Source: a virus. From it: 64,000 bases of DNA. Both the position numbers and the translations under genes were made by a program. The notes beneath the pieces are model-generated. The model worked only from the letters and a program-made list of their open reading frames with translations. It was not told the DNA's origin and made no database searches. This document shows positions 1-64,000 of the stretch, piece by piece (within the stretch, counting starts at the first letter, position 1; every line of letters begins with the position of its first letter). The DNA lies in the IMG/VR virus record IMGVR_UViG_3300040781_000091, positions 10,179 to 74,178 of that record; one strand, written 5' to 3'.

Positions 1-270
1 TGCAGTCAACGACAATCTAACAGCATTCATTCCGCAGCCGATATCAACACCAACTGCTGCTGGTATGATAGCGCCTTTGGTTGCAATTACAGAGCCTACC
101 GTTGCGCCGAGTCCTAAGTGGACGTCAGGCATTACTGCAACGTGCTGATGTATAAACGGCATAGATGCAATATTCCGCAACTGATCGAGAGCCTGGGATT
201 CCACAGGGACTCCACGTGTCCACATTTTGATTAGTGCGTTGTTTGATTTTACTACATCATAGTTTGCCAT
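1..270 (-). CDS. rtcB: RtcB family RNA ligase, 5' part (runs off the window start)
   Basis: Manual translation from ATG 268-270: MANYDVVKSNNALIKMWTRGVPVESQALDQLRNIASMPFIHQHVAVMPDVHLGLGATVGSVIATKGAIIPAAVGVDIGCGM. PDVH and VGVDIGCGM are RtcB hallmarks. Not in the ORF track. Confidence 0.95.
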   Translation of the reverse strand, partial: MANYDVVKSNNALIKMWTRGVPVESQALDQLRNIASMPFIHQHVAVMPDVHLGLGATVGSVIATKGAIIPAAVGVDIGCGMNAVRLSLTA

Positions 271-299
271 TTTCTTTTTCCTCTGTATTGTAGTCCTGT

Positions 300-328
300 A
301 TTATACAGAACACCTTATTTAGTGTCAA
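300..328 (-). promoter_or_regulatory. sigma70-type promoter for rtcB
   Basis: Perfect TTGACA-17-TATAAT on the minus strand. Confidence 0.85.
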
Positions 329-354
329 GGAAAAATTAACAACTATTTTTTTGA

Positions 355-789
355 TCAGATGTCGCCGTCTTCTCTTACTTCGGAATGGAAAACATTGAAT
401 TCTCCCATGGGATAACGGGTCTCAAGTTTCTTGATATTCTCGATAATAATTGTCACCGGGTCCATACCGAGCGCAATACATGCATTCATCCAATACCAAA
501 TAACATCACCTAGCTCACGCTTCATGTGGTATACGTTGTCGAAGTTATATGGCTTGCCTTGGAAAAATATCTTCTTAACAATTTCGTTAAACTCGCCGCC
601 TTCTGCGCTAAGTCCGTATCCAGCAGTAAGTAACCTTGCAGGATCTCCACCTAGCTCGTCTACTGCACGAATACGTGCAATAAATGCTTCGGTGTCTTTG
701 CTTTCTTTGGAAGTTACTCCGTCTACAAATTTCATGTAGTTATTTAGAAACTCTCTTGCCTGTTGTTCCATTTCAGTTTTTTGTTCCAT
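355..789 (-). CDS. MazG-like nucleoside triphosphate pyrophosphohydrolase
   Basis: AEGGEFNEIVKK and RELGDVIWY motifs, NIKKLETRYP. Confidence 0.9.
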   Translation of the reverse strand: MEQKTEMEQQAREFLNNYMKFVDGVTSKESKDTEAFIARIRAVDELGGDPARLLTAGYGLSAEGGEFNEIVKKIFFQGKPYNFDNVYHMKRELGDVIWYWMNACIALGMDPVTIIIENIKKLETRYPMGEFNVFHSEVREDGDI

Positions 790-1300
790 TTAACATTCCC
801 TCATTATAGTTATTATCCATTACGTCTAATACTTGTTGCGTAATATCAGAGCCGTCATTGTAAAGTATATTTTCTGCGTTATCGTCTACTGTAATTACAA
901 GACTGAGCTTATTGCGTTTCATGACTACCTTAATCGCATAATCTATGTCCTCGCGAATGGCATCTAGTCTAGTTTGATAGTCGGCGTGTATTCTTGAGAA
1001 ATATTTTTCTCTTTCTTTTAAAAATCGAAGGCGTAACTTTTCGAATTCTTTTTCTTTTTCTTCTCTAACATTGTCCGGCATCGGTTTAGTGAGTTCCTCT
1101 GACAGTGCAATTAATACTCGGGCAGATGCGTCTAACATATTTGCCGCTGCCTTTTGTTGAGCCTCAATTGGAGTAAGAAGCGCCTGTCCCGCCCATGAAT
1201 CTTCTACTAATATTTGAGTATTCACAACTGCGATATTATCAGCATGTGCTAAAGCACCTACTAATAATATTAGTACAAGTGCTAAATTAAAGGTTCGCAT
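773..1300 (-). CDS. OmpH/Skp-like periplasmic chaperone
   Basis: Signal peptide ending AHA, IAVVNTQILV, long coiled coil, C-terminal ILY..DITQQVL. Confidence 0.75.
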   Translation of the reverse strand: MRTFNLALVLILLVGALAHADNIAVVNTQILVEDSWAGQALLTPIEAQQKAAANMLDASARVLIALSEELTKPMPDNVREEKEKEFEKLRLRFLKEREKYFSRIHADYQTRLDAIREDIDYAIKVVMKRNKLSLVITVDDNAENILYNDGSDITQQVLDVMDNNYNEGMLNGTKN

Positions 1301-2207
1301 AATCTTCATCGCTAAACTCTTCTCCGTTCCATTCGTCGCATTCCAGTTCCCTGGCTTCGGCGATATCGATAATCATACTAGCAAGTAATTGGTGTGCTCT
1401 CGTGTCGCCTTCTTGTCCGGCGTATCCTGGTATTTGCCACTGGCGGTGTGTTTGCTGCATGAATGAATTTAGTACCTCCATCTGTATTGCATTTTCTACA
1501 ATAGGATATACTTGTTCCTCGGTTCCTCCCATCTCAATTGCTGCTTTAATAATCACACGAGCATCCATGACACCACAGCTCTTGTTATACATGTTATCGC
1601 ACAGAGCTAACGAAATGTGATTATCGCGGTCGGGATTGTTTCCGAGTGGGTCAGTCCAACGTTTTAAAATATCGTCCGACTCTAGCGATTCTTTCGCCTT
1701 TCTATAAAATACCGGATAATCGTCTATTATGTCTGCAAACGTAGGCTGGTCGCCGTAAGATCCTTCCTTCCACCAGCATGTTAAATGATTTTCCATGATA
1801 GTGTCGAACACATCGCGACGAACTTGGAGGTGTTTGATTGGAGTTATAATTTTCTTTTGGCCTACAGAAATTTCCGATTTAAGTCGGTCTTGTCTATCGG
1901 CAAGCATGATGCTGTCCCAGGTAAAACTTTCCGGAACTACTTCGTTTTCGTGGTATTGGTTTTCGCCGGCTTCTACTGGCAAACAACGACTAGACAGAGT
2001 AGAAATTATAACAGCGAGCATAGTTCCGCGTTCGTTTTCTACCTGTCCATAATCGTCGTATCTTCCTTCGCTATAAAAAGGAAATGGGGTTAGATATTTG
2101 CGCGGATCTTCGTTGCCCGGTACTTCGCTTGTAAAGAATGTAACAACTTCGGTGCCAGCAGTAATTGGCAAATTCGATACTGCACATGTTTGATTCCAAC
2201 TGCCCAT
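1287..2207 (-). CDS. Hypothetical phage protein
   Basis: Likely start MGSWNQTCAVSNLPI at 2207, preceded by GAGG; GRYDDYG motif. Confidence 0.7.
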   Translation of the reverse strand: MGSWNQTCAVSNLPITAGTEVVTFFTSEVPGNEDPRKYLTPFPFYSEGRYDDYGQVENERGTMLAVIISTLSSRCLPVEAGENQYHENEVVPESFTWDSIMLADRQDRLKSEISVGQKKIITPIKHLQVRRDVFDTIMENHLTCWWKEGSYGDQPTFADIIDDYPVFYRKAKESLESDDILKRWTDPLGNNPDRDNHISLALCDNMYNKSCGVMDARVIIKAAIEMGGTEEQVYPIVENAIQMEVLNSFMQQTHRQWQIPGYAGQEGDTRAHQLLASMIIDIAEARELECDEWNGEEFSDEDYANL

Positions 2208-2223
2208 AACTCTGCCTCGTTGT

Positions 2224-2511
2224 TTACCAGTACTCGTTGCCTGCGAGTTTAGCCTTAGTTTCCTGCAAGCTATACTCGTAAAAGATTTTCTCGATCGTGA
2301 GCTTTTCGTCTTTGACATCAACCGGTACTAGCTCAAAGGTTACTAGCTTGCAACCGTCGTACACATCGCGCCTGGTCTTTTTAAACAGGGCAAGGTGGTT
2401 AACCAGCTGTGCTGGTCCTTCCCAAGACTTGCCTGTCTTGTGAAATCTTGGAAAAGACCCACCCGTAGAAAATAATCCGTCAGATTCTCGTTGTATTTTG
2501 TACAGGCGCAT
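2224..2511 (-). CDS. Hypothetical phage protein
   Basis: 95-aa ORF in the operon; GLFSTGGSFPRFHKTGKSW. Confidence 0.7.
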   Translation of the reverse strand: MRLYKIQRESDGLFSTGGSFPRFHKTGKSWEGPAQLVNHLALFKKTRRDVYDGCKLVTFELVPVDVKDEKLTIEKIFYEYSLQETKAKLAGNEYW

Positions 2512-2515
2512 GTCT

Positions 2516-3004
2516 TTACCTTGCGTTAGGGGAGTTCTTGATAAGTTCGATCAGCCGGAATTCGAATTCAGTAAATTCTTCGACTGGTGCCTCCGGCGCG
2601 TACAGATCGCCCATGAAGTATGTTCTGGTGCTCTTATCGAAACGATTGTTGGCGCCGTACAACTTCACCCCGGTGTCCCATATGCGGTCAGGAACAACAA
2701 TAGCAACACAAGTCAGTGCATTGTTAAGGGCCGGTTCTTCTTCGTGGAAAAATCCCCAGGGCAAATAAACACCATCTGCCGACAGTAGCCACTGTTTGAT
2801 TTCCTGTAGTTGCGCCTCGGCGCCACCGTTCTTACAGATCATCGTCTTGTGGTTATTCAGCCACTCGTGAAACACCGTAGTACTTCCCTCGTAGCAAGTA
2901 ACAGGATACTTAATTGCCATCTCGCCCAGGGCGTGTGCCGCCTGGATGCCTTGCTGGATACTCGACAGGTAAAAGTTGCCAAATGTGTAAAGTCTGTATT
3001 CCAT
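2516..3004 (-). CDS. Peptidyl-tRNA hydrolase (Pth2-like) protein
   Basis: QQGIQAAHA, KTMICK and F.E..LNNALTCVA resemble Pth2 family motifs. Confidence 0.6.
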   Translation of the reverse strand: MEYRLYTFGNFYLSSIQQGIQAAHALGEMAIKYPVTCYEGSTTVFHEWLNNHKTMICKNGGAEAQLQEIKQWLLSADGVYLPWGFFHEEEPALNNALTCVAIVVPDRIWDTGVKLYGANNRFDKSTRTYFMGDLYAPEAPVEEFTEFEFRLIELIKNSPNAR

Positions 3005-3037
3005 TCTTAACCCTCTTAATTGCTGTAGTAGCGTTCT

Positions 3038-3065
3038 ATTATAACACTAAATCAGTAGATGTCAA
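3038..3065 (-). promoter_or_regulatory. sigma70-type promoter
   Basis: TTGACA-16-TATAAT upstream of the Pth2-like gene. Confidence 0.7.
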
Positions 3066-3367
3066 GAATATAATTTAGCTAGAATTTTGTATGCTTCGTA
3101 TGCTTCTCGAAGCTCTGGAAACTGCCTACGTAAATTTTTCTCGCGCATGACTGTGATAAGGTCGTCTAATACTGCCTTTGATGCTGCATAGGAGTGTGGG
3201 CCAAAGGAGACCTCCAGATTTAAAGAAGTGCCATCGTAGATAGAATGAGACATAGCTGTGCCTGTTAGATAACAGGAATGCGTCTCGTCGATGATTTTAA
3301 TGTCCTTAACACGACCGCCCATCTCTTCGATGATCGACACGATGTTTCTTATCTGTTCGTCGCTCAA
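3062..3367 (-). CDS. Hypothetical protein
   Basis: TTG start overlapping the upstream stop; C-terminal PELREAYEAYKILAKL. Confidence 0.65.
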   Translation of the reverse strand: MSDEQIRNIVSIIEEMGGRVKDIKIIDETHSCYLTGTAMSHSIYDGTSLNLEVSFGPHSYAASKAVLDDLITVMREKNLRRQFPELREAYEAYKILAKLYS

Positions 3368-3543
3368 TGTTCTAGCTCGACTAGTCTCTTTTTTGTATAG
3401 TCATGCAAAACTAGATAGCGAGACTTTTCTTCGCCGTCGGGCAATTCGTCGACAATTCTTTCATAGTTTTCATTCAGAAGAATAATATCTTCTTTTTCGG
3501 ATGCATTAATAATTTCAATAATTTGTTCGAAATCAATTGTCAT
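3364..3543 (-). CDS. Small hypothetical protein (59 aa)
   Basis: Manual translation MTIDFEQIIEIINASEKEDII...RLVELEH*, preceded by GAGG; below the ORF-track cutoff. Confidence 0.65.
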   Translation of the reverse strand: MTIDFEQIIEIINASEKEDIILLNENYERIVDELPDGEEKSRYLVLHDYTKKRLVELEH

Positions 3544-3567
3544 GGCAGATACCTCTTGTATGTGTTA

Positions 3568-3596
3568 ATTGTAAGTTGCTTGAACAAAACTGTCAA
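3568..3596 (-). promoter_or_regulatory. sigma70-type promoter
   Basis: TTGACA-17-TACAAT. Confidence 0.75.
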
Positions 3597-3627
3597 GCAC
3601 TACCGCTATTTATAAGATACCATACTG

Positions 3628-3921
3628 CTATTTTAAATATTTCAACTTAAAATAGACCATATCTTCCTTATTACGAAAGCGCAACCTTGTACCCTTGGTA
3701 ATCAAATTAAATGCACCTAGCTGTTTTCTTTCCAGCGAAATTTGTTGCCTAGTAATGTCTAGGTTATCTGCATCGACTTCGTTATGTTCGCCAAACAGAT
3801 GCCACAGAAGTTGGAACTCGTTGGTTCTTTGTTCTAGTGTAGGATTTACGGTACCAAATCGGGCCTTGAGTTCTGCATCCGTATAGAACTCCCGTAGGCC
3901 CTTTCCTAGCTTCGGCTTCAC
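3628..3921 (-). CDS. Hypothetical protein (F..E.D..FKL C-terminal motif)
   Basis: Ends RFRNKEDMVYFKLKYLK. Confidence 0.65.
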   Translation of the reverse strand: MKPKLGKGLREFYTDAELKARFGTVNPTLEQRTNEFQLLWHLFGEHNEVDADNLDITRQQISLERKQLGAFNLITKGTRLRFRNKEDMVYFKLKYLK

Positions 3922-3926
3922 AGTGA

Positions 3927-4520
3927 CTATCGAGTAAGTTGTACGCTATCTGCCAAACCCTTTTCTACTGTTTCTTGTGCATTCAGCCAGTAGTCTCGAT
4001 CTAACATAGTAACCATATCTGCTCGTGTTATAGACGGGTTAGTACAATGCTCCATATAGAGATCCGTTAATTCCTCTTTGAGGCGCAGACCTTCTTTTAG
4101 ATCAATTTCCATGTCTGTAATTTTACCACTAGTGCCCCAGCTAGGCTGATGAATCATCATTCTAGCTCTCGGTAGTATGTAACGATGTCCTTTTTCTCCG
4201 CCACTCGACAAAAACGAACCCATAGAACATGCCTGACCAATTACGTAAGTATGCACCGGACATTTGATGTACCGCATTACGTCATAAATTGCCATGCCAG
4301 CAGTAACAGATCCGCCGGGGGAGTTAATATAGAAATTAACAGGTCGGACCGGGTCTTCTGCTTCTAAAAACAGCAATGATGCAACAATACGATCTGCTTT
4401 GTGATCGACAACTTCTCCCGTTAGGAAAATAAGGCGCTCCTTCAGCAAACGACTATAAATATCAAAAGAGCGTTCGCCCTTTGAAGTTTGCTCAATTACT
4501 ACTGGTGTTAAATCACTCAT
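3927..4520 (-). CDS. clpP: ATP-dependent Clp protease proteolytic subunit
   Basis: [23 protein letters not shown], catalytic ACSMGS and MIHQP, DRDYWL. Confidence 0.97.
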
Positions 4521-4538
4521 TTTTACGTTTCCTTTTTT

Positions 4539-4546
4539 GATAAATA
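4539..4546 (+). promoter_or_regulatory. T4-like late promoter (GATAAATA)
   Basis: Motif 5 nt before ATG 4552; one of many intergenic copies. Confidence 0.7.
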
Positions 4547-4551
4547 ATGTT

Positions 4552-4935
4552 ATGAAAATTAAAGATATATTAACTGAAAATACTGCGCCACTTATTATGA
4601 CTGATCAAACTCAGTTCGACGAAGAGTTTGACACATTCTATAATCCCCAAGCAGACATGATTGCTAATATGAATCGCGACTACTATAAGAAGTATTTTAA
4701 AGAATTCTTTACCGACGGCAGTGTTCCTGTCTTCACAGAAGCCGACAATTATCCTCCCTCCGAAGACGAAGAAGATTGGACTACTAAGCCCAATCCCGAA
4801 GCACCACAATCTGCAGGATACCGCGGACAACAAAATGCTCTACATAGAGCAGGTGTACCACACGATAAAAATGTCGGTGGGTACGACTCTGGTCCGGTTA
4901 TTCCGCTCACACCTAAAAACCTAGATACGATATAA
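4552..4935 (+). CDS. Putative internal head protein with capsid-targeting-like leader
   Basis: Starts MKIKDILTE; late promoter immediately upstream. Confidence 0.6.
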
Positions 4936-5233
4936 CTAGAAATAACAACACTAGCATCAGTACTGTAGATGTCTTAGTGAAGAATAACATCTGACGTTCA
5001 AATGGCAATGCAAATTCTGTAACTTTAGCATCTTCTTGCAAGATTAGCAAAGATGCCTCTTCGGGCGTAAAGTACTCGTACCACCCAGCATAGTCGGGGG
5101 ATCCGATCGGATCCCATTCGCAGTACCTATAGTAAATTTTACGCAACCATATACGCTTGCCAGACACTAGCTTAACTGGCCAGATTGCAAATCCCTTACG
5201 GAGATCTGATTTTGGTAGTTCGAGGTGACTCAT
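4913..5233 (-). CDS. Hypothetical protein, paralog of 5230-5475, with C-terminal TM helix
   Basis: FAIWPVKLVSGKRIWLRKIYYR. Confidence 0.7.
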   Translation of the reverse strand: MSHLELPKSDLRKGFAIWPVKLVSGKRIWLRKIYYRYCEWDPIGSPDYAGWYEYFTPEEASLLILQEDAKVTEFALPFERQMLFFTKTSTVLMLVLLFLVISYLGF

Positions 5234-5475
5234 CTCGAAATAAACATAAACAAATCAGTAAGAGAGGACTGATCAGACATATTCGATCCTTGTAAAATTA
5301 GTACCATAGCGTCTGCTTCGTTGTAACATTCTATCCAACTATACTCGGAGTGTATCAATGATATCGGTATACAGAATCGATAATACACGGGTCTTAACCA
5401 AATCCATCTTTTAGAAGTAAGGCGTACAGGCCACCATGCAAATACTTTACATATGTCGCTGTACTCTGTTTGCAT
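5230..5475 (-). CDS. Hypothetical protein, paralog of 4913-5233
   Basis: FAWWPVRLTSKRWIWLRPVYYR. Confidence 0.7.
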   Translation of the reverse strand: MQTEYSDICKVFAWWPVRLTSKRWIWLRPVYYRFCIPISLIHSEYSWIECYNEADAMVLILQGSNMSDQSSLTDLFMFISR

Positions 5476-6257
5476 TAACTCATCATCTTCTCAAGTGCAA
5501 TTGCTACGCTTGCAGCAAAGTCTTTATCGAAATTTTCTTTGGTCTCGTCTAACGAATCCATGTTCGCTAATGCCCACTGCCAGTAGTCGAGCGGAACCTC
5601 TTCGAGTCGTTTTCCTTTGTGCTTACCCATCGGCATAGTTTCGAACACAATAGGCTCGTCTAACCATTCTTGCAATTGTTGTAAATACGGCTCATTTTCT
5701 TCGAGTACTTCTTGTTGAATTAATACATCAACAAAATGTGATAATAGATATGCAGTTACCAGAGCATCGCTGTCTGCTCTGTGTGCATCGATTTTATGAT
5801 CTGCAGGGTCGAGTATGTTAAACCGGTATCTAAGATAGGGCAAGTTAAACGCAGACACAGTTGGGTCATTTCCGTATAACTTCTTAGCAATACGCATTGT
5901 GCATACCCAGGTTTTGTGCGATACATCGTACCTCTCTAACACTTTCATATCGTAGAAACTGTTATGTGCTACAATTGCTGCATCTTGTCCCAGAGCGCCT
6001 AACAACATTTTTAGATCATCGACACCTTCGTCGAAATTGCGGCAACCAGCGACCATTTTATTAGTGATATTGGTTATCGCCGAAACTTCCGGAGTAATCG
6101 GCTCGTTCGGTTTGTACAACTCAACAAAGCGTTCCCAATTACCATCGTTATACATCACATAGCCGAGTTCGGTAACTTCTGCTTCGTTATAGTCCTTACT
6201 TGTGGTTTCTGTATCAAGAATGAGACAGTTTGTTAGAAATTCTGTTTTACGGTCCAT
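5475..6257 (-). CDS. DEDDh 3'-5' exonuclease (ExoX / DnaQ-like)
   Basis: LDTETT, VAHNSFYD, AHRADSDA; C-terminal MPMGKHKG domain as in ExoX. Confidence 0.9.
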   Translation of the reverse strand: MDRKTEFLTNCLILDTETTSKDYNEAEVTELGYVMYNDGNWERFVELYKPNEPITPEVSAITNITNKMVAGCRNFDEGVDDLKMLLGALGQDAAIVAHNSFYDMKVLERYDVSHKTWVCTMRIAKKLYGNDPTVSAFNLPYLRYRFNILDPADHKIDAHRADSDALVTAYLLSHFVDVLIQQEVLEENEPYLQQLQEWLDEPIVFETMPMGKHKGKRLEEVPLDYWQWALANMDSLDETKENFDKDFAASVAIALEKMMS

Positions 6258-6286
6258 ACGCACCCCGTTATTATGTTATTACAGTA

Positions 6287-6315
6287 ATTGTAACACAACA
6301 ATAAGGAGACGTCAA
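6287..6315 (-). promoter_or_regulatory. sigma70-type promoter
   Basis: TTGACG-17-TACAAT. Confidence 0.7.
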
Positions 6316-6321
6316 TCTAAT

Positions 6322-7737
6322 TTAGCTAATACTAAATGCAATCTTATCTTTGGGGCGCGAGGTTGCGTAATAGTTGGAGCCAGCGTTAAATTCTATCTTA
6401 CCTTTCACTACTGGCGGATACTTAACATTGAACCTATCAAATACCAAATCATCACCGGATTTTCTCACGTGACTATGTAACTGTATGAAAGAGATTCTTG
6501 CAAGTACCTTCTTAAAAAATGTAGTTGGCTTCATTGCATTTAAGTGTGCAGAAACTAACCGTGCTAGACCTGCCATAGTGTGAAAGCCTGCAGTATACGC
6601 AGGGTGATCTAGTTTAGCGTCAGGGTATGCTTTTAGTAATTTTTTGATATTTTTAGAATTACCTAAATACTCTTTGTCGCCATTCTTAATTAGATAAACA
6701 ATTTCCTCAGCATCACTACGATCAATCATACCATACATCTGACCTAGCTTCAGCGGTCCGCTTAGACTGGTATTTTCGGAGATAATATTAATTGCATCGA
6801 TAAGTGGCTTATACTTTGCAAGGAATTGGTCGTCAAACTCGTGTGTGTTTAAAATGTGAACAATAGATTTCAAGCTAGCAGAAACACCACCTTTAGCTTT
6901 CGAGCTAATGCCAATTTTATCGCCACCACCCGATACGAAAGAGTCGACGAGAGGAGTAGATTGTCCGGGTGGAAATGTAATCCACGATAAATCAGTAAAG
7001 CTCTTGTCTACTAATAAATCCCTTTGTGCTCTTTGCCAATCGCCCGTTAATAAATTTGGAGATTTTAATAAAGCAATCGGACCAGCTATCTCACCGATGT
7101 ATTTCTCGATAACTTGTCTGTACTCTGCTGCGCCAGTAACTGGCTCGGAAGTACCGTTGTACACCTGTAATAAGATATTATATATTATCCCCTTTAGCGG
7201 TTCTTTTATATTAGACTGCTTGACGACTTTTAGAATTCCGGCGGGCGTTAATCTCTTTCCTCCGATTAAATCACTCGGCTTTACTTTTGCAGTCTCTGAG
7301 TGTGTTACTTTAGAATCCTTTAAGGTGAACCCGTATTCGTTTTTAAACTGTGTATTAGTCCATGCGTTGCCGTGTTGACTAACATCCGTCCTTTGCCCAT
7401 AACGAACAAATGCAACTCTACGATTATCTTCTGTTTTCCAGACGGTCATCATAGCCGCCTTATTAGGGCTGTTAGAGAAGTGTAAATCACTCTTGCGGAT
7501 TCTTAACTGACGTGCTTTTTCTAAAACTGCGTTTTGTGCTTTTTCGGCCGCAGTTAATGGCTCCGGCTCGTCGGAAGAATCATCTTCAAACGCACCTGAG
7601 TCAGGAAAGTTAAAGATTGCCCAGAGTGTAATTTCTTGTTTTGTTTTAGGATTAACAAAGACTTGGCCAGGGCGAGTCGAGCCTATTCTACTAGCCTCGT
7701 CTATACGCCCTGGCGCAAACAGTTCTACTAACCGCAT
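6322..7737 (-). CDS. Putative virion-packaged protein with PD-(D/E)XK-like nuclease motif
   Basis: Leader MRLVELF..IDEA; YIGEIAGP and PLVDSF...IGISSK resemble an E..D..(S)xK nuclease core. Confidence 0.5.
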   Translation of the reverse strand: MRLVELFAPGRIDEASRIGSTRPGQVFVNPKTKQEITLWAIFNFPDSGAFEDDSSDEPEPLTAAEKAQNAVLEKARQLRIRKSDLHFSNSPNKAAMMTVWKTEDNRRVAFVRYGQRTDVSQHGNAWTNTQFKNEYGFTLKDSKVTHSETAKVKPSDLIGGKRLTPAGILKVVKQSNIKEPLKGIIYNILLQVYNGTSEPVTGAAEYRQVIEKYIGEIAGPIALLKSPNLLTGDWQRAQRDLLVDKSFTDLSWITFPPGQSTPLVDSFVSGGGDKIGISSKAKGGVSASLKSIVHILNTHEFDDQFLAKYKPLIDAINIISENTSLSGPLKLGQMYGMIDRSDAEEIVYLIKNGDKEYLGNSKNIKKLLKAYPDAKLDHPAYTAGFHTMAGLARLVSAHLNAMKPTTFFKKVLARISFIQLHSHVRKSGDDLVFDRFNVKYPPVVKGKIEFNAGSNYYATSRPKDKIAFSIS

Positions 7738-7743
7738 AAAGTA

Positions 7744-8820
7744 TTAACCGAATAGTGCGTTTAGTGCTTTTACCACATCAACGTCTGCACCTTCTTTCAG
7801 GGATTCGTCGATGTTATCTTGTGAGTTAGAAAAGTTAGCGTATGCTTCGCTTTCGTCATCAGCTGCCTGAGTCTGCATTTCGGATTCGCTACCCTCTGGC
7901 ACCGGACGATAATCGTCGTCACTAATTTCTTCGCCGCCCATATCGTAGTCGCTATCGTCGATTTCTTCTGCGTCGAGTTCTTCAACATCATATCCGTCTA
8001 TTGATTCGCCCACTACTTTGGCATGTATGCGCTGAATAAATTCAGGCTTCATTGCCCATAGCTTGTCTGCATCGTAGTAACGATCGCTCATCGAAATACC
8101 CATATCTTGCATGTACTGGATTTTAGCAATAAGATCCCCTATGTCAGTATCTGCATCTGAGTATTTAACTTCGCCTGTAGGCTCAGAAACAACCTCCGGT
8201 TCTAGGTCTGGGTCGTCGCCGAGATCAACAATCGTGTCGTCGACTTCGACTTCATCTTCGTCTTCGACATCCGGCTCTGCTTCTTCTAGGTCTTTATTCA
8301 TCGATGAATCAGTGAAAGGTGAATCTTCGCCATCGGCGTTATCATACTGCTCTCCGATGCCATCTATACCAGCTAATGCTCTAAGCTCTTCCATGTCTGG
8401 ATCCCATTCTTGCTCCCACTCTGGAAGTTCGTCGTCGAAGTAGTCTGCATCAGCAGAAGTCCACTCTTCCTCTGGTTCTGAAACAACAACAACCGGTGTT
8501 TCGTCTAGCTCGACGTCATCGGACTCTGTGTCGGTACCGTCGGTATATTCGTTGTCGTACTCATAATCTTCCGGCTCGTCAATTTCGTCTTCTGCAAGAT
8601 CGATAACCTGGTCGTAGATTTCGTTTTCTTCGATAGTAGATTCTGTTACATCGTTAGACGGAAAACAAGACTCGCAATCATAGCTGCCGCATCCGCAACC
8701 AGCTTCCTCGAGCTCCTCTGATCCTTCTTCTTCCTGATCTGCTAATACTTCTTCTGCATCAGGACCATCTTCGATGATCTTCATCCATTTTTCTAAGTCT
8801 TCCATATGTGTTCCACTCAT
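7744..8820 (-). CDS. Highly acidic putative prohead/scaffold protein
   Basis: Extremely D/E rich, CGCGSYDCESC cluster, ELRALAGI motif. Confidence 0.6.
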   Translation of the reverse strand: MSGTHMEDLEKWMKIIEDGPDAEEVLADQEEEGSEELEEAGCGCGSYDCESCFPSNDVTESTIEENEIYDQVIDLAEDEIDEPEDYEYDNEYTDGTDTESDDVELDETPVVVVSEPEEEWTSADADYFDDELPEWEQEWDPDMEELRALAGIDGIGEQYDNADGEDSPFTDSSMNKDLEEAEPDVEDEDEVEVDDTIVDLGDDPDLEPEVVSEPTGEVKYSDADTDIGDLIAKIQYMQDMGISMSDRYYDADKLWAMKPEFIQRIHAKVVGESIDGYDVEELDAEEIDDSDYDMGGEEISDDDYRPVPEGSESEMQTQAADDESEAYANFSNSQDNIDESLKEGADVDVVKALNALFG

Positions 8821-9388
8821 GTTCTTCTCCTTTAAACTTTATTTCGTCCCGGTTGTCTTCGCCATAAGACATCGGGGATAGTGATCCGTCGTTACCGGTC
8901 GAAGCAAAGTTATCTGCTGCTAGTTCTTCCGGGGCTAGTGTTACGTTAGAAATTGGATATGTACCGTCTTGACTATCGACGTTGCAAATGACGCTCTTAC
9001 CGTCGAGTGCATATGCAACAAAAACGCCGAATCCTTCGCCGTTTCCTGCACCGTATATATCGTTGATCTTTACCATGTCGCCGGCTTGGAGCTCCGGCTT
9101 ATCGAGGAGGGAGTGAACATCGTTGTCGATCTCGTCGTAACGTTGTTCGTCTGAATTTCCAACATAAAAGCTATCTGCTGAATCAACAACTGCTTCTAAG
9201 TCAGAAACGGGATATTCTTGGTTAGTTCCTTTTACGTCTACAATACACTTACCACTAACAGGAGAAAATCCAACATATCGCCCTACTCCGCCGCCATATT
9301 CCTTGCTTATCTGCACAACTTCACCTTCTTCAAAAGGTACGGTTTGACCTCCGTTGATTGCAGTTAACCATGTATACATGTCTGACAT
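8759..9388 (-). CDS. Late protein with two SH3/KOW-like repeats
   Basis: GEVVQISKEYGGGVG.. and GDMVKINDIYGAG..; start MSDMY at 9388 with AGGTG; GATAAATA at 9418-9425. Confidence 0.6.
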   Translation of the reverse strand: MSDMYTWLTAINGGQTVPFEEGEVVQISKEYGGGVGRYVGFSPVSGKCIVDVKGTNQEYPVSDLEAVVDSADSFYVGNSDEQRYDEIDNDVHSLLDKPELQAGDMVKINDIYGAGNGEGFGVFVAYALDGKSVICNVDSQDGTYPISNVTLAPEELAADNFASTGNDGSLSPMSYGEDNRDEIKFKGEEHEWNTYGRLRKMDEDHRRWS

Positions 9389-9477
9389 TGATAAACACCT
9401 TTTTCTTATGTTTCGTGTATTTATCAAAGTTATTGGAATTGAGCTGTAAAAGTTTCTCCGGTTAAAAATGTAGGTAG

Positions 9478-10821
9478 TTACTTGATTTTGCTAGAGTGAT
9501 CTGCTTCTTCTTTATCTTCGCGCAATTCTACAAAGCGAGGCAAAAACAAGCTATCTACGCCCTGGCGAGATTTGTCCTTGCTTGCAATTCGTTCATTGTA
9601 CAACACAGTTACTATACGACCCATCCATTCTTGGATATTTGCAGTAATCTCATCTCGCAATTCGTCGCTGAATCCACTAATACTAACTTCTAGCATACGA
9701 TCAGATGATGCACACACAAGAGAGCCCATTTTATTCTCGTTTTTAGTACCAGGGGTGCCTGGGTTCCAGCCGATTACTTCTAGGTCACAATCATTTTCGG
9801 CCTTCATTTTTACAAGGTGCTGACTACGCTTATCTTCCCAAGGACTGGTTATGTTCTTGAGCATAATTCCCTCTTCGCCAGCAGCAAGTGCTTCTTCGTA
9901 ATGCGCCAGGGCCTCGTCGAGGGATTGCACTATTCTCCACTCTATGAGATGGTACATATCACTTTTCGGAGCATCGTTAATTACTGTCTGTAAATTAGCA
10001 AAACGGGTTTTGTACGGAGTACTATCTTTAAATTCGAAGAATGCATCGTAATCAATCATATCCCAAATACGCATACGGACCCGGGATGCTTCTGCTTTAC
10101 TAATTGTTCCCCTTACTGCTTTGTTAAGGATTCCGTTTCCTTTTTTGCGGGACATAACCGAGCCATCAGTTTCGAGAACAACAAGCTCACCGTCGAAGAC
10201 AACACTCGATCCCACCGTGTTCCCAAGAGCAATAAAGTCGACATCAAAACAGTCGTACAAATCAACCAACTTACCAGAGCGGCCCCGTATAGTGATACTC
10301 TCCCCATTTCCATCGTTTGCTTGATAAATGACATTAACACGCATCCCATCGGCCTTAAGTTGACTGTAAGCAGGCCATTGTATTTTTTGAATAGTTTTGT
10401 CGTCGTACCCCTTTCCTAGCAAGCACGGATAGGTAGGAACTAATCCTTTCCATACTTTATTTACCGTGGATTCTTGTACCCCACATCGCAGATCTTTTTT
10501 AATAATGCGCTCTGCAACAACAGCGGAGTCCGGGTCCATATTCGATAGTAGTTCGGTGAGAAGTTTGATTGCGGCATTGCCGGTGACTTTGCGTTCGGAG
10601 AATTGGTCTAGGTGAGAGATGAACCACGCAACGTCTTTGGTGCCGGTTGCAGTGTATTCTGGAATTTTTCTAATATAAAACTGAATGAACGGGCTGAGTG
10701 CGTGATAGATTGCATCCTGCAACTGTGTATTAGTTGCATTGTCCTTTAGGATTTCAATCTTGTCATTACGGCCGGAAGTATTTTCCAGCAAGTTCATTAC
10801 ACTATATACTTCGCAAGTCAT
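9478..10821 (-). CDS. ATP-dependent DNA ligase (T4 gp30-like)
   Basis: QLKADGMR, VFDGEL, GEEGIMLK, KMK, LFLPRF. Confidence 0.95.
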   Translation of the reverse strand: MTCEVYSVMNLLENTSGRNDKIEILKDNATNTQLQDAIYHALSPFIQFYIRKIPEYTATGTKDVAWFISHLDQFSERKVTGNAAIKLLTELLSNMDPDSAVVAERIIKKDLRCGVQESTVNKVWKGLVPTYPCLLGKGYDDKTIQKIQWPAYSQLKADGMRVNVIYQANDGNGESITIRGRSGKLVDLYDCFDVDFIALGNTVGSSVVFDGELVVLETDGSVMSRKKGNGILNKAVRGTISKAEASRVRMRIWDMIDYDAFFEFKDSTPYKTRFANLQTVINDAPKSDMYHLIEWRIVQSLDEALAHYEEALAAGEEGIMLKNITSPWEDKRSQHLVKMKAENDCDLEVIGWNPGTPGTKNENKMGSLVCASSDRMLEVSISGFSDELRDEITANIQEWMGRIVTVLYNERIASKDKSRQGVDSLFLPRFVELREDKEEADHSSKIK

Positions 10822-11092
10822 CCCAATTGTCCTTTATGTGTATAACTCGTTTAAGACGTTCTAACACCATATCATCGACGGAAAGAACACCAAATCCCTC
10901 ACTTTCACAAACATAGTATACATCCATTCTATTAATAATGCTACCTTTTCCTGACAGAAAATTTTCTTCGGCAACTTGCTTGATGTATACCGTTCCTTTT
11001 TCCGGCACGAGCGGCCGCGGACTAGGAGCACAATATCCGCCCCCACCATCACCATCTAGTTTACAATTTATAAACTTCGGAATTCTTTTCAT
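10802..11092 (-). CDS. Hypothetical protein
   Basis: ORF overlapping both neighbours in the operon. Confidence 0.55.
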   Translation of the reverse strand: MKRIPKFINCKLDGDGGGGYCAPSPRPLVPEKGTVYIKQVAEENFLSGKGSIINRMDVYYVCESEGFGVLSVDDMVLERLKRVIHIKDNWDDLRSI

Positions 11093-11444
11093 ATGGGCAT
11101 TGCATGTTGTTTTTTTGCAGACATTCGTAATACTGTAAATCTTTGTTTTCTAACCATTCCCACCCTGACACAGAAAATAGATAACCATTACAGTCTCGAC
11201 ACATTACCTTCACTTCGTCGTCATATGCCGGCTCTACATCCTTGGCCCAATCCAACTGCTCGACATCAGGATACAGTATCTTAATCATAGTTGCATCTTC
11301 GTCGGTTACTTGATAATACTTTGCATCACGTATGCCCCACTCTTTATGGGGAGACACTGATCTATACTTACGGTCTTCCATGTAATTATGGAAATTCCTG
11401 TGTTCCAGTTTTACGACAGGTGCCCGGTATCCTAATAATTTCAT
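11061..11444 (-). CDS. Hypothetical protein with CxxC
   Basis: TDEDATMIKILY and CRDC motifs. Confidence 0.6.
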   Translation of the reverse strand: MKLLGYRAPVVKLEHRNFHNYMEDRKYRSVSPHKEWGIRDAKYYQVTDEDATMIKILYPDVEQLDWAKDVEPAYDDEVKVMCRDCNGYLFSVSGWEWLENKDLQYYECLQKNNMQCPYEKNSEVYKL

Positions 11445-11728
11445 TAGTGTATTACCCTCGCAATTTCGTATCCGAGATCAGCAAACAACTCTGAATTCTG
11501 TTCATATATCTCTAGGGCCTGCATCAACGATTCGTTATCGTCTGGGTCAAACTCAGGAAGAATAATAACCCGAACAATATCATATCCTGCAAACACATCG
11601 TCAAAAATTTCAGATCGACTGTGTTGTGATCCCCGAGGAACAAAGACAGCAATAAAATCATCAAAGCTAATTTTGTCGTCTGCGGGTATAAGGACACAGT
11701 TTTCATCAAAAGTAATTATATCGTTCAT
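11444..11728 (-). CDS. Hypothetical acidic protein
   Basis: Start/stop overlaps with ftsH and the next gene. Confidence 0.6.
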   Translation of the reverse strand: MNDIITFDENCVLIPADDKISFDDFIAVFVPRGSQHSRSEIFDDVFAGYDIVRVIILPEFDPDDNESLMQALEIYEQNSELFADLGYEIARVIH

Positions 11729-13506
11729 TTCTCATCCATAATCTGCGAAATAATATCTTCGCCGATTGTTTCGTGTTCAATTAGTGCTGCGGCCATGGCG
11801 TCTAATTTGTCACGATTAGCCTCTAGTATTCTCGTCGCTTGCTTGTAATTTTTCTCCAAAATTTCAGCAATTTGTGACTCGACTTGACCCAAGGTTATAC
11901 TTGATAGCACACTAGATCCTACTTTATCTAATTTACTAAAATTCATGACACCTAGTTCGCTGAATCCCCATTCGGTTACCATCTTACGCGCAATCTCAGT
12001 TGCCCTAGCAATATCACTGCTCGCGCCGGTGGTAACTTTATTAGAACCATACTTCAGCTCTTCTGCAATGCGCCCTCCGAACAAGGAGCAGATAGAACTG
12101 TTTAGATATTCGAGGCTATGACTGTAGCGTTCCTCTTCTGGTAAAAATTGCGTCACACCCAGGGCGCGGCCCCGGGGAATGATACTGACCTTGTAAACAG
12201 GATCATGGTCCGGTGAGAGCCTACCGACGATAGCATGACCGGCTTCGTGGTAAGCAGTTTGCTCTAGATCTAGTGGCTTCATTTCCTTAGGACTTTCAGC
12301 ACCCATCATTACCTTATCCTTAGACCTTTCTAAATCGGATATAGTAACCTCTGACCGCTGTTCACGTGCAACAAAAATTGCAGCTTCGTTGATTAGCTTT
12401 TTAAGTTCGGCGCCGGAGAAGCCGGGTGTTCCTTTTGCAATTTGCTGCACATCTACAAGGCTAACATCTCGGTTAATTTTCTGAAGGTGTAAATTGAGAA
12501 TCTTTTCTCTGGCCTGTACGTCTGGTAGGCTAATATTAATAATACGATCAAATCTACCAGGACGCATCAATGCAGGATCAAGTACATCGGGTCGGTTAGT
12601 TGCAGCAATTACCAACACCCCATGATCATCTTCGAATCCATCCATCTCTACAAGGAGCTGGTTAAGAGTTTGATCTTGTTCGCGTCCAGAGCCGCTAGCA
12701 GCATCTCCGCGAGATCTTCCTAGGGCATCGATCTCGTCGATAAAAATGATAGAAGGTGCTACCGACTTGGCCTGGGTGAATAAGCTACGCACCCTGCCGG
12801 CACCTACACCCACAAACATCTCAACAAATTCAGACCCAGATACTTCAAAAAACGGAACGCCGGCTTCGCCTGCAATTGCTCTTGCTAGTAGTGTCTTACC
12901 GGTTCCCGGCTCTCCGGCTAATAGTATTCCTTTAGGAAATTCTGCTTTTGCTTTACGGTAGTCCTCGGGTCTTTTTAGAAAGTCAATTACTTCCTTTGCT
13001 TCGTCGTGTTCGCCGGGGTTTGAAATTACATCGCTAAGGCGTGTTTTATTCTTCTCTGGGTCAATTAAACGGGCTTTTGTCTTTCCGAAGCTAAGAATGC
13101 CGTCGCCGTTTTTCTTACCTAACCGGACAATAAAGAACACTAGTATAAGCACAGGAATTACACCGAACATTAGCATCCCGAACCAACCAATTGGCTGTGG
13201 CGGCAGTTCTGCATTTACTAATGCACCGTGAGAAATCGCCTTGTCTACTATATACGCAGGGTCGCCTGCAGACACGGTACGGTATAATTCGGAGTTACCT
13301 TTTAGAGTATAAACAATTGTCCGTTCGTCTGACTCGATGTCAATTTCGTCAACCAACTGAACATTAGTAACGAGGTGCGAATAAGGAGAATTGTTGTAGT
13401 CCGGGCCGAAGAACAATGGTTTGATAATAAACAACCAAGCTAGGCCGCCGATGGCACATAACCAAACTATACCCACAAGGCCATTGCGTGTTTTTGATTC
13501 ACTCAT
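11725..13506 (-). CDS. ftsH: ATP-dependent zinc metalloprotease FtsH
   Basis: Two TM helices, [16 protein letters not shown] pore loop, [34 protein letters not shown]. Confidence 0.97.
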
Positions 13507-13507
13507 A

Positions 13508-13717
13508 CTATACCTTCCAGGTTATGCTCGACGTAAGTAACGTGTCGATTTCTTTATTGACAACTCTGTCGATGTCTTCAACAGTAGCAGTCTGATATGC
13601 TCGGGGATAGTGTATCTCGCAATATGCGGTTCGTATTACAGTGGGGAGTCTACATTCGCATTCTAGGTGGTCGATCCACTGACAGGTCTTGGGGATAAAT
13701 TCGATTTGATTATTCAT
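13508..13717 (-). CDS. Small Cys/His protein (resembles GcrA C-terminal motif)
   Basis: CQW...C..P....YCEIH..RAY. Confidence 0.5.
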   Translation of the reverse strand: MNNQIEFIPKTCQWIDHLECECRLPTVIRTAYCEIHYPRAYQTATVEDIDRVVNKEIDTLLTSSITWKV

Positions 13718-13744
13718 ACAACCTCCGTTTTGTTTTATTATACA

Positions 13745-14098
13745 CTAAAACAGGTCGATGTCAAGATCATCCTCTGTTAACAGCTCGATTATGACATATT
13801 CATAATCGTGCTCTAAACATACATCAATTATATCCATTAAATCATAATCTATCTCGGTAGTGGCGTGCCAATAAACCTTGAGGGGATCGTTTGCAAATCC
13901 GGATAATACTTCTTTCGAATTTTGTAAATATTCATCAAATGATCGACATTGATTATCGTCGAATACACCGATTGCAGAACGAAGAATATCTTGCTGCTGT
14001 ATTAATTTAATTTTTCTTATTAGCACACCGTCTGGGCCGACGATATTATATTCTGTTCCGAGACTGTTTAAATTTTTTGTCCGCATATTATTATCCAA
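13745..14098 (-). CDS. Hypothetical protein
   Basis: 117-aa ORF in the operon. Confidence 0.55.
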   Translation of the reverse strand: MDNNMRTKNLNSLGTEYNIVGPDGVLIRKIKLIQQQDILRSAIGVFDDNQCRSFDEYLQNSKEVLSGFANDPLKVYWHATTEIDYDLMDIIDVCLEHDYEYVIIELLTEDDLDIDLF

Positions 14099-14878
14099 TC
14101 AATCTTCCATTTTCAAGTGTGCTTTTGCTTCTGCGATCCACTTTGTAACTTCGTCGTAGTTCTTGATAATTTCTTCTGGTTCGAATTTTTTGGTCGGTTT
14201 AGATTTAATAAAATCAAAGTTTGGTAATACTTCTTTATAATCATCTAATCCCATTTGCTCAAAAAGTACTCCGTAGTTGTCTTTGAAGTCTTCGTAATAA
14301 ACAACCGAATGATTTACCCAGTTGTAATAATCTCGCATGTCTTTTAGAAAGAATACTTTTTGATCGATAAAGTCTTTCTTAATTTCGATTGCAGTCCATG
14401 TAAACTCTTCCTCATCTTTACCGAAGTTAAAATTTCTACGATTTGCATCGTGGTGCCACTTATTAGTTTTCGATGCTACAACATGCGACACAACTTGTGC
14501 AAGCATATCGCGGCGCTCAATAAACCCAAAATAGTATCCATTTCTTGCAAGATACTGCATTGTTGCAATGGGCGAAGAACGATAGATAATCTTATTTAGG
14601 TAATACTTTCCCTTCTTCGCCTGGCGATCAATTAATTCTAGGCGACTTGCAATTTCGGCATTAGGTTCGATTTCTTTTTTAATACCCTCTTGTGCAAGTA
14701 GTTCGCCGTGTTTAATCTTTGCCTTAATAAACCCTTTTGTATTTTTTAGTGTCGTGGTACATAAGAATTCGTAGTATGGTGCTCGACTATAATTATATTT
14801 ATTTACTAGATATTCTTCCATTAGCTGGCTCGCAAGGAAAGATCCTGAGCGAGGCAGACAACATAATGCATACTTCAT
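14099..14878 (-). CDS. Sulfotransferase-family (Stf0-like) protein
   Basis: N-terminal PRSGS PAPS-binding loop, RRDMLAQVVS...W, VYYED. Confidence 0.7.
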   Translation of the reverse strand: MKYALCCLPRSGSFLASQLMEEYLVNKYNYSRAPYYEFLCTTTLKNTKGFIKAKIKHGELLAQEGIKKEIEPNAEIASRLELIDRQAKKGKYYLNKIIYRSSPIATMQYLARNGYYFGFIERRDMLAQVVSHVVASKTNKWHHDANRRNFNFGKDEEEFTWTAIEIKKDFIDQKVFFLKDMRDYYNWVNHSVVYYEDFKDNYGVLFEQMGLDDYKEVLPNFDFIKSKPTKKFEPEEIIKNYDEVTKWIAEAKAHLKMED

Positions 14879-14912
14879 TTATACTACCTGTGTTGTGTTT
14901 GTGTTTAGTATA

Positions 14913-15200
14913 TTAAGTGTTTTTGGCTTGACGGGCTGCTCGGCGAGCGGCTCTTGCTGCCTTTTGCTCGTCAGTAAGCCCTGCTTCGCGACGGGCCCGG
15001 CGGGCTGCTCTTTTTTCTTCTGGTGTTGCATCTGGATTCTCGATATTAAACCTAACTCGTTCCAACAGTTGCTTAGGAGCGCCGACTCCTCGTCTTACTG
15101 TACCATCGCAGGTTGCGGCGTGTGCGTCGCGCCTTGCTTCAATTAAAAAAGATGCGGCGCAAGCAGGGCAGTCGAATATTTCTGTAAATCTTTGTGGCAT
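14913..15200 (-). CDS. Small basic Zn-finger late protein
   Basis: CPAC..H...C then Arg/Ala-rich repeats; AGGAG RBS; GATAAATA at 15232-15239. Confidence 0.65.
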   Translation of the reverse strand: MPQRFTEIFDCPACAASFLIEARRDAHAATCDGTVRRGVGAPKQLLERVRFNIENPDATPEEKRAARRARREAGLTDEQKAARAARRAARQAKNT

Positions 15201-15244
15201 GATAAAAACTCCTAAAATTATAGTTATATCGTATTTATCGTTAT

Positions 15245-15535
15245 TTAGACATCATAATACGATATTGTAAAATCATTCTCTACGGTAGCACACACACTAG
15301 ACAATCTTGTTAGTTCTACAGCGTCAGTCCAACCCGGTGGCCCTTCTTGCCACGATACCTGGGCATCTGCATAATACTGACCCTGTGTTAAGACAGCTCG
15401 CTTATCTAATACTCTAATACCGTTTGGATCGTATCCCTCTTTCTTTGCTATCTCTCTCAGCTGGAATGCTAGATTCTGAGCTGCGTGATAAGATGCTTGC
15501 TCTTTGCAGGCTTCCCAGTGTGCTTTAGTTCTCAT
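15245..15535 (-). CDS. Hypothetical protein
   Basis: GAGGGAG RBS, 96 aa. Confidence 0.6.
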   Translation of the reverse strand: MRTKAHWEACKEQASYHAAQNLAFQLREIAKKEGYDPNGIRVLDKRAVLTQGQYYADAQVSWQEGPPGWTDAVELTRLSSVCATVENDFTISYYDV

Positions 15536-15575
15536 TATTACTCCCTCTGATTATATGTATACGGAAGTTTGCGTA

Positions 15576-16109
15576 TCAATTTAATCTACTATTTACTACA
15601 TTCCAGTCTATAATCTTCCAGATCTCATTTAAATATGTCTCTTTATCTGGTCCGTAATCTAAATAATAAGAGTGTTCCCACATATCGACAATCAGAGCAA
15701 CATTTTCTGTAATCTGATGATTCGGTATCGTTTTAATCTTGCCAGCAGTGTCCATATAACACCACCCAGAGCCCTTTATATCCATAGCTTCTGTGATGAA
15801 GCTATGCTTAAAATGCATAAATCCGTTATGTGCTGCGTTAATTAGATCTTTAGATTTTCCATGCGGGGTGTTATTCATCCGTTCGGGAAATAATTGCTCG
15901 AAGAATAAACGGTGTAGTTCTTCACCTGCTACTGCAAACGTATTAGATTCGTCTTCTTGTGCCTTTTCTATATAATTTTTATATAGGATATTATAGTGGT
16001 AATCTAAATTTTTATTGCTCAGTACAGAGTTGTCGGATTCTAATATCCGAAGAATAGGCACCGCTTCTGTTTGCTGTGTGGCGTACTTAATAAAATCGTA
16101 GTTTGGCAT
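15576..16109 (-). CDS. sod: Fe/Mn superoxide dismutase
   Basis: DYH, LHRLFF, GSGW and DMWEHSYYLDY; all four metal ligands apparent. Confidence 0.9.
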   Translation of the reverse strand: MPNYDFIKYATQQTEAVPILRILESDNSVLSNKNLDYHYNILYKNYIEKAQEDESNTFAVAGEELHRLFFEQLFPERMNNTPHGKSKDLINAAHNGFMHFKHSFITEAMDIKGSGWCYMDTAGKIKTIPNHQITENVALIVDMWEHSYYLDYGPDKETYLNEIWKIIDWNVVNSRLN

Positions 16110-16113
16110 AGTG

Positions 16114-16431
16114 TTAGTATTTATCCGGTAACCACTGAGCTGCTTTTGCGCCCCATGTCGACAATTTAAACTTTAGCAAATCTTCGTCTGCTAAAAAGTA
16201 AAAGAATATTTGTGAACCAATACCTTCGTTCTGTTCCTTTATTATGATTTCGCTTTCTAGCTGGTCCATCATCCAATAACGACATTCACTAAATTCTGCT
16301 GGTTGTATGCCCCTTGGATTGTACCTGCCTAACCACGATATATATACCTTGGTGTAGTCATCTAAATTATACCAACGTGCAATTTGTTTATCGTTCTTAT
16401 AAATTTCGTGGTAGAACCTAATAATAGCCAT
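16114..16431 (-). CDS. Hypothetical protein (F..E.D..FKL motif)
   Basis: YFLADEDLLKFKLSTW. Confidence 0.6.
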   Translation of the reverse strand: MAIIRFYHEIYKNDKQIARWYNLDDYTKVYISWLGRYNPRGIQPAEFSECRYWMMDQLESEIIIKEQNEGIGSQIFFYFLADEDLLKFKLSTWGAKAAQWLPDKY

Positions 16432-16825
16432 TTTCGGAATCTTGACCTCGTAGCTTGCGAAGTATTTTTAACTGTTTGTCTTTTTTTTCCCGGCGCAATC
16501 TTTTTTTGACCTGGTACCATAGTATATGTCGATCTAATATCCGAAATAATGGAATTATGTCTTCTTTTCCAGATTCGTACCGACTTAAAAATCGGGGACC
16601 ATTTCCTATCCACAGACAAACTGTATTCGGACCTTCAAAATCCCATAACCCTTCCTCGAACATACGCTGAACCACTGCATAAGAATATTCGACATCGTCG
16701 GGGATGGGCCTTACTTCTCTAGTCTCTATCCACATAGTGAATTCTGCTCGGCGCCACCATATAGTATCGTCATTGAGCTGGTCATACAGTATTTTATTCT
16801 CGTCTGTTAGCAGACAACGGAACAT
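16418..16825 (-). CDS. Hypothetical protein
   Basis: Operon position; ends ILRKLRGQ. Confidence 0.6.
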   Translation of the reverse strand: MFRCLLTDENKILYDQLNDDTIWWRRAEFTMWIETREVRPIPDDVEYSYAVVQRMFEEGLWDFEGPNTVCLWIGNGPRFLSRYESGKEDIIPLFRILDRHILWYQVKKRLRREKKDKQLKILRKLRGQDSENGYY

Positions 16826-16826
16826 A

Positions 16827-17153
16827 CTATATCTTTTCGTATGTTACTTGGAGGGGGTATCCAGAAGTTCTTGCGAGTCTAATAGCTTCTTCGGTTTTTT
16901 CTTCTGCAATCTCTCTAGTATATATTCCAGCAATGCCTCTTCCTTTGTGGTGTATCGAGAGTGTTATTTCCGCGGCTTCTTCTAGGTCCTTATGAAATAC
17001 CATTTGCAATAATGTAATAACAAAATCTACAGTAGTCTTGTCATCGTTGTGAAGTACTACTCGGAACATATTGGGTTCCTGAGTTTTCTGTTTTTCTTTT
17101 TCTTTTTCTATGGACGAAATCTTTTCTAAGATGTCGAAATCTGTAGTTGCCAT
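16827..17153 (-). CDS. clpS: Clp protease adaptor ClpS
   Basis: FRVVLHNDDKTTVDFV, IHHKGRGIAGIYTREIAEEK, YPL. Confidence 0.95.
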   Translation of the reverse strand: MATTDFDILEKISSIEKEKEKQKTQEPNMFRVVLHNDDKTTVDFVITLLQMVFHKDLEEAAEITLSIHHKGRGIAGIYTREIAEEKTEEAIRLARTSGYPLQVTYEKI

Positions 17154-17174
17154 CTAACTCTCCGATTTAGAAGC

Positions 17175-17231
17175 CCCCGATAAGAAGCGCAAGTATTTTT
17201 TAATTATACGATCTTATCGGGGTCTAGTCAA
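17175..17231 (-). promoter_or_regulatory. sigma70 promoter for clpS overlapping an 11-bp inverted repeat (possible hsp20 terminator)
   Basis: TTGACT-17-TATAAT at 17203-17231; CCCCGATAAGA / TCTTATCGGGG arms at 17175-17185 and 17212-17222. Confidence 0.7.
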
Positions 17232-17243
17232 CTAAAATTAAAC

Positions 17244-17711
17244 TTAACTATTACCTAATGAAGGTGTACTGTTAATTTCGATTAACTTAGGCTTGGCAGC
17301 CTCGGGGATCTCTTGTTCGAGAACAATAGTTAAGATACCGTCTTCGAGCTCTGCGCCAGTAACTTCCATATATTCAGCAAGAGTCCAGCTTAACTTAAAG
17401 GAGCGCTCTGAAATTCCCTTGTGGTGGTATTTGAGTTCTGTTCCTTCTGGCGGTGGCGTCTTCTTGCCGGAGATGGTAAGTTTACCCTGATGTTGTTCAA
17501 TTTCAATTTCGGATTTTTTAAACCCTGCAACTGCAATCTCCAGAGAAATTACGCCGTCTTGATTTTTAACGACATTATACGGAGGATAGTTTGAAGTACT
17601 AGCATTGGTCCAGCGATTTTCGATATCGTGGAAGATATTATCATATCCTAATGCTACGCGGTTTAAGTTATCGAATAAATTTGAGATGTTAGAGGTTCTA
17701 ATGCTTGTCAT
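17244..17711 (-). CDS. Small heat-shock protein (Hsp20/IbpA-like)
   Basis: YPPYNVV, IAVAGF, YHHKGISERSF, AELEDGILTI. Confidence 0.95.
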   Translation of the reverse strand: MTSIRTSNISNLFDNLNRVALGYDNIFHDIENRWTNASTSNYPPYNVVKNQDGVISLEIAVAGFKKSEIEIEQHQGKLTISGKKTPPPEGTELKYHHKGISERSFKLSWTLAEYMEVTGAELEDGILTIVLEQEIPEAAKPKLIEINSTPSLGNS

Positions 17712-17716
17712 GATAG

Positions 17717-17778
17717 ACTCCTTATATTAAGCAAGTTTATTTAAATTATGTAGGACCTGCCCTTGCAGCATCCTACAC
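17717..17778 (-). promoter_or_regulatory. ROSE-like RNA thermometer in the hsp20 5' UTR
   Basis: mRNA ACUUGCUUA-AUA-UAAGGAGU pairs the SD with a bulged G; upstream UGUAGGA..UCCUACA hairpin; GATAAATA at 17782-17789. Confidence 0.65.
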
Positions 17779-17821
17779 GTTTATTTATCATCGTAGTCGT
17801 TAAGTACTACTGAAATGTGGC

Positions 17822-18055
17822 TTACGCCTGGGTCGGCGCGTTCATTTGCTCTAGCTTCTTGAGCCAACGCTTGCGCGCCATTTTCTTCTTTCGTTGCTTC
17901 TTCTCGGAAGGTGGCTCATAATACATGCGATCTCTTACTTCTTTTAAGATGCCTGCTTCTTGAACCTTTTTTCCGAATAGTCTAAGTGCTTTGTTAAAGT
18001 CACGATCAACTGTAACTGACAAACCAGATGGTCTGCTATTATGCCGTCTTGCCAT
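17822..18055 (-). CDS. rpsU: 30S ribosomal protein bS21
   Basis: FNKALRLFGKKVQEAGILKEVRDRMYYEPPSEKKQRKK. Confidence 0.9.
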   Translation of the reverse strand: MARRHNSRPSGLSVTVDRDFNKALRLFGKKVQEAGILKEVRDRMYYEPPSEKKQRKKKMARKRWLKKLEQMNAPTQA

Positions 18056-19268
18056 TTTTGTTTACCTGTTTTGATTTTCTTTTGTAAATGTATTTAGGTG
18101 TACCCGTTGGATCTACAACAATTTTATTTACTCCGGCCTTAGCAAGGTCTGGCAAATTAAACTGTGTCTCTTGTAGAGTCTTTTCAATTATAGCCCGAAG
18201 TCCCCGAGCTCCGGTTTTCTTCTCTAGGCTACTATGTGCAACTCCGTGTATGTACTTATCGTCGAACTCTAGTCGAACACCGTCCAAACTGAACAACTGC
18301 TTGAACTGCTGTATGATGTTGTTCTTTGGTTCGGTTAAAATTTGAACTAACATTTCTTCTGTGAGGTCTCCTAATGTAACTACAACAGGAAAACGGCCAA
18401 CAAACTCGGGTATAAGCCCGTAGTGTATAATATCTTGTGGAGACACATCGTGTAACAGCCCTATGTCGGCTGTCTTATCTTGTATAGATGCATTAATACC
18501 AATTGACGTAGCTGACTTACCCTTTCTGATAATTTTGTCTAGTCCGATGAATGCTCCACTAGCAACAAACAAAACATTCGTAGTGTCGAAATCAAACGAC
18601 TCTGACGAATTTCGACGACTCATTTTAATAGTAGTGCCTTCTACTAATTTCAAGAGTGCTTGCTGCACACCCTCCCCTGATACATCACGCGATAAGGTAG
18701 AACTTTCGCTACGACGAGATATCTTATCGATTTCGTCTATAAAGATTATTCCTCTCTGCGCTTTTTCAATATCATAGTCGGCTTTTTCTAAGAGCATCTC
18801 GATTAAATTTTCAACATCGTCGCCAACATAGCCGGATTCGGTGAGTGTGGTCGCATCGGCAATTACACACGGAGCATCGAATATCGTAGCAACAGTCTTG
18901 ACAAGTAATGTCTTACCGGAACCACTCGGACCGATCATTAACAGATTAGATTTATCAATCTCAATATCCGATGTGTCGAATACACGTTTATAATGATTAT
19001 ATACTGCTACACTTATTGCATATTTGGCATCCTCCTGACCGATCACATACTTGTCTAGGTGTGCCTTAATTTCTTTCGGAGTAAATGAAACTTCGTACTC
19101 GTCGTCGACTGTTTCGTCGTTGTCGGTTTCGTGAATAACATCGTAGCTGAAATCTACGCACTGATCACATATATAAATTGTAGACCCTGCAAACTCGGGC
19201 CCGGCAATCATTTGTTTGACTCTGCTTCGTGTTTTGTTACAAAATGAACAGCGTATAGCTTTTGCCAC
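18039..19268 (-). CDS. clpX: ClpX AAA+ unfoldase
   Basis: CSFC/CDQC Zn domain, GPSGSGKT, GYVG, IDEIDK, RDVSGEGVQQALLK, GARGLR. Confidence 0.96.
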   Translation of the reverse strand: MAKAIRCSFCNKTRSRVKQMIAGPEFAGSTIYICDQCVDFSYDVIHETDNDETVDDEYEVSFTPKEIKAHLDKYVIGQEDAKYAISVAVYNHYKRVFDTSDIEIDKSNLLMIGPSGSGKTLLVKTVATIFDAPCVIADATTLTESGYVGDDVENLIEMLLEKADYDIEKAQRGIIFIDEIDKISRRSESSTLSRDVSGEGVQQALLKLVEGTTIKMSRRNSSESFDFDTTNVLFVASGAFIGLDKIIRKGKSATSIGINASIQDKTADIGLLHDVSPQDIIHYGLIPEFVGRFPVVVTLGDLTEEMLVQILTEPKNNIIQQFKQLFSLDGVRLEFDDKYIHGVAHSSLEKKTGARGLRAIIEKTLQETQFNLPDLAKAGVNKIVVDPTGTPKYIYKRKSKQVNKNGKTA

Positions 19269-19270
19269 AA

Positions 19271-20743
19271 TTAATCCCTCTTATTCCTTATCCAATTCGG
19301 TGACCTGACTTTGTCTGGTTCTATGCCGTCTTTTATTTTTGCGCTCGGTGGTAGTATCGGTGTTTTATCTTTATTACCGTCCCCTTCTTGTATCTCAGCT
19401 GATATGGTTTTGCTCTTACCACTATCCGTTTTCCCAGCAGAGCTCCGAGCTTTTTTATCTTTCGCTTTCGTCGTAGTCTTTTTCTGAACACCCTTGTCTT
19501 CAATTATTCTCTCTTTACCATCAACGGGGTGTTTGCGTCGCGCGGGAGCCAGCACGGAGTCAGTTTGTTTTTCTTGTATCTCCGATGGTATGGTTTGGAT
19601 GGCTCCTGGATTAATTTTTCGATCCACCGTCGAATTTCTACGAGATGTTTGTGTTTTTCTTTTTTTGTTAGACGTCCCATTTATTTGCTCGACAGGTACC
19701 ACGTCTTGCCGTTTCTCGTTCCGAAGTAAATTGTCTCCCCTTTCCGATACCTCAGCTGATACTGCATAGCCAGCGGCAAGGGACAGACACGCATCTTTTT
19801 CTCGATTACTCTTTTTTTGTGCTGGCGCCGCGATTTTTTCATCTAATAATATCTCGTGTTGCGGGACTTCGTTCGATAGTTCATCACATAGGGTGGTGGC
19901 ATGCGTGAGGTTACTGTTGGGTACTTCCATAACCTTAGGGTCGGCAGTTGCTTCTGTACCGACTTTGGGTTCTTCCACGGCACGTTTTTCTTTTTCATTT
20001 CTTGCCCTTAGTAACGACTGGTTTGCCGCTATTAACAGTAATACAGCAAGTGGGTCAAATACAATCACTAAAATTAATATCACCCAGCGAACAGCATCAT
20101 CTAATTTATCAGAGGAATCGTCGTAGATTAACTCTGCAACATACCGAATTGGCCCGACCTCAAGTTCTACCTCCCTTACTGCCGAGCTTAATTCGAATTT
20201 TTCGTCTTCTAGTTTGTCTATAGTTTTTTGCGCTGCATCCACTATAGTCCTTAAAGACTGTCGTTCTTCGTTTTGCGATTTACGTATAGCAATAGCACCG
20301 GTACTGCCGCTTATCTTTTCAAACTTGATAAGTGTATTTACTGCTTCGTCTAGTTGCGCTACTACTTTTTCGGCATCTTCGATTTCTCGTTGTTCACGTG
20401 CTATTCGAAGATCAATTCTTTCTATCTTCGCAATGTTATTTCCAACTGGACTAGCTTGATCTAGGTGTGCTTTCGATAAGAATCCAAAAATACCCATGCT
20501 TGTAATAAACATTAGTATTATAACTGATATTGTTAGATATGTTTTTAATAAGAATCCGGTGGTTTTCCAGTTCCGGTACAGCCAGCTAGCTGTTACTAGT
20601 TTGCCAACTTCTAATACTGACCCCATTATTAGTATAGGAATAGTTGATGCCGAAAATATCGACATCAGCCCAATAATTGAAAACCACGCTGCGGTACTAG
20701 CAATTGCTAATGCAGTTAATAGTGTTATTAATGTAAAGAACAT
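19271..20743 (-). CDS. Membrane protein with coiled coil and long disordered C-terminus
   Basis: Three N-terminal TM segments, coiled coil, VFDPLAV TM; TATAAATA at 20748-20755. Confidence 0.7.
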   Translation of the reverse strand: MFFTLITLLTALAIASTAAWFSIIGLMSIFSASTIPILIMGSVLEVGKLVTASWLYRNWKTTGFLLKTYLTISVIILMFITSMGIFGFLSKAHLDQASPVGNNIAKIERIDLRIAREQREIEDAEKVVAQLDEAVNTLIKFEKISGSTGAIAIRKSQNEERQSLRTIVDAAQKTIDKLEDEKFELSSAVREVELEVGPIRYVAELIYDDSSDKLDDAVRWVILILVIVFDPLAVLLLIAANQSLLRARNEKEKRAVEEPKVGTEATADPKVMEVPNSNLTHATTLCDELSNEVPQHEILLDEKIAAPAQKKSNREKDACLSLAAGYAVSAEVSERGDNLLRNEKRQDVVPVEQINGTSNKKRKTQTSRRNSTVDRKINPGAIQTIPSEIQEKQTDSVLAPARRKHPVDGKERIIEDKGVQKKTTTKAKDKKARSSAGKTDSGKSKTISAEIQEGDGNKDKTPILPPSAKIKDGIEPDKVRSPNWIRNKRD

Positions 20744-20755
20744 GTAGTATTTATA

Positions 20756-21025
20756 CTACAAAATGCCCTTCAATCTTAGCACAGTAGCATCCTCGGAGCA
20801 GATTGTGTATATGTCCACATCTGCTCCGATTATAAGTGCCTCAACGCCGGGCGGCAAAACTTTGCTAAGGGCATCCTTAGCACTATTGCGATACGCCTCT
20901 GACATCATATCAGTGGTCCTCGGAACCCGAAATACGAGCACTTCTCCCTTGACTACTGGTATCGTAGCTAAGTCTCCGGCTTTGCCACCAAATCTGTCCG
21001 GGACTGATATCATGATTCGTACCAA
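20756..21025 (-). CDS. Hypothetical protein
   Basis: Operon position; ends EDATVLRLKGIL. Confidence 0.55.
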   Translation of the reverse strand: MVRIMISVPDRFGGKAGDLATIPVVKGEVLVFRVPRTTDMMSEAYRNSAKDALSKVLPPGVEALIIGADVDIYTICSEDATVLRLKGIL

Positions 21026-21501
21026 GCTGAGTTCGACGGAGTTTCTCTTACTTCTACTTTACGACAACGAACACCATCATTCGGATAGTTGTCTGGTAGC
21101 CAGATTTCATTTAAATAGTCGTGTAAGAATTTAGCAAGGGCTTCACAGCCAGTAGCTTCTACTGCTACCATCTTTGCTAGTCCCTTGTTATGTAACATTT
21201 CAAATGTTGCAAACTCGGGGTCGTCTAAAGCAACTAACATCGTGTGATCAAATGTTTCTTTCAGGAACTCTTTAAATGTTCTTAAAGAACCGAAATCCAC
21301 AACCCAGTTTCTTGCATCGAGTGTTTCGCACTCGAACTCAAACGTAAATCCTAGTGCATACCCATGAAGAGCACAGCACCCCGGTATCTCATCATGAGTA
21401 TAGACACCGCTCGTCTTACCGCTTTTACGATCTGCGCGCCACTGTCTATAGCAAACTGCAAAGCCCTCCGAAGGACCGTAATGTTTCGTTGAGACATACA
21501 T
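21010..21501 (-). CDS. queD: 6-carboxytetrahydropterin synthase (QueD/PTPS)
   Basis: CALHGY, WVVDFG, FDHT, GCE, VRETPSN. Confidence 0.9.
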   Translation of the reverse strand: MYVSTKHYGPSEGFAVCYRQWRADRKSGKTSGVYTHDEIPGCCALHGYALGFTFEFECETLDARNWVVDFGSLRTFKEFLKETFDHTMLVALDDPEFATFEMLHNKGLAKMVAVEATGCEALAKFLHDYLNEIWLPDNYPNDGVRCRKVEVRETPSNSAWYES

Positions 21502-21502
21502 G

Positions 21503-22213
21503 TTACGCCCCCTTCGCGAGTGACATAAATTCTGCGCGAGTTGCTGGATCGTCTTTAAATGCTCCGCCTAGTTTACTTGTAACAGTGTGTGAGTGGTAAT
21601 CCTGGATACCACGATTCTTAACACAACCATGTTCAGCATCAATCAACACTGCTACGTTCTCAGTTTCGAGAATGAATTGCAAGGCGTGAAAGATCTGTCC
21701 AGTGAGACGCTCTTGTACTTGAGGACGTCTACAGAAATAATCAGTTACACGATTAAGCTTCGACAAACCGAGTACTTTCTCATTCGGAATATATGCAATT
21801 GTTGCACTGCCAGTAATAGGCTGAAAGTGGTGTTCACAAAATGAAGTTACGTTAATAGATTTCTCCATTACCATTTCGTCGTATTGCATTTTGTTATCTA
21901 CCACAGTACACTTCGGAAAAGTATCGGTATCTAAACCATAAAACAATTCTGCCACATACATTTTTGCAACACGATTAGGTGTGTCACACATACTGTCATC
22001 GCTCAGGTCTAGTCCCAGAACAGTCATGATATCTTTCATGTGAGTTTCGATTTGTGCGATTCTCTCTTTAACTGAGAGAGGTCGGTATTCTCCAACTGTA
22101 CCGCTTATATGCACCTGGTCGGGCTTTGTCGGAGTATCCATTCCAATTGATTCTAAATATTTTTGAACTCTTAGACCGAGTTCGGGGTCGCACTTGCGTT
22201 TGTCTAAGGACAT
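21503..22213 (-). CDS. folE: GTP cyclohydrolase I
   Basis: TPNRVAKMY, SFCEHH, GLSKLNR, RPQVQERLT, HGC..RG; true start MSLDK at 22213 with AGGAGG. Confidence 0.96.
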   Translation of the reverse strand: MSLDKRKCDPELGLRVQKYLESIGMDTPTKPDQVHISGTVGEYRPLSVKERIAQIETHMKDIMTVLGLDLSDDSMCDTPNRVAKMYVAELFYGLDTDTFPKCTVVDNKMQYDEMVMEKSINVTSFCEHHFQPITGSATIAYIPNEKVLGLSKLNRVTDYFCRRPQVQERLTGQIFHALQFILETENVAVLIDAEHGCVKNRGIQDYHSHTVTSKLGGAFKDDPATRAEFMSLAKGA

Positions 22214-22292
22214 GTTTGATAACCTCCTGTTATCGTTATTATTATTTTGATACGACACAAACCGCCTGCTTGTGTGTCGTTTGTATTTATTA

Positions 22293-22625
22293 TTAATAGA
22301 TGCCGTACCGAGCAGATAATGAACTGAGCTCGGCTGTCGCTTCGTATGCATTTTTAGTTAACTTAGACAACACAGCGACAACTGTCTTTATTTCTTCTTG
22401 ACGTTGATATTCGGCCGATTCTAGTTCTAATATTTTCGATTCAAGGAACTGCACATGACCGGCCAATGCTTCGACTATGTTTGTATGAGAAGTTGACCCT
22501 TCGCCCTTTAGGCGAGCAACTACACGATGTTCTTCTGCTTCGGCTGATGCTGTTTTTGCTATACTCGAGTTCAAAATGTCGGACAATAACATTAGCTGTT
22601 TTTGTTCTTCGTCTGTTATCTTCAT
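22293..22625 (-). CDS. Hypothetical coiled-coil protein
   Basis: Operon position. Confidence 0.6.
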   Translation of the reverse strand: MKITDEEQKQLMLLSDILNSSIAKTASAEAEEHRVVARLKGEGSTSHTNIVEALAGHVQFLESKILELESAEYQRQEEIKTVVAVLSKLTKNAYEATAELSSLSARYGIY

Positions 22626-22828
22626 TATCGTTTTCCTTTTAGCTTGTCGACTACCATTTGTTGTCTAATCGTTTCCATATGCCTTGCATACTGCAACGCC
22701 TCTTCGCTTGTGCCGAATCTTGCAATTAACGAGTCGTCTTTATATTCTACAGAATAGGGATACCGAGTAAACTTCGACCGATATATCGTAGCAGTGGCAT
22801 GTTTAGTCCACTCTGTTTTACTCATCAT
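22625..22828 (-). CDS. Hypothetical protein
   Basis: Ends MVVDKLKGKR. Confidence 0.55.
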   Translation of the reverse strand: MMSKTEWTKHATATIYRSKFTRYPYSVEYKDDSLIARFGTSEEALQYARHMETIRQQMVVDKLKGKR

Positions 22829-23042
22829 AGTCGGTTGCCCGATGCTCGAAAATTACATCAGTAGCACAATGCGAGGCAAAGATTCTTGCCTTTTCAAACG
22901 AGCTAAAACTTTTACGGGAACTGCTGTACGAAGACTCATCTAAGACTTCTGACCACCACTTGAACGGGCCGAATCCCCTCCTAATACTAACACGGTATGT
23001 GGATTTTTGTGAATCGAACCAAACACGAGTTTTTATTGTCAT
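22818..23042 (-). CDS. Hypothetical protein
   Basis: Likely start MTIKT at 23042. Confidence 0.55.
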   Translation of the reverse strand: MTIKTRVWFDSQKSTYRVSIRRGFGPFKWWSEVLDESSYSSSRKSFSSFEKARIFASHCATDVIFEHRATDYDE

Positions 23043-23043
23043 A

Positions 23044-23904
23044 TTATACCGCCATCGGTGGTTTATTTTTGAGGTCAGGTAGAGGATCGTAGCACAGTAA
23101 CTCGACGTCTGTCCCATATTCTAGACTCAACAAATCGTCGAATGTGTTTATCGGTCTATGTATTGCTAATATCGGCAGGTCGCCTGGTTCTCTCTGTATT
23201 TGTTCTTTGCACATTTCAATTTGATTTTGGTATATGTGTGCATCCCAGCCAAAGTAAACCAATTCGCCCGGTTCTAGTCCGAGATATTTTGCAAACAAGC
23301 AGTTAAGTAATGCATACGACATAATGTTAAACGGAAGTCCAAACGGTATATCGTTTGAACGCATTATAAATGAACTGTTCAATTTATTATTAGCAGGATC
23401 GATTGTGTACATATGCATCAAGTGACACGGAGGCAACGGTGTTCCGGCTAGTTGCGTCGGGTTCCAGGCGCTAATTAAATGTCTGCGACTCGTAGGATTA
23501 TTACGCATGTCGTCGAGCATGTCTCTTACTTGGTCAACACCATCGAACTTCCCTACGGTCCCGCCGAAGTTTCTCCATTGGTGCGAGTAGCCGGTTCCAA
23601 TGCTGCCTTCCGGGAGGTGCTGGAGATTATGTTTGTCTAAAAATTCTCGAGTGGTGTTACCCTTCCATATAGGAATACCTTTCGCTTCGAGTATTTTTGT
23701 GTCTGTTTCTCCTCGTAAGAAAAACATCGTCTCCTCGAACGCAAACCTAAACGGTACACGTCTGGTTGTTAGGGCCGGAAAACCCTTGCTAAGATCCCAA
23801 CGTAGTGTTGCACCATTAATAAATCGAGAACCAATTCCCGTGCGGTCTGGGCGGTCGATGCCGTCGTCTAGAACCTGTCTAATTAGATCTAGATAATTTT
23901 TCAT
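23044..23904 (-). CDS. thyA: Thymidylate synthase
   Basis: DRTGIG, GFPALTT, HQWR, SRRH.ISAWNP, LPPCH, RSND...GLPFN, DAHIY. Confidence 0.97.
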   Translation of the reverse strand: MKNYLDLIRQVLDDGIDRPDRTGIGSRFINGATLRWDLSKGFPALTTRRVPFRFAFEETMFFLRGETDTKILEAKGIPIWKGNTTREFLDKHNLQHLPEGSIGTGYSHQWRNFGGTVGKFDGVDQVRDMLDDMRNNPTSRRHLISAWNPTQLAGTPLPPCHLMHMYTIDPANNKLNSSFIMRSNDIPFGLPFNIMSYALLNCLFAKYLGLEPGELVYFGWDAHIYQNQIEMCKEQIQREPGDLPILAIHRPINTFDDLLSLEYGTDVELLCYDPLPDLKNKPPMAV

Positions 23905-24359
23905 TTGCGGGACATACGTCTTTGTCTAATCACCGGCATTTTCTGTATGCCGCTGGCGGCATGCACCGCGGCCCATTTTTCTTCTAGTTCGGCGAGATGA
24001 TCATCGACTTCATCCAGCGGCTCATCTTTTAGTTTAGCAAGTACTCGTTTTACTCTTAAATTTTTGCGGCGGATAGTATATGCTATCCCCCATATAATTC
24101 CAACAATAGCAGTTGCTGGCCACACTAAAGACAGAATCAATATACTACCAGTGTACAGAAGTACATCCGCAAATATTCCTGCAGGATGACTTCCGGTATT
24201 AAATAACCTGCCGTCGAGGACTATGTTTGAGTCATCGAAATCATCAATAGGAACACACGTAGCATATTGTTTCAGGAGTTTACAAATCCTAACTACAGCA
24301 TGGCCAATTAAAATTACAAATAGAACCGCCATAAATATAATAGCACCAAATTCATACAT
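23901..24359 (-). CDS. Hypothetical membrane protein
   Basis: Likely start MYEFG at 24359; 2-3 TM helices. Confidence 0.6.
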   Translation of the reverse strand: MYEFGAIIFMAVLFVILIGHAVVRICKLLKQYATCVPIDDFDDSNIVLDGRLFNTGSHPAGIFADVLLYTGSILILSLVWPATAIVGIIWGIAYTIRRKNLRVKRVLAKLKDEPLDEVDDHLAELEEKWAAVHAASGIQKMPVIRQRRMSRK

Positions 24360-24873
24360 CGTCTTGCTTCCTCTTTTTGCGATAAAACTTATGATTACCG
24401 TATGTTGTGGTATGTTGCAATCTATTAATCCATCCTGGTTGTGCAATGTCAGTATTGACAAAATGTGTGGCGCCATCGGTGTTATCGGCTGCAATTTCTG
24501 CCATGGTCATAAGTGCAATTACTGCTGCGGTTTCAAACGCAGACACTTCCTGCACTATCTCTTTATTGCCCCGATATAATTTTATTTCATTCGGAATGTC
24601 GTCGCAATACCAAGAAAACTGACAAACGTATCCATTGTCTACTTTTTTAACCTGTCTGACAACATCACAAATTGTGTCAGGATATCTTTTAGAATCAACA
24701 CGTTGCAATGTCGTGTGTGCTACTGCAAATTGCCCAGCAACGGGCTCGCCCCTAGATTCATAATAAACATTCTTAGCAAGACAAAATGCCTCTTCGAGAT
24801 CAATATTAGAGGCCTCGATGCCTAATGCATTGTTCTGCAAAATTGTCAGTAGTATGAGTTTAGCAGTAATCAT
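24352..24873 (-). CDS. Cell wall hydrolase (SleB / Hydrolase_2 family)
   Basis: CLAKNVYYESRGE, YPDTICDVV, CQFSWYCD, GATHF, GNHKFY. Confidence 0.92.
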   Translation of the reverse strand: MITAKLILLTILQNNALGIEASNIDLEEAFCLAKNVYYESRGEPVAGQFAVAHTTLQRVDSKRYPDTICDVVRQVKKVDNGYVCQFSWYCDDIPNEIKLYRGNKEIVQEVSAFETAAVIALMTMAEIAADNTDGATHFVNTDIAQPGWINRLQHTTTYGNHKFYRKKRKQDDV

Positions 24874-24904
24874 GCAATCATAATAACAGGATACTAGAAA
24901 AGAA

Positions 24905-25258
24905 TCAAGTGAAATCTATTATCACTACTGTCTTGTCTTGCTTCTTTGCGTGGTTGATAGAGTTTAATGTGCCTCTGCTTTTGCCGTCCCAAAATGCAAC
25001 TAACTCGTCACACTCGTCGACTATCTGTTTGTTCCTGATAAACCCTGCGGCCTTGCCGTGTGTGTCCCAGTCAGCCGGAAAAACTTGTAGGTCTAAGTCG
25101 CGATCAACTGCATATTTTTCTGCTAGACGATCCGCGCCGCGGGCGCCGCCTGAGATAATCTTAATATTATTGTCGTATTCGATGCAATACTCGTCGAGGA
25201 CAAAGGAAAGCAGGTCATAATCACCGAACGACCTACTACCAATTACAGCTAGCTTCAA
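24905..25258 (-). CDS. SLOG family (DUF2493/YspA-like) protein
   Basis: LAVIGSRSF, IISGGARGAD, FPADW..HGKAAG.IRN, FWDGKSRGT; TTG start at 25258. Confidence 0.85.
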   Translation of the reverse strand: MKLAVIGSRSFGDYDLLSFVLDEYCIEYDNNIKIISGGARGADRLAEKYAVDRDLDLQVFPADWDTHGKAAGFIRNKQIVDECDELVAFWDGKSRGTLNSINHAKKQDKTVVIIDFT

Positions 25259-26016
25259 ATATCTAACCAGAAGTTGTGATCGAAACCGAGGTCCTTTTCG
25301 TATCCGACATAACCTCGTTGGTTGGTAACGACATGGGTGTCTCCGAGGAAAGTATTTACAGGACGATGCGTGTGACCAAACAACCAATAATCAATTTTGT
25401 AATTGTTGAACAACTCGTCGCAGTTAGCATGGAAGTACGGATTCACGCTAGAACCTGCAAATTCATCGCACACCAACGATGGAGACGGCGAAAAGTGCGT
25501 TACTACTACCGTCTTTCCGTCGAATTCAGTATCGAGTTCTTTCTTTAAGTAATACATAGCATTAGAGAAGAATGCAACAGTGTCCTCGGGACGGAGTTTT
25601 CGATAATTTTCTCCGAGCTTTATCTTTACAACACGATAATCGTTAATATTTTTGGCTGCCTGCATAGCAAACCAATCACGGTTGTTCATATCCGACCAAA
25701 GCGTAGTTCCAAGAAATCTTACATCGTCGACAATAAGCGTTTCATTATGGAGCACATGCAAGTTATCTATCCTTGCTTCGATATCTTTCCACTGCTGTAT
25801 TACTTTAAAATACTCGCCGTGATAAAACTCGTGATTACCTAATACATAAATTACCTTCCGAAACTGCTTGCAGCAACGTTCGACAAAAATCTCAGCACGA
25901 ATTTGCTCAGCAATGTCGCCGGCAAGCACCAGAACACTATCGGCATCACCCGGAAGGGGGTTGATGTGATAGTCGCCTAGTTCTAAATGTAAATCACTGT
26001 ATAATCTAATCTTCAT
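25255..26016 (-). CDS. Calcineurin-like metallophosphoesterase
   Basis: SDLH, LAGD, GNHEFY, VTH, GHTH. Confidence 0.92.
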   Translation of the reverse strand: MKIRLYSDLHLELGDYHINPLPGDADSVLVLAGDIAEQIRAEIFVERCCKQFRKVIYVLGNHEFYHGEYFKVIQQWKDIEARIDNLHVLHNETLIVDDVRFLGTTLWSDMNNRDWFAMQAAKNINDYRVVKIKLGENYRKLRPEDTVAFFSNAMYYLKKELDTEFDGKTVVVTHFSPSPSLVCDEFAGSSVNPYFHANCDELFNNYKIDYWLFGHTHRPVNTFLGDTHVVTNQRGYVGYEKDLGFDHNFWLDI

Positions 26017-26404
26017 TTGTCGGCCAATCCACCGGGTACCATCCCATATCATTTAAAGTTCTTAATACCCTAGGCGAAACATTTCCTTCTCGTCCGGCAC
26101 AATACCAATCTAGGTATTCTTCTTCTGCGTGGACGCCTGCATTATTGCGTAAGGTTGCGACTATATGCCCTGATCCTCGCCACGACGTAGACCAACAGTC
26201 TTTACGCCAATTGAAATCCTCGGGCACAGAGTATTTGAGTCTATGCAATACACGCTCATCTTCGGACTCTGGCAACTTATACCACATCATATTACACAAT
26301 GCAGCATATAGTTCTTCAGCAAAATCCTTGTCTAGAACAAGAGTGGCGATCTTTTTAGAGGAAATCAGCTCATCCTCTAAGTTATATTTGTAAATTTCTT
26401 CCAT
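26006..26404 (-). CDS. Conserved-looking hypothetical phage protein
   Basis: YAALCN, WSTSWRGSG, YLDWYCAG.EG. Confidence 0.7.
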   Translation of the reverse strand: MEEIYKYNLEDELISSKKIATLVLDKDFAEELYAALCNMMWYKLPESEDERVLHRLKYSVPEDFNWRKDCWSTSWRGSGHIVATLRNNAGVHAEEEYLDWYCAGREGNVSPRVLRTLNDMGWYPVDWPTNED

Positions 26405-26409
26405 GTGGT

Positions 26410-26438
26410 ATTATAACAAACTATCAAGTCGTGGTCAA
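26410..26438 (-). promoter_or_regulatory. sigma70-type promoter (probably leaderless transcript)
   Basis: TTGACC-17-TATAAT ending 5 nt before ATG 26404. Confidence 0.7.
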
Positions 26439-27214
26439 GTCCAGAGTGAGTGACGAATTTTAATAAGGCGGATCAAGTTTTCGTCGTCTTCGCGGCCCCA
26501 CGCCTCTTCCTGGACGCGCACTGCATCGGCCCAGTCCTTTCTAGCTTTATATGCATTAGGATGATCTCGTTTAAATCTGTCAGACATTGTATACAAAATG
26601 CCATATTTACTTACACCATCGAATTCATCTTCCGGTAGAGGAAGTTCTTCCCGGGCCGGACGAATATCTTTCCACCAAAGATACAGATCGAGTACTTCTC
26701 TAGCGACTCGTGCCTGGTGATCACTGCGTTCGTGATCATCTAGCTCGGGATCGTCTAAAGTGATTTCCCAGTTTAGATGCTCTATTCCTAATTCACGGCT
26801 ACGGAAAGTAATATTATTCCACGTCCGACGAAAAGGAATGTACCTTTTTAGATGACGAAACGGTGCATTGTCCTCTCGTTCGTTGCTTCCCTTTTGCATC
26901 CATGCCTTTTCGATCTCAACAAAATCAACTAATAGCTGAAAGTTAGCATGAAGCATTTTAGTTTCTAACTCATAATATCCGGGTTTCAATCCGGTGTGAA
27001 TTACATGATATCGGACAATGCGATATCGAACCCAATCTACTATGTTAGTGTATTTCCACGAAACTCTTTTCCAAGAAACATAAGGCAACTTGTGCGTCAA
27101 GAAATAACGAACGGGTGCATTACTTTTGAATTGGACCTCGAAGTCGACCCATTCGTCGGCTGTGCCTGCAGCGGGCGGGTTATACTTCATCCAACGTTTG
27201 AGTTTCGTGTACAT
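26435..27214 (-). CDS. Hypothetical phage protein
   Basis: 259 aa; ends LIRLIKIRHSLWT. Confidence 0.7.
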   Translation of the reverse strand: MYTKLKRWMKYNPPAAGTADEWVDFEVQFKSNAPVRYFLTHKLPYVSWKRVSWKYTNIVDWVRYRIVRYHVIHTGLKPGYYELETKMLHANFQLLVDFVEIEKAWMQKGSNEREDNAPFRHLKRYIPFRRTWNNITFRSRELGIEHLNWEITLDDPELDDHERSDHQARVAREVLDLYLWWKDIRPAREELPLPEDEFDGVSKYGILYTMSDRFKRDHPNAYKARKDWADAVRVQEEAWGREDDENLIRLIKIRHSLWT

Positions 27215-27220
27215 CGCGCA

Positions 27221-27427
27221 TTATTTCCCTTCGGTAGATTGCGATACAAATCCATTAAGTTTTTCTGCTTCTGCAAGCACTTCGTCTGTGGTTGGTGCCT
27301 TTGTTATTAGTGCAGTAGGAGCAACGGCTTCTGCTGCACACTCTGCCTCTTTTTGTCCTCTAACAATTCTATATGCTAGTTCAAGCAAATCTAAACGTAT
27401 TTCGTACGGTGTCTTTCCGTTTTTCAT
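27221..27427 (-). CDS. Small conserved phage protein
   Basis: KTPYEIRLDLL...PT.DEVLAEAEKLN.FVS. Confidence 0.7.
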   Translation of the reverse strand: MKNGKTPYEIRLDLLELAYRIVRGQKEAECAAEAVAPTALITKAPTTDEVLAEAEKLNGFVSQSTEGK

Positions 27428-27496
27428 TATTATTATTCCGTATATATTGTGATTGTGTTTGCAATTATATATTTAAATTATATAAATTGCAAGTGT

Positions 27497-27814
27497 TTAT
27501 GCAATTATCTTTTTAGGTTGTGGTACTACAAGATCAGATGTTGCAGATGCATATGCAGACTTAACATCTTTTTCTGGTGCGAAGTGCCCGGAGATTCCCG
27601 AACGGTATAGAACTACATCTGTTTTTGGCTCTGCCATCATCATCATCGGACCAAATGCTACTCCTTCTGGAGTCTGCATTAATTGCAAAGGCGCATGAAC
27701 TACGACCTCCGTGTCGCTGACAGAAAGCACCTTGCAAATAATTTCTCTACCCGAATTCAATAAAAGGCATACTGTTTCGTTTTCTTTTAACTGTGGTGTG
27801 TTTTGTATTAACAT
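27497..27814 (-). CDS. Hypothetical protein, possible Sm-like fold
   Basis: LLLNSGREII, beta-rich, follows nrdB. Confidence 0.6.
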   Translation of the reverse strand: MLIQNTPQLKENETVCLLLNSGREIICKVLSVSDTEVVVHAPLQLMQTPEGVAFGPMMMMAEPKTDVVLYRSGISGHFAPEKDVKSAYASATSDLVVPQPKKIIA

Positions 27815-28950
27815 TATAATTTTAATCCTGCAAATGTATCGCTACCGATATCGTTATTGATACCCCCGATGAGGTATGATGTGATCTCTTCTTCCTGTGG
27901 TGCTACTTGTGTATCTTTTGAACTTACCCAGTGCTCTGTCCAGGGCAAGGGGTTAGAGGGCTGATTATACGGTCCCTTTAGCCCTAATGTTCTCATGCGC
28001 TTATTAGCGATAAACTGAACATATTCTTTTAGGATATCTGCGTTTAATCCTACAATCGAACCCTTACTAAACAGATACTCTGCCCACTGTTCTTCTTGCA
28101 GTACTGCGTCAGCGAACATGTCATAAACTTGCGGTTCACATTCTGCTGCAATTTGTGCCATCAGCGGACCTTCGCTACCATCTCTCCACTTCTTCAAAAT
28201 ATGCGAAGTAATGGCTAGGTGTAAATTCTCGTCCCGGCAGATCATTTTAATGATCTTTGCAGACTTTTCCATGATGTGCATCGACTCAGCGAACGCCCAG
28301 GTACATGCAAAGCTCACATAGAATCGAACACCCTCTAATATATTAATTGCAACCATCAATAGATACAATTTTGTCTTTAGCTCGTGTTCGTCGACTACAA
28401 TAGTATCTCCGTTTACTTTGTGAGTTCCGAATCCTAACATATTATACCAATTAGCATACTCGATAAAGTCGTCGTAATACTTTGTGACTGCTTGGGCTCG
28501 TTCGATAATCGGCTCTATGTCTAATATGCCGTCTAGCATCTTACTAGGATCATTATAAATTCCACGAATAATGTGCGTGTACGAACGAGAATGAATTGTT
28601 TCTACAAAGCTCCAGGTTTCGATTAATGTTTCTAGCTCCGGCAAGGAACAATGCGGCAACAGTGCAACACTCGGTGCTCTGCCCTGAACACTGTCTAACA
28701 ATATCTGGTAATACAGATTGCTAGTAAATATGTGCTGGCCACCTTCCGACAATTGCTTATGGAAGTTTGCAGCATCCTGATTCATTGAAATTTCCTCAGG
28801 TACCCAGAAGAAGCTCATTTGCTTGCGTATTTGCTTCTCAAAGAAGTCATATTTCTGTTTATCGTATCTAGCTACGTTAACGGGTGCCCCGAAGAACATC
28901 GGCTCTTTAGTTGCGTCATTTTTGGCTAAATTAAACGTCTTAAACTTCAT
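27814..28950 (-). CDS. nrdB: Ribonucleotide reductase class Ia beta subunit
   Basis: FFWVPEE, LLDSVQ, ETIHSRSY, EGVRFYVSF, DENLH. Confidence 0.97.
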   Translation of the reverse strand: MKFKTFNLAKNDATKEPMFFGAPVNVARYDKQKYDFFEKQIRKQMSFFWVPEEISMNQDAANFHKQLSEGGQHIFTSNLYYQILLDSVQGRAPSVALLPHCSLPELETLIETWSFVETIHSRSYTHIIRGIYNDPSKMLDGILDIEPIIERAQAVTKYYDDFIEYANWYNMLGFGTHKVNGDTIVVDEHELKTKLYLLMVAINILEGVRFYVSFACTWAFAESMHIMEKSAKIIKMICRDENLHLAITSHILKKWRDGSEGPLMAQIAAECEPQVYDMFADAVLQEEQWAEYLFSKGSIVGLNADILKEYVQFIANKRMRTLGLKGPYNQPSNPLPWTEHWVSSKDTQVAPQEEEITSYLIGGINNDIGSDTFAGLKL

Positions 28951-31223
28951 AATTTACAGCCTCCGTCCGTGCAATCATCATCGTCATCAAACAGTATTTC
29001 GTCTGATTGTCCATCATATGTATTGCAGTAATATAATGTTTTGCCGCCGATGCGATAGAAATAGATATCGTCCTGTATCATTTTAGACATAGGAATTTCT
29101 TCGCCTGGGAAGTTTTGTGGATTGTACCAAGTGTTCGCAGAAATAGTCTGATCAAAGTATTTCTGCGAAATTGCAATCAGGTTTAAGTAACCTGTGGTGT
29201 TTGGCATATCCCAGGCTAGCTCATACTTGTTCTTCAATCTGGGATATCCGGGCACAACCTGACGTAGTCTTCCTTCGCCGGATCCCTTTACAGTAATAAA
29301 TCCACGTGGTGGCTCAAATCCGTTAGTACCATTAGCAATCTGGGCAGAAGTTTCTGCAGGCATGCCTGCTGACAACGTCGAGTTCATCATACCGTGTTCT
29401 TTCACTTGCGCTCTTAGCCAATCCCAGTCCATTTTTAAATTAGGAGCAACTACTTCTGTGTCTATGTCTCGCTTGTATGTGTCAATTGGCATAATACCCT
29501 GACTGTATTTTGTCTCATTAAACTTAGGACATGGTGCGCCTCTCTCTTTCGCTACTGTCATGCTAGCCTTAATGAGATAGTACTGGAAAGCTTCCATGAC
29601 TTCATCCCAATGTGCCACTGCGCTATTGTCCGAATACTTATAGCCATTCTTTGCTAGCCAATAAGCAAGGTTAAAAATTCCGATACCGAGTGGCCTACGA
29701 TTAAGCGTTGCGTTTTCTGCTGCGGCGACTGGATAATGCTGATAGTCCAATAACTCATTTAATGCACGGACTAGCAATTCTAACGGCTTCTCTAGATCAG
29801 CTGTTGTTTTCAGTTTGCCTAAGTTGGCAGCGGCCAATGTACACAATGCAATCTCACCGTTCGGATCGTTAGGATATTCTAACGGCTTAGTTGGTAGCGT
29901 AATCTCAGCACACAAATTAGACATTCTAACAGGAGCCACTGCTTCTAAGAAACTGCTGTGGGTGTTTGCATGATCTACATTGAGTTTGTAGATACGACCT
30001 GTTTCTTTTCGCTGGGTATGGTACAAAGCAAACAACTCTGCTGCTGGAATAGATTTCTTAGTTATGCTTGTTTTTCTTTCATACATCTCATACAGTTCAC
30101 GAAACTTTGCTTGATCATTGAAGAACGCCTCGTGCATATCAGTTACTTCGTGCGGACTAAACAATGTAATGTTCTCACCCTTAATCAATCTTTCATACAT
30201 CAAGCCATTAAACTGAATACCATAATCCATATGGCGTACTGCGGTTTCTTCTGTTCTTGTGTTGCTGCGAAGTGTTAAAATGTTTTCGATTTCTAAATGC
30301 CACAGAGGAGCATATAGTGTTGCTGCTCCGCCCCGAACGCCACCTTGGCTACAGGACTTAACTGCTGCCTGGAATAGACGATAGAAAGGCTGAATGCCAG
30401 TGTGTCGTGTGTCGCCACCGCGGATCTCAGAGTCAACTGCTCTAATATGTCCGCCCTCGATGCCAATTCCCGCCTTACGACTAATGTAATCGACGATTGC
30501 AGTAGTGGTGGCGTTAATAGATCCTAAAGAATCGCCACATTCAATTAACACACAAGAACTAAACTGCTTCACTTTAGTACGCATGCCTGCCATAATAGGA
30601 GTTGGCAGAGAAATATCGCCTAAGCTAAGTGCATCATAAAATTCCTTTACATATTTTAGTCTTGTTTCAGCAGGATAACGATGAAACATTACTGCCGAAA
30701 TTAGCATATTCAGATACTGGGGAGTCTCGTATACTTCTTTTGTTACTCTATTCTGTACTAAATATTTGCCATGGAACTGTTCCATGCCTGCAAACGAGTG
30801 ACTAAAGTCCCTCTGATGATCAATGACTGTATCTAAATATTCCCAATCTGCATCCGAGTACCACTCGAACAATTCCGGAGTGTAATACTTTAGTTCGATG
30901 TTTCGCTGTATTAGTTTCTTGAGTGGCCAAGGATCAAATTGCCCTAGTGCTTCTTTTCGTAATTGGAAAAGTCTAAGACGAGCTGCTACCCACTGATAAT
31001 TTGGCGTGTCCTCGGAGATCAACTCATGAGCTGTTGCAATCATTATCTCATGGATCTCGTCGGTAGGTATACCTGGGTATAGCTGAAGTTGTGATTTTGT
31101 CTCTATCTGCGAAACCGAAACACCACTAACGTCTTCGGTGGCCCAGAAAAGTATTTTATGTATTTTGTCGGGGTCGAATAATTCTTTTTCACCATCCCGC
31201 TTGGTTACCAGTATTTGCTTCAT
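28947..31223 (-). CDS. nrdA: Ribonucleotide reductase class Ia alpha subunit
   Basis: ATP cone VTKRDG, QFSSCVL, SNLCAEI, KTLYY, C-terminal CTDGGC; no intein or intron evident. Confidence 0.98.
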   Translation of the reverse strand: MKQILVTKRDGEKELFDPDKIHKILFWATEDVSGVSVSQIETKSQLQLYPGIPTDEIHEIMIATAHELISEDTPNYQWVAARLRLFQLRKEALGQFDPWPLKKLIQRNIELKYYTPELFEWYSDADWEYLDTVIDHQRDFSHSFAGMEQFHGKYLVQNRVTKEVYETPQYLNMLISAVMFHRYPAETRLKYVKEFYDALSLGDISLPTPIMAGMRTKVKQFSSCVLIECGDSLGSINATTTAIVDYISRKAGIGIEGGHIRAVDSEIRGGDTRHTGIQPFYRLFQAAVKSCSQGGVRGGAATLYAPLWHLEIENILTLRSNTRTEETAVRHMDYGIQFNGLMYERLIKGENITLFSPHEVTDMHEAFFNDQAKFRELYEMYERKTSITKKSIPAAELFALYHTQRKETGRIYKLNVDHANTHSSFLEAVAPVRMSNLCAEITLPTKPLEYPNDPNGEIALCTLAAANLGKLKTTADLEKPLELLVRALNELLDYQHYPVAAAENATLNRRPLGIGIFNLAYWLAKNGYKYSDNSAVAHWDEVMEAFQYYLIKASMTVAKERGAPCPKFNETKYSQGIMPIDTYKRDIDTEVVAPNLKMDWDWLRAQVKEHGMMNSTLSAGMPAETSAQIANGTNGFEPPRGFITVKGSGEGRLRQVVPGYPRLKNKYELAWDMPNTTGYLNLIAISQKYFDQTISANTWYNPQNFPGEEIPMSKMIQDDIYFYRIGGKTLYYCNTYDGQSDEILFDDDDDCTDGGCKL

Positions 31224-31235
31224 TCACTTTCCTTG

Positions 31236-31676
31236 TTATGATATTTTTTTTATTTGTTCGTTGTATTTGCACACAACCTGTGTATTCTTCGAAAGCTCTT
31301 GCCATGTACTTATCGCGCCCAATTCGTAATTCAAAACATATTGACCGTCTGCTACTACTATCAGAAATCTATCTTCCTTTGTGTCCACTAACCATATTTC
31401 TGTTTCTAATTCAAACTGAGGCAGAAGCACCAATGTATAGTAGATTAAAAGACTAATCGAGTTCTGACAGAATGTTCGGTGGTATAATATTTCCCAAGGA
31501 TCAGGCCATGATTCCGGAGTATAATAATCTAGGCTCCGGCTGCCAATTGGTGTCCTTGCAAAAAATTCTGCAACTCTGTTTAATTGCTCTTGTGTTGTTA
31601 GATTTTTTATTTCATCTCTGAACGTTTTCCAGAGCGACAAACGTTGCTCCGGAAAAGAAGCTTGATCTGTTAGCAT
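31236..31676 (-). CDS. Hypothetical protein, possibly degenerate transglutaminase-like cysteine peptidase
   Basis: W.DPWEIL...FCQN...YYTL...VLNY resembles BTLCP/LapG; catalytic His not evident. Confidence 0.4.
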   Translation of the reverse strand: MLTDQASFPEQRLSLWKTFRDEIKNLTTQEQLNRVAEFFARTPIGSRSLDYYTPESWPDPWEILYHRTFCQNSISLLIYYTLVLLPQFELETEIWLVDTKEDRFLIVVADGQYVLNYELGAISTWQELSKNTQVVCKYNEQIKKIS

Positions 31677-31718
31677 GTGCCAACCTTTAACTATGTGTTA
31701 TGTGTTTGTTGTATTTAG

Positions 31719-32723
31719 TTAAAAACTTAACCAGCGACGAGTGTTAGTAGTAAAGGTCATCGTCGGCACTGGAAAAGAAGTAATGTATTCTACAGCAAGA
31801 GTTGTTCCGCTTACAACTGCACGGAATTCAACAGTAATGCTATCTCCGCTAGTATCGATATCTGTGCCAGAATCTATTAAACTAGCAGTCGTACCATCAG
31901 TAGTAATATGTAATGTTCCTACTTTTGTGTATTCTGTCGGTGCATTTGTGATGTCGTATAGACTATAATCAACTACAAATGCATCTGCAGATGTTAGCTG
32001 AAAAGTAAACCCGGAAATCGGTGTCCATGTAGCTACACTAGGCGGCAACGTAAAACGTATGCCTGGCATAAGAATATTACTATTGTCGCCGCCACCACCA
32101 CCGCTGACCTGAGTAGTTTCTGTGTAGATCTCTACGTTTTGTCTTACGGTAACAAGACCCGGACGATTCATCGTTACCGGTTCTTCGAATACAAAGTTCA
32201 TTACTTCAGCAGCGGCGCCGGCATATTGTACTGTATAGATGTTATCATCCATCACTAGAGCAACAGCGCCACTAACGACAACAAACTCATTTGTCGGGTT
32301 ACCCAAGGGGTCGCCGAACCAACGTGCAGGGCCCTGAGTTATTGTTGGAATAGTTCCGGGTGGCGTGAAATAACCAAGAAAGGACATGCCACTAGTAGGA
32401 ACACCCTGAGTATCGTATTCGTATGCAGTAACTACAATGTCGGCACCATATTCGCCGTCTAATACAGGAGTGTTAACATCTGTTAGTGTAACCTGAATAA
32501 CTTGTGTCTGGGCAACACTATTCGCATATAGCATTGACTGAGTATCTGGTGTAAAAGTTTCTATAACTGGCGAAATTACGCTGTTAATGTTGTCTGGGTC
32601 TGCACCAATAAACAACTGCAACGTATCGAGACAGAATCCTAATTCACCCGGCAACAGAGGTTGCGGCAAATCTCTACGTAATCCCCTGCGATTTTCAATT
32701 TTAGCAACTATGACATCAGACAT
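31719..32723 (-). CDS. Virion structural (fibre/baseplate-associated) protein
   Basis: RRG..DLPQPL.PGELG..DT.QLFIG N-terminal motif typical of phage fibre proteins; GATAAATA at 32748-32755. Confidence 0.7.
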   Translation of the reverse strand: MSDVIVAKIENRRGLRRDLPQPLLPGELGFCLDTLQLFIGADPDNINSVISPVIETFTPDTQSMLYANSVAQTQVIQVTLTDVNTPVLDGEYGADIVVTAYEYDTQGVPTSGMSFLGYFTPPGTIPTITQGPARWFGDPLGNPTNEFVVVSGAVALVMDDNIYTVQYAGAAAEVMNFVFEEPVTMNRPGLVTVRQNVEIYTETTQVSGGGGGDNSNILMPGIRFTLPPSVATWTPISGFTFQLTSADAFVVDYSLYDITNAPTEYTKVGTLHITTDGTTASLIDSGTDIDTSGDSITVEFRAVVSGTTLAVEYITSFPVPTMTFTTNTRRWLSF

Positions 32724-32753
32724 GTACCTTTCCTCAAACTTTTCATGTATTTA

Positions 32754-33422
32754 TCATAATCCGAACTTCTCGTAATATGTATATAATCGCTCATACCACT
32801 TAGTCACGTACGAGTCATATTCTTCACCTTCGATAATAAACTCCAGGTAGTGTCCGGTATGACATCCCATCATCACTACACCTTTTCGGATATTAGTTCC
32901 GAACATTTGATTATGGGATTCGCCGTATGCTGCTAATTGGCAGAAATAATCTTCAACCCACGCTCTTTGCTTATATTTACGTGAGTTTTTAAAATCCATT
33001 ATGGCCGGAGTGCCTTTGTGTACACCTACGAGATCTGTTGTTCCTGCGTACAGCTCGGAAGAATACAGTCCCACCTCTGTTCCCCATACTTCGTCGACAT
33101 TACACAGACCACGTTTAATAACGAGATCAGTAAGGATGCGCGTCAACATATTGCCCTTTGCCTTTGCACCGGTCAAGATATACTGTTCCAAGTTATCGTG
33201 TAGCTGATTTCCGATTGTAGTTGCTTGTTCTACAATTTTGTTTGCTTCTTCCTCGCCAATGCTGTCTCTCCATTTTACTAGGAAAGACTTGTCTGCGGTT
33301 TCACCGAGGATAGTTGTTACGCTTGGAAGAGAACGAGCCTCGCCGACGTCATAATGTCGTATGCCGTTTGGTAGTGTTGTTCTCCCGTATTCTTTATAGT
33401 TATAGGGATTAGTTAGAATCAT
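32754..33422 (-). CDS. PD-(D/E)XK (Cas4/RecB-like) exonuclease
   Basis: PSVTTIL, G..LH, YAGTTD, IMDFKNS, QLAAY. Confidence 0.9.
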   Translation of the reverse strand: MILTNPYNYKEYGRTTLPNGIRHYDVGEARSLPSVTTILGETADKSFLVKWRDSIGEEEANKIVEQATTIGNQLHDNLEQYILTGAKAKGNMLTRILTDLVIKRGLCNVDEVWGTEVGLYSSELYAGTTDLVGVHKGTPAIMDFKNSRKYKQRAWVEDYFCQLAAYGESHNQMFGTNIRKGVVMMGCHTGHYLEFIIEGEEYDSYVTKWYERLYTYYEKFGL

Positions 33423-33428
33423 TGCAGC

Positions 33429-33457
33429 ATTATATAATAAAAACTCGGAAAAGTCAA
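33429..33457 (-). promoter_or_regulatory. sigma70-type promoter (probably leaderless transcript)
   Basis: TTGACT-17-TATAAT ending 6 nt before ATG 33422. Confidence 0.7.
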
Positions 33458-33470
33458 GTCAATATTTATA

Positions 33471-34625
33471 TCAGCACCAGCAGATTTCCCACTCGATTGT
33501 TCCATTCTCAGTAGGTCTAACCTGAATCATATATCCGAGATTAGTAAAGTATGCCAGTACCTGCTCTATTTGATCTTTTATGTTGCAATCGTCTAATTCG
33601 CCCATAACAACAAGATAATACGCATATGGGTCAGTCCCATACGGATTAGAATTCACAACTACATCAACTGTTGCGCCGTTTCCGCTCGAAGTCGGCGCAG
33701 GTATTACTGCTGCTGTTGTAGTGTCATCGTAGTTTGCTCCTGCGCTCACTACTTCGACACTTAAAAGTTCACCAGTGAGATCATCTACAGTAGGTAGCGC
33801 AACTGCGCCTGTGCCGAATCCGGTAATCTCAATGTAAGGAAGAATTGGACTGTAGAGTATTCCACCGTCCTGTACCGATACACCGGTAATTGCACCGGTC
33901 CCATCTACAGCCACTTCGCCAACAAATCCCTGTCCTACGGGATGATTGATTGCTATCTGTGCTGTAATCGGTTGATAGTTTTCTCCACCGTCGCTAACGC
34001 CAACTGTTAAGATTTCGCCCCCGCTACCAACAGACTGAATAAACAAGGACGCGCCTGTACCGTCCGGATGTGTTACTGTTATAGGTGATGCAGTAGTATA
34101 GTTGAAACCCGGATTAACAACAACTACGTCTGTTATTGCACCTGTAATGCTATCAACAACTAACGAAAGAACTGCTGTAGTGGACCCTGGCTGCCCTACG
34201 ACTGCTTGTGCTAAAATAGGATCATACCCAGTACCACCTGCTGTTACTGTGATACTTTCTATTACCCCGCTCGGATACACAACAACATCTGCCGTTGCTC
34301 CTGTGCCTGGCGCGCCAGTAGGTCCGGTAAAGGTAGCTGTAGCAATTACAGGAAAGTAATCTATCCCAGGAGCAGTTACATTAATTGCAGTAACTCCTGC
34401 TGCCCAAGTCATCGGGGTGGCTCCACTCATTGTAACACAGAACGCGCCGTTCTTTCTTACACAAGTCATTGTGTTGGTATCTAGTTCGCAGTTTGGAGTA
34501 GTTGCCGCTAAGATTCCTTGCTGTATCGCACAAACCTCAGAAAAGATAATCTTGTTATCTCTCGCTAAGAGTTTGGCAGTACTTGCGTCTGGAAATGTAA
34601 CACTACTATTGCAATTCGTTGCCAT
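33471..34625 (-). CDS. Virion structural protein with tandem G.GA.A...I..V..GG.GY repeats
   Basis: About six beta-rich repeats of a type common in T4-like baseplate/tail proteins. Confidence 0.7.
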   Translation of the reverse strand: MATNCNSSVTFPDASTAKLLARDNKIIFSEVCAIQQGILAATTPNCELDTNTMTCVRKNGAFCVTMSGATPMTWAAGVTAINVTAPGIDYFPVIATATFTGPTGAPGTGATADVVVYPSGVIESITVTAGGTGYDPILAQAVVGQPGSTTAVLSLVVDSITGAITDVVVVNPGFNYTTASPITVTHPDGTGASLFIQSVGSGGEILTVGVSDGGENYQPITAQIAINHPVGQGFVGEVAVDGTGAITGVSVQDGGILYSPILPYIEITGFGTGAVALPTVDDLTGELLSVEVVSAGANYDDTTTAAVIPAPTSSGNGATVDVVVNSNPYGTDPYAYYLVVMGELDDCNIKDQIEQVLAYFTNLGYMIQVRPTENGTIEWEICWC

Positions 34626-34648
34626 CTACTCTTATCCCCTAACTGTTT

Positions 34649-34972
34649 TTAAATATCAACTGCGTCTTGCGCCATCTGCGAGACTCTTTCTTTATTTTCT
34701 TCTTCTGCTTCTCTATCGCCGCTTTGTGCTGCTACATCGTCTGGCTTTAAATTCACTTGTTCGGGTGTTGCTGTTTGAACAAACGGATTGCCATTTAAAA
34801 TGGTCATAATTGAATTATTATTTACATTGTGTCCCATAGCCTGAAGTTGAGTTACCAATAACTCCGTAGGTACATCAGACATGCCACGGCCTTTGGCCGC
34901 AGCAAGTAGGTCTTGTAAATCAACTTCTAGCTGTTCGCCATAGCCCTCAACTAGAATTTCAATTGCTCTCAT
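34649..34972 (-). CDS. Putative head protein with leader MRAIEILVE
   Basis: Leader motif, late operon. Confidence 0.6.
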   Translation of the reverse strand: MRAIEILVEGYGEQLEVDLQDLLAAAKGRGMSDVPTELLVTQLQAMGHNVNNNSIMTILNGNPFVQTATPEQVNLKPDDVAAQSGDREAEEENKERVSQMAQDAVDI

Positions 34973-36303
34973 TACGCAGTTTCTTTTAACGCCTTTGCAC
35001 TAGCAAGAAGCTTTTTCATTTCTGCAATTTTCTTCTTCATGTTCTCTGCAGATTCTTTCTTAGCGCGGCCAAGTGGCTCGTCGTCTGGGCCACTCGCTGC
35101 TGGGTCGCCACCGAATTCATCTTCTATATCTAGATCAATTTCTGCATCGCCTAGATCTGAATCTAGGTCGCCGCCTAGTTCTGCTCCGAGGTCACCTGCA
35201 AGTTCATCGCCTGCAATTTCGGTGTCCATGTCCACGTCGGCAGCTAAGTCGCCAGCGCCGCTTGCCATCTTAGTGACGGTAGCATCGACTTCGTCTTTCG
35301 ACTGATAAAGCGAATCCATAACTGTCTGAAGTGCAGCATTTGTGGTGTTTTGAAAATTAGATGCAATATTAGGACCGTACGTATCACGTACTTGATCTGA
35401 CAAAGGAGGAAGATCTTCGTTCTGTAGGCGACCAATCTTCTCAATCATATCTTGAATAGTCTTGCCAATGCCTTTTACAGCAATAATAATCTCTGCTTCG
35501 TCAACTTCCGACTCTAACAAAGCTCGTAGCTGTCTTACAAAATTTTCTCTCATTTCGGTCTTCCTCTTTGGTATTTGTTTGCTTCTTGCTATTTTTTGTC
35601 TGTTATATGCAGTCTGACCTTGCATAGTTTCTATGCCTTGGTCTCTGTCGTCATCCGCCATTGATAATGTACTACCGTCTAGATAGCTATCAACTGCACT
35701 CTGACCCTTAGGTACCATTTTGGCACGACCGGACTTATCGAGTAGATCGTCCCATGCACTTTCATCGAATTCTGCTTCGGTTTCTGTATCGATCATACAA
35801 TCGCTAGATTCGAAAGCATGTTCCCGTTGGCCTACCTTTTCGATTGCCTTAGCACGACAATCAAAACGTACAGCTTCGTCTGGAAAACGCCACTTACTAG
35901 AACGATATTCTTTCATTGCTTGGTCACATGCATCTTCGATGTCATCACCTAACTCTAAGTTCTGTGCAACAAAATCAGACAACCAATCAATAACACGACG
36001 GTATGGACCAGAGGATGAAAAATCCTGTCTTAGCTCGTCTAAGCGTTTGTTCTCAATGAGCGACTCAACGCACTCTAGAATAAGTAAGTTTTTTGATAAT
36101 TCTGGGCAAGTTCTAGATACGCTACCGTTGATTTTGAGTTGCTGAACTGTTTCAAACACCTCATCTCTGGCTTGTTCTAATTTGCGCTGCGAAGTCTTCG
36201 GGGATATCGTTATACCATAGCGTTCGCCTAGCATACGATTTATCCGCTTAAATCGCTTAGAACTATCCTTTTTAAATTCTTCTAAAAGCATAGTAAGATC
36301 CAT
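34972..36303 (-). CDS. Putative prohead core/scaffold protein
   Basis: Repeated LxE sites (LLEE, LIEN, LLES, LKET), acidic linker, PLGRAKKES; GATAAATA at 36325-36332. Confidence 0.6.
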   Translation of the reverse strand: MDLTMLLEEFKKDSSKRFKRINRMLGERYGITISPKTSQRKLEQARDEVFETVQQLKINGSVSRTCPELSKNLLILECVESLIENKRLDELRQDFSSSGPYRRVIDWLSDFVAQNLELGDDIEDACDQAMKEYRSSKWRFPDEAVRFDCRAKAIEKVGQREHAFESSDCMIDTETEAEFDESAWDDLLDKSGRAKMVPKGQSAVDSYLDGSTLSMADDDRDQGIETMQGQTAYNRQKIARSKQIPKRKTEMRENFVRQLRALLESEVDEAEIIIAVKGIGKTIQDMIEKIGRLQNEDLPPLSDQVRDTYGPNIASNFQNTTNAALQTVMDSLYQSKDEVDATVTKMASGAGDLAADVDMDTEIAGDELAGDLGAELGGDLDSDLGDAEIDLDIEDEFGGDPAASGPDDEPLGRAKKESAENMKKKIAEMKKLLASAKALKETA

Positions 36304-36330
36304 TCCTTTATTGTGATTTTCTATTATTTA

Positions 36331-36792
36331 TCATTTTCTTGACAAACCGTCGTACATTTTCCGTATCTTAAGTTTGACATCTTTAGCATACAATCTAGCA
36401 TTTTCATATCTAGATTGCTGAATAGACATTTTATCGTAATCACCTATTGCTTTAGCATGTTTGTACGAATGTGAGAAATATGTCATATCGGTATACTGTG
36501 CAGTATACGCAGACTCTAACTTCAATACTGTTTTAACACGCTCGTGATTCTTTAATTGATGATATTTAGCTAATAAAAGTGCCGCCTCAATTAAATAAAG
36601 ATCGTCGTATAGTGTTGCCCTAGTATTTTTATCTAATACACAATATACTTTATCTTTCTTTGCTACTACTAAATTGCCTATGACCATTTCCTTTTTGCTG
36701 TTCGCAAGAGGGGACATTTTGTCGCGGGCAGAGATAATTACGTTATCTAATATTTTAGAAAAATTAGTTTTTAAGTTTTGAGTTGTGCTCAT
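36331..36792 (-). CDS. Hypothetical protein
   Basis: Operon position. Confidence 0.65.
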   Translation of the reverse strand: MSTTQNLKTNFSKILDNVIISARDKMSPLANSKKEMVIGNLVVAKKDKVYCVLDKNTRATLYDDLYLIEAALLLAKYHQLKNHERVKTVLKLESAYTAQYTDMTYFSHSYKHAKAIGDYDKMSIQQSRYENARLYAKDVKLKIRKMYDGLSRK

Positions 36793-37538
36793 TTCTTTTT
36801 CTTCTCTTTCTCTCTGCGTAATCTAGCTCGCAGTCGGTCAGTGGGTCGATGTGCTGTATTTCCTACTACAGACGGTGCGGAGGCAATTGCTCCTGCTCCT
36901 GTACTTCCAGCAGAAGCAGTTTCCTCTATTCCTGCTAGCTCTTGTAGCCGCCTAATCTCGTCGTGCTCTGCAGAGTTCTTCATAGAAACTTTCTTCGAGG
37001 CAGCAAATTGCTTACCCTTATTTACACCGCGCATAGCTGCATTCTTTACAGTACCTAAAAACGATGCGGTTTTATCTACAATACTTTTATCTTTAAGCTC
37101 GCCGGGGCCCATCATTTTATCAACTGGAACTTTAAATCTCTGGCCGTCTTCTGTCTCGACCTCGAACTCGTTGCCGATCCTGCGCTTAATTGTGACTCCG
37201 GCTTCGTTTCCTGCTGCTGTTGTAGTATATGCAGTGGTTCCGGTTTTTGCTTTTGCAGGATTAAACTTTCCAGTAACTGGGTCAAAAGGACTGTTTGGAT
37301 CTGGTGCGGTTGCTGCTTTGTTTGATTTTGCGTTTGCAGGCTCCTTGCCGGGCGTAGTGTCTACGTGATTGGTATTCATATCGATCGAAGCCTCACGTAG
37401 CTTTACATATTCAGCAAAGCTAAGATTCTTTGCAATGTCTCTTGCTTCGCTCAAAGAAACACCCCGCTCGCCCATAATAAGCGTCTCAATCTTTTCCTGC
37501 ATCTGTGCATTAATTTTACTTGCCAAATTATCTAACAT
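36789..37538 (-). CDS. Putative internal head protein
   Basis: EIRRLQELAGIEETASAGSTGAGAIA motif. Confidence 0.6.
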   Translation of the reverse strand: MLDNLASKINAQMQEKIETLIMGERGVSLSEARDIAKNLSFAEYVKLREASIDMNTNHVDTTPGKEPANAKSNKAATAPDPNSPFDPVTGKFNPAKAKTGTTAYTTTAAGNEAGVTIKRRIGNEFEVETEDGQRFKVPVDKMMGPGELKDKSIVDKTASFLGTVKNAAMRGVNKGKQFAASKKVSMKNSAEHDEIRRLQELAGIEETASAGSTGAGAIASAPSVVGNTAHRPTDRLRARLRREKEKKKK

Positions 37539-37825
37539 TACGAACTCCTATTTAATCGTTGCACACGCTTAGACGCAGGATTAAACCGCTTTGTCTTACG
37601 AGCTTTCTTGGCCATTCTAAATCCCTTAGATGCCCTAGTCTTTTTCATAGTCCGACTTTTCTTCATGTTCTTAGGCTTGCTACATTGCGCTGGATCAGAT
37701 ACAACACGACCCTTTCTCGGACCAGACATGCAACGTGTCTTACGTATGACTTTGTTGCCTGACTTAGCCCATACCCGTTTTTCGAGTAATGTATCAAAAT
37801 CTAATGTGATCTCTTCTATTAACAT
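37538..37825 (-). CDS. Basic prohead core-like protein (T4 gp68-like character)
   Basis: Acidic leader ending LLE then very Lys/Arg-rich, with 2 Cys. Confidence 0.55.
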   Translation of the reverse strand: MLIEEITLDFDTLLEKRVWAKSGNKVIRKTRCMSGPRKGRVVSDPAQCSKPKNMKKSRTMKKTRASKGFRMAKKARKTKRFNPASKRVQRLNRSS

Positions 37826-38320
37826 TTATATCTGAGACACCATGACAAATTCCATGTTCTGTGGGTTGCCAGACGGACTACCGGGTACGGTTGTAATTCT
37901 CACTCCACTGTCTATAATTACACCATCAATTTCCTTTACTAGTAACCCAACTGGATCTCTAGTCTTAAAATCTTCCCACGTATCAGGTCGCTCACATGCA
38001 AACTTCCACACAAAGCCCTCGCCCACTAATGTTGGCGCACCTTCTGCTTCGAGGCTAGGCACTGCTACGGGATTGTTCATGATTGTAGGAACGGCTCTTA
38101 GGCCGATTGATTGGAAAAATATTTCAAAATTCTTCTGGCTCTGATCTTGTATTTCTTCTGTAACCTGAATATTTACTTGACGTATTTGCTCTTCTGGCTC
38201 AGGCGGATTTGGGTTAGGGTCAGTGTATGCGCCAGGGGACAGGGCGTATGCAATATAAAATTGCAAATCGCCTGTGAGGTTTTGCATCGCAGACGATGTT
38301 CCGTTTATTTGTGCAGTCAT
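37826..38320 (-). CDS. Virion protein, MTx(Q/K)(V/I)NG family
   Basis: MTAQING start; GGAG RBS; GATAAATA at 38342-38349. Confidence 0.65.
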   Translation of the reverse strand: MTAQINGTSSAMQNLTGDLQFYIAYALSPGAYTDPNPNPPEPEEQIRQVNIQVTEEIQDQSQKNFEIFFQSIGLRAVPTIMNNPVAVPSLEAEGAPTLVGEGFVWKFACERPDTWEDFKTRDPVGLLVKEIDGVIIDSGVRITTVPGSPSGNPQNMEFVMVSQI

Positions 38321-38368
38321 TGGCCATCTCCTATTTTATACTATTTATCACGGAGACAGCCTCTACCT

Positions 38369-39331
38369 TTAATTTACTGTCTGCTCTCTAAACAGTTCCA
38401 TAATAACAGATAAGTTCCAGTTAGAGTTAGAATTATTTACACACTTAACCCTAACAAAATAACCCGGCGGAACTTCGGCAGTTTCGTCCGAGGACATTGT
38501 AAAATAGTTAGATGTCGAACCGAAACACGGTATCTTATTAATATACTTACTAACAGCATATTCTTGTTCACAAATGAGGTATTCGCCTGTGCCAGTAAAA
38601 TTCGGAACTAAGCCATCTGTCTCATTATAATCCCAATCGCCGTCTTTAGTGCGCAATCTCGGAATAAGTATAGGATTTGCAGCGAATCCGTGTGTACCTG
38701 TGCCGGGGCCGCTAGGAGAATATTTAACGAAGTTAACACCGAGACGTTCTTCTAAAACTAGATCAAGACTAGCAACCTGTTGTAACGGTGTCGGATTAGA
38801 CATAATGTATGCACTTACGTAATCGCCTATTCCGCCGTTTGCAAATTTCAAGTAAGCTTCGTGTATCCATACGCGACCAAATGCAGCATGGTTAAATATT
38901 ACATCTTTAATTTCAAACGGCTTGCCGATGGTCAACTGGAACTGTAACAAATCACCACCGCCTACGATATTAGGATCAGGAGAATCGCCCGAGCCGGACC
39001 AAACTGCATACACGTGACTACCCTCAACATCTGGTTTACTGCTGCTATGTACAGATACCTTACCACCGAGGTCGGGGTTCATCTGGGTAATTGTCACCAT
39101 CTTTATATCGTTGATAACATGATCCCATGCATCAATCGGATCTAAAATATCTATTAGTCCGTTATTGATGATAATATCACCCGAAGATACATCCTGGAAG
39201 AATTTCACATCTTTAGAAAATCCAGACACCTCAGATGGCGACAACGAATACGTCTCTGCATCTAGTATTGTTTGCCCAGCATATGTTTTGTTTATGCCGG
39301 ATATGTTTTTAATATTGATTACTTTTGCCAT
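38369..39331 (-). CDS. Fibre-cluster structural protein
   Basis: N-terminus IKNISG...ILDPID resembles the N-domains of 40129-43254 and 43263-46172. Confidence 0.6.
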   Translation of the reverse strand: MAKVINIKNISGINKTYAGQTILDAETYSLSPSEVSGFSKDVKFFQDVSSGDIIINNGLIDILDPIDAWDHVINDIKMVTITQMNPDLGGKVSVHSSSKPDVEGSHVYAVWSGSGDSPDPNIVGGGDLLQFQLTIGKPFEIKDVIFNHAAFGRVWIHEAYLKFANGGIGDYVSAYIMSNPTPLQQVASLDLVLEERLGVNFVKYSPSGPGTGTHGFAANPILIPRLRTKDGDWDYNETDGLVPNFTGTGEYLICEQEYAVSKYINKIPCFGSTSNYFTMSSDETAEVPPGYFVRVKCVNNSNSNWNLSVIMELFREQTVN

Positions 39332-39349
39332 GTGTTATCTACCTATTGT

Positions 39350-40129
39350 TTATGCGAAGTCATCCGTAAAGGAATCTGATTTATTATTTGTCGTACCCGA
39401 TATCACCATGAACGTTAGTTGAACTAGGGGGTGGTCCAGCTTGTCGCCGTCGATGTACACGGCAGCATAATCCCCTGCGCTGAATAATACATCGGCCGGG
39501 CCAAAGTTTTGCTCGACTGCTGAACGTGCATTAGATATGTTTAAAGTATATACCAATTCTTTATTTGCTTTAGGTTCGTAACTATATTCTGTTTTCCAGA
39601 GTTCCACCGATGTACTTATATCATCGGATGCATTTATGAAGGTTATAGAAATAAGCCTACTATCCCAAGGAATAACAAAGGGCACTCTATTCGACGACTG
39701 GCCGGTATCTGCTGTTTGCTGGGACAACCACATCCTCGATGCCTTATTTGAATTAGCTGCAAACCCCACATCAAACGTTTTTCCTACTAAGCTAACTATC
39801 CCTGTGGCAATATTACTAATCTCGGAATCTACGTACTCTGCAATTTTACTCGAAGACCATATACCGTCTGGTGCAGTGGTATTGTCGTCTATTACTGCAT
39901 CTTCTAACAAACTTACGGTCGGTATAGGCGGACAGGTCCAGCTTGCCAACATAGAATCTAATTCTGATTCTTCTGTCGGTGAAAGATTACTGTCGAATTC
40001 GAATATTACATCTGGGCCCTCGGCATTAATCAGCTGGATTAAATTAGAAGAAATTCCAGCATTTTCTGTTATAGCCGTAAACAAATCGCCTAAGCATTCG
40101 GTTGTAAATGTTCTTGTATAGTATGCCAT
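39350..40129 (-). CDS. Fibre-cluster structural protein
   Basis: IDDN....WSSSKI fibre motif; C-terminal beta domain (PFVIPWDSRL..FSAGD). Confidence 0.6.
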   Translation of the reverse strand: MAYYTRTFTTECLGDLFTAITENAGISSNLIQLINAEGPDVIFEFDSNLSPTEESELDSMLASWTCPPIPTVSLLEDAVIDDNTTAPDGIWSSSKIAEYVDSEISNIATGIVSLVGKTFDVGFAANSNKASRMWLSQQTADTGQSSNRVPFVIPWDSRLISITFINASDDISTSVELWKTEYSYEPKANKELVYTLNISNARSAVEQNFGPADVLFSAGDYAAVYIDGDKLDHPLVQLTFMVISGTTNNKSDSFTDDFA

Positions 40130-43100
40130 TATGATGGATTATCCAGTTCTTGTATTGTTAGTCTGCATGCCTGTGGGAGAGTGGACATTGTGCCACCATT
40201 TATTAGTCCCTGCGAATAAAGTGTCTGACCCGAAGTCATATTGACAACAGCGGACGTGGCTACCGTGTTTCTACCGTCGCTCGTGTTTCTGTGGTAACCG
40301 TAAGCAAGCGTTCCAGGGACTTCTACTCCGCTCCTCATTATTCGTGTAGTAGATGTTGCTCTGTTATTCTGACCTTCGTAGCTATTTTCTACTGTTATTC
40401 TAAACCAACCGGTTTTATTAACAGTGACCACTCCTGCACTGTAAGAATATATAGTGTCGGCCCTGACAATAGTGTTAGGCTGGATAGTTACAAACGTTGT
40501 TCCAATTGTCTGCGTACTAGCTCCGTTGTGGGAATTAAACACTTGCTTAGCCGGAGCGCCGCCTGGAACATTAATTATTGCTGTTCCTGCTGAACCGGTT
40601 GCTGTGACACCTGCGCCCGTGAAATTCAAGGTAGTAAACGGACCGTTTGGTACAGTTACACCTTCGTCTCTTACTAAAATAGAAGACCCCACACCCGGAA
40701 TACCCTGATCACCTTTGTCGCCTTTGGTCCCTTGCAACTTTTTGACTGTCATGATGGTGCCAGCTAACATAAACTCAGCGTCGGTGATAGTATCTACCTG
40801 GAAGGTAAGGAAATCACCAGCAGTTAAGTTAGCAAGAACAGCAACAGTTCCCTGTGTCTGGATCTGGTTTACATCAGCCTTGTCGCCCACCTCTTTTAAG
40901 GAGCCAGGGATAACTGTAGTATCGTTTATTCGTATGCGGCCGTCGAATTCGTCGTCGGCTACGCCGTTATATGTAATCTCGTATAACCCGGTTTCCTTAA
41001 TAAGAACTCTGTCTGCATTAACCGGATCCCATTCTATTACGCTTGTATTATTTTGTAAATCGACAGTATCGAAGACAAAATCAGTCCAAGTAGTCGGCAG
41101 CGGATTAAGCTCAGTCGACCGTCTAATCTGCAATGCTGGTAGGGGACTAGCGGGCGCAGTAGTCGACGCAATTGTAATTGTGTTTCCAGCTCTAGTAGTT
41201 GTTATTCCGGCTCCAGCAGCAAGAGTTAATGTATCTGTCGGCGATGCTGCTGTTGCAGTGCCGCCGGTTGTTGCTGCTACGTTGAGGAATAAATTCTGTG
41301 GACCAGTTGCTCCATCGGCCACGTTTAGTATAGTACGAACCTGTGCTGCTGTTAGGTCAGTAGGAGCACCTGTTCCTGCACCAGATGCTCTACCTTTAAT
41401 CGTGGACTGTACCATGTCTGCAAGTTTTGCATTGGTAATTGCAGCGTCGGTTACTTGTGCAGTTACTACCTGAGTTGCTACTATATTTGCACCCTGACGA
41501 CCCAACACAGTGTTTGTGCCTATAGTTAGATCTGTAGGAACGCCCGTTGTTGCTTGGTTTCTAACCTTGACTGTATTAGCAGCCATATTTGCGAGTTTTG
41601 CATTAGTCACAGCACCATTTGAAATTGTTGCAACCTGCGAACCGGTTCCTGGTCCTGCTGTCACGTCGCCAGTTAACTGATTTAATCCTGCCTGCGATGC
41701 TGTAATATAGCCTGCGTCATTGACGAATACAGATACATTATCACCTGCACTCGTGTAGTTTGCATCGTTGACCAATTCACTTACATTGTCACCCGGCTGT
41801 AATGCGGTGTCGGCCAATGCGCCTTGTGCGGTTGTTGCATAGAAGGCACTGTAATCACTACCCTGCGCTACGACTGCTCCAGTTCTACCGAACACCGAAT
41901 CAACTGGCGCGGGCGGCGCAGTCGATGCAATAGTAATCGTGTCGCCTGCTCGCGTCGTGCTTATTCCTGTTCCGCCTGCGAGTGTTAATGTATCAGTTAA
42001 TGAATTTGCTGTCGCAGTACCGCCAATATCTGCTGTTATGTTTAGCCATAGATTTTGTGCTGCTGCTGCGCCGTCTGCCACATTAAGTAACGTGCGGACC
42101 TGTGCTGCTGTCAAGTCAGTGGGAGAGCCAGTTCCGGCTGTTACTCTACCTTTAATTGTTCCTGTTGTTACATTTGCTAATTTATTATTTGTAACGACAC
42201 CATTAGCAATCGTAGCTACCTGCGAGCCGTCACCTGGCCCGGCTGTTACATCACCGGTTAGTTGATTTATTCCGCTGACACCCAACACATTAAACAGTAA
42301 CACCACGCTGCAAACCTGATTATTTCCGGGCACAGGACCGGCAGCCGAATCAACACTAACATTAATTGTATGCCATCCGGTGTTGTCTATTACTGATACT
42401 ACTGTAAATAGAATAGCAGATGCAGCATTGCTGGTTTCTTGAATATATAACTTGTCGCCGACACCCAACGAACTGAGGAGCGTCGAGGCGTCGACGCCCG
42501 AGTCTGATGTATTGTTTATATAAATTGCCGAAACCGAAGCGGCTGATGCATTATTATATTTAAATGTTTTGTTTCCGGGGTCGGACGCAGTAGTTGACGT
42601 GCTAAATCTCCACTGAAGCTGAAAGGAACCTGCGCCGCCAATAGTCGACGATTCCACATTTACCCAGTTTGTTCCGTTATACTGAAGAACTTGACCTGCA
42701 GTGGCAGGAGCAGAAGTAACGTCACTTAGATCGTTGATACTTTCTGACTCGATGTTTGTTAAGTAACCAACATCATTAATTAAGTCGCTTATATTGTCAC
42801 CCGGCTGGACGGCAGTATCTGCCATATCACCCTGAGTAATAGAAGCGTAAGTACTATCAAGATTGATTGCCCCAGACGACCCATCTACTGTAGTTACAAC
42901 CGGAGACGGTACCATAGTAGCCGAACTCCATACAAGTGCTTGGCCATCTATAATTCCCGTTAAGTCTACGTCGTTTAGTTGAGTGAGGGCTCCGCCGAAT
43001 ATTCTATAATTCGGCGCATTAGCATTAGCAATAACCTGAAGACCATCCGAAATACTAAGCGGTGTAGAATCGTCAAGGGGGTCTAATACTACAATAGAAC

Positions 43101-43254
43101 TTGCCGATACTAGTGCCGGCAAGTCCTCACTTATTGCAATATCCTGACCTGCTTCTTGATTCAGATTTGCTTCGTCGCCCGGGTTGATTAACTCGATTCC
43201 GAGATCGTCAACTGTTACGGGTCCCGCGGATATATTCCTAATTATAAAACCCAT
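40129..43254 (-). CDS. Long fibre protein with internal repeats and two C1q/TNF-like C-terminal domains
   Basis: L.DL.DV, QLTGDVTAGPG.GSQVATI, PTDLTAAQVRT and LQPGDNVS repeats; short collagen GTKGDKGDQG; TG.Y.I beta-sandwich tips. Confidence 0.8.
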   Translation of the reverse strand: MGFIIRNISAGPVTVDDLGIELINPGDEANLNQEAGQDIAISEDLPALVSASSIVVLDPLDDSTPLSISDGLQVIANANAPNYRIFGGALTQLNDVDLTGIIDGQALVWSSATMVPSPVVTTVDGSSGAINLDSTYASITQGDMADTAVQPGDNISDLINDVGYLTNIESESINDLSDVTSAPATAGQVLQYNGTNWVNVESSTIGGAGSFQLQWRFSTSTTASDPGNKTFKYNNASAASVSAIYINNTSDSGVDASTLLSSLGVGDKLYIQETSNAASAILFTVVSVIDNTGWHTINVSVDSAAGPVPGNNQVCSVVLLFNVLGVSGINQLTGDVTAGPGDGSQVATIANGVVTNNKLANVTTGTIKGRVTAGTGSPTDLTAAQVRTLLNVADGAAAAQNLWLNITADIGGTATANSLTDTLTLAGGTGISTTRAGDTITIASTAPPAPVDSVFGRTGAVVAQGSDYSAFYATTAQGALADTALQPGDNVSELVNDANYTSAGDNVSVFVNDAGYITASQAGLNQLTGDVTAGPGTGSQVATISNGAVTNAKLANMAANTVKVRNQATTGVPTDLTIGTNTVLGRQGANIVATQVVTAQVTDAAITNAKLADMVQSTIKGRASGAGTGAPTDLTAAQVRTILNVADGATGPQNLFLNVAATTGGTATAASPTDTLTLAAGAGITTTRAGNTITIASTTAPASPLPALQIRRSTELNPLPTTWTDFVFDTVDLQNNTSVIEWDPVNADRVLIKETGLYEITYNGVADDEFDGRIRINDTTVIPGSLKEVGDKADVNQIQTQGTVAVLANLTAGDFLTFQVDTITDAEFMLAGTIMTVKKLQGTKGDKGDQGIPGVGSSILVRDEGVTVPNGPFTTLNFTGAGVTATGSAGTAIINVPGGAPAKQVFNSHNGASTQTIGTTFVTIQPNTIVRADTIYSYSAGVVTVNKTGWFRITVENSYEGQNNRATSTTRIMRSGVEVPGTLAYGYHRNTSDGRNTVATSAVVNMTSGQTLYSQGLINGGTMSTLPQACRLTIQELDNPS

Positions 43255-43262
43255 TTAGATTT

Positions 43263-46172
43263 TTACGCCCCTCTCCATTTAACCCATAGTGTAACAACAA
43301 CATCTTCGATAAATCCACCAGTAGATGCGCCACGTAGTTGTAGTTTTTCGCCTGCGGCAACATCGATATTTAGTGTAGTGTCGCTATATGTGTTTTCGCC
43401 GTTTACGGCCGGGTTGAAGTCGACAATCCCTGCGGTAGTCGATACACCATCTATGTAGAGATCGATTGCCTTGGTGTTGTTGTTGTCGTCTGCTGTTTGT
43501 GCAGTAACCATAACAATTGTTGCGTCCAACGGCATAATATAACCGGACGTCGAATCAACCGCTGAGCCGATCTGTAACCATTCATTATTGCCGAGTCTAT
43601 TCTCAGACCATGTAAGATCGGTTGATTCAACTGACAACACTTTGTTCGAGCGGGTAGAATCGATTAACGTAAGAACATTCTGGCCGCCAATTGTAGTAAC
43701 TGCTAGGCCACCTGGTAGACTAATTAAGTTAGAAATACCATCTGCAAGTTCCTGACCAGTCATCTTCTCATTAGCAGAAGCCGAGGCATTGTAAACAATA
43801 ATTTCGTCAGTAGCTGCAAGATTTTCGCCTGCTGCTGCTGTGCCAGTGATATCTAATCCAATGGTTGGATTTCCAGCTTGGCCATCGCCATTAGTAATTG
43901 TTAGGCCGGCCTCGGCGCCTGCTCCACTCACTGCAATATCTACTGCTGTGATATTACCCGAACCGTCGGCTACTAATAGACCCGTTGCTGATCCAATACC
44001 TGTAGCAATATCAAAGTCTTCGATGACATCTGCAAAGGTATATTTTAGAGTTGCTGTGCCATCATACACTGCAATGGTATCAGTCGATACAAGTGTCTCG
44101 GCGCCTGCGGTCAAACCGTTAACATCAAGTGCAAAACTAACTGCTGCATTGGTTCCAGCTGTTGCAGTGATCGTAATACCTGTGCCGGTGAATGCTACAG
44201 TATCTGCAGGCGAATCCGCTGTAGCAGTACCAGTATCACCTGTAATCACACCAAACGCATTCGCTGCGCCAGCATTTGCAATTTCACTTACAGTGTAGTA
44301 TTCGTTTGCACCCGAAGTAACATTGTAAACTGCTAGTCTATCAGCAAGATCAACTGCATCACTGCGTACAGGAAGTCCATTGATATCTAAACCAATAGTT
44401 GGGTTGCCTGCTGTTCCGTCTGCATTAGCAATTGCCAAACCATCTAGTGCCCCAGCGCCATCGACTGCAATTTCTACTGTAGAATATGTGCCGCCATTGT
44501 TGATAACAATACCGTCTGTGGTAACCCCATTAGGAATGTCTAATGCAGTTAGTAAATCATCGATCGTAGTGCTGCGAGTTGTGTTTGTTGCACTTACGTC
44601 ATTAAATGCAATTTCGTCAGCACCTGTAATCGTAGCGGATGTTAGGTTGTCTATGTCTAAGCTGAATACCGAACCATTTAATGCTAAACCCGAACCAGCA
44701 GTATAGGAAGAACTCTCCGAGAACTGAACCCAAACAATCGGGTCGACGTTTAGGGTTAGTACACCATTACCCTGTAGCACCCAGCCAGATGTAGCAAGAG
44801 TGGTACCGTTCTCAACGAATGTATAGTTGCCGCCGGATACCTCTGCTGCTGGATCACCGTTTTGGTCTGGAGCACGCTCTAACGCGCCGCTGGCACCTGC
44901 TGTCGTAACAACATAGATACCGTTCTGTACATCACTCGATGTAAGGTCGAGTGTGGCTCCTGCTCCTGCTGTGCTATCTGTTGTTGTAGCAACTGGGTTA
45001 GCAGGAAGTACAGTGTAGTCGCCTGGATCAGTTAAAGAAATAGCTGTAATTACGCCGGAGCCGTCTACAGCATCTACATTAAATGTTGCTGCTGTTGTAA
45101 ACGTGCCGCCTGACACAGTAAGTGTGTCGCCTACTTCGTAATCTGCGCCGCCACTGTTAATTTCGCCGGCGGATACTGAACCAAACTGATTCTTAATAAG
45201 TATTCTGTCGCCAACTACAAATGCATCTATAGCCGGAACACCGTCGAAGATTACGTTTGATGTTAGGTCAACGCCCGTGAACCCGCCCGTTCCTGCTGTG
45301 CCGCCTGCTGGATTGTAAACTCCGCCGACACCAGTTACTGTGCCAGCTTTAACCGATTCCTTTGGATCTAGACCAGATGCAACACTATCGACATATTCTT
45401 TGTTGGCTGCATCTGTAGGATTAACGGGTTGGTCTGCAATTGTTAGTGTTGCGCCAGATGAAACTGCGATTGCCGCGCCGGATGCAATTGTTAATGTACC
45501 AGAGTCTAACGTATCGCCTGTGTTACGTAAAAATACATCGTCAACGTTGACTTGCATGGTGCCAGCGGCATCACTATAAACAAATGTTGTATCGGTACCA
45601 TCTGTAAATGCGGCGCCAATAATATCTTCTACTGCTTCGATGACGTCGGTGTCAGTTGAAAAATCAACTACTACTAAGTCAGTGCCATCGCCTTTGTATA
45701 TGTAAGGTACGCCATTGGTGTGAGCTGTGCCGTCAATTACATCACTCAAATCGTCGAGTGAAATATCAGAAGCTATTGTAGACGGATCTACCGGAACATA
45801 TTCGGTGCCTACTAATTGTAATACCTGACCAGCTGTTGGAGCAGTGGAAGACACATCGTCCAAATCGGACATCTTTGCACCCTGGATACCATAGTGCAGG
45901 TCGTTTGTAGACTGAATTGCTGTTAAGCTATCTGCTTGACTAAGGTTGCCAGTATAGCCTACACGAGGGTCTACTACCACAAGCTCCGGAACAGAAAACG
46001 GTGCAGTACCGTTAATCGCGGCTTCTAGGTCGCCTCCGACTGCCGAAAGATAGATATTATTTGCTTGTTCGTCTGTTAGATTATAAACGGTACCTAAAAG
46101 ACCAGTAATTGTAATACCAAGGTCGTTTAATTCTACCGCGTCGTTTGTTAATTTATATAACTGAATACTCAT
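43263..46172 (-). CDS. Long fibre protein
   Basis: DAANKEYVDSVASGLDPKESV, NGIYVV, W.QFS, repeated AGNPTIGLDI. Confidence 0.8.
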   Translation of the reverse strand: MSIQLYKLTNDAVELNDLGITITGLLGTVYNLTDEQANNIYLSAVGGDLEAAINGTAPFSVPELVVVDPRVGYTGNLSQADSLTAIQSTNDLHYGIQGAKMSDLDDVSSTAPTAGQVLQLVGTEYVPVDPSTIASDISLDDLSDVIDGTAHTNGVPYIYKGDGTDLVVVDFSTDTDVIEAVEDIIGAAFTDGTDTTFVYSDAAGTMQVNVDDVFLRNTGDTLDSGTLTIASGAAIAVSSGATLTIADQPVNPTDAANKEYVDSVASGLDPKESVKAGTVTGVGGVYNPAGGTAGTGGFTGVDLTSNVIFDGVPAIDAFVVGDRILIKNQFGSVSAGEINSGGADYEVGDTLTVSGGTFTTAATFNVDAVDGSGVITAISLTDPGDYTVLPANPVATTTDSTAGAGATLDLTSSDVQNGIYVVTTAGASGALERAPDQNGDPAAEVSGGNYTFVENGTTLATSGWVLQGNGVLTLNVDPIVWVQFSESSSYTAGSGLALNGSVFSLDIDNLTSATITGADEIAFNDVSATNTTRSTTIDDLLTALDIPNGVTTDGIVINNGGTYSTVEIAVDGAGALDGLAIANADGTAGNPTIGLDINGLPVRSDAVDLADRLAVYNVTSGANEYYTVSEIANAGAANAFGVITGDTGTATADSPADTVAFTGTGITITATAGTNAAVSFALDVNGLTAGAETLVSTDTIAVYDGTATLKYTFADVIEDFDIATGIGSATGLLVADGSGNITAVDIAVSGAGAEAGLTITNGDGQAGNPTIGLDITGTAAAGENLAATDEIIVYNASASANEKMTGQELADGISNLISLPGGLAVTTIGGQNVLTLIDSTRSNKVLSVESTDLTWSENRLGNNEWLQIGSAVDSTSGYIMPLDATIVMVTAQTADDNNNTKAIDLYIDGVSTTAGIVDFNPAVNGENTYSDTTLNIDVAAGEKLQLRGASTGGFIEDVVVTLWVKWRGA

Positions 46173-46188
46173 TTTTTAATCTCCTAAT

Positions 46189-49065
46189 TTATGATCGCCA
46201 CTTTAGCACTAACTTTATTACGGTATCCTTTATCTTGCCAGGAATACCGTCAGCGGCTCTTAATCGAATTTTATCGCCTTGGTTGAAGTCGATATCTAGT
46301 GTTGTATTTATAAAGGAAGCATCGGTTCCGCCGGACAATAGTCCAATCGGGCCGAGGTCCGTATCGTTTATGTATAGGTGTATATTTTTAGTTGCAAGAC
46401 CAGTATCAACACAATATGCAGAAGCATATGTAAGTGTTCCGTCGAACTCCGATATGTATCCACTATTTGCATTGATTGTGTTACCTATTCTTATCCATTG
46501 TAAATTGTCTAGCCTGCTATCGGAAAATACAACGGGATTCTCCGAAACAGATAATGTCTTCGATCGTACTGTATCTAAAAATACGATCGTAGGTTGTCCG
46601 TTTATAACTTCGTTAAATGTTGGGGTACTAGTAATATAGCCAGCATCATTAACCAACTCGCTTACATTATCGCCTGGTTGCAAGGCAGTGTCTGCCAACG
46701 CACCCTGAGCAGTTGTTGCATAGAAGGCTGCATAGTCGCCTGCTTCCGCAGTGACATCACCAGTTCTTCCGAATACAGAACTAACATCACCGCCTGTTCC
46801 GGAGTTTAATGTATATACATTTGTATCTCTCCAGTCGACGTAATCGTTACCCTCGTCTGTGCTCTGAAAACTTACTTTTGGTGTATTGGTATATGTATCT
46901 CTAGTCTCAAGTATAACTGTTGCAATTGGTGTAAATTCTTGAAAAGGCAATCCGAACAGTGAGTTGATTTCTGTTTGGGCGTTTTCTTGTGCGGCAGTTT
47001 TACTATTATAGTTTTCAATTCCCTGTATCGCTACGACAGGATTTAGTACATCATTTGTTGCAAAATAATGAACTAATATAAACGAGTTGTTTGCTGCTTC
47101 TGTTAGCTGCCAAGTTAATCCGGTAAACTGGTTATACGGTGGGCGGCCATTTGCACCAATAAAAACAATACTGTCGCTAAAAATAAAAGGAAAACTGCTT
47201 GCTTCTTTTTTACTCCAATCGCCGAGAGCCCCTGTTCTAAACCATACAGGTATCTGAGCAACAGGAGACAGATTTTGCCTCAAATCGTAATTGTTAATAA
47301 CAGGTGCATTATTATCTAATATTAAATGCCCTAAATCTTCATCACGTATGTAACCATTCTCTACAATAAACTGTGCGTCTGCATTCGTAGGATTTGCAGG
47401 GTCGACACTCATATTCAATAGTGCTAGGCCGGAAATATACTGAGCACCGAATGACTCATGAAAATGTATATGCGTCGCGGAATCCATTGTGATTCCGTGT
47501 CTTTCGTCGCCTAACGTCACAAGCCCTGTTGTTCCGGCTGCTGGGGTATCGTTCCACGTTAAGTTGGCCACATACGAGTTATCTACTAGTATAGTAGTAA
47601 AATCTGGATTTAATGTTGCCTGCAATGTTACAGTGTCGTCTAAATAGAAGAAATATGTTCCTGTTGTATCGGGTATAGTAACTGACAGCGGGGCCGAGAC
47701 TGTATACTTAACTCCGTGAATATAGTAATCGAAGCTTGTCGCAGGAGCTAATGGCTCTACTGTAAATGTTCTGGTCGCAATTACAAAAGAAAATGTAGAA
47801 TCAGTTCTATTAAGGAATCCAGTTGGTTCGTCTGTATCTTCGGCAATTTCACTCGCAAGCGAAGTGACGAACTCAACTGCATCTCCTGCAGAGTTAACCT
47901 GAAGGACTTTTCCTTCCGCACCGGTATAACTAGCGGGTGTATCAGTTAGCCCGATGAATGTTGTAGAGCCTGTTGTCTTGTTTCCAGGGACAAACTCCGT
48001 ACCGTTCCATTCGATGATCTGCCCAGTCGTAATTCCTGTTATGTCTACATCTGATAAATCGCCAATCGACTGCGCTGATATCGTAGTCAGATACCCTGCA
48101 TCATTAACTAATTCGCTTACATTATCGCCGGGTGCTAGTGTGTTTGCTAGAAGCCAGTCGAGTGCATCTGAGACAGAGACACCAGTTACACCGCTTACGT
48201 TGGTTATTTGATCGGAATCATAATCACCCACTTCTGCAACAACAACTCCGGTCCTACCGAACACAGAATCAACTGCACCAGTTCCTCCGGTGCCGGGTTC
48301 CCATTCGCCACTGACCGAATTATACGTCAGTACATTGCCATTCGCTGCACCGGTTGTATCGACATCGATTAGATCGCCTAGTGCTAGATTAGCAAGAGTA
48401 TTCTCTATGTTAGTAATATCGGTGGTGTTAGTATCGACTAGTGCATCTAATTCGTCTATTGCTGCCTGAACATCTGTTGCCGATAAACCACTTATAGTGC
48501 TATCATAGTCAACTTGTATTGCATCGTAATCGCCTGCTTCTGCGACAACCACACCCACACGACCGAAAACACTAGTTACTGCTCCTGTACCGCCGCCGGG
48601 TACAAATATCAACCCGTCTTCGGTGGCATTTACAACAACCGTCTGACCAGCAAAGCCGGCATAAGACGCGGGAGTGTCAGTTAACTCTATAAACTGAGTA
48701 ACACCGGATCCGAGGGGTATCAAATTATAATAAACCTGTTCGACTGTGACGTTAGACACATCGACTTGATCGACACCGATTGTTCCAAGTGATCGTACTA
48801 AAATTTCAATTTCTGCTGCTGTCCAATCTGCTCGGTTTGTCTCTAATGCAAAGGACATACCAAGCGGGTTAGTAATCGGATTCATAATCGAAATTGTTGC
48901 CCGATCAGACAACAGTGTATAGATAATCTCAGCAGCCGATCCCTGAACAGGCTGACCATACATGTCAACTGCCCCAGAGAAGTCGGCCCCGATTATCCTA
49001 AAATGTTGTAACGAGCCTGTAAGTACTTGATCACAGAATCCCCCGCCGTTAACCCTAACTGGCAT
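46189..49065 (-). CDS. Long fibre protein with N-terminal VNG-family domain
   Basis: MPVRVNGG start; F..LTDTPASY.G and SVFGR.G.V.AE.GDY repeats. Confidence 0.8.
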   Translation of the reverse strand: MPVRVNGGGFCDQVLTGSLQHFRIIGADFSGAVDMYGQPVQGSAAEIIYTLLSDRATISIMNPITNPLGMSFALETNRADWTAAEIEILVRSLGTIGVDQVDVSNVTVEQVYYNLIPLGSGVTQFIELTDTPASYAGFAGQTVVVNATEDGLIFVPGGGTGAVTSVFGRVGVVVAEAGDYDAIQVDYDSTISGLSATDVQAAIDELDALVDTNTTDITNIENTLANLALGDLIDVDTTGAANGNVLTYNSVSGEWEPGTGGTGAVDSVFGRTGVVVAEVGDYDSDQITNVSGVTGVSVSDALDWLLANTLAPGDNVSELVNDAGYLTTISAQSIGDLSDVDITGITTGQIIEWNGTEFVPGNKTTGSTTFIGLTDTPASYTGAEGKVLQVNSAGDAVEFVTSLASEIAEDTDEPTGFLNRTDSTFSFVIATRTFTVEPLAPATSFDYYIHGVKYTVSAPLSVTIPDTTGTYFFYLDDTVTLQATLNPDFTTILVDNSYVANLTWNDTPAAGTTGLVTLGDERHGITMDSATHIHFHESFGAQYISGLALLNMSVDPANPTNADAQFIVENGYIRDEDLGHLILDNNAPVINNYDLRQNLSPVAQIPVWFRTGALGDWSKKEASSFPFIFSDSIVFIGANGRPPYNQFTGLTWQLTEAANNSFILVHYFATNDVLNPVVAIQGIENYNSKTAAQENAQTEINSLFGLPFQEFTPIATVILETRDTYTNTPKVSFQSTDEGNDYVDWRDTNVYTLNSGTGGDVSSVFGRTGDVTAEAGDYAAFYATTAQGALADTALQPGDNVSELVNDAGYITSTPTFNEVINGQPTIVFLDTVRSKTLSVSENPVVFSDSRLDNLQWIRIGNTINANSGYISEFDGTLTYASAYCVDTGLATKNIHLYINDTDLGPIGLLSGGTDASFINTTLDIDFNQGDKIRLRAADGIPGKIKDTVIKLVLKWRS

Positions 49066-49076
49066 AGGTTACTCCT

Positions 49077-49580
49077 TTAAGCTAATTCGAACGGTACTTG
49101 TGTAATTGCAACTGTAGTTGATACGTTAGCTGTGACCGGTGGTGCGCCTGCTGCGCCTGCTGATACTGGCACTGTTAGTGTTGCTCCAATAGCAGCAATA
49201 GCATCCTGCATAGCAACAACATCCACATCGCCGCCAGTTCCATCTGGTAGTACCGGTGTAATCCATCCAAATGCCGTTCCGTCTACGGAAAAGTCGATTT
49301 CGGTTTCTGCGCCTGGCGCACCAATTACACCAATATCTACAACGGTGCATTTCTCCATAATTGCTTCTAATGCCCAGTTAGCTAGAGAACCTGGTACTGG
49401 GCGATCCTCGCCAACAGTAAAATATGTTGTAGCAGGAGTTGCGCCGCCAGTTACAGGCGAGTCAAGTGTTACTGTACCATCACTAACAGTCCAAGCAAAG
49501 GCCCCTGTCATCTTAAAGTATAGTAATTTGCCAGCAAGCATTTGGTCTGTAATGATGCCACCGTTTACTTGTGTTGTCAT
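49077..49580 (-). CDS. Virion protein, MTx(Q/K)(V/I)NG family
   Basis: MTTQVNGG; GGAG RBS; GATAAATA at 49611-49618. Confidence 0.7.
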   Translation of the reverse strand: MTTQVNGGIITDQMLAGKLLYFKMTGAFAWTVSDGTVTLDSPVTGGATPATTYFTVGEDRPVPGSLANWALEAIMEKCTVVDIGVIGAPGAETEIDFSVDGTAFGWITPVLPDGTGGDVDVVAMQDAIAAIGATLTVPVSAGAAGAPPVTANVSTTVAITQVPFELA

Positions 49581-49646
49581 GTTAATTCTCCATAATGAAA
49601 ATGTTTCTTGTATTTATCAATAAAGTCAAACCTTTCGTGCAGTCAC

Positions 49647-49672
49647 AAAAAAGCAGCCCTAAGGCTGCTTTT
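49647..49672 (-). terminator. Intrinsic terminator
   Basis: AAAAGCAGCC-TTAG-GGCTGC-TTTTTT. Confidence 0.85.
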
Positions 49673-49689
49673 AAGCAAATATCAATTCC

Positions 49690-50196
49690 TTACGGTGTAG
49701 GTACTGGTGCTGGGGAATCAACCGGGACTACAACAAATCCGCCGCCAATTGAAATCTCAAGAGTTGATCCTGGGTAAGGATAGCCAGTTAGTATCTGAAC
49801 TATGAACTCGCTCAAGATAGGGTCGTCGCCGACTAAAGTAGGAGGATCGCCGATTACTGCGGCTGCTGTTCCTTTTACTGTTGTTCCTTCGATGAATTCT
49901 CCTGCTGCATACCCATAAGAAACGTAAAGGTTAGCGCCGGTTCCGTCTTGTACTGGTGATTCGTCGTTGTTCATGCCGATGATTGTTCCGCGCTGCTCTA
50001 ATACATTTATAACTTTCTGAGTGTAACCTTCTGTGGTCCACGGTGTTCCAAATGCGTTAAGAAACGGTGCGTCGGTTATATATGCACTAATAATCATCCA
50101 TGCTACTTTCTTCTCGTTCCAGAAGCCGGGACGTGGCGCTGTTGCTGCATTAGGTGCAACATTGACAGTGTTTGGGTTGTTTGGTAAGAATGCCAT
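49690..50196 (-). CDS. Virion protein, paralog of 50306-50707
   Basis: G.W.EK and QKVINVLEQRGTIIG shared with QQVMNILQTRGTVIG; GATAAATA at 50230-50237. Confidence 0.7.
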   Translation of the reverse strand: MAFLPNNPNTVNVAPNAATAPRPGFWNEKKVAWMIISAYITDAPFLNAFGTPWTTEGYTQKVINVLEQRGTIIGMNNDESPVQDGTGANLYVSYGYAAGEFIEGTTVKGTAAAVIGDPPTLVGDDPILSEFIVQILTGYPYPGSTLEISIGGGFVVVPVDSPAPVPTP

Positions 50197-50257
50197 ATTA
50201 AATTTCTCCATAAGAAAATATGTTTTGTATATTTATCCATTATCAGAAAATCTAGTC

Positions 50258-50285
50258 AAAAAAAAGCAGCCCGGAGGCTGCTTTT
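50258..50285 (-). terminator. Intrinsic terminator
   Basis: AAAAGCAGCC-TCCG-GGCTGC-TTTTTTTT. Confidence 0.85.
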
Positions 50286-50305
50286 CGAATCCTACTGCTA
50301 CTCTA

Positions 50306-50707
50306 TTAAGGAGTGAAAGGAGGATCAGGCTGTACGTGAGTAACAACTGCAGGAGTTGCGCCAGCGAAGCCTTCGAATACAGTGATTGTACAAGTGCTGC
50401 TAGTAGCTGCATCGATTGCAACTTGTAGCTCGTCGATAACAGTGTTAACGCCGCTTGGTACAGAACCGTCTGGTACAAGCTCTTCCCATGCGCCAGCAGA
50501 TGTGCCGAATAGGTAGTTTGCTTCTGTAGCAGAAACAACAGTGTAACCAATTACAGTACCACGAGTCTGTAGGATATTCATAACTTGCTGGTTTACACCG
50601 TTGATGGTGTCAGCTGTTAGATCAACAAGACCAGTGATGTTTAAGATTGATGTATCTTTCTCGTACCAAGAACCTTGGTAAAGCATTCCATTAACTTTTT
50701 GTGTCAT
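50306..50707 (-). CDS. Virion protein, MTx(Q/K)(V/I)NG family (probably an abundant decoration protein)
   Basis: MTQKVNG; AGGAG RBS, 5' hairpin, own promoter (50761-50768) and terminator. Confidence 0.7.
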   Translation of the reverse strand: MTQKVNGMLYQGSWYEKDTSILNITGLVDLTADTINGVNQQVMNILQTRGTVIGYTVVSATEANYLFGTSAGAWEELVPDGSVPSGVNTVIDELQVAIDAATSSTCTITVFEGFAGATPAVVTHVQPDPPFTP

Positions 50708-50780
50708 TTTATTTCTCCTAAAAATTCTTTTAGCAAATCCTTATGATCTGCTGTTAAGTTTATTTATCAAAATTATCGAA

Positions 50781-51071
50781 TTATTTGCTAATAGATAACT
50801 CTAAATCGTATATATGTCCGTCGTCTAACTCTACTTTAGCATAATACCCGTCTGCCTTAGCGTTTAGCTCGTGAAATTTAACGAAATGTGGGTTCTTTTT
50901 AAGTTCGTTATAAAAAGCAAAGCCCGAGGTGCCGTAAGACGATGGCTCCTGTTTTTCATCATAAATGCTAGCACGTTTGTTCATTTTGCCGGTACTATGA
51001 CCGATAGTAGCGATATTTCCGGCTCCGGTTGCACCCATACTAGCAGATTCTTTTATGTCTTTAATTCTCAT
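50781..51071 (-). CDS. Putative internal head protein
   Basis: MRIKDIKESASMGATGAGNIA. Confidence 0.65.
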   Translation of the reverse strand: MRIKDIKESASMGATGAGNIATIGHSTGKMNKRASIYDEKQEPSSYGTSGFAFYNELKKNPHFVKFHELNAKADGYYAKVELDDGHIYDLELSISK

Positions 51072-51334
51072 CGGAAAGGCGCCTCTTCATCTCTTGCCGG
51101 AGCAGATGGGTAATCACTCTGGAGTGTTGCAAGATCGTCGATTGTTGATCGAGTGCCATTTTTCTTTAATTGCTTTCCAGCTACTCTTAATAGATCAGCA
51201 AGTTCTTTATCGGATGGTTCGCCATCTAGGAAATCATTCACTATAGTTTTCACCATACTTCTAAGCGCACTCGGAGAGGACAACCCGATTGGGCTCTCGT
51301 CGAGACTTTCGTTTGTAATATCTTTAAACTTCAT
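51068..51334 (-). CDS. Putative internal head protein
   Basis: Likely start MKFKDITNE at 51334. Confidence 0.6.
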   Translation of the reverse strand: MKFKDITNESLDESPIGLSSPSALRSMVKTIVNDFLDGEPSDKELADLLRVAGKQLKKNGTRSTIDDLATLQSDYPSAPARDEEAPFR

Positions 51335-51629
51335 GCTTCTTCTCTCTCCAAATATCGCCAAGTACTTTTATGTCCGACTTGCGTATATTTAGCATTAATT
51401 GAAGTAGCTGATTCGTAGTTTCTTGATTTGTACGAGAACTAAGAGAGTACTTAGATTTTATCTGACTAATTAGTGATTGCATTTCCTTTTCTCGTGCAAC
51501 TGCTCCACGAAAAACACGATCGATAGTCTCGAAGTCGACGTCGGCATATCGTTTACGTAACTCGGAAGCGGCTGCCGATTCGTCGTAGTTTACACCGATA
51601 TCTCGTTTTGTCACTTCGTCGAGTTTCAT
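51324..51629 (-). CDS. Putative internal head protein
   Basis: MKLDEV leader. Confidence 0.6.
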   Translation of the reverse strand: MKLDEVTKRDIGVNYDESAAASELRKRYADVDFETIDRVFRGAVAREKEMQSLISQIKSKYSLSSRTNQETTNQLLQLMLNIRKSDIKVLGDIWREKKHEV

Positions 51630-52642
51630 CCTACAAACCTCTGCCCTTTAAGATAACCCTCGGGCTTAGTTTGCATAGTTGCATATCGTCCGCCAGCACT
51701 ATCCTTCTGATCGTCTTCTTGCAATTGGACATCACGTGGAACCTCTTCTTTAGAGATCACACCCGACTTTAGCGCCATTGAATAAATTCTTTCTACCATC
51801 GGATGCTTACGCATAACAGGAGCCTGATCTATATAAAAAGACAGGTTTTCAATCTCATCAGCAAGACGATCGGCAAATATAGCAACTTCTTCATATTGAT
51901 ATTCGGCTTCGTCGTGGTCACCGGCTTGTCCCCACATCTCACTTACCTTCTTAAGGTCTTTAATTATCCCTGCAAGATCGGGGTTCTCCATAGCGGTGTC
52001 TTCTTCTAGCTCCCCGGTGACTTCCCCTATAATGGTATGTGCGTCTTCGCTTCTAAGCCACGTTGCAACAGTTTTGTTATTAGCCGAATATATAGTATTG
52101 GGTTCACTCGGACGACCCGCTACACGCCATGGTAGGGGATATTCTTCTGTCGGGCCGAATGTGGCGGCGTCTACTCCGTCGCCTATGCCAGCGAAGCCTT
52201 TTGCTTTAAATTCTGCATCGCGCTCTCGGCTTCTCTGGTGTAGTGCTTTTAGGGTCGGAGACTCTCTGCCTTCTTTGTCGCCTTCCTCTTGCAAACTTTC
52301 GTTCTTCTTATTCTCTCGATTCCAGGCAGTCGAATACAATACACGCTCCCAGTCCTTTCCGTATCGAGCTTTGAACTCAGGCTTGCGCTTTTTAATCCAT
52401 TCTTCCTGACCGGGCGGAGCAACCTCATTAACGGCCCACGAACTATATGTTCCAGGGCGAACCGCATGGCGGCGCTCTTGTTCTTTAGCAATATCCAATG
52501 CAGACTTTCCACGGAAGCGAGGATCTGCTGCTAATTCCTCAAATCTTTTACGCAGCTCTTCGTTAGACATTGCAGCGAGCTTTTGCTTTTGTTTAGCAAC
52601 TACCGACGGCATGCCTTCGTTTAATATATCATTAATTTTCAT
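51626..52642 (-). CDS. Putative multi-segment internal head protein
   Basis: MKINDILNEG; internal VNEVAPPG..YSTAW, LQEE, LEED and LQED sites. Confidence 0.65.
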   Translation of the reverse strand: MKINDILNEGMPSVVAKQKQKLAAMSNEELRKRFEELAADPRFRGKSALDIAKEQERRHAVRPGTYSSWAVNEVAPPGQEEWIKKRKPEFKARYGKDWERVLYSTAWNRENKKNESLQEEGDKEGRESPTLKALHQRSRERDAEFKAKGFAGIGDGVDAATFGPTEEYPLPWRVAGRPSEPNTIYSANNKTVATWLRSEDAHTIIGEVTGELEEDTAMENPDLAGIIKDLKKVSEMWGQAGDHDEAEYQYEEVAIFADRLADEIENLSFYIDQAPVMRKHPMVERIYSMALKSGVISKEEVPRDVQLQEDDQKDSAGGRYATMQTKPEGYLKGQRFVG

Positions 52643-52651
52643 AGTGTGTCC

Positions 52652-53050
52652 TTATACCGTTAGTTTAGGATTGCTGGTCATGAAATTCGGTTTACGCATC
52701 ACTGTCTTAGCAATCAGTTCAAACATTTTTCTACGTGGATTCCAGTTTAATACAAAGGGCGAATTAAGCTTACTTCCCACGTCATTTATAACAGCCTGTG
52801 CCTTATCTCCCATGTCTGCTATTTGTTTTCCGTACTTTTGTTCGGCCTTTCCGAACATTTTAAATAATTCGCCTGTAGTAATCTGCTTTCTGTTACGCTG
52901 ATCGTTTACGCGGTCAAGAAAGTGGCGAGTAAATTCTAGGTCGATGTCGTCCCTATTATACAAAGCATCTAGATATTTTTCAAGTGAATCTAGATCTTGC
53001 TGAGTAACAGGTTCGTCGGGCGAAGTTGATGTAAATTCGTATAATCTCAT
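52652..53050 (-). CDS. Putative RelE/BECR-fold RNase-like protein with leader
   Basis: MRLYEF leader; FTRHFLDR helix and terminal IAKTVMRK strand. Confidence 0.45.
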   Translation of the reverse strand: MRLYEFTSTSPDEPVTQQDLDSLEKYLDALYNRDDIDLEFTRHFLDRVNDQRNRKQITTGELFKMFGKAEQKYGKQIADMGDKAQAVINDVGSKLNSPFVLNWNPRRKMFELIAKTVMRKPNFMTSNPKLTV

Positions 53051-53940
53051 GCCGCCCCCATATACTGTGCAATTTCCGGTGGGTAATCGTATTCACGTTT
53101 ACCGATGTCGTGATGTTGTGAGAAATTCTTTGCCATCTGTTTAAATATTTCTTCTTGTGTTGCTTTATCGAACGATTTCTTTACGGCTTCGACAATTGAT
53201 TCTGCGCTGTTCAAAACATTTGCTCCTGCTTTTCCGATGAATAATATCTTAGCGATATCTTCTGCTTTTTTGTAGGGCTTCCCTAAAATTACTTCGTCCT
53301 GCTTCTGGAGCCATTTCCCAGTCTTGGCGTTTTTTCTACTAGTACGTTTTACTTTTATTAATCCGTCGTTCGGTGACCACTTCCATCTAATTGTTTCTAT
53401 CGGTCTTCCTTGATCGTCGACTTCTTTACTGGTTGCTCTATCTGTAAATCCTGCAAGGGTAGACAATGCAATATTACGGTGTGTTCCTTTTAATTTAGAC
53501 TCGGTTTCGCTAGGAGAGTGCAGATATAATTTCAACCAATCTCTGTCGCCAAACATATAATCAACCTGCACATATCCTGTTCGAGGATGTCTAGCATCGT
53601 GCGCTGGGTTAAAGTTTTGTATAGGCACCTTTGTCGTAAGTAGTTTACCTATCTTACGTACATTTACATCACCGAATGTCTTTCTTAGATCTGAGATAAA
53701 TTGATCCATCTCTTCTTTGGTCTTCGGTTCTACTGCAAGATCAATGTCACCGCTGTATTCTTTTTTGCCAACCGAACCTAGCACACGGCCACCGATATCC
53801 TCGAGGTTAGTTTTTTTAGCAATATAGTCGAGTGTCGGTTGTAACTCGTCGATGTGTATTGTTCCGACACCGTCGAATGCGTTACCTCCCTCGTGAAGAC
53901 GCGCCCTAGCTTGCTCGTTTAAGATGTCAAATAATCTCAT
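53047..53940 (-). CDS. Pol-beta superfamily nucleotidyltransferase with leader
   Basis: VLGSVGKKEYSGDIDLAV (GS..DxD) and YVQVD third Asp. Confidence 0.75.
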   Translation of the reverse strand: MRLFDILNEQARARLHEGGNAFDGVGTIHIDELQPTLDYIAKKTNLEDIGGRVLGSVGKKEYSGDIDLAVEPKTKEEMDQFISDLRKTFGDVNVRKIGKLLTTKVPIQNFNPAHDARHPRTGYVQVDYMFGDRDWLKLYLHSPSETESKLKGTHRNIALSTLAGFTDRATSKEVDDQGRPIETIRWKWSPNDGLIKVKRTSRKNAKTGKWLQKQDEVILGKPYKKAEDIAKILFIGKAGANVLNSAESIVEAVKKSFDKATQEEIFKQMAKNFSQHHDIGKREYDYPPEIAQYMGAA

Positions 53941-54158
53941 TAGATATCCAAGTCGAAGTCTTTAATAATTGACCGGTACTTACTTACAATCTTGTCGTTC
54001 TTGTCCCACATGCTCATTACTTTTTTCATGGCACCCTGGGCCAAAAGATCGCCCGACTCCTTGCGCTTGAGATCACTGATGATTTGCTTATATTGCCGAA
54101 TAGACAATTCATCCAATCCTTCGTCTACTGCCTGTTCTGTTACTTCATCTATTCTCAT
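53940..54158 (-). CDS. Small putative head protein
   Basis: MRIDEVTE leader. Confidence 0.6.
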   Translation of the reverse strand: MRIDEVTEQAVDEGLDELSIRQYKQIISDLKRKESGDLLAQGAMKKVMSMWDKNDKIVSKYRSIIKDFDLDI

Positions 54159-54159
54159 A

Positions 54160-54765
54160 TTACAAACCCTTATCTATTACTATACGGTTTATCCAGCCGC
54201 GTATAAATGTTTCTTGCGATTCTTCTTCGAGCGCTCGTTTGATGTAGTGTGCGCCTCTTTGTATTAATAATGTCTTCAACACAAGCTCCGGATCGCACGA
54301 TGCTAAAAGTATGTTATAAGATCTAATTGTTACGTTTCCGGGCTTTCCGTCTACTACCAAATCACTATACAGCGATCCTTTGCGATTAAATATATTTAAC
54401 GCAGTTTGTAAAAACTTAGCACTACGAGTTTTGCCCATGTTGACCCCGGCGTCAAACACTTCTGCTGCAATCGGTAGACTACGAGCTGCTAAGTCTTCGC
54501 AACGTAAGGGATTCCAAAAGTTCTCAATGTAGAATTTTTTAATTTCGTCATCTAAACTCTCATTACTGTTTAAAGATCTAGGAAATCCAGATTCCTTCTT
54601 TGCTGCATCAACTACCTCCCAGCCTTTCCACTGCGGCCAATATACGCGGCTAATACCTTTAATTGTTTCTTTGCCGATGTCGTCTGGGTTATTAACATAC
54701 CCACCTTCGAACTTCAACGTAAACTTATATGCTTTCTGAAATGCTGCGCTACCTGTGTCCGACAT
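54160..54765 (-). CDS. Glycoside hydrolase family 108 lysozyme with PG-binding domain
   Basis: EGGYVNNPDD.GKET..GI, VFDAGVNMG, DGKPG..T, F.RGW.NR. Confidence 0.9.
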   Translation of the reverse strand: MSDTGSAAFQKAYKFTLKFEGGYVNNPDDIGKETIKGISRVYWPQWKGWEVVDAAKKESGFPRSLNSNESLDDEIKKFYIENFWNPLRCEDLAARSLPIAAEVFDAGVNMGKTRSAKFLQTALNIFNRKGSLYSDLVVDGKPGNVTIRSYNILLASCDPELVLKTLLIQRGAHYIKRALEEESQETFIRGWINRIVIDKGL

Positions 54766-54775
54766 TACTTATCTC

Positions 54776-56242
54776 CTATATTTCGCTTAACTGGCGTCCT
54801 ACCAATAATTTTAACAAGTCCTCAGTAGACTTGGCACGTTTAATTCCTAACTTAAATGCTTCTAACTGTTTATATACAGATGCAAACACCTGCAATGTTC
54901 TCTTGTCTACTTCCTCGTCATAGTGAAACTCTCGCGTCTTGCCGCCTAAGTCTACTGTAACTTTTTTATCGCCCACCTCGTCTTTATACTTGTCTAACTC
55001 CGAGGACAACTTCTTCTCTTGTTGATCGATATAATTTCTCCAATAGCTTTTTACACTCGAGAAATCCACATCACTTGTCAATTCCTGTACGATCTCTTCT
55101 GGGGTATTTCCGAACTTCTTTAAATACCGTTTTGCCTGCATAGTGCCTAGTTCGGGGTGCCCGAGTGAAGTTGCAAGTCCTACCAGTAGTCTACCGAGGA
55201 AGCTTTCTAACGTATGCACTGATTTAGGACGTTCCGCTAGCTCAGACCGTACCTGCCATATAAAATTCTTCACCGTTAGGAACATGTCTTTGTCTACTAC
55301 CTTGAACATTGCTCCAGTTTTTTTGTGTCTAAAAACGACGCCCTCGATCCAGCCGCCGTCTTCTATCTCTGGCCCAAACTCACTTTTTATCTGGCGCACT
55401 AAATCGTTTAATAGTAATTCCTTTATTCTTAACTTGTACCCAAGGCCGTCTTCGCTGTCGCCTTGTACATGCTTGTGTACTTCTTCGCGCTTTTTCTTTA
55501 CCCGCTCTTTAATTTCGCTCCAGTCCTTGGGGTCAATTCCTTCTGGACGCTTATTTAAAGGCACACCCAGAATATCTACATTAGAAAATTTCCATATGCC
55601 GGATGGCTTCTTTAAGTACTCGTCTAACTCGTCTAACTCTTTGTTGATTCTTTCACGGACTACGTCATCGATGAGTTCGTTGCCTTCCCAACTCGGCGTT
55701 TTAGCAAAAGTCCACTTGTGTTCTTCTTCGGCCATGTGTATTGTTTTGCCATCTATTGTGTACGGCGAATCAACCGCCACGTACACAGACTCGCCGTCTA
55801 ATGTATCTCTTAAGGAAGTTAAATCGACCTCACCTTCTATTACTCGGAGGAAGATGATTTCGTTTTCTTCGCTAGAATACGGTACAGCATTTGGCAGTTT
55901 GCCAAACAGTACTTCGGCTTCTACTCTGTCGCCGCGAGCTAAGCCAGCATCAATTAGTTGTGGCAACACTTTTTCTAGCGCGGCATGGGCTGACCGCTGA
56001 AACGTAGTTGAGAAGTTAATAGGATGATCACTGACGTCATGCATACGCTTGCCGCCTTTGTCTTCGCGTGAGGTGTAGAAGCCGCCTTCGTCTATTCCGA
56101 ACTGTATATTGCTCCCGTCTATTTTTTCGGATACTTCGTATTCTTCGAAATTACGCAAAGCATCGATAAACTGGTCGATTTTTAAATCTTCGACGTGGGT
56201 AATACCCTCGAACATCGGCCGGCGGAGTTGTTCAAATCTCAT
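54776..56242 (-). CDS. ATP-dependent ligase superfamily (RNA ligase-like) protein with leader
   Basis: SEKIDGSN (motif I), EAEVL (III), IEGVVF (IV), FKVVD (V); likely start MRFEQL..MFEG. Confidence 0.7.
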   Translation of the reverse strand: MRFEQLRRPMFEGITHVEDLKIDQFIDALRNFEEYEVSEKIDGSNIQFGIDEGGFYTSREDKGGKRMHDVSDHPINFSTTFQRSAHAALEKVLPQLIDAGLARGDRVEAEVLFGKLPNAVPYSSEENEIIFLRVIEGEVDLTSLRDTLDGESVYVAVDSPYTIDGKTIHMAEEEHKWTFAKTPSWEGNELIDDVVRERINKELDELDEYLKKPSGIWKFSNVDILGVPLNKRPEGIDPKDWSEIKERVKKKREEVHKHVQGDSEDGLGYKLRIKELLLNDLVRQIKSEFGPEIEDGGWIEGVVFRHKKTGAMFKVVDKDMFLTVKNFIWQVRSELAERPKSVHTLESFLGRLLVGLATSLGHPELGTMQAKRYLKKFGNTPEEIVQELTSDVDFSSVKSYWRNYIDQQEKKLSSELDKYKDEVGDKKVTVDLGGKTREFHYDEEVDKRTLQVFASVYKQLEAFKLGIKRAKSTEDLLKLLVGRQLSEI

Positions 56243-56861
56243 TATCGCTAACACCTTTCTTGGGGTAGTCGCCCTCGCCTAATCCTTCGTTGCTTTGTGC
56301 TGGGATTAAATCGGCTAAGCGAGTAAATAGATATTTAATTGCTTTGTTTGTGATAGGTGCTTCTGTTAGCTCTACTGACTCAGTGACACCGTCTAAATAT
56401 TGTAATACCGGTTCTGCCATATTGGCAGCTATAATACTGTTTGCTAGGTTTGTAATTTTCTGATCGTCCGATCCTGTTACACCTGCATTCTTCAGGGCTC
56501 TTTTTATTTCGCCATCGGAAATGTCGAACTCACGAAGCATCCTCACGATTTCTCTGAGGTCGGTCGGTGAATGAAGATCTTCCCACGCATCATATAAATC
56601 TTCATATGTGATCTCGTTGCGTTCTCTAAACTTGCCCGTAGCCCTTTTAGCATTGTTGTACTTCTTTGATACAAATTGTTTAGCATAGTTTATAGGCCCT
56701 TCGGTTAATCCAGCAAGCTCTTTTAGCCGCTCAATTTCTTCATTTTTTTTGTTTACTGAAAACTTATCTATAGTTTTAGTGAGCGAGCTTTTACCAGAGC
56801 CACGCAATTTAACGATTTCGTCGAATATTGCTCTGATTGTATTTTTACTAAGAGTTGGCAC
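56232..56861 (-). CDS. Putative head protein
   Basis: EIERLKELAGLTEG; VTES and LTEA sites. Confidence 0.6.
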   Translation of the reverse strand: MPTLSKNTIRAIFDEIVKLRGSGKSSLTKTIDKFSVNKKNEEIERLKELAGLTEGPINYAKQFVSKKYNNAKRATGKFRERNEITYEDLYDAWEDLHSPTDLREIVRMLREFDISDGEIKRALKNAGVTGSDDQKITNLANSIIAANMAEPVLQYLDGVTESVELTEAPITNKAIKYLFTRLADLIPAQSNEGLGEGDYPKKGVSDNEI

Positions 56862-57189
56862 GTTGTAACTCCCGCTTTAATTGTCTTCGTTGCTCGGGAG
56901 TGAGCTTATCCCGTATTAACGCTTTTATTCGATTTAGTCGGTCGGGATCTACTCTCTTCGTATCGTCTTGCTTGCCGATATTAAGGAGCTCGCTTATACG
57001 AGCCAATAACTTGTTTGATATACGAGCACCGTTGAGTTGGGCTGGTAGATATTCTTCCACAAATGCCAAGACATCGGTGTCTTCTGGGGGTGTGCCATCT
57101 TGCTCTGGTGTTGCTATTCCCTTGGATTTCGCATAGCGAACCCAAGCCTTTACCATTGCTAAGACTCTCGGATCATTCTTGTCGGCCAT
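56848..57189 (-). CDS. Hypothetical late protein
   Basis: Likely start MADKND at 57189. Confidence 0.6.
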   Translation of the reverse strand: MADKNDPRVLAMVKAWVRYAKSKGIATPEQDGTPPEDTDVLAFVEEYLPAQLNGARISNKLLARISELLNIGKQDDTKRVDPDRLNRIKALIRDKLTPEQRRQLKRELQRANS

Positions 57190-57445
57190 TGCAGTCTTTA
57201 CTCTCTTTAACTTTTCGTATAGAACGAACAAACCTGTTAGGATCGCTGCCCTTGATACTACTAATGAAACGTTTTTTGAGTTGATCTGCTTCTTCGGGGG
57301 TATAAACTTCGTCTATCATTTCGAGAAGAAAAATGGCCGCAGAAATTGCATGGTGGGCCCTCATTTCAATTAGGTCCTCTTTGTTCTTCTTCGGGACATA
57401 ATTGTTAATTTCGTGAAGAATACTCTTTGCTTTTCTATAACCCAC
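57173..57445 (-). CDS. Hypothetical late protein, first gene of the operon
   Basis: GAGGTG RBS; GATAAATA at 57473-57480. Confidence 0.65.
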   Translation of the reverse strand: MGYRKAKSILHEINNYVPKKNKEDLIEMRAHHAISAAIFLLEMIDEVYTPEEADQLKKRFISSIKGSDPNRFVRSIRKVKESKDCNGRQE

Positions 57446-57485
57446 GTCAGATCACCTCGTTAATCTTTTTTGTATTTATCAAGGT

Positions 57486-58907
57486 TCACTCCATTTTTTT
57501 AATTAAATCACGGAGGGCTGTGGCCTTCGTGGCTGTTTCGGTGGGCGAGTCCGGCATTTTATTAGGAGCAGTAGGTATTCCCCCACTTGTCGTATTTGTT
57601 ATTACATTTTTCTTCTTCAATGTGTCCATAATATTCTTAGTCTGGGCAACTACTGCGCTATCGTCGTCCTCGTCTAGATCTGTAATTCTTAGTGTTTTTC
57701 CATTAAACGCTAAATCTACTTTAGACCCTACGCCAGAACTAGAACGTGTCTTCATAAACTGTATCTGATATCGGCCTGCTTCTTTCATTGCTGCTGTTGT
57801 AAAGATACCAATTACGTTGTCTGCTGTGTTTACCTTCGAAATACCGCCTGCGATGTGACTGGCATCGAATTCGATCTCTTCGAACGATCCTCTGTTTAGC
57901 TGTGATGCAGTAGCAAACAACACTTGTAAATCTGCTGCTAAGTTTCTAAGTTCCTCAGATACGTATTTGTCTTTAATAAACTGATCGCTCGGACTAACTT
58001 TAACAGATACAGGCCAGCACAAATCCAAATAGTCCACTAATAATGCATCTACCTTAACGCCAGTTTGAACTTCGTACTCTTTAAGATACGCCCGGATATC
58101 GTTTACTGTTGTTCCGCTCGGCATATACTTTAATCGAATGGAACCCTTATTTTTCTTCTGTGCTGATTTAACCCGCATCGCAACATCTTCCATGTTACGC
58201 AACACATCACGTGTCTCGCATCCTGCTGTCATTGCGTCTAATCTCATGGCCGATAAGTTCTCAGACAGCTCAAGTGTAATGTACACCACGTTTAGGCCGT
58301 TTTCTGCCCAGTTTACGGCTAAATTTTGAAGGAATAAGCTCTTTCCTGCACCAGGTTGTCCTGCAAAAATAGTAATCTCGCCGCGGTTAAATCCGCCGTA
58401 TAATTTACGATCAACAGATGCCCAGCCTGTAGATAATAATCCGCTGTTATCTCGTATGGCCTGAAGTCTTGCAAGCGGATCTGCGTAGTAATCTGTTCCT
58501 AAGTCTTTGACCAGTCCAATCTGCACTGCTGCCTTAATGCTAGACTCGACTTCCCCATATCTGCTTTCTTCTAGTAGATCGGGCGAGCTCAAAATTGCAA
58601 TCTCTAATGCTTTATGCCGGCAAAACTTTTCGTATTGCTCTAGAAACCAATCTTTATGATGATCGGTTATATTTTCCTCTAACTCAACTGTCTTTCCAGC
58701 AACTGCTTTAATCTGTGCCAGCGTAGGCATAGAGTTGTAATCGTTTGTATGCGATCCTAAAAATACAATTGTCTTTTTGTTGACTTCGCTGTTAAAAAAG
58801 TCAGGAGATGTGATACCTTTACATCTAATAAATAATTCAGGATCAGTTACCATGTAACTTATAAAGAGGTCTTCAACTTCCTTGGTATACGCCTGTATGT
58901 CGTTCAT
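57486..58907 (-). CDS. Replicative DnaB-family helicase (T4 gp41-like)
   Basis: GQPGAGKS, ITLELSE, LVDYLD, TASQLNR, KTR. Confidence 0.93.
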   Translation of the reverse strand: MNDIQAYTKEVEDLFISYMVTDPELFIRCKGITSPDFFNSEVNKKTIVFLGSHTNDYNSMPTLAQIKAVAGKTVELEENITDHHKDWFLEQYEKFCRHKALEIAILSSPDLLEESRYGEVESSIKAAVQIGLVKDLGTDYYADPLARLQAIRDNSGLLSTGWASVDRKLYGGFNRGEITIFAGQPGAGKSLFLQNLAVNWAENGLNVVYITLELSENLSAMRLDAMTAGCETRDVLRNMEDVAMRVKSAQKKNKGSIRLKYMPSGTTVNDIRAYLKEYEVQTGVKVDALLVDYLDLCWPVSVKVSPSDQFIKDKYVSEELRNLAADLQVLFATASQLNRGSFEEIEFDASHIAGGISKVNTADNVIGIFTTAAMKEAGRYQIQFMKTRSSSGVGSKVDLAFNGKTLRITDLDEDDDSAVVAQTKNIMDTLKKKNVITNTTSGGIPTAPNKMPDSPTETATKATALRDLIKKME

Positions 58908-59925
58908 TCTTATCTAATTTCCATTTTAATTCTATCGTCGTAGGATTTCTCTCCGACGAATCTATTATTGATTTTATCGTTAGAATTCTTCCGAATTTTT
59001 CTACGGCTTTAGCTGGGTCCTTTATGCCAATGCCCCAATCCGGAAATGCAACACGCCAACCATTTTTAATCGCGATGTTGACTAATGTACCGCCATCTTT
59101 GTCCTTGTCTGGGCACACTATAATTATCTTGCCTAAACTATTAAGCATCTGTATCTGGTCTTCGTTCATTGTACTGTGACACGGGCTAACGCCGTCTGTA
59201 AAATATGCGTCGAATACGCCTTCGCACAGTATAACGTATTTGCGATCGAAATCTGCCTGTTTACTAAGGTTGTATATATAATTATCAGGCATCTGATTTA
59301 TATATTTGGGAAGTTTCTTATTTGGCGGTTCGCCGAAGTATCTCCCTGTGTAACCTACAATTTCATTTTTATAATAAAACGGCAAAGTAAGTCGCTTATG
59401 AAACATGAATTCTTTGTCTGGAGTCCAAAACAATTCGTCCAACTTACGAAAGCGTCGATTAACTGCATATTCAGCTACACGCATGAAGTTAGGATCAGTG
59501 CAACCATCTGTTAGCCAATCTAATATACTACGAGAATTAGGAGGGAGAGACTTCGGTGTCCAATTCTTAGTAATTACGCCTCGGAGCTTTATCTCTGAAT
59601 CTGCTTCAAGTGAATTCTGCTCTTTGAACAGTTCGAAGTTTAGCTTCTGTATATCATATTGCGAAATACCTAGCTCGGACATAACACGCTGGAACTTTGC
59701 ACTGAGTGAATGACCGGGAGTAAACACTGCATCGTATCCGCAATTGAAACAATTAACTGCTATCTTTCCATCTGGACTAAAAAGCACGCCGAAACGTCCC
59801 TTAGTATCAGCGGACTCGCCTTTCAAATGGCACAGCATACAATTACGCCGCAGCCATCCTTTAGGTGTCTTTTTTAAGGGACCTAAGTGCTCTAGGAGAA
59901 TTTCTTTAACTAAGTCTTGAACCAT
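58873..59925 (-). CDS. DNA primase (T4 gp61-like)
   Basis: CMLC..CFNC Zn finger, GYTGR, KY, TOPRIM CEGVFDA and PDKD..G, KDP. Confidence 0.9.
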   Translation of the reverse strand: MVQDLVKEILLEHLGPLKKTPKGWLRRNCMLCHLKGESADTKGRFGVLFSPDGKIAVNCFNCGYDAVFTPGHSLSAKFQRVMSELGISQYDIQKLNFELFKEQNSLEADSEIKLRGVITKNWTPKSLPPNSRSILDWLTDGCTDPNFMRVAEYAVNRRFRKLDELFWTPDKEFMFHKRLTLPFYYKNEIVGYTGRYFGEPPNKKLPKYINQMPDNYIYNLSKQADFDRKYVILCEGVFDAYFTDGVSPCHSTMNEDQIQMLNSLGKIIIVCPDKDKDGGTLVNIAIKNGWRVAFPDWGIGIKDPAKAVEKFGRILTIKSIIDSSERNPTTIELKWKLDKNERHTGVYQGS

Positions 59926-59947
59926 AATGCGTATTATAGCATAAATT

Positions 59948-60826
59948 TTAGGTTCTCACAAGTATTTTGTTTATCCTACCAGGGTTCTCTACTTCGGTTG
60001 ACGGAGTATATACAAACTTCAAAAACATAACATTAGCACTAAACGTATATGCTTCTGTTCCGAAGAAATCAATAAATTCTAAATAATCAGAGCCGGTCAC
60101 TACTTGTATTTTAAACCAGTGTCCGCTATTTGGATCTTCGTACGGATTTATATCTAAAGTACCTAACACTTCTAATGTACCTGTGAACTTGTCTGCTTCG
60201 TTTACATGTATAGAAAAGCTATGGGTCGACCAGGTGTGGTTCTGTACTCTGGCGCCGGGAATGGACGAGCTATAATATGTGTCAACAAGCGGCCCTGAGC
60301 CTTGCCATAGCAAACGAGTCATTGTCCACTCGTCAATAGTGTATGTCGGTAGAGGAACACGTTCGGCCTGACCAGTTAATTCGATAGTAGCCACGATGTT
60401 GCTATCGAAGTCAGTGTAAAACGGTGTGGTGGTTGCATATTTACCCACTGTACTCGGTGCAAATTGCTGTTGCCCTACGATTACAATTTCGTACAATCCT
60501 TCTGCTAGATTAGCAATGTCACCTTCGTCTAGATCCAAAAACAGCATGCCTTTAGCAGTGTTAGTTCTGCAAGGCCGTTGCAATACCAACTCTCTGTTCT
60601 CGGTATTGAAAATTCGTGCCATCATGTCGTAGTTGCAAATGTTAACTGGTTGTCGGTCGGGGTTAAATACTCTAAATTTTAGAATGTTATCAACCCCCTT
60701 ATGGACTTTTATATTTCGTTTGTTCATGGGCGCATTATCCGTGTCTAAGCAGGTCGTTTGATCGTCATTTAACAACAATCGTCTGACATCGTCGTATAAG
60801 TATAGGTCGTTGAGTGATGTAAACAT
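59948..60826 (-). CDS. Late structural protein (BppU-like N-terminal domain)
   Basis: KGVDN.LKF..NPDRQPVN, GLY; GATAAATA at 60832-60839. Confidence 0.55.
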   Translation of the reverse strand: MFTSLNDLYLYDDVRRLLLNDDQTTCLDTDNAPMNKRNIKVHKGVDNILKFRVFNPDRQPVNICNYDMMARIFNTENRELVLQRPCRTNTAKGMLFLDLDEGDIANLAEGLYEIVIVGQQQFAPSTVGKYATTTPFYTDFDSNIVATIELTGQAERVPLPTYTIDEWTMTRLLWQGSGPLVDTYYSSSIPGARVQNHTWSTHSFSIHVNEADKFTGTLEVLGTLDINPYEDPNSGHWFKIQVVTGSDYLEFIDFFGTEAYTFSANVMFLKFVYTPSTEVENPGRINKILVRT

Positions 60827-60831
60827 ACAGC

Positions 60832-60886
60832 TATTTATCAGTATAGTTCAGTTTTTTAATTTGGTACATTTTCACAATGATAAATA
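60832..60886. promoter_or_regulatory. Divergent pair of late promoters
   Basis: GATAAATA on minus (60832-60839) and plus (60879-60886), each 5-7 nt from an ATG. Confidence 0.7.
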
Positions 60887-60893
60887 ACTTTGA

Positions 60894-61262
60894 ATGGAAT
60901 TAGACAACATATCACAAAACTTTCCCTATCTTAGCTGTGTCCTCTATCAGGGACGCGAATACGTTTGTATCATTCAAAATCACGACGATAAGATAATGAG
61001 CTTTTACGACTTCCAGTCGTTACGCACACCAGAGGAAAAACGATACTTCTTAGAGTGCGGCGACACGTGGTGGTGGGAAAGTAATAGACTGTTACCCATA
61101 CACATATTCTTAAACGGAAAGATGGTACCCTTTCGATATTGCCTAAAAACTGTTGCAATGAAAGATATATCTGTCGTATTCGGTCCGACTACCAGCCTAA
61201 ACAATCTAATGAAGAAGCGCATCAAGAAGCGTCAAATTCAACTAGTTAAGAAAGTTGACTAG
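60894..61262 (+). CDS. Conserved-looking hypothetical late protein
   Basis: FPYLS, IIQN, WWWESNR.LPI..FL. Confidence 0.7.
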   Translation: MELDNISQNFPYLSCVLYQGREYVCIIQNHDDKIMSFYDFQSLRTPEEKRYFLECGDTWWWESNRLLPIHIFLNGKMVPFRYCLKTVAMKDISVVFGPTTSLNNLMKKRIKKRQIQLVKKVD

Positions 61263-61833
61263 CTTGCTCTACCAATAAGTTCATCTGTACAACAATTGCC
61301 ATCGAATATGCAATCCCGTGTGCCCGTTTGAAGTGGTAACTGCCGTCTGCGGGTTTTTCCCAAACTTCTTTTTCTATTACGTCCCACGTACTATCGGCCA
61401 AGTGTTTTTTAGACGGGCGCATAACTGCAAGTAACATTGCTAATTGATCTACGCTCCTAGGATGCATCTTTTTCACTAACCAAAAATAATCTCCGATATG
61501 AAATAACTGCTGTACAATTTCTTCTATGTCTAGCAAAGTCCAATCAGGCTCTTTCATTAGTTCTAATAAATGTTCTTCGCTTCTAACACCTTCGTAAATA
61601 CTTACGTTCAGACAATCTACTTTAAAATAGCCTAAATCCTGTGCTTTCTTATAGTCTATGTTTGCTTGGTTAGTAAAAGGATTGCGAGGGATGTCTTGAA
61701 AATACACACCCGTGTTATGCTTCTCGAAGGTGCCTTTACGATCTATACTTGCAACAACATGCCTGAGACCACTAAGTGCTTTGTCTCGATCGGAAAAATC
61801 AATATCTACATCAAAATTTATCAGGGTGGACAT
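61246..61833 (-). CDS. Minimal DNA polymerase III alpha (DnaE)-like catalytic-domain protein
   Basis: DVDIDF, KHNTGVY, GYFKVDCL, LA..RP, FKRAH..AY. Confidence 0.75.
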   Translation of the reverse strand: MSTLINFDVDIDFSDRDKALSGLRHVVASIDRKGTFEKHNTGVYFQDIPRNPFTNQANIDYKKAQDLGYFKVDCLNVSIYEGVRSEEHLLELMKEPDWTLLDIEEIVQQLFHIGDYFWLVKKMHPRSVDQLAMLLAVMRPSKKHLADSTWDVIEKEVWEKPADGSYHFKRAHGIAYSMAIVVQMNLLVEQASQLS

Positions 61834-62284
61834 ATTTCCTCACACAAAATTTATCATATACCCGTCTTTCCGAATACTCCATGCAGTCTAACATTTCGCT
61901 CGGATCATAGATCACGTCAGCGGTGTGTTTTCCGTTTATAACTGATTGGTAAATTACATCATACCCAACTAGATTATGAAATATCTCAATCACACTCGGG
62001 CCGCCTATGACCCAAAAATTATTCCCAGTTGCTTCGATCAGCTTACTTGGATCGTCATATACATAATACCCGGGGCCGGGTGGTAGTGTCGAGCTAAGAA
62101 CTACATGAGTTCGATTCGGTAACAAGCTGGGTAAGCTCTCAAATGTATTTTTACCCATTACGATTGTGCCGCCGTTTGTCACATGTTTAAAGTGCTTAAA
62201 GTCCTCTGAAATATGTGCCCAAGGTAATTCGCTGTTTAACCCGAAGCCGTTTGCTTCGTCTATTGCAAATATTGCACCTATCAT
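61811..62284 (-). CDS. folA: Dihydrofolate reductase
   Basis: LPW..EDFKHFK, MGKNTFESL, LPNR.HVVLS, VIGG. Confidence 0.95.
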   Translation of the reverse strand: MIGAIFAIDEANGFGLNSELPWAHISEDFKHFKHVTNGGTIVMGKNTFESLPSLLPNRTHVVLSSTLPPGPGYYVYDDPSKLIEATGNNFWVIGGPSVIEIFHNLVGYDVIYQSVINGKHTADVIYDPSEMLDCMEYSERRVYDKFCVRKYVHPDKF

Positions 62285-63000
62285 AGTCCTGCTGCCTTTA
62301 GTGTCTCTTTGATAAACTTCACATCGTCGCTGTGTTTTGTAATTCGCTTGGTCCAGACACTAGGATCGATAATAGTTTTAATCATCTTGTATTGTTCTTC
62401 GTTAAATTGATCCAACAAGTTACCGGCACTCTCGGACAAATATAATACCCAGGGACTAATGCGTCCTGTTTTTATTAAATAAGCGGCTTCTGTAGTAGGA
62501 ATAACGGAAAAGAACTGATCGTATGTGCAGTTGTTTTCTTCTGCCCATTCGTTCATAAAAACAATGGTTCTTTCTAATCCTTTCTCGGGCGGCTCTTTAG
62601 CAATAAGATCCTCGAGATATGTCTCATAAACATAATCCTTCTGCCAGTCGTTAAGCTTCACTCCGTTGCGTATTACAAAGTCCACAAAGTCATTTGTATT
62701 AATCGGATTCAATTGTACTAAGTGTCTACCAAACTTGACAAACGATACATAATATTTACTATCAATAAAGTCGTCTAGGGTCTTTTCCTTTTTCGAATTA
62801 GTAGTCAACTCGAAGAATCTCTGAAACACACGAAAACCCAACCGTGACGCAATATTATCTTTATCTGCAAATCGCTTCTTCTTAGGGCACATGTGACTCG
62901 ACAATGTGCTTTCTTGAGAAAAACCGCGCTTACAGTATTTGCACACAAACGGTTTATTTGAAGATGTCTTTGATTTCTTTATCGCTGTAACCTGCATCAC
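62281..63000 (-). CDS. Zn-finger protein in the replication cluster
   Basis: FVCKYCKRGF....L..H.C; GRISPW. Confidence 0.65.
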   Translation of the reverse strand: MMQVTAIKKSKTSSNKPFVCKYCKRGFSQESTLSSHMCPKKKRFADKDNIASRLGFRVFQRFFELTTNSKKEKTLDDFIDSKYYVSFVKFGRHLVQLNPINTNDFVDFVIRNGVKLNDWQKDYVYETYLEDLIAKEPPEKGLERTIVFMNEWAEENNCTYDQFFSVIPTTEAAYLIKTGRISPWVLYLSESAGNLLDQFNEEQYKMIKTIIDPSVWTKRITKHSDDVKFIKETLKAAGL

Positions 63001-63442
63001 TGAATATTTGTTTTATTTCGTCTTGCGTATGTATTGAATCGAGTAGTTCTAGCTCATCTGCTTTTAGATTAGGAAAAAGTTTACTAAGTTCTGACTGAAC
63101 TGGATTCTTCCCCTTCTTCTTAGGTGGCTTCAGATACGTATGGAACTGATTGCTTCCGGCACCGCACAGTGCCATTAGTTTCCATTGTAGCTCAGGGTGT
63201 TTATTAAGAGCTGTGAATTCGTGATTCACTAAATCGTTTACCATCAGCAAATAGTGTTCTGCATACATGCCATTACATGAACTAGCATAACGCATAGCAA
63301 GCCAAGGAGAGAATGCCTTCTTAAGCTCGTCATCCAGTCTATTATAAAAGTCTTTGTCGCCTCTGTCAAGCGCAGAGAGCATCTCCTTCAATGGTATCTG
63401 TGCTTTCTTCGGCTTCGCCGGTGCTTTGGGTTTAGTAGCCAT
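62954..63442 (-). CDS. Putative clamp-loader small subunit (T4 gp62-like)
   Basis: FSPWLAMRY.S, N..HPELQW, position among replication genes; start MATKPK at 63442. Confidence 0.5.
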   Translation of the reverse strand: MATKPKAPAKPKKAQIPLKEMLSALDRGDKDFYNRLDDELKKAFSPWLAMRYASSCNGMYAEHYLLMVNDLVNHEFTALNKHPELQWKLMALCGAGSNQFHTYLKPPKKKGKNPVQSELSKLFPNLKADELELLDSIHTQDEIKQIFSDAGYSDKEIKDIFK

Positions 63443-63945
63443 TACTGAAACAACGACGCCACGTCTAATGTATCTGGTATTTTGTTTTTCTCTTTCACAA
63501 ATAATGCACACTTGGGCTCAGAGCCCTCCTCGAGAGGAACAACTAATAACGTACCGTGTCTCAGTTTCGGAAAGAACCACTTTACTTCTGCATATACATT
63601 TACAATATTTACTTCTGCAGGATGCGTTACCATATGCTTTAGTGGATTGTAAACTACTGTATGAAATCCGCGATCATTTAATGCTGTTAAAGGAATAATT
63701 TCGATATCTGTAAAATCTTCGTCACACGCAACTAACGACCAGTCGAGCGGCATCTGCACTTTGTATTCTCCGATTTGCAATACAATTGCAGGGGCATAAA
63801 ATGACTCAAGAAAGATTAACGGAATAAAATAATAATCCATGTTGTTTTGGTCGGTTGTATCAAACACACAGTATCTAATGTCCTCAACCTCTTCCGGTAT
63901 ACGATTTAGATCGTATGGGCGGTTTTCGTTTGTCAAAATTAACAT
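63442..63945 (-). CDS. Conserved-looking hypothetical protein
   Basis: 167 aa, beta-rich; TAATG overlap with the next gene. Confidence 0.7.
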   Translation of the reverse strand: MLILTNENRPYDLNRIPEEVEDIRYCVFDTTDQNNMDYYFIPLIFLESFYAPAIVLQIGEYKVQMPLDWSLVACDEDFTDIEIIPLTALNDRGFHTVVYNPLKHMVTHPAEVNIVNVYAEVKWFFPKLRHGTLLVVPLEEGSEPKCALFVKEKNKIPDTLDVASLFQ

Positions 63946-64000
63946 CTATTATACTCCGTCTATGTTTATCATGCTTGTAGCTGCTGTCTCTCTTGACAAC

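Follow-up and report, generated by a model that had tools for sequence, protein, structure and literature searches.

The window analysed here comprises 64,000 nt (positions 10,179-74,178) of the IMG/VR record IMGVR_UViG_3300040781_000091, a 74-kb fragment of an uncultured giant phage that is rated 21% complete by CheckV. Directly adjoining genes for a primase and DnaB, which lie upstream, a block of genes is found, and all genes of the cassette are encoded on the minus strand:

57473-57480, minus: late-promoter-like motif GATAAATA at the head of the operon, 28 nt before the next start
57173-57445, minus: first gene of the unit, 90-aa virion protein family (phrog_11854 'virion structural protein', E 2.2e-19)
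56232-57231, minus: two small ORFs of 127 aa and 209 aa, no leader, no family matches
54776-56242, minus: RNA-ligase-like covalent nucleotidyltransferase, 488 aa, leader MRFEQLRRPMFE before GITH
54160-54765, minus: lysin with GH108 and PG_binding_3 (Pfam E 5e-21, 8e-11), no leader
53940-54158, minus: 72-aa leader-bearing protein (MRIDEVTE), between the lysin and the NTase
53047-53940, minus: minimal family-X-polymerase-like nucleotidyltransferase (NTase), 297 aa, leader MRLFDILNE
52652-53050, minus: RegB/RelE-fold protein, putative endoribonuclease, 132 aa, leader MRLYE, overlapping the NTase stop by 4 nt
51626-52642, minus: 338-aa leader-bearing ORF, candidate internal protein
51324-51629, minus: 101-aa leader-bearing ORF, candidate internal protein
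51068-51334, minus: 88-aa leader-bearing ORF, candidate internal protein
50781-51071, minus: 96-aa leader-bearing ORF, candidate internal protein

The last four ORFs have the leaders MKINDILNE, MKLDE, MKFKDITNE, and MRIKDIKE, and gave no family matches. The leader-bearing members of the cassette are thus the Pol X-like NTase, the RNA-ligase-like enzyme, the RegB/RelE-like protein, and five small proteins. No published description of such a cassette was found in the literature.

The promoter-like motif is present at 57473, where the earlier note on this DNA had put it. It belongs to the class [GT]ATAAATA, of which there are 19 copies against 9.7 expected, a number reached in none of 100 shuffles, and most of the copies precede structural genes by 19-70 nt. 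The next minus-strand copy after 57473 is located at 50761-50768. Between the two neither an inner copy nor a terminator was seen on the minus strand, and this fits a single late transcription unit.

The leader consists of M-[RK]-hydrophobic-x-acidic-hydrophobic with hydrophobic-x-Glu no more than a few residues further on. The pattern M[RK]-h-x-[DEQ]-h, where h is hydrophobic, is the N-terminus of 11 real ORFs among about 100, and a slightly widened pattern matches 11 of 82 minus-strand ORF starts versus four of 383 internal Met positions. Hydrophobic-x-Glu occurs within residues 3-14 in 10 of the 11 leader ORFs found with the widened pattern versus 14 of the 71 others. The leader codons vary among the genes, so it is the peptide that is conserved. 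Eight of the nine consecutive genes at 50781-56242 carry the leader, the exception being the lysin, which starts with MSDTG, and it is also found on three genes elsewhere:

34649-34972, minus: 107-aa leader-bearing virion protein outside the operon (MRAIEILVE; phrog_15050 'virion structural protein')
6322-7737, minus: 471-aa leader-bearing protein (MRLVE), no family match
4552-4935, plus: 127-aa leader-bearing protein (MKIKDILTE) with its own GATAAATA

The three leaders quoted earlier (MRFEQLRRPMFE, MRLFDILNE, and MRLYEF) were all found, and the view that the leader is real and resembles the T4 capsid targeting sequence (CTS) agrees with its non-random distribution. It is not particular to the three enzymes, since at least 11 proteins here bear it. 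A complete relative of 328 kb has the tag on 22 of 461 ORFs versus four of 2180 internal Met positions, and hydrophobic-x-Glu in 21 of the 22. Its tagged proteins include the anti-CBASS enzyme Acb1 (E 9.5e-17), which fits a cargo acting early in infection.

The first 10 residues of T4 IPIII are enough for head targeting, and T4 gp21 cleaves after L/I-x-E (PMC9026906). Both ipII and ipIII of T4 open with MKTYQEFIAE, while homologues of the 132-aa protein open with MKTFKEIYE, MKNFSEYLAE, and similar sequences. As in T4 IPI-III and Alt, the tag is short and N-terminal, has key hydrophobic positions and ends in hydrophobic-x-Glu, and the proteins are expressed late. A Peptidase_S77, the family of T4 gp21, is encoded by three complete relatives and by PA5oct (E 1e-25 to 1e-27); on the 74-kb fragment no prohead protease is present. 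The cassette further resembles Alt in having enzymes as cargo and homologues that have been detected in virions. It differs from the T4 internal proteins in the tag itself (M[RK]hx[DE]h), in the number of tagged proteins (about 11 on the fragment and about 22 in the complete relative), in a cargo of nucleic-acid enzymes that T4 does not package, and in the existence of polyprotein forms. Targeting and cleavage like those in T4 are predicted for the cassette.

The NTase contains the motif GS-x2-K-x4-GD-x-D and a third Asp, as do the cores of African swine fever virus (ASFV) Pol X and Pol beta. The motif residues named earlier (G55-S56, D65-x-D67, and D127) were found; G55, D65, D67, and D127 do not vary among 58 homologues, and at least 90% retain S56, K59, and G64. 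The predicted model has a pLDDT of 94, with residues 13-18 disordered, and its fold bears out the earlier assignment to the Pol beta-like nucleotidyltransferases. The top nine structural matches are all Pol X enzymes, with Z 7.2-8.7 over 157-185 residues, and minimal Pol X aligns over palm and thumb with Z 7.7-8.7, values of 7-9 being no more than moderate on the tool's own calibration; the Foldseek match has an E of 3.5e-5. By sequence the NTase does not reach significant membership (PDB profile E 0.3; below the cut-off in Pfam), in which it differs from minimal Pol X, as it does in having an additional C-terminal region of about 50 residues and a precursor with a propeptide. A role in nucleotide signalling, also suggested earlier, does not agree with this fold, which is unlike that of the signalling CD-NTases and resembles the family-X DNA polymerases in palm and thumb. 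Nor is the fold like that of a tRNA CCA-adding enzyme.

The likeness to DNA polymerases raises the possibility of a DNA-directed function, in which the Pol X-like enzyme would act with the ligase on the phage genome, either injected or just packaged, by filling gaps and by sealing nicks or ends, in parallel to the Pol X and ligase repair pair of ASFV and to bacterial NHEJ, with the RegB-like protein as an unrelated co-cargo. This is a possible reading, albeit a rather unlikely one. The best structural and sequence matches of the NTase are Pol beta, lambda, mu, TdT, and ASFV Pol X (160 of 176 ASFV residues aligned), and DNA_pol_B_palm is the sole recurrent Pfam hint (five of 58 members). The arrangement primase - DnaB - ... 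- ligase - NTase shows conservation, and relatives have direct terminal repeats. Like ASFV Pol X, the NTase has a ligase as partner and no 8-kDa domain. Against this reading stands the absence from the NTase of the 8-kDa lyase domain and of the helix-hairpin-helix domains for DNA binding. It also speaks against this reading that the ligase is most similar to RNA ligases and not to DNA ligases, and that it was undetected in the virions discussed below.

The ligase motifs KIDG (K40), EGVV (E300), and FKV (K314) of the earlier note are all present, and 26 homologues all share K40/D42/G43, R59, E110, E300/G301, and K314. Its assignment to the ligase superfamily is upheld by its sole family match, PF09414 RNA_ligase, which covers the full profile (positions 1-171) with E 1.6e-5 at 25.6 bits, just below the cut-off of 27; the profile is matched by 19 of the 26 homologues. 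With the Rnl2-type ligases of T4 it shares being phage-encoded and the motifs I (KxDG), III, IV (EGVV), and V. It differs from them by about 80 residues inserted between motifs IIIa and IV, and by a unique C-terminal domain some 170 residues long. DUF6267 proteins are the closest of its uncharacterised relatives, and its neighbours in the ESM Atlas carry DUF6267 and CTP_transf_like. Hydrophobic-x-Glu is found at residues 3-14 in 82% of 120 ligase homologues.

The RNase fold of the 132-aa protein was the weakest link of the earlier proposal. FTRHFLDR (residues 40-47) and KTVMRK (residues 115-120) show little or no variation among 30 homologues. The model (pLDDT 90.6) matches mostly RelE, ParE, YoeB, and HigB, with a likewise moderate Z of 7.1 for RelE. 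T4 RegB aligns over 113 residues, and a 'site-specific RNA endonuclease' of Escherichia phage Ec_Makalu_003 matches with E 1.8e-5 and TM 0.65-0.68. These matches support the fold, and the modelled protein appears to be of the RelE/ParE type and closest to RegB, another phage protein with which it shares an extra N-terminal helix that RelE lacks. Its H-h-L-D-R motif (HFLDR) aligns with HLLDR at RegB residues 48-52, including the catalytic His48, whereas the second catalytic histidine, His68, aligns to Gly or Lys. Sequence similarity to RegB is not significant (hhalign probability 0.5%). The protein is probably a metal-independent endoribonuclease. It further differs from RegB, which is early and cytoplasmic, in being expressed late with a head tag, and from the RelE/YoeB/ParE toxins in that no antitoxin-like partner was seen.

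Synteny of the three genes across jumbo phages, which had been suggested as a check, holds for ligase and NTase, the latter following the former in 35 of 58 related loci with room, but not for the 132-aa gene, which co-occurs in gene order in only one of 80. Wherever the ligase identity is 34% or more and the locus has room, the NTase is found 0-2.7 kb downstream of the ligase. The lysin, present in one of 80 related loci (L003), is an insertion between the two. Ligase and NTase form a single ORF in five loci and are fused in seven cluster representatives, while the NTase is fused to the 132-aa domain, in both orders, in at least 10; NTase-DUF6267 fusions, with or without CTP_transf_like, also occur. 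The three families are thus linked as had been supposed, with the NTase as the hub, to which either the ligase or the 132-aa domain is fused in other phages. Fusions that a protease takes apart could, however, stem from joint packaging and not from a joint chemistry.

The predicted cut in the NTase is after L-H-E17 and before G18-G19-N. Immediately before the GG start of the fold, [LIVFMYA]-x-E is found in 60 of 69 cluster representatives, with unrelated sequence upstream (leader, 72-aa domain, ligase, 132-aa domain, or linkers), and a further 24 representatives begin exactly at M-GG. Fusion junctions read ...VTE|GGNAF, ...LNE|GGNVF, and ...INE|AFQS. Such a junction, kept in unrelated contexts, is hard to explain without proteolysis. 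Several representatives (P0241, P0245, P0247, and others) have N-terminal extensions of about 80-120 aa in the same ORF, all ending in hydrophobic-x-E before GGN, and that of P0241 resembles the 72-aa protein by eye. Judged from sequence, the 72-aa protein would be a detached N-terminal pro-domain of the NTase.

Two published virion proteomes contain NTase homologues. In PA5oct, the NTase gp231 and its neighbours gp230 and gp232-235 carry annotations as structural proteins by ESI-MS/MS, and Atu_ph07 gp65 was detected with 10 unique peptides and 36.8% coverage, its computed mass of 32.16 kDa being the value in Table S5. The 90-aa gene is syntenic with PA5oct gp225, and Atu_ph07 gp68 at the same position has an N-terminus similar by eye and is MS-detected. 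PA5oct gp226/gp227, which correspond to the 127-aa and 209-aa ORFs by position alone, gp230 (MRLDEIQ) at the position of the 72-aa gene, and gp238, which matches 34649-34972 in position and has a similar N-terminus (VKIKDILVE), are all MS-detected. The ligase homologues, PA5oct gp228 and Atu_ph07 gp66 (38.04 kDa), are absent from both virion protein lists and are the only genes of the block that are missing. In these lists the packaging that had been proposed is borne out for the NTase homologue and not for that of the ligase. Both gp231 and gp65 start directly at M-S/G-G without a tag, so either the tag is not strictly required or another route exists.

Alternatively, the N-terminus that these proteins share could be a signal for processing or for an assembly chaperone, or could have to do with folding or translation. 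The enzymes would then be cytoplasmic late in infection, for instance in replication or packaging next to the primase and helicase, and the virion signals of the homologues would be contamination or loose association. The location of the block directly after primase and DnaB and the missing ligase agree with this, as does the fact that the virions were PEG-purified and that the lists include single-peptide proteins and some obvious non-structural enzymes. Nevertheless, we consider it very improbable given the coverage of gp65, the detection of all neighbours but the ligase, the conserved h-x-E|GG junction, and a tag close to the experimentally defined CTS of T4; an RNA-level signal is excluded by the codon variation. 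The cassette is, with moderate confidence, a late-transcribed set of head-targeted proteins of a jumbo phage resembling PA5oct and Rak2. That they are loaded into the head and trimmed has good support in the case of the NTase; for the 132-aa protein it is plausible, and for the ligase doubtful.

The earlier note went further and proposed that three packaged and injected enzymes jointly repair or remodel RNA, either resealing tRNAs after cleavage by host anticodon nucleases, as T4 does with Pnkp/Rnl1, or forming a cut-modify-ligate pathway. The RNA_ligase match, the RNase fold with a His at the position of His48, the tag on all three, and the fusions linking them are in line with this. However, the NTase matches Pol X over palm and thumb, no CCA-adding enzyme is among its top 50 structural matches, and the ligase homologue is missing from two virion proteomes. 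RNA cut in the RegB/RelE manner ends in a 2',3'-cyclic phosphate and a 5'-OH (PMC3014915). Such ends need prior healing, which makes RNase and ligase in one repair pathway chemically awkward, and family searches found no kinase or phosphatase for end healing in the operon, which unlike the T4 system has no Pnkp partner. As these ends are not directly usable by a polymerase or an ATP ligase, a linear RNA pathway or tRNA repair is conjecture, and the full proposal is improbable.

According to the head-targeting reading, the tag would work like the T4 CTS and bring the proteins into the assembling prohead core, where the gp21-type protease of the phage would cut after the Glu. The central cargo would be the NTase, which, cut after Glu17, would begin at Gly18-Gly19-Asn, remain in the virion and be ejected with the DNA; for the NTase, at least, carriage in the virion and injection are probable. 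Its recurrent partners with the same tag, the RegB/RelE-fold protein and the RNA-ligase-like enzyme, may be retained in virions as well, and in other phages are joined with it in one polyprotein. Such a kit would act on nucleic-acid ends at the first moments of infection, before phage gene expression. Our best guess is that the polymerase-like enzyme, together with the ligase where present, would extend and seal 3' ends or gaps, and that the RegB-like protein would independently cut host mRNA.

The window is taken from a linear virus record of 74 kb, of which it covers 64 kb. The record has a completeness rating of 21%, and nearly all genes are found on the minus strand. The genes treated here follow those for the primase and the DnaB helicase, as listed below.

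Features of the cassette and of the genes upstream of it (positions in the window)
58873-59925, minus strand: primase, upstream of the cassette
57486-58907, minus strand: DnaB helicase, upstream of the cassette
57473-57480, minus strand: GATAAATA, late-promoter-like motif, the first element after primase and DnaB
after this GATAAATA, minus strand: member of a 90-aa virion-protein family (phrog_11854)
between the phrog_11854 member and the ligase-like gene, minus strand: two small ORFs
54776-56242, minus strand: ligase-like gene
54160-54765, minus strand: GH108 lysin (GH108/PG_binding_3), without leader
53940-54158, minus strand: 72-aa gene, leader-bearing
53047-53940, minus strand: nucleotidyltransferase (NTase), leader-bearing
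52652-53050, minus strand: 132-aa gene, leader-bearing
down to 50781, minus strand: four further small genes, leader-bearing

The next copy of GATAAATA on the same strand is found at 50761-50768, and no minus-strand terminator was detected between the copies at 57473-57480 and 50761-50768. Motifs of the class [GT]ATAAATA occur 19 times in the window against 9.7 expected, and most copies lie 19-70 nt upstream of structural genes. Given this placement and enrichment, and the lack of a terminator between the two copies, a reasonable reading is that the cassette from 57473 to 50781 would be a single late transcription unit. The lysin gene has been inserted between those of the ligase and the 72-aa protein and is shared by only one (L003) of the 80 related loci. 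A blastn search of the region against 50,697 phage records gave no match.

The motifs by which the earlier note recognised the ligase, the NTase and the 132-aa protein were all found, and they are invariant or nearly so across the homologue families collected. The leader that the note described as common to these three enzymes is real and non-random, but it is not confined to them. The pattern M[RK]-h-x-[DEQ]-h, where h is a hydrophobic residue, forms the N-terminus of 11 real ORFs in the window, and a slightly wider pattern is found at 11 of 82 minus-strand ORF starts compared to 4 of 383 internal Met positions. Between 50781 and 56242 eight of nine consecutive genes carry the leader, the exception being the lysin; outside the cassette it is found at 6322-7737, 34649-34972 and 4552-4935 (plus strand). 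The last of these, one of very few plus-strand genes, begins with a perfect leader (MKIKDILTE) and is preceded, at six nt, by a GATAAATA of its own; its product has no family match. Since the leader codons vary between genes, the conservation is at the peptide level. The leader is an N-terminal tag of about ten residues ending in hydrophobic-x-Glu (h-x-E), as in T4-type cargo; an example is MRLFDILNEQARARLHE. This h-x-E, a predicted gp21-type cut site, is found within residues 3-14 of 10 of the 11 leader-bearing ORFs compared to 14 of the 71 others. Among 120 homologues each of the ligase and of the 132-aa protein, h-x-E lies in this range in 82% and 84%, respectively, against 20% of the untagged window ORFs.

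Three other explanations of the leader were considered and set aside. An RNA-level signal is ruled out by the varying codons, and a relic of paralogy by the tagged proteins being otherwise unrelated. The third would make the leader an N-degron recognised by a Clp system of the phage itself; with the predicted cut the proteins would begin with G, Q, S, F or P, and a ClpS-type residue would be exposed in the 132-aa protein alone. Genes with ClpP-, ClpS- and ClpX-like N-termini, as judged by eye, are found at 3927-4520, 16827-17153 and 18039-19268.

The number of tagged genes in the window is a lower bound, as the regular expression misses variants such as MDLTMLLEE. This is the N-terminus of a 443-aa virion protein (phrog_14154) encoded at 34972-36303, which is collinear with the PA5oct protein gp237, detected by mass spectrometry, and resembles it by eye in the N-terminal region. 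In a complete 328-kb relative (G001) the tag is found on 22 of 461 ORFs compared to 4 of 2180 internal Met positions. One of the tagged proteins (MRLYEIDSE; G001 232773-233225, L102:12773-13225) is an Acb1 anti-CBASS protein (PF23474, E 9.5e-17), which may represent a counter-defence enzyme pre-packaged in the head; Acb1 is absent from the window's fragment. G001 also encodes a tagged CTP_transf_like NTase (L097:6042-7145), as well as an Amidoligase_2 protein (L105:8758-10788) and a GNAT protein (L104:3517-3993) that likewise have the tag.

The predicted structure of the NTase (pLDDT 94, residues 13-18 disordered) displays similarity to the Pol X family. The pol-beta NTase signature of GS, DxD and a third Asp is complete: all 58 sequences have G55, D65, D67 and D127, while S56, K59 and G64 are kept in at least 90%. 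The nine best structural matches (VIA) are all Pol X enzymes, with 157-185 residues aligned and Z-scores of 7.2-8.7; they comprise Pol beta, TdT, Thermus Pol X, Leishmania Pol beta, Pol lambda, ASFV Pol X and Pol mu. The likeness thus spans both palm and thumb, whereas TUTases, CD-NTases, MenT and poly(A) polymerases match over the palm only (about 90 residues, Z at most 6.7). On these structural matches a CCA-adding or signalling NTase was rejected. Foldseek agrees with Pol X (E 3.5e-5). When the family profile is compared to PDB sequences the best hit is Pol lambda around GS...GDxD, at a weak E of 0.3, and the sole recurrent Pfam hint is DNA_pol_B_palm, weakly matched by 5 of 58 members (best E 0.023). 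The fold begins around residue 20 at the palm helix, so that the 8-kDa dRP-lyase and the helix-hairpin-helix DNA-binding domains are absent. ASFV Pol X likewise lacks both, and their absence therefore excludes no polymerase function. The NTase is accordingly read, from its model, as a putative minimal Pol X-like enzyme, similar in build to ASFV Pol X.

The strongest new result is a predicted processing signature, h-x-E/GG, at the start of this fold. The fold start could be located in 93 cluster representatives of the NTase family. Of these, 24 begin exactly with M-[GS]-G, while in 60 of the 69 that have upstream sequence [LIVFMYA]-x-E directly precedes GG. What lies upstream is otherwise unrelated, being a leader, a 72-aa domain, a ligase C-terminus, a 132-aa domain or a long linker. 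In the window NTase the site reads L-H-E17/G18-G19-N and falls within the disordered stretch of the model. The T4 protease gp21 cleaves after L/I-x-E, and for head targeting the N-terminal ten residues of IPIII are enough (PMC9026906); T4 ipII and ipIII both begin with MKTYQEFIAE. No gp21-family protease (Peptidase_S77, PF03420) is encoded on this 21%-complete fragment; PA5oct and three complete relatives of 328-369 kb each have one, with E-values of 1e-25 to 1e-27.

Evidence on virion content comes from two cultured relatives. The GenBank record of PA5oct labels the NTase gp231 as a structural protein by ESI-MS/MS, together with gp230, which stands in the place of the 72-aa gene, gp232-235 and gp237-239; it has no such label for the ligase homologue gp228. 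The genes of Atu_ph07 were matched to its Supplementary Table S5 by computed mass, with two-decimal agreement for gp63-65 and gp67-69. The NTase homologue gp65 (32.16 kDa) was detected with 10 unique peptides and 36.8% coverage, and gp63, 64, 67, 68 and 69 were all detected, while the ligase-like gp66 (38.04 kDa) is unlisted. Detection of gp231 and gp65 thus places the NTase in the virions of two independent phages, neither of which yielded the ligase. The earlier proposal that all three enzymes are packaged thus gains support for the NTase, but the ligase homologues are in neither list. Both virion NTases start at M-S/G-G and are untagged, which implies either that the tag is not the sole route into the head or that an adjacent tagged protein carries them.

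The ligase covers the whole PF09414 RNA_ligase profile at 25.6 bits, below the curated cut-off of 27; 19 of 26 homologues match at E<0.01, none of them reported over the cut-off. Motif I (K40-I-D42-G43, with the lysine nucleophile of KxDG) and R59 are invariant in the 26 homologues. The same applies to E110, E300-G301-V303 and K314, which by their spacing would correspond to motifs III, IV and V. The protein is thus RNA-ligase-like, a predicted covalent nucleotidyltransferase. Its profile gave no hit among PDB sequences. In the ESM Atlas its neighbours are phage clusters bearing DUF6267 and CTP_transf_like. An hhalign comparison with a DUF6267-bearing protein was non-significant (probability 1%), so the DUF6267 link comes from the ESM Atlas neighbours only; a DUF6267 fusion protein had no hit among PDB sequences. 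Atu_ph07 gp66 (L089:2664-3638) is a shortened ligase-like homologue of 324 aa, and its gene overlaps that of the NTase by 11 nt. It starts just before motif I (MNTVTLLEKLDG) and hence has no tag.

Gene order and fusions connect the NTase to its partners. In a profile search covering 80 IMG/VR loci, the NTase is found 0-2.7 kb downstream of the ligase in every locus with sufficient room and at least 34% ligase identity. The order ligase-NTase is seen in 35 of the 58 loci with at least 3 kb downstream, and five loci encode both within one ORF. The order primase, DnaB, small virion protein, ligase and NTase is also found in PA5oct and Atu_ph07. As for the trio's expected co-occurrence in relatives, the ligase and the NTase go together in these 35 loci, but a 132-aa gene lies nearby in just one of the 80 ligase loci. 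Its connection to the NTase appears in fusions. When the best 150 representatives of the NTase family, which has more than 550, were searched with the ligase and 132-aa profiles, seven ligase-NTase fusions and at least ten fusions of NTase and 132-aa domains, in both orders, were found. One of the latter, P0243, is 58% identical to the window NTase and has the domain order of the window. Other representatives are NTase-DUF6267 proteins with or without CTP_transf_like, and several have an N-terminal extension of about 80-120 aa, that of P0241 resembling the window's 72-aa protein by eye. Based on gene order and fusions the NTase is the hub of a recurring partner set. As protease-type sites separate the domains, these may have been fused for joint packaging as much as for a common chemistry.

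The RNase fold of the 132-aa protein, which had been called the weakest link, holds in the predicted structure at the fold level, and the activity is thereby suggested. The model (pLDDT 90.6) has the helices on a four-stranded antiparallel sheet typical of the RelE-ParE superfamily. An exhaustive structure search placed E. coli RelE first (Z 7.1, 77 aa, rmsd 3.0), and RelE, ParE, YoeB, HigB and YafQ dominate the list, more than 20 of the top 30 belonging to this superfamily. T4 RegB gave the longest alignment (113 aa, Z 5.5). RegB has an extra N-terminal helix that is absent from RelE (PMC3014915), and the 132-aa protein shares this helix with RegB, unlike RelE. Among predicted viral structures it matches a 140-aa Escherichia phage protein annotated as a site-specific RNA endonuclease (E 1.8e-5, TM 0.68/0.65), which is probably a RegB homologue. 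No significant sequence homology to RegB or RelE-ParE was found, nor any Pfam or PDB sequence hit. The profile gave chance-level hits only among PDB sequences, and in the family Pfam detected DUF3867 below threshold in 11 of 30 members and none of RelE, ParE and DUF4258. The hhalign comparison with T4 RegB, non-significant at a probability of 0.5%, pairs the invariant HFLDR with HLLDR of RegB, so that in this non-significant alignment the invariant H43 falls on the catalytic His48 of RegB and Gly67 takes the position of the catalytic His68. The family comprises more than 1100 clusters, the majority from marine phages of the T4-like kind, and many members begin with MKTFKEIYE, MKTFKQFEQ or MKNFSEYLAE. 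In Sinorhizobium phage phiM12 the last 117 residues of SmphiM12_458 (602 aa, L083:2582-4390) form such a RegB-like domain (E 5e-37). Over its N-terminal 470 residues the protein has no match to the profiles of the ligase and the NTase.

In the proposed mechanism the leader tag would direct proteins to the prohead, where gp21-type cleavage would free the mature enzymes, and these would be ejected along with the DNA. The head-loaded, protease-matured Pol X-like enzyme would then work on nucleic-acid 3' ends at the onset of infection, with the ligase-like enzyme, where present, as its sealing partner, while the RegB-like protein would act independently as an mRNA nuclease. When it comes to the substrate, the predicted Pol X fold and the Pol X/ligase pairing favour DNA, while the match to an RNA-ligase family and the putative RegB-like partner favour RNA. 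RegB-type cleavage leaves cyclic-phosphate and 5'-OH ends (PMC3014915). None of the 12 operon genes encodes an end-healing kinase/phosphatase domain of the T4 Pnkp type, and the window operon thus differs from the T4 Pnkp/Rnl tRNA repair system in missing this partner. With such ends and no healing enzyme in the operon, a linear RNA pathway of cutting, extension and sealing would be chemically awkward. A possibility that is given only slight credence is that a large clade of jumbo phages injects a ready-made Pol X-like enzyme with ligase-like and RegB-like partners that would act on the ends of, or breaks in, the incoming genome. This would amount to a virion-borne NHEJ-like or gap-filling repair or end-protection, letting the DNA survive host nucleases before phage gene expression while host mRNA is shut off concurrently.

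In T4 a ten-residue tag loads proteins into the phage head, and the known natural cargo is small, consisting of the internal proteins and Alt. A wider use of the capsid-targeting tag and protease trimming was anticipated by Black and colleagues (PMC9026906). The principle of tag plus trimming is thus known from T4, while the cargo, the scale and the polyprotein forms are new; a literature search found no paper on DUF6267, on this cassette or on phages with a Pol X-like enzyme in the virion. The T4 principle appears here at a far larger scale, with about 11 tagged proteins on the fragment and about 22 in the complete relative, among them the Pol X-like enzyme, the RNA-ligase-like enzyme and the RegB-like nuclease, and in the relative also Acb1. 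It would account for the presence of 'hypothetical' products of this gene block among the virion proteins of PA5oct and Atu_ph07, and as both phages are cultured the idea is directly testable. Three large uncharacterised families, the NTase, the 132-aa protein and the ligase/DUF6267 group, gain a predicted fold and a testable role, and the cassette points to pre-packaged nucleic-acid enzymes as a strategy of jumbo phages for the first minutes of infection.

Follow-up and report, generated by a model that had tools for sequence, protein, structure and literature searches.

A minimal form of the Pol III alpha polymerase, split between two polypeptides, has been described from sequence (Iyer, Anantharaman, Krishnan, Burroughs and Aravind; Iyer et al. 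2021, Viruses 13:63, PMC7824862). The N-terminal unit of this split enzyme binds the NTP, the C-terminal unit binds Mg2+ and the DNA template, and the two units are found alongside a family B polymerase (PMC7824862). The triphosphate-binding part in every transferase of the Pol-beta fold is an element bearing a GS motif, which is established knowledge and is also set out in the same work (Iyer et al. 2021, PMC7824862). A search of the literature returned no report of activity, heterodimer, structure or later functional study of a split mini Pol III alpha.

Here, we describe a computational analysis of a short open reading frame (ORF) on a phage contig, an IMG/VR record (IMGVR_UViG_3300040781_000091) of 74,178 bases that is estimated to be about 21% complete. 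The window is the stretch of 64,000 nucleotides from positions 10,179 to 74,178 of that record. We present evidence that the ORF is, with good probability, the C-terminal unit (C-half) of a two-piece minimal Pol III alpha of the group 2.2 (RaK2/PA5oct/Atu_ph07-type) jumbo phages, the halves of which are predicted to assemble; our confidence in the function of the assembled two-chain enzyme is lower than our confidence in this identity. The ORF shares with the published split enzyme its family, length, catalytic and finger motifs, and a PA5oct-like genomic setting, but it comes from a fragment of an uncultured phage on which neither the partner nor the family B polymerase was found, and a dihydrofolate reductase (DHFR) gene is inserted upstream of it. 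New here are a conserved gene module, the details of a 17-nt overlap, and one natural fusion; otherwise the kind is already published.

The ORF is unbroken and begins with ATG. As the earlier note on this DNA had stated, it is intact and overlaps both of its neighbours, by 23 nt with the DHFR gene and by 17 nt with a convergent 122-aa gene, as read directly from the sequence. A scan for promoters and terminators gave, overall, no excess over shuffled sequence. A residue map was obtained by aligning the ORF in MAFFT to the DnaE sequence of E. coli (NC_000913), and the five DnaE motifs that the earlier note had listed in DnaE order are all present and colinear in it. The gene, its catalytic codons and its motifs are as follows.

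61246 to 61833, minus strand: probable C-terminal unit of a split minimal Pol III alpha, 195 aa (phrog_11778, AF2 model), predicted to be Mg2+-binding and template-binding and made up of the second palm half and a shortened finger domain
61810 to 61812, minus strand: codon of D8, equivalent to E. coli DnaE D401 (alignment, conservation)
61804 to 61806, minus strand: codon of D10, equivalent to D403 (alignment to E. coli DnaE)
61798 to 61800, minus strand: codon of D12, equivalent to D405 (alignment to E. coli DnaE)
61615 to 61617, minus strand: codon of D73, equivalent to E. coli DnaE D555, the third catalytic aspartate, in GYFKVDCL
61837 to 61841, minus strand: GAGGA ribosome-binding site, 3 nt 5' of the ATG and within the 3' end of the DHFR gene
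Motif DVDIDF: D8, D10 and D12, equivalent to E. coli DnaE D401, D403 and D405
Motif KHNTGV: H39 and G42, equivalent to E. coli DnaE H511 and G514
Motif GYFKVDCL: K71 and D73, equivalent to E. coli DnaE K553 and D555
Motif LAVMRP: R139 and P140, equivalent to E. coli DnaE R639 and P640
Motif FKRAH..AY: H172 and Y176, equivalent to E. coli DnaE H760 and Y764

A PHROG profile search matched the ORF over its full length to phrog_11778 (annotated 'DNA polymerase', 197 positions) at E 7.7e-68, with ORF residues 7-190 aligned to profile positions 7-194 of 197. By tblastn the nearest isolate is PA5oct, at 60% identity, followed by Atu_ph07 at 51% and RaK2 at 45%. A Pfam search of the ORF found no family at E<=0.1, and phmmer with the ORF alone against the PDB returned chance matches only, such as Cas1 and S1. 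When a profile built from 39 homologues was searched against the PDB, it matched Pol III alpha chains only, in four colinear stretches at marginal E values of 0.023-0.18. The AF2 monomer model of the 195-aa protein has a mean pLDDT of 91.9 and a pTM of 0.71, and in a Foldseek search of the PDB its best 16 matches were all DnaE or PolC, with probability up to 1.00. By VIA-align the model superposed on Thermus aquaticus Pol III alpha (3e0d_A) with Z 10.2 and rmsd 3.8 A over 193 aligned residues, and on E. coli DnaE (2hnh) with Z 8.8, model residues 1-193 lying on chain residues 395-781; the best-scoring unrelated chain gave Z 3.6. Comparison of an AlphaFold model with DnaE had been set beforehand as the refuting test. 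Because a structural match to the DnaE palm was found, refutation of the DnaE reading for want of one fails. Sequence comparison alone gives only marginal evidence for the C-half; its homology rests mainly on the match of the modelled fold and on the colinearity of the motifs. The claim that the protein is a DnaE homologue retaining three catalytic aspartates is supported by profile, fold and conservation.

The family is large and uniform in size. A word-based search recovered 728 homologues of nearly identical length, and an exhaustive profile search gave 559 cluster representatives at E<=1e-3 (383 at E<=1e-10), the clusters being defined at 50% identity and almost all members measuring 185-215 aa. 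Among IMG/VR contigs, at least 565 carry a gene related to the C-half. Selection was judged from the conservation of residues, since the nearest DNA relatives are about 60-70% identical at the protein level and saturation of synonymous sites would be expected. In the 39-sequence alignment D8, D10, D12, K71, D73, R139, P140, K169 and H172 are invariant; D8, D10, D73, K71, R139, P140, H172 and Y176 are also invariant in a comparison of 8 homologues that extends down to 31% identity and includes the distant RaK2, RsoM2USA, RAS14 and Alishewanella phage Slickus01 proteins. Each of the 96 phage records with a C-half homologue belongs to a large phage of the RaK2-like or 'group 2.2' kind, among them PA5oct, Atu_ph07, SCTP-2, RaK2, GAP32, 121Q, PBECO4, Xoo-sp13 and RsoM2USA.

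With the bacterial DnaE and PolC enzymes (2hnh, 3e0d and M. tuberculosis 5lew; PolC 3f2b) the ORF shares the Pol-beta-type palm strands, the equivalents of D401, D403, D555 and K553, and the finger motifs RP(GP) and KSH..Y, and about 190 residues superpose with Z 8.8-10.2. Those enzymes, unlike the 195-aa ORF, exceed 1000 aa, and PF07733 (DNA_pol3_alpha) has no match to the ORF or anywhere else on the 74-kb contig at E<=10. The alignment spans only residues 401-782 of E. coli DnaE, and the structural match about 395-781. Within that span there is no counterpart for E. coli residues ~451-503 or ~641-751, which we take to be the thumb and the finger insert, respectively; these domain limits are reportedly those of Lamers and colleagues (2006). 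Also absent are the PHP domain, the first palm half with the GS motif, and the clamp-binding, OB and tau-binding regions, and the ORF starts just 7 residues ahead of the first aspartate of the DxD motif. The ORF therefore cannot be classed as a complete C-family polymerase. Nor does the earlier description of it as 'palm-only' hold, since the GS-motif palm half (E. coli 319-393) is missing and part of the fingers is included. With the thumb, most DNA-binding surfaces and the clamp contact missing, processive synthesis by the predicted enzyme is doubtful.

The missing palm half is encoded elsewhere in relatives. The Atu_ph07 product gp316, called 'Pol III alpha' in the Atu_ph07 paper and located by us by counting genes from the RFC gene, is a 177-aa N-terminal half (N-half) with the C-terminus ...GVGRGSCVSSYILYIIGVHKVNSIKYDLDFSEFLE followed by the stop; the Ettore N-half is gene 0087, of 169 aa. 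Both end in GVGRGS...EFL[KE], and both score above the curated cut-off of PF07733, over about positions 20-98 of the model (E 4.3e-10 and 5.2e-10). Five N-halves, each from a different phage, share one end point, immediately behind ...EFL[KRE], and none carries an extra domain; residues 95-169 of the Ettore N-half align without gaps to E. coli 319-393, including the G363/S364 motif. The cut is therefore clean: in DnaE coordinates the N-half ends at ~N393 and the C-half starts at ~394, with nothing lost or duplicated. The half bearing GVGRGS is a separate gene (169-177 aa) in every complete relative examined, and the two halves co-occur, the numbers of records with an N-half and with a C-half being nearly equal genus by genus: 34/34 in Escherichia, 11/11 in Pseudomonas, 8/8 in Erwinia, 8/8 in Salmonella and 4/4 in Xanthomonas. 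Both were present, 59 kb apart, in the one complete IMG/VR genome tested, and the N-half or a fuller DnaE was also found on three longer IMG/VR fragments. The distance between the halves is 11 kb in Slickus01, 31-43 kb in PBECO4, RaK2 and PA5oct, 116 kb in SCTP-2 and 182 kb in Atu_ph07. An RFC-like clamp loader is only 2-3 genes away from the N-half in both Ettore and Atu_ph07; the C-half lies within the primase-helicase block, and both of these phages have a family B polymerase (PF00136). Of the two possibilities that the earlier note had raised, one piece of a split polymerase and a standalone palm-only enzyme, the former is probably the correct one, as already published (PMC7824862), and the latter is not supported, the GS half being a separate gene in relatives.

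The exhaustive profile search also recovered a 375-aa protein (P0196) in which an N-half (...GVGRGSSSAS...KEFIK) and a C-half (DFDIDT...) are joined, through a linker of 10 residues, exactly at the split junction. This protein has the identical architecture of N-half plus C-half, but as a single chain, and is a PHP-less phage C-family core. It is a singleton, found on a single contig of 2.4 kb; no longer, fused form came up in the word-based search, and in a search for its genomic context the IMG/VR scan gave no match and the metagenome scan gave ordinary DnaE only. The fusion supports the view that the two halves would form one enzyme. Another single-chain, PHP-less C-family core is a compact unsplit phage DnaE of 563 aa on the IMG/VR contig of L094, which, in contrast to the split form, retains the thumb, the full fingers and a C-terminal extension and matches PF07733 over its whole length (E 2.5e-44). 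One relative encodes both a mini C-half and this compact unsplit DnaE.

The DnaE of cyanobacteria (DnaE-n and DnaE-c) likewise derives from two distant genes. There the break falls within the fingers and protein trans-splicing rejoins the pieces, whereas in the phages it is the palm that is interrupted, 7 residues ahead of the first catalytic aspartate. A split-intein DnaE was rejected here on the position of that break and on the five N-halves without an added domain; an intein fragment would not fit into either half, so that any assembly must be non-covalent.

On the contig itself no N-half was found. In reverse orientation the contig is collinear, gene by gene, with positions 13.4 to 55.3 kb of Pseudomonas phage Ettore, a PA5oct-like Wroclawvirus. 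This synteny ends at the MazG gene; the Ettore N-half lies 3.4 kb beyond, and at the corresponding place the contig carries 10.5 kb of unrelated genes. Searches of the contig, which holds about 21% of the genome, with PF07733, and by tblastn and phmmer with the Atu_ph07 and Ettore N-halves, did not recover an N-half, and neither a GS-motif regular expression nor phmmer, queried with E. coli DnaE and with its segment 230-400, gave anything credible. Weak N-half matches at contig positions 7020-7581 proved to be two small paralogous ORFs and not a broken N-half, and the string LRGSGKSS in a 209-aa protein (56232-56861) was rejected as a GS motif for lack of a DnaE alignment. Family B polymerase (PF00136) was not found on this 74-kb fragment either, so the earlier suggestion to look for complementary DnaE pieces and a family B polymerase turned up neither of them here. 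Since the N-half was not found and synteny with Ettore is broken before the N-half site, the presence of the partner in this phage is assumed, either off the fragment or elsewhere in the lineage.

The neighbouring genes that bear on the function of the C-half are listed below.

61811 to 62284, minus strand: dihydrofolate reductase (PF00186, E 1.8e-24), flanked by the zinc-finger gene and the C-half
62281 to 63000, minus strand: conserved upstream neighbour, a 239-aa protein with a single C2H2 zinc finger at its N-terminus, plus an all-helical domain
60894 to 61262, plus strand: convergent 122-aa gene (phrog_11637, function not annotated), overlapping the 3' end of the C-half by 17 nt
59948 to 60826, minus strand: 292-aa protein between the C-half and the primase, with weak PHROG matches only
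58873 to 59925, minus strand: DnaG/T4 gp61-type primase (phrog_47, E 5.2e-29), 43% identical to the Ettore primase
57486 to 58907, minus strand: DnaB-like replicative helicase (PF03796, E 4e-20; phrog_19, E 1.8e-67)
5475 to 6263, minus strand: DnaQ/epsilon-like 3'-5' exonuclease (PF00929, E 1.5e-16 and 3.2e-18)

Much of this arrangement is conserved in a set of 80 related viral contigs. The C2H2 zinc-finger protein lies no more than 3 kb upstream of the C-half in 75/80 of them, and the convergent 122-aa gene is present in 77/80, a 185-aa protein near the C-half in 69/80, the primase in 64/80 and the 292-aa protein in 42/80. The DHFR gene was not seen beside the C-half in any of the 80 loci and is absent from this place in Ettore. 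The 17-nt convergent overlap is identical in the window, in Ettore and in Klebsiella phage RaK2. A profile search of the PDB and a search of the Atlas gave no lead for the convergent gene. In the zinc-finger protein C20, C23, H36 and C38 are invariant, its PDB profile matches are to C2H2 fingers only, and its AF2 model has a pLDDT of 91.4; Foldseek and VIA-wide searches with that model gave no convincing relative (best Z 4.5) and the ESM Atlas gave none. T4 gp59 was considered as a relative and set aside as too weak a match (Z 4.0, rmsd 12.5 A). The earlier note had placed the ORF beside primase, helicase and clamp-loader genes: the primase and the helicase are confirmed, but no clamp-loader gene was found on the contig, the AAA+ genes present there being FtsH-like and ClpX-like. 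The exonuclease at 5475-6263, which is 44% identical to the Ettore 'DNA polymerase exonuclease subunit', is probably the gene that the note called ExoX-like; such a gene does exist, and it is a possible proofreading partner of the C-half.

Several other readings of the ORF were weighed. That it is a decaying remnant of DnaE, a pseudogene fragment, or a chance ORF might be suggested by its shortness beside DnaE and by the lack of a Pfam match, but hundreds of clusters keep a length of ~190-200 aa, the fold is predicted with confidence, and distant phages preserve both the synteny and the 17-nt convergent overlap. The decay of the aspartate motifs that the earlier note had named as the mark of a pseudogene is refuted by the invariance of the catalytic residues in a family of at least 559 cluster representatives, and the probability that we attach to this explanation is close to nil. 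It has also been proposed that the 195-aa protein is by itself a working palm-type nucleotidyl-transferase, which may extend the primers of the neighbouring primase. The three retained aspartates, the confidently predicted monomer fold, the position of the C-half in a conserved primase-helicase module apart from the N-half, and the failure to find an N-half on the contig all favour such an enzyme. Against it, the triphosphate-binding GS-motif element is absent from the ORF and is supplied by a separate, co-occurring gene that ends exactly at the complementary position, the natural fusion joins the two halves, and the contig represents only about a fifth of the genome. We regard independent activity of this kind as very improbable.

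A further alternative accepts two chains but departs from templated DNA synthesis. The pair may be a nucleotidyl-transferase that carries out untemplated addition, modification of DNA or RNA ends, or synthesis of a nucleotide signal, or else the C-half may be mainly a structural or regulatory subunit of a primase-helicase assembly. Consistent with such roles are the loss of roughly half of the fingers and of the whole PHP, thumb, clamp-binding and OB domains, the family B replicase that relatives already possess, the unsplit 563-aa DnaE encoded alongside a mini C-half in one relative, and the tight linkage of the C-half to the zinc-finger protein and to other proteins without an assigned function. 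However, the finger motifs (the R639/P640 and H760/Y764 equivalents) are as strongly conserved as the aspartates, which speaks for the retention of a DnaE-like way of handling nucleotide and template, and nothing in the present evidence points to any particular alternative chemistry. Taken jointly, these non-polymerase and structural options are unlikely.

We therefore return to the split Pol III alpha. The present analysis shows its homology, fold, cut site and conservation, the joint occurrence of both halves in relatives and one natural fusion; two-chain assembly, catalytic activity and substrate are inferred. The two chains would associate non-covalently, with neither intein nor splicing, to form one active site of the Pol-beta type. 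The N-half (~170 aa), from a gene elsewhere in the genome, would supply the GS loop for the incoming triphosphate, and the C-half would supply the strand bearing D8 and D10, the strand bearing D73 beside K71, and the finger residues (RP and KxxH..Y). The resulting small nucleotidyl-transferase may act alongside the family B replicase, with primed DNA as its probable substrate, in the context of the primase and helicase. A short-patch or primer-extending polymerase would fit the place of the gene beside the primase.

A more speculative extension, to which we give only a small chance, is that the C-half is a dedicated component of a conserved primase-linked module comprising the 185-aa protein, the zinc-finger protein, the C-half, the 122-aa gene, the 292-aa protein, the primase and DnaB. 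The N-half, encoded beside the clamp loader, might then be recruited at one step, for example the hand-off of a fresh primer, and the zinc-finger or helical neighbours might replace the lost thumb and DNA-binding domains. If this were true, the active site would be assembled in a modular and regulated manner from two replisome sub-complexes.

No relative of the bacterial replicase is known that is smaller than this C-family core, which has fewer than 400 residues and is divided within its active site, and the split mini Pol III alpha has been proposed as a model of the ancestral enzyme (PMC7824862). As its occurrence on at least 565 IMG/VR contigs and in 559 clusters at 50% identity indicates, this split core is widespread. 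The exact and conserved cut site, the conserved neighbours, and the natural fusion, which offers a single-chain design, could guide experiments on the enzyme.

The polymerase piece, the C-terminal unit of a split minimal Pol III alpha, is flanked by a conserved module at window positions 59948-63511, whose members were counted in 80 related viral contigs (L014-L093). In listing order, with the polymerase piece standing between the zinc-finger protein and the convergent gene, these are:

62954-63511, minus strand: 185-aa protein, listed start GTG; 69 of 80 contigs
62281-63000, minus strand: 239-aa protein with one N-terminal C2H2 zinc finger and an all-helical domain; 75 of 80
convergent 122-aa gene; 77 of 80
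292-aa protein; 42 of 80
primase; 64 of 80

The 3' ends of the polymerase-piece gene and the convergent 122-aa gene share exactly 17 nt (window 61246-61262). An identical 17-nt overlap of the two genes is found in Pseudomonas phage Ettore (15731-15747) and in Klebsiella phage RaK2 (115775-115791), and the corresponding overlap in Alishewanella phage Slickus01 is 26 nt. The overlap may reflect a conserved arrangement, either antisense or for termination.

At the other end of the module, the true start of the 185-aa ORF probably lies downstream of the listed GTG. Its homologues are 143-191 aa in length, the majority being about 150 aa, and at about 63442 an alternative ATG (MATKPK...) coincides with the stop codon that ends the preceding gene. 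Within the 5' part of this gene is a sigma-70 element directed at the zinc-finger, DHFR, and polymerase-piece genes:

63341-63369, minus strand: perfect sigma-70 consensus promoter match, TTGACA, 17 nt, TATAAT (12/12)

By our own estimate, the chance expectation for a perfect match in the promoter-bearing stretch is about 0.002. In the zinc finger of the 239-aa protein, residues C20, C23, H36, and C38 are invariant. The all-helical domain yielded a confident structural model, for which comparison with the PDB gave no convincing fold match; the match to the T4 helicase loader gp59 is weak (Z 4.0 with an rmsd of 12.5 A across 165 residues).

The database protein P0196, a singleton cluster from an ENA contig of 2415 b, is a 375-aa fusion in which a 10-residue linker joins the two halves of the mini Pol III alpha, N-half to C-half. 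One relative encodes both a mini C-half (L092) and, on the same 66 kb IMG/VR contig, an unsplit protein whose gene lies immediately downstream of genes for DnaB and an endonuclease III-like protein:

L094:499-2190, minus strand: compact PHP-less DnaE-like protein, 563 aa (PF07733, whole model, E 2.5e-44)

Outside the window, on the minus strand of the 74-kb record (G000:C1:7020-7581), two adjacent small ORFs of 85 and 105 aa are paralogues sharing a ...FTPK..RVEY... core. Both came up as weak, false matches when the N-half was sought.

Apart from one interruption, the map is collinear with that of phage Ettore, which is PA5oct-like and keeps the first two of the genes listed here:

11725-13506, minus strand: FtsH-like AAA+/M41 protease (PF01434, E 1.6e-57)
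18039-19268, minus strand: ClpX-like unfoldase, zinc finger included (PF07724, PF06689)
43263-46172, minus strand: 969-aa ORF, matching no Pfam family

The last lies inside a block of about 15 kb (window about 38300-53000) that has no counterpart in Ettore and breaks the collinearity.

A family B polymerase is matched in Ettore across two separate open frames of 825 and 379 aa (88825-92602), and in Atu_ph07 the match is spread over two annotated genes (211877-214846). These arrangements suggest that these phages may likewise encode their main replicase as separate pieces.
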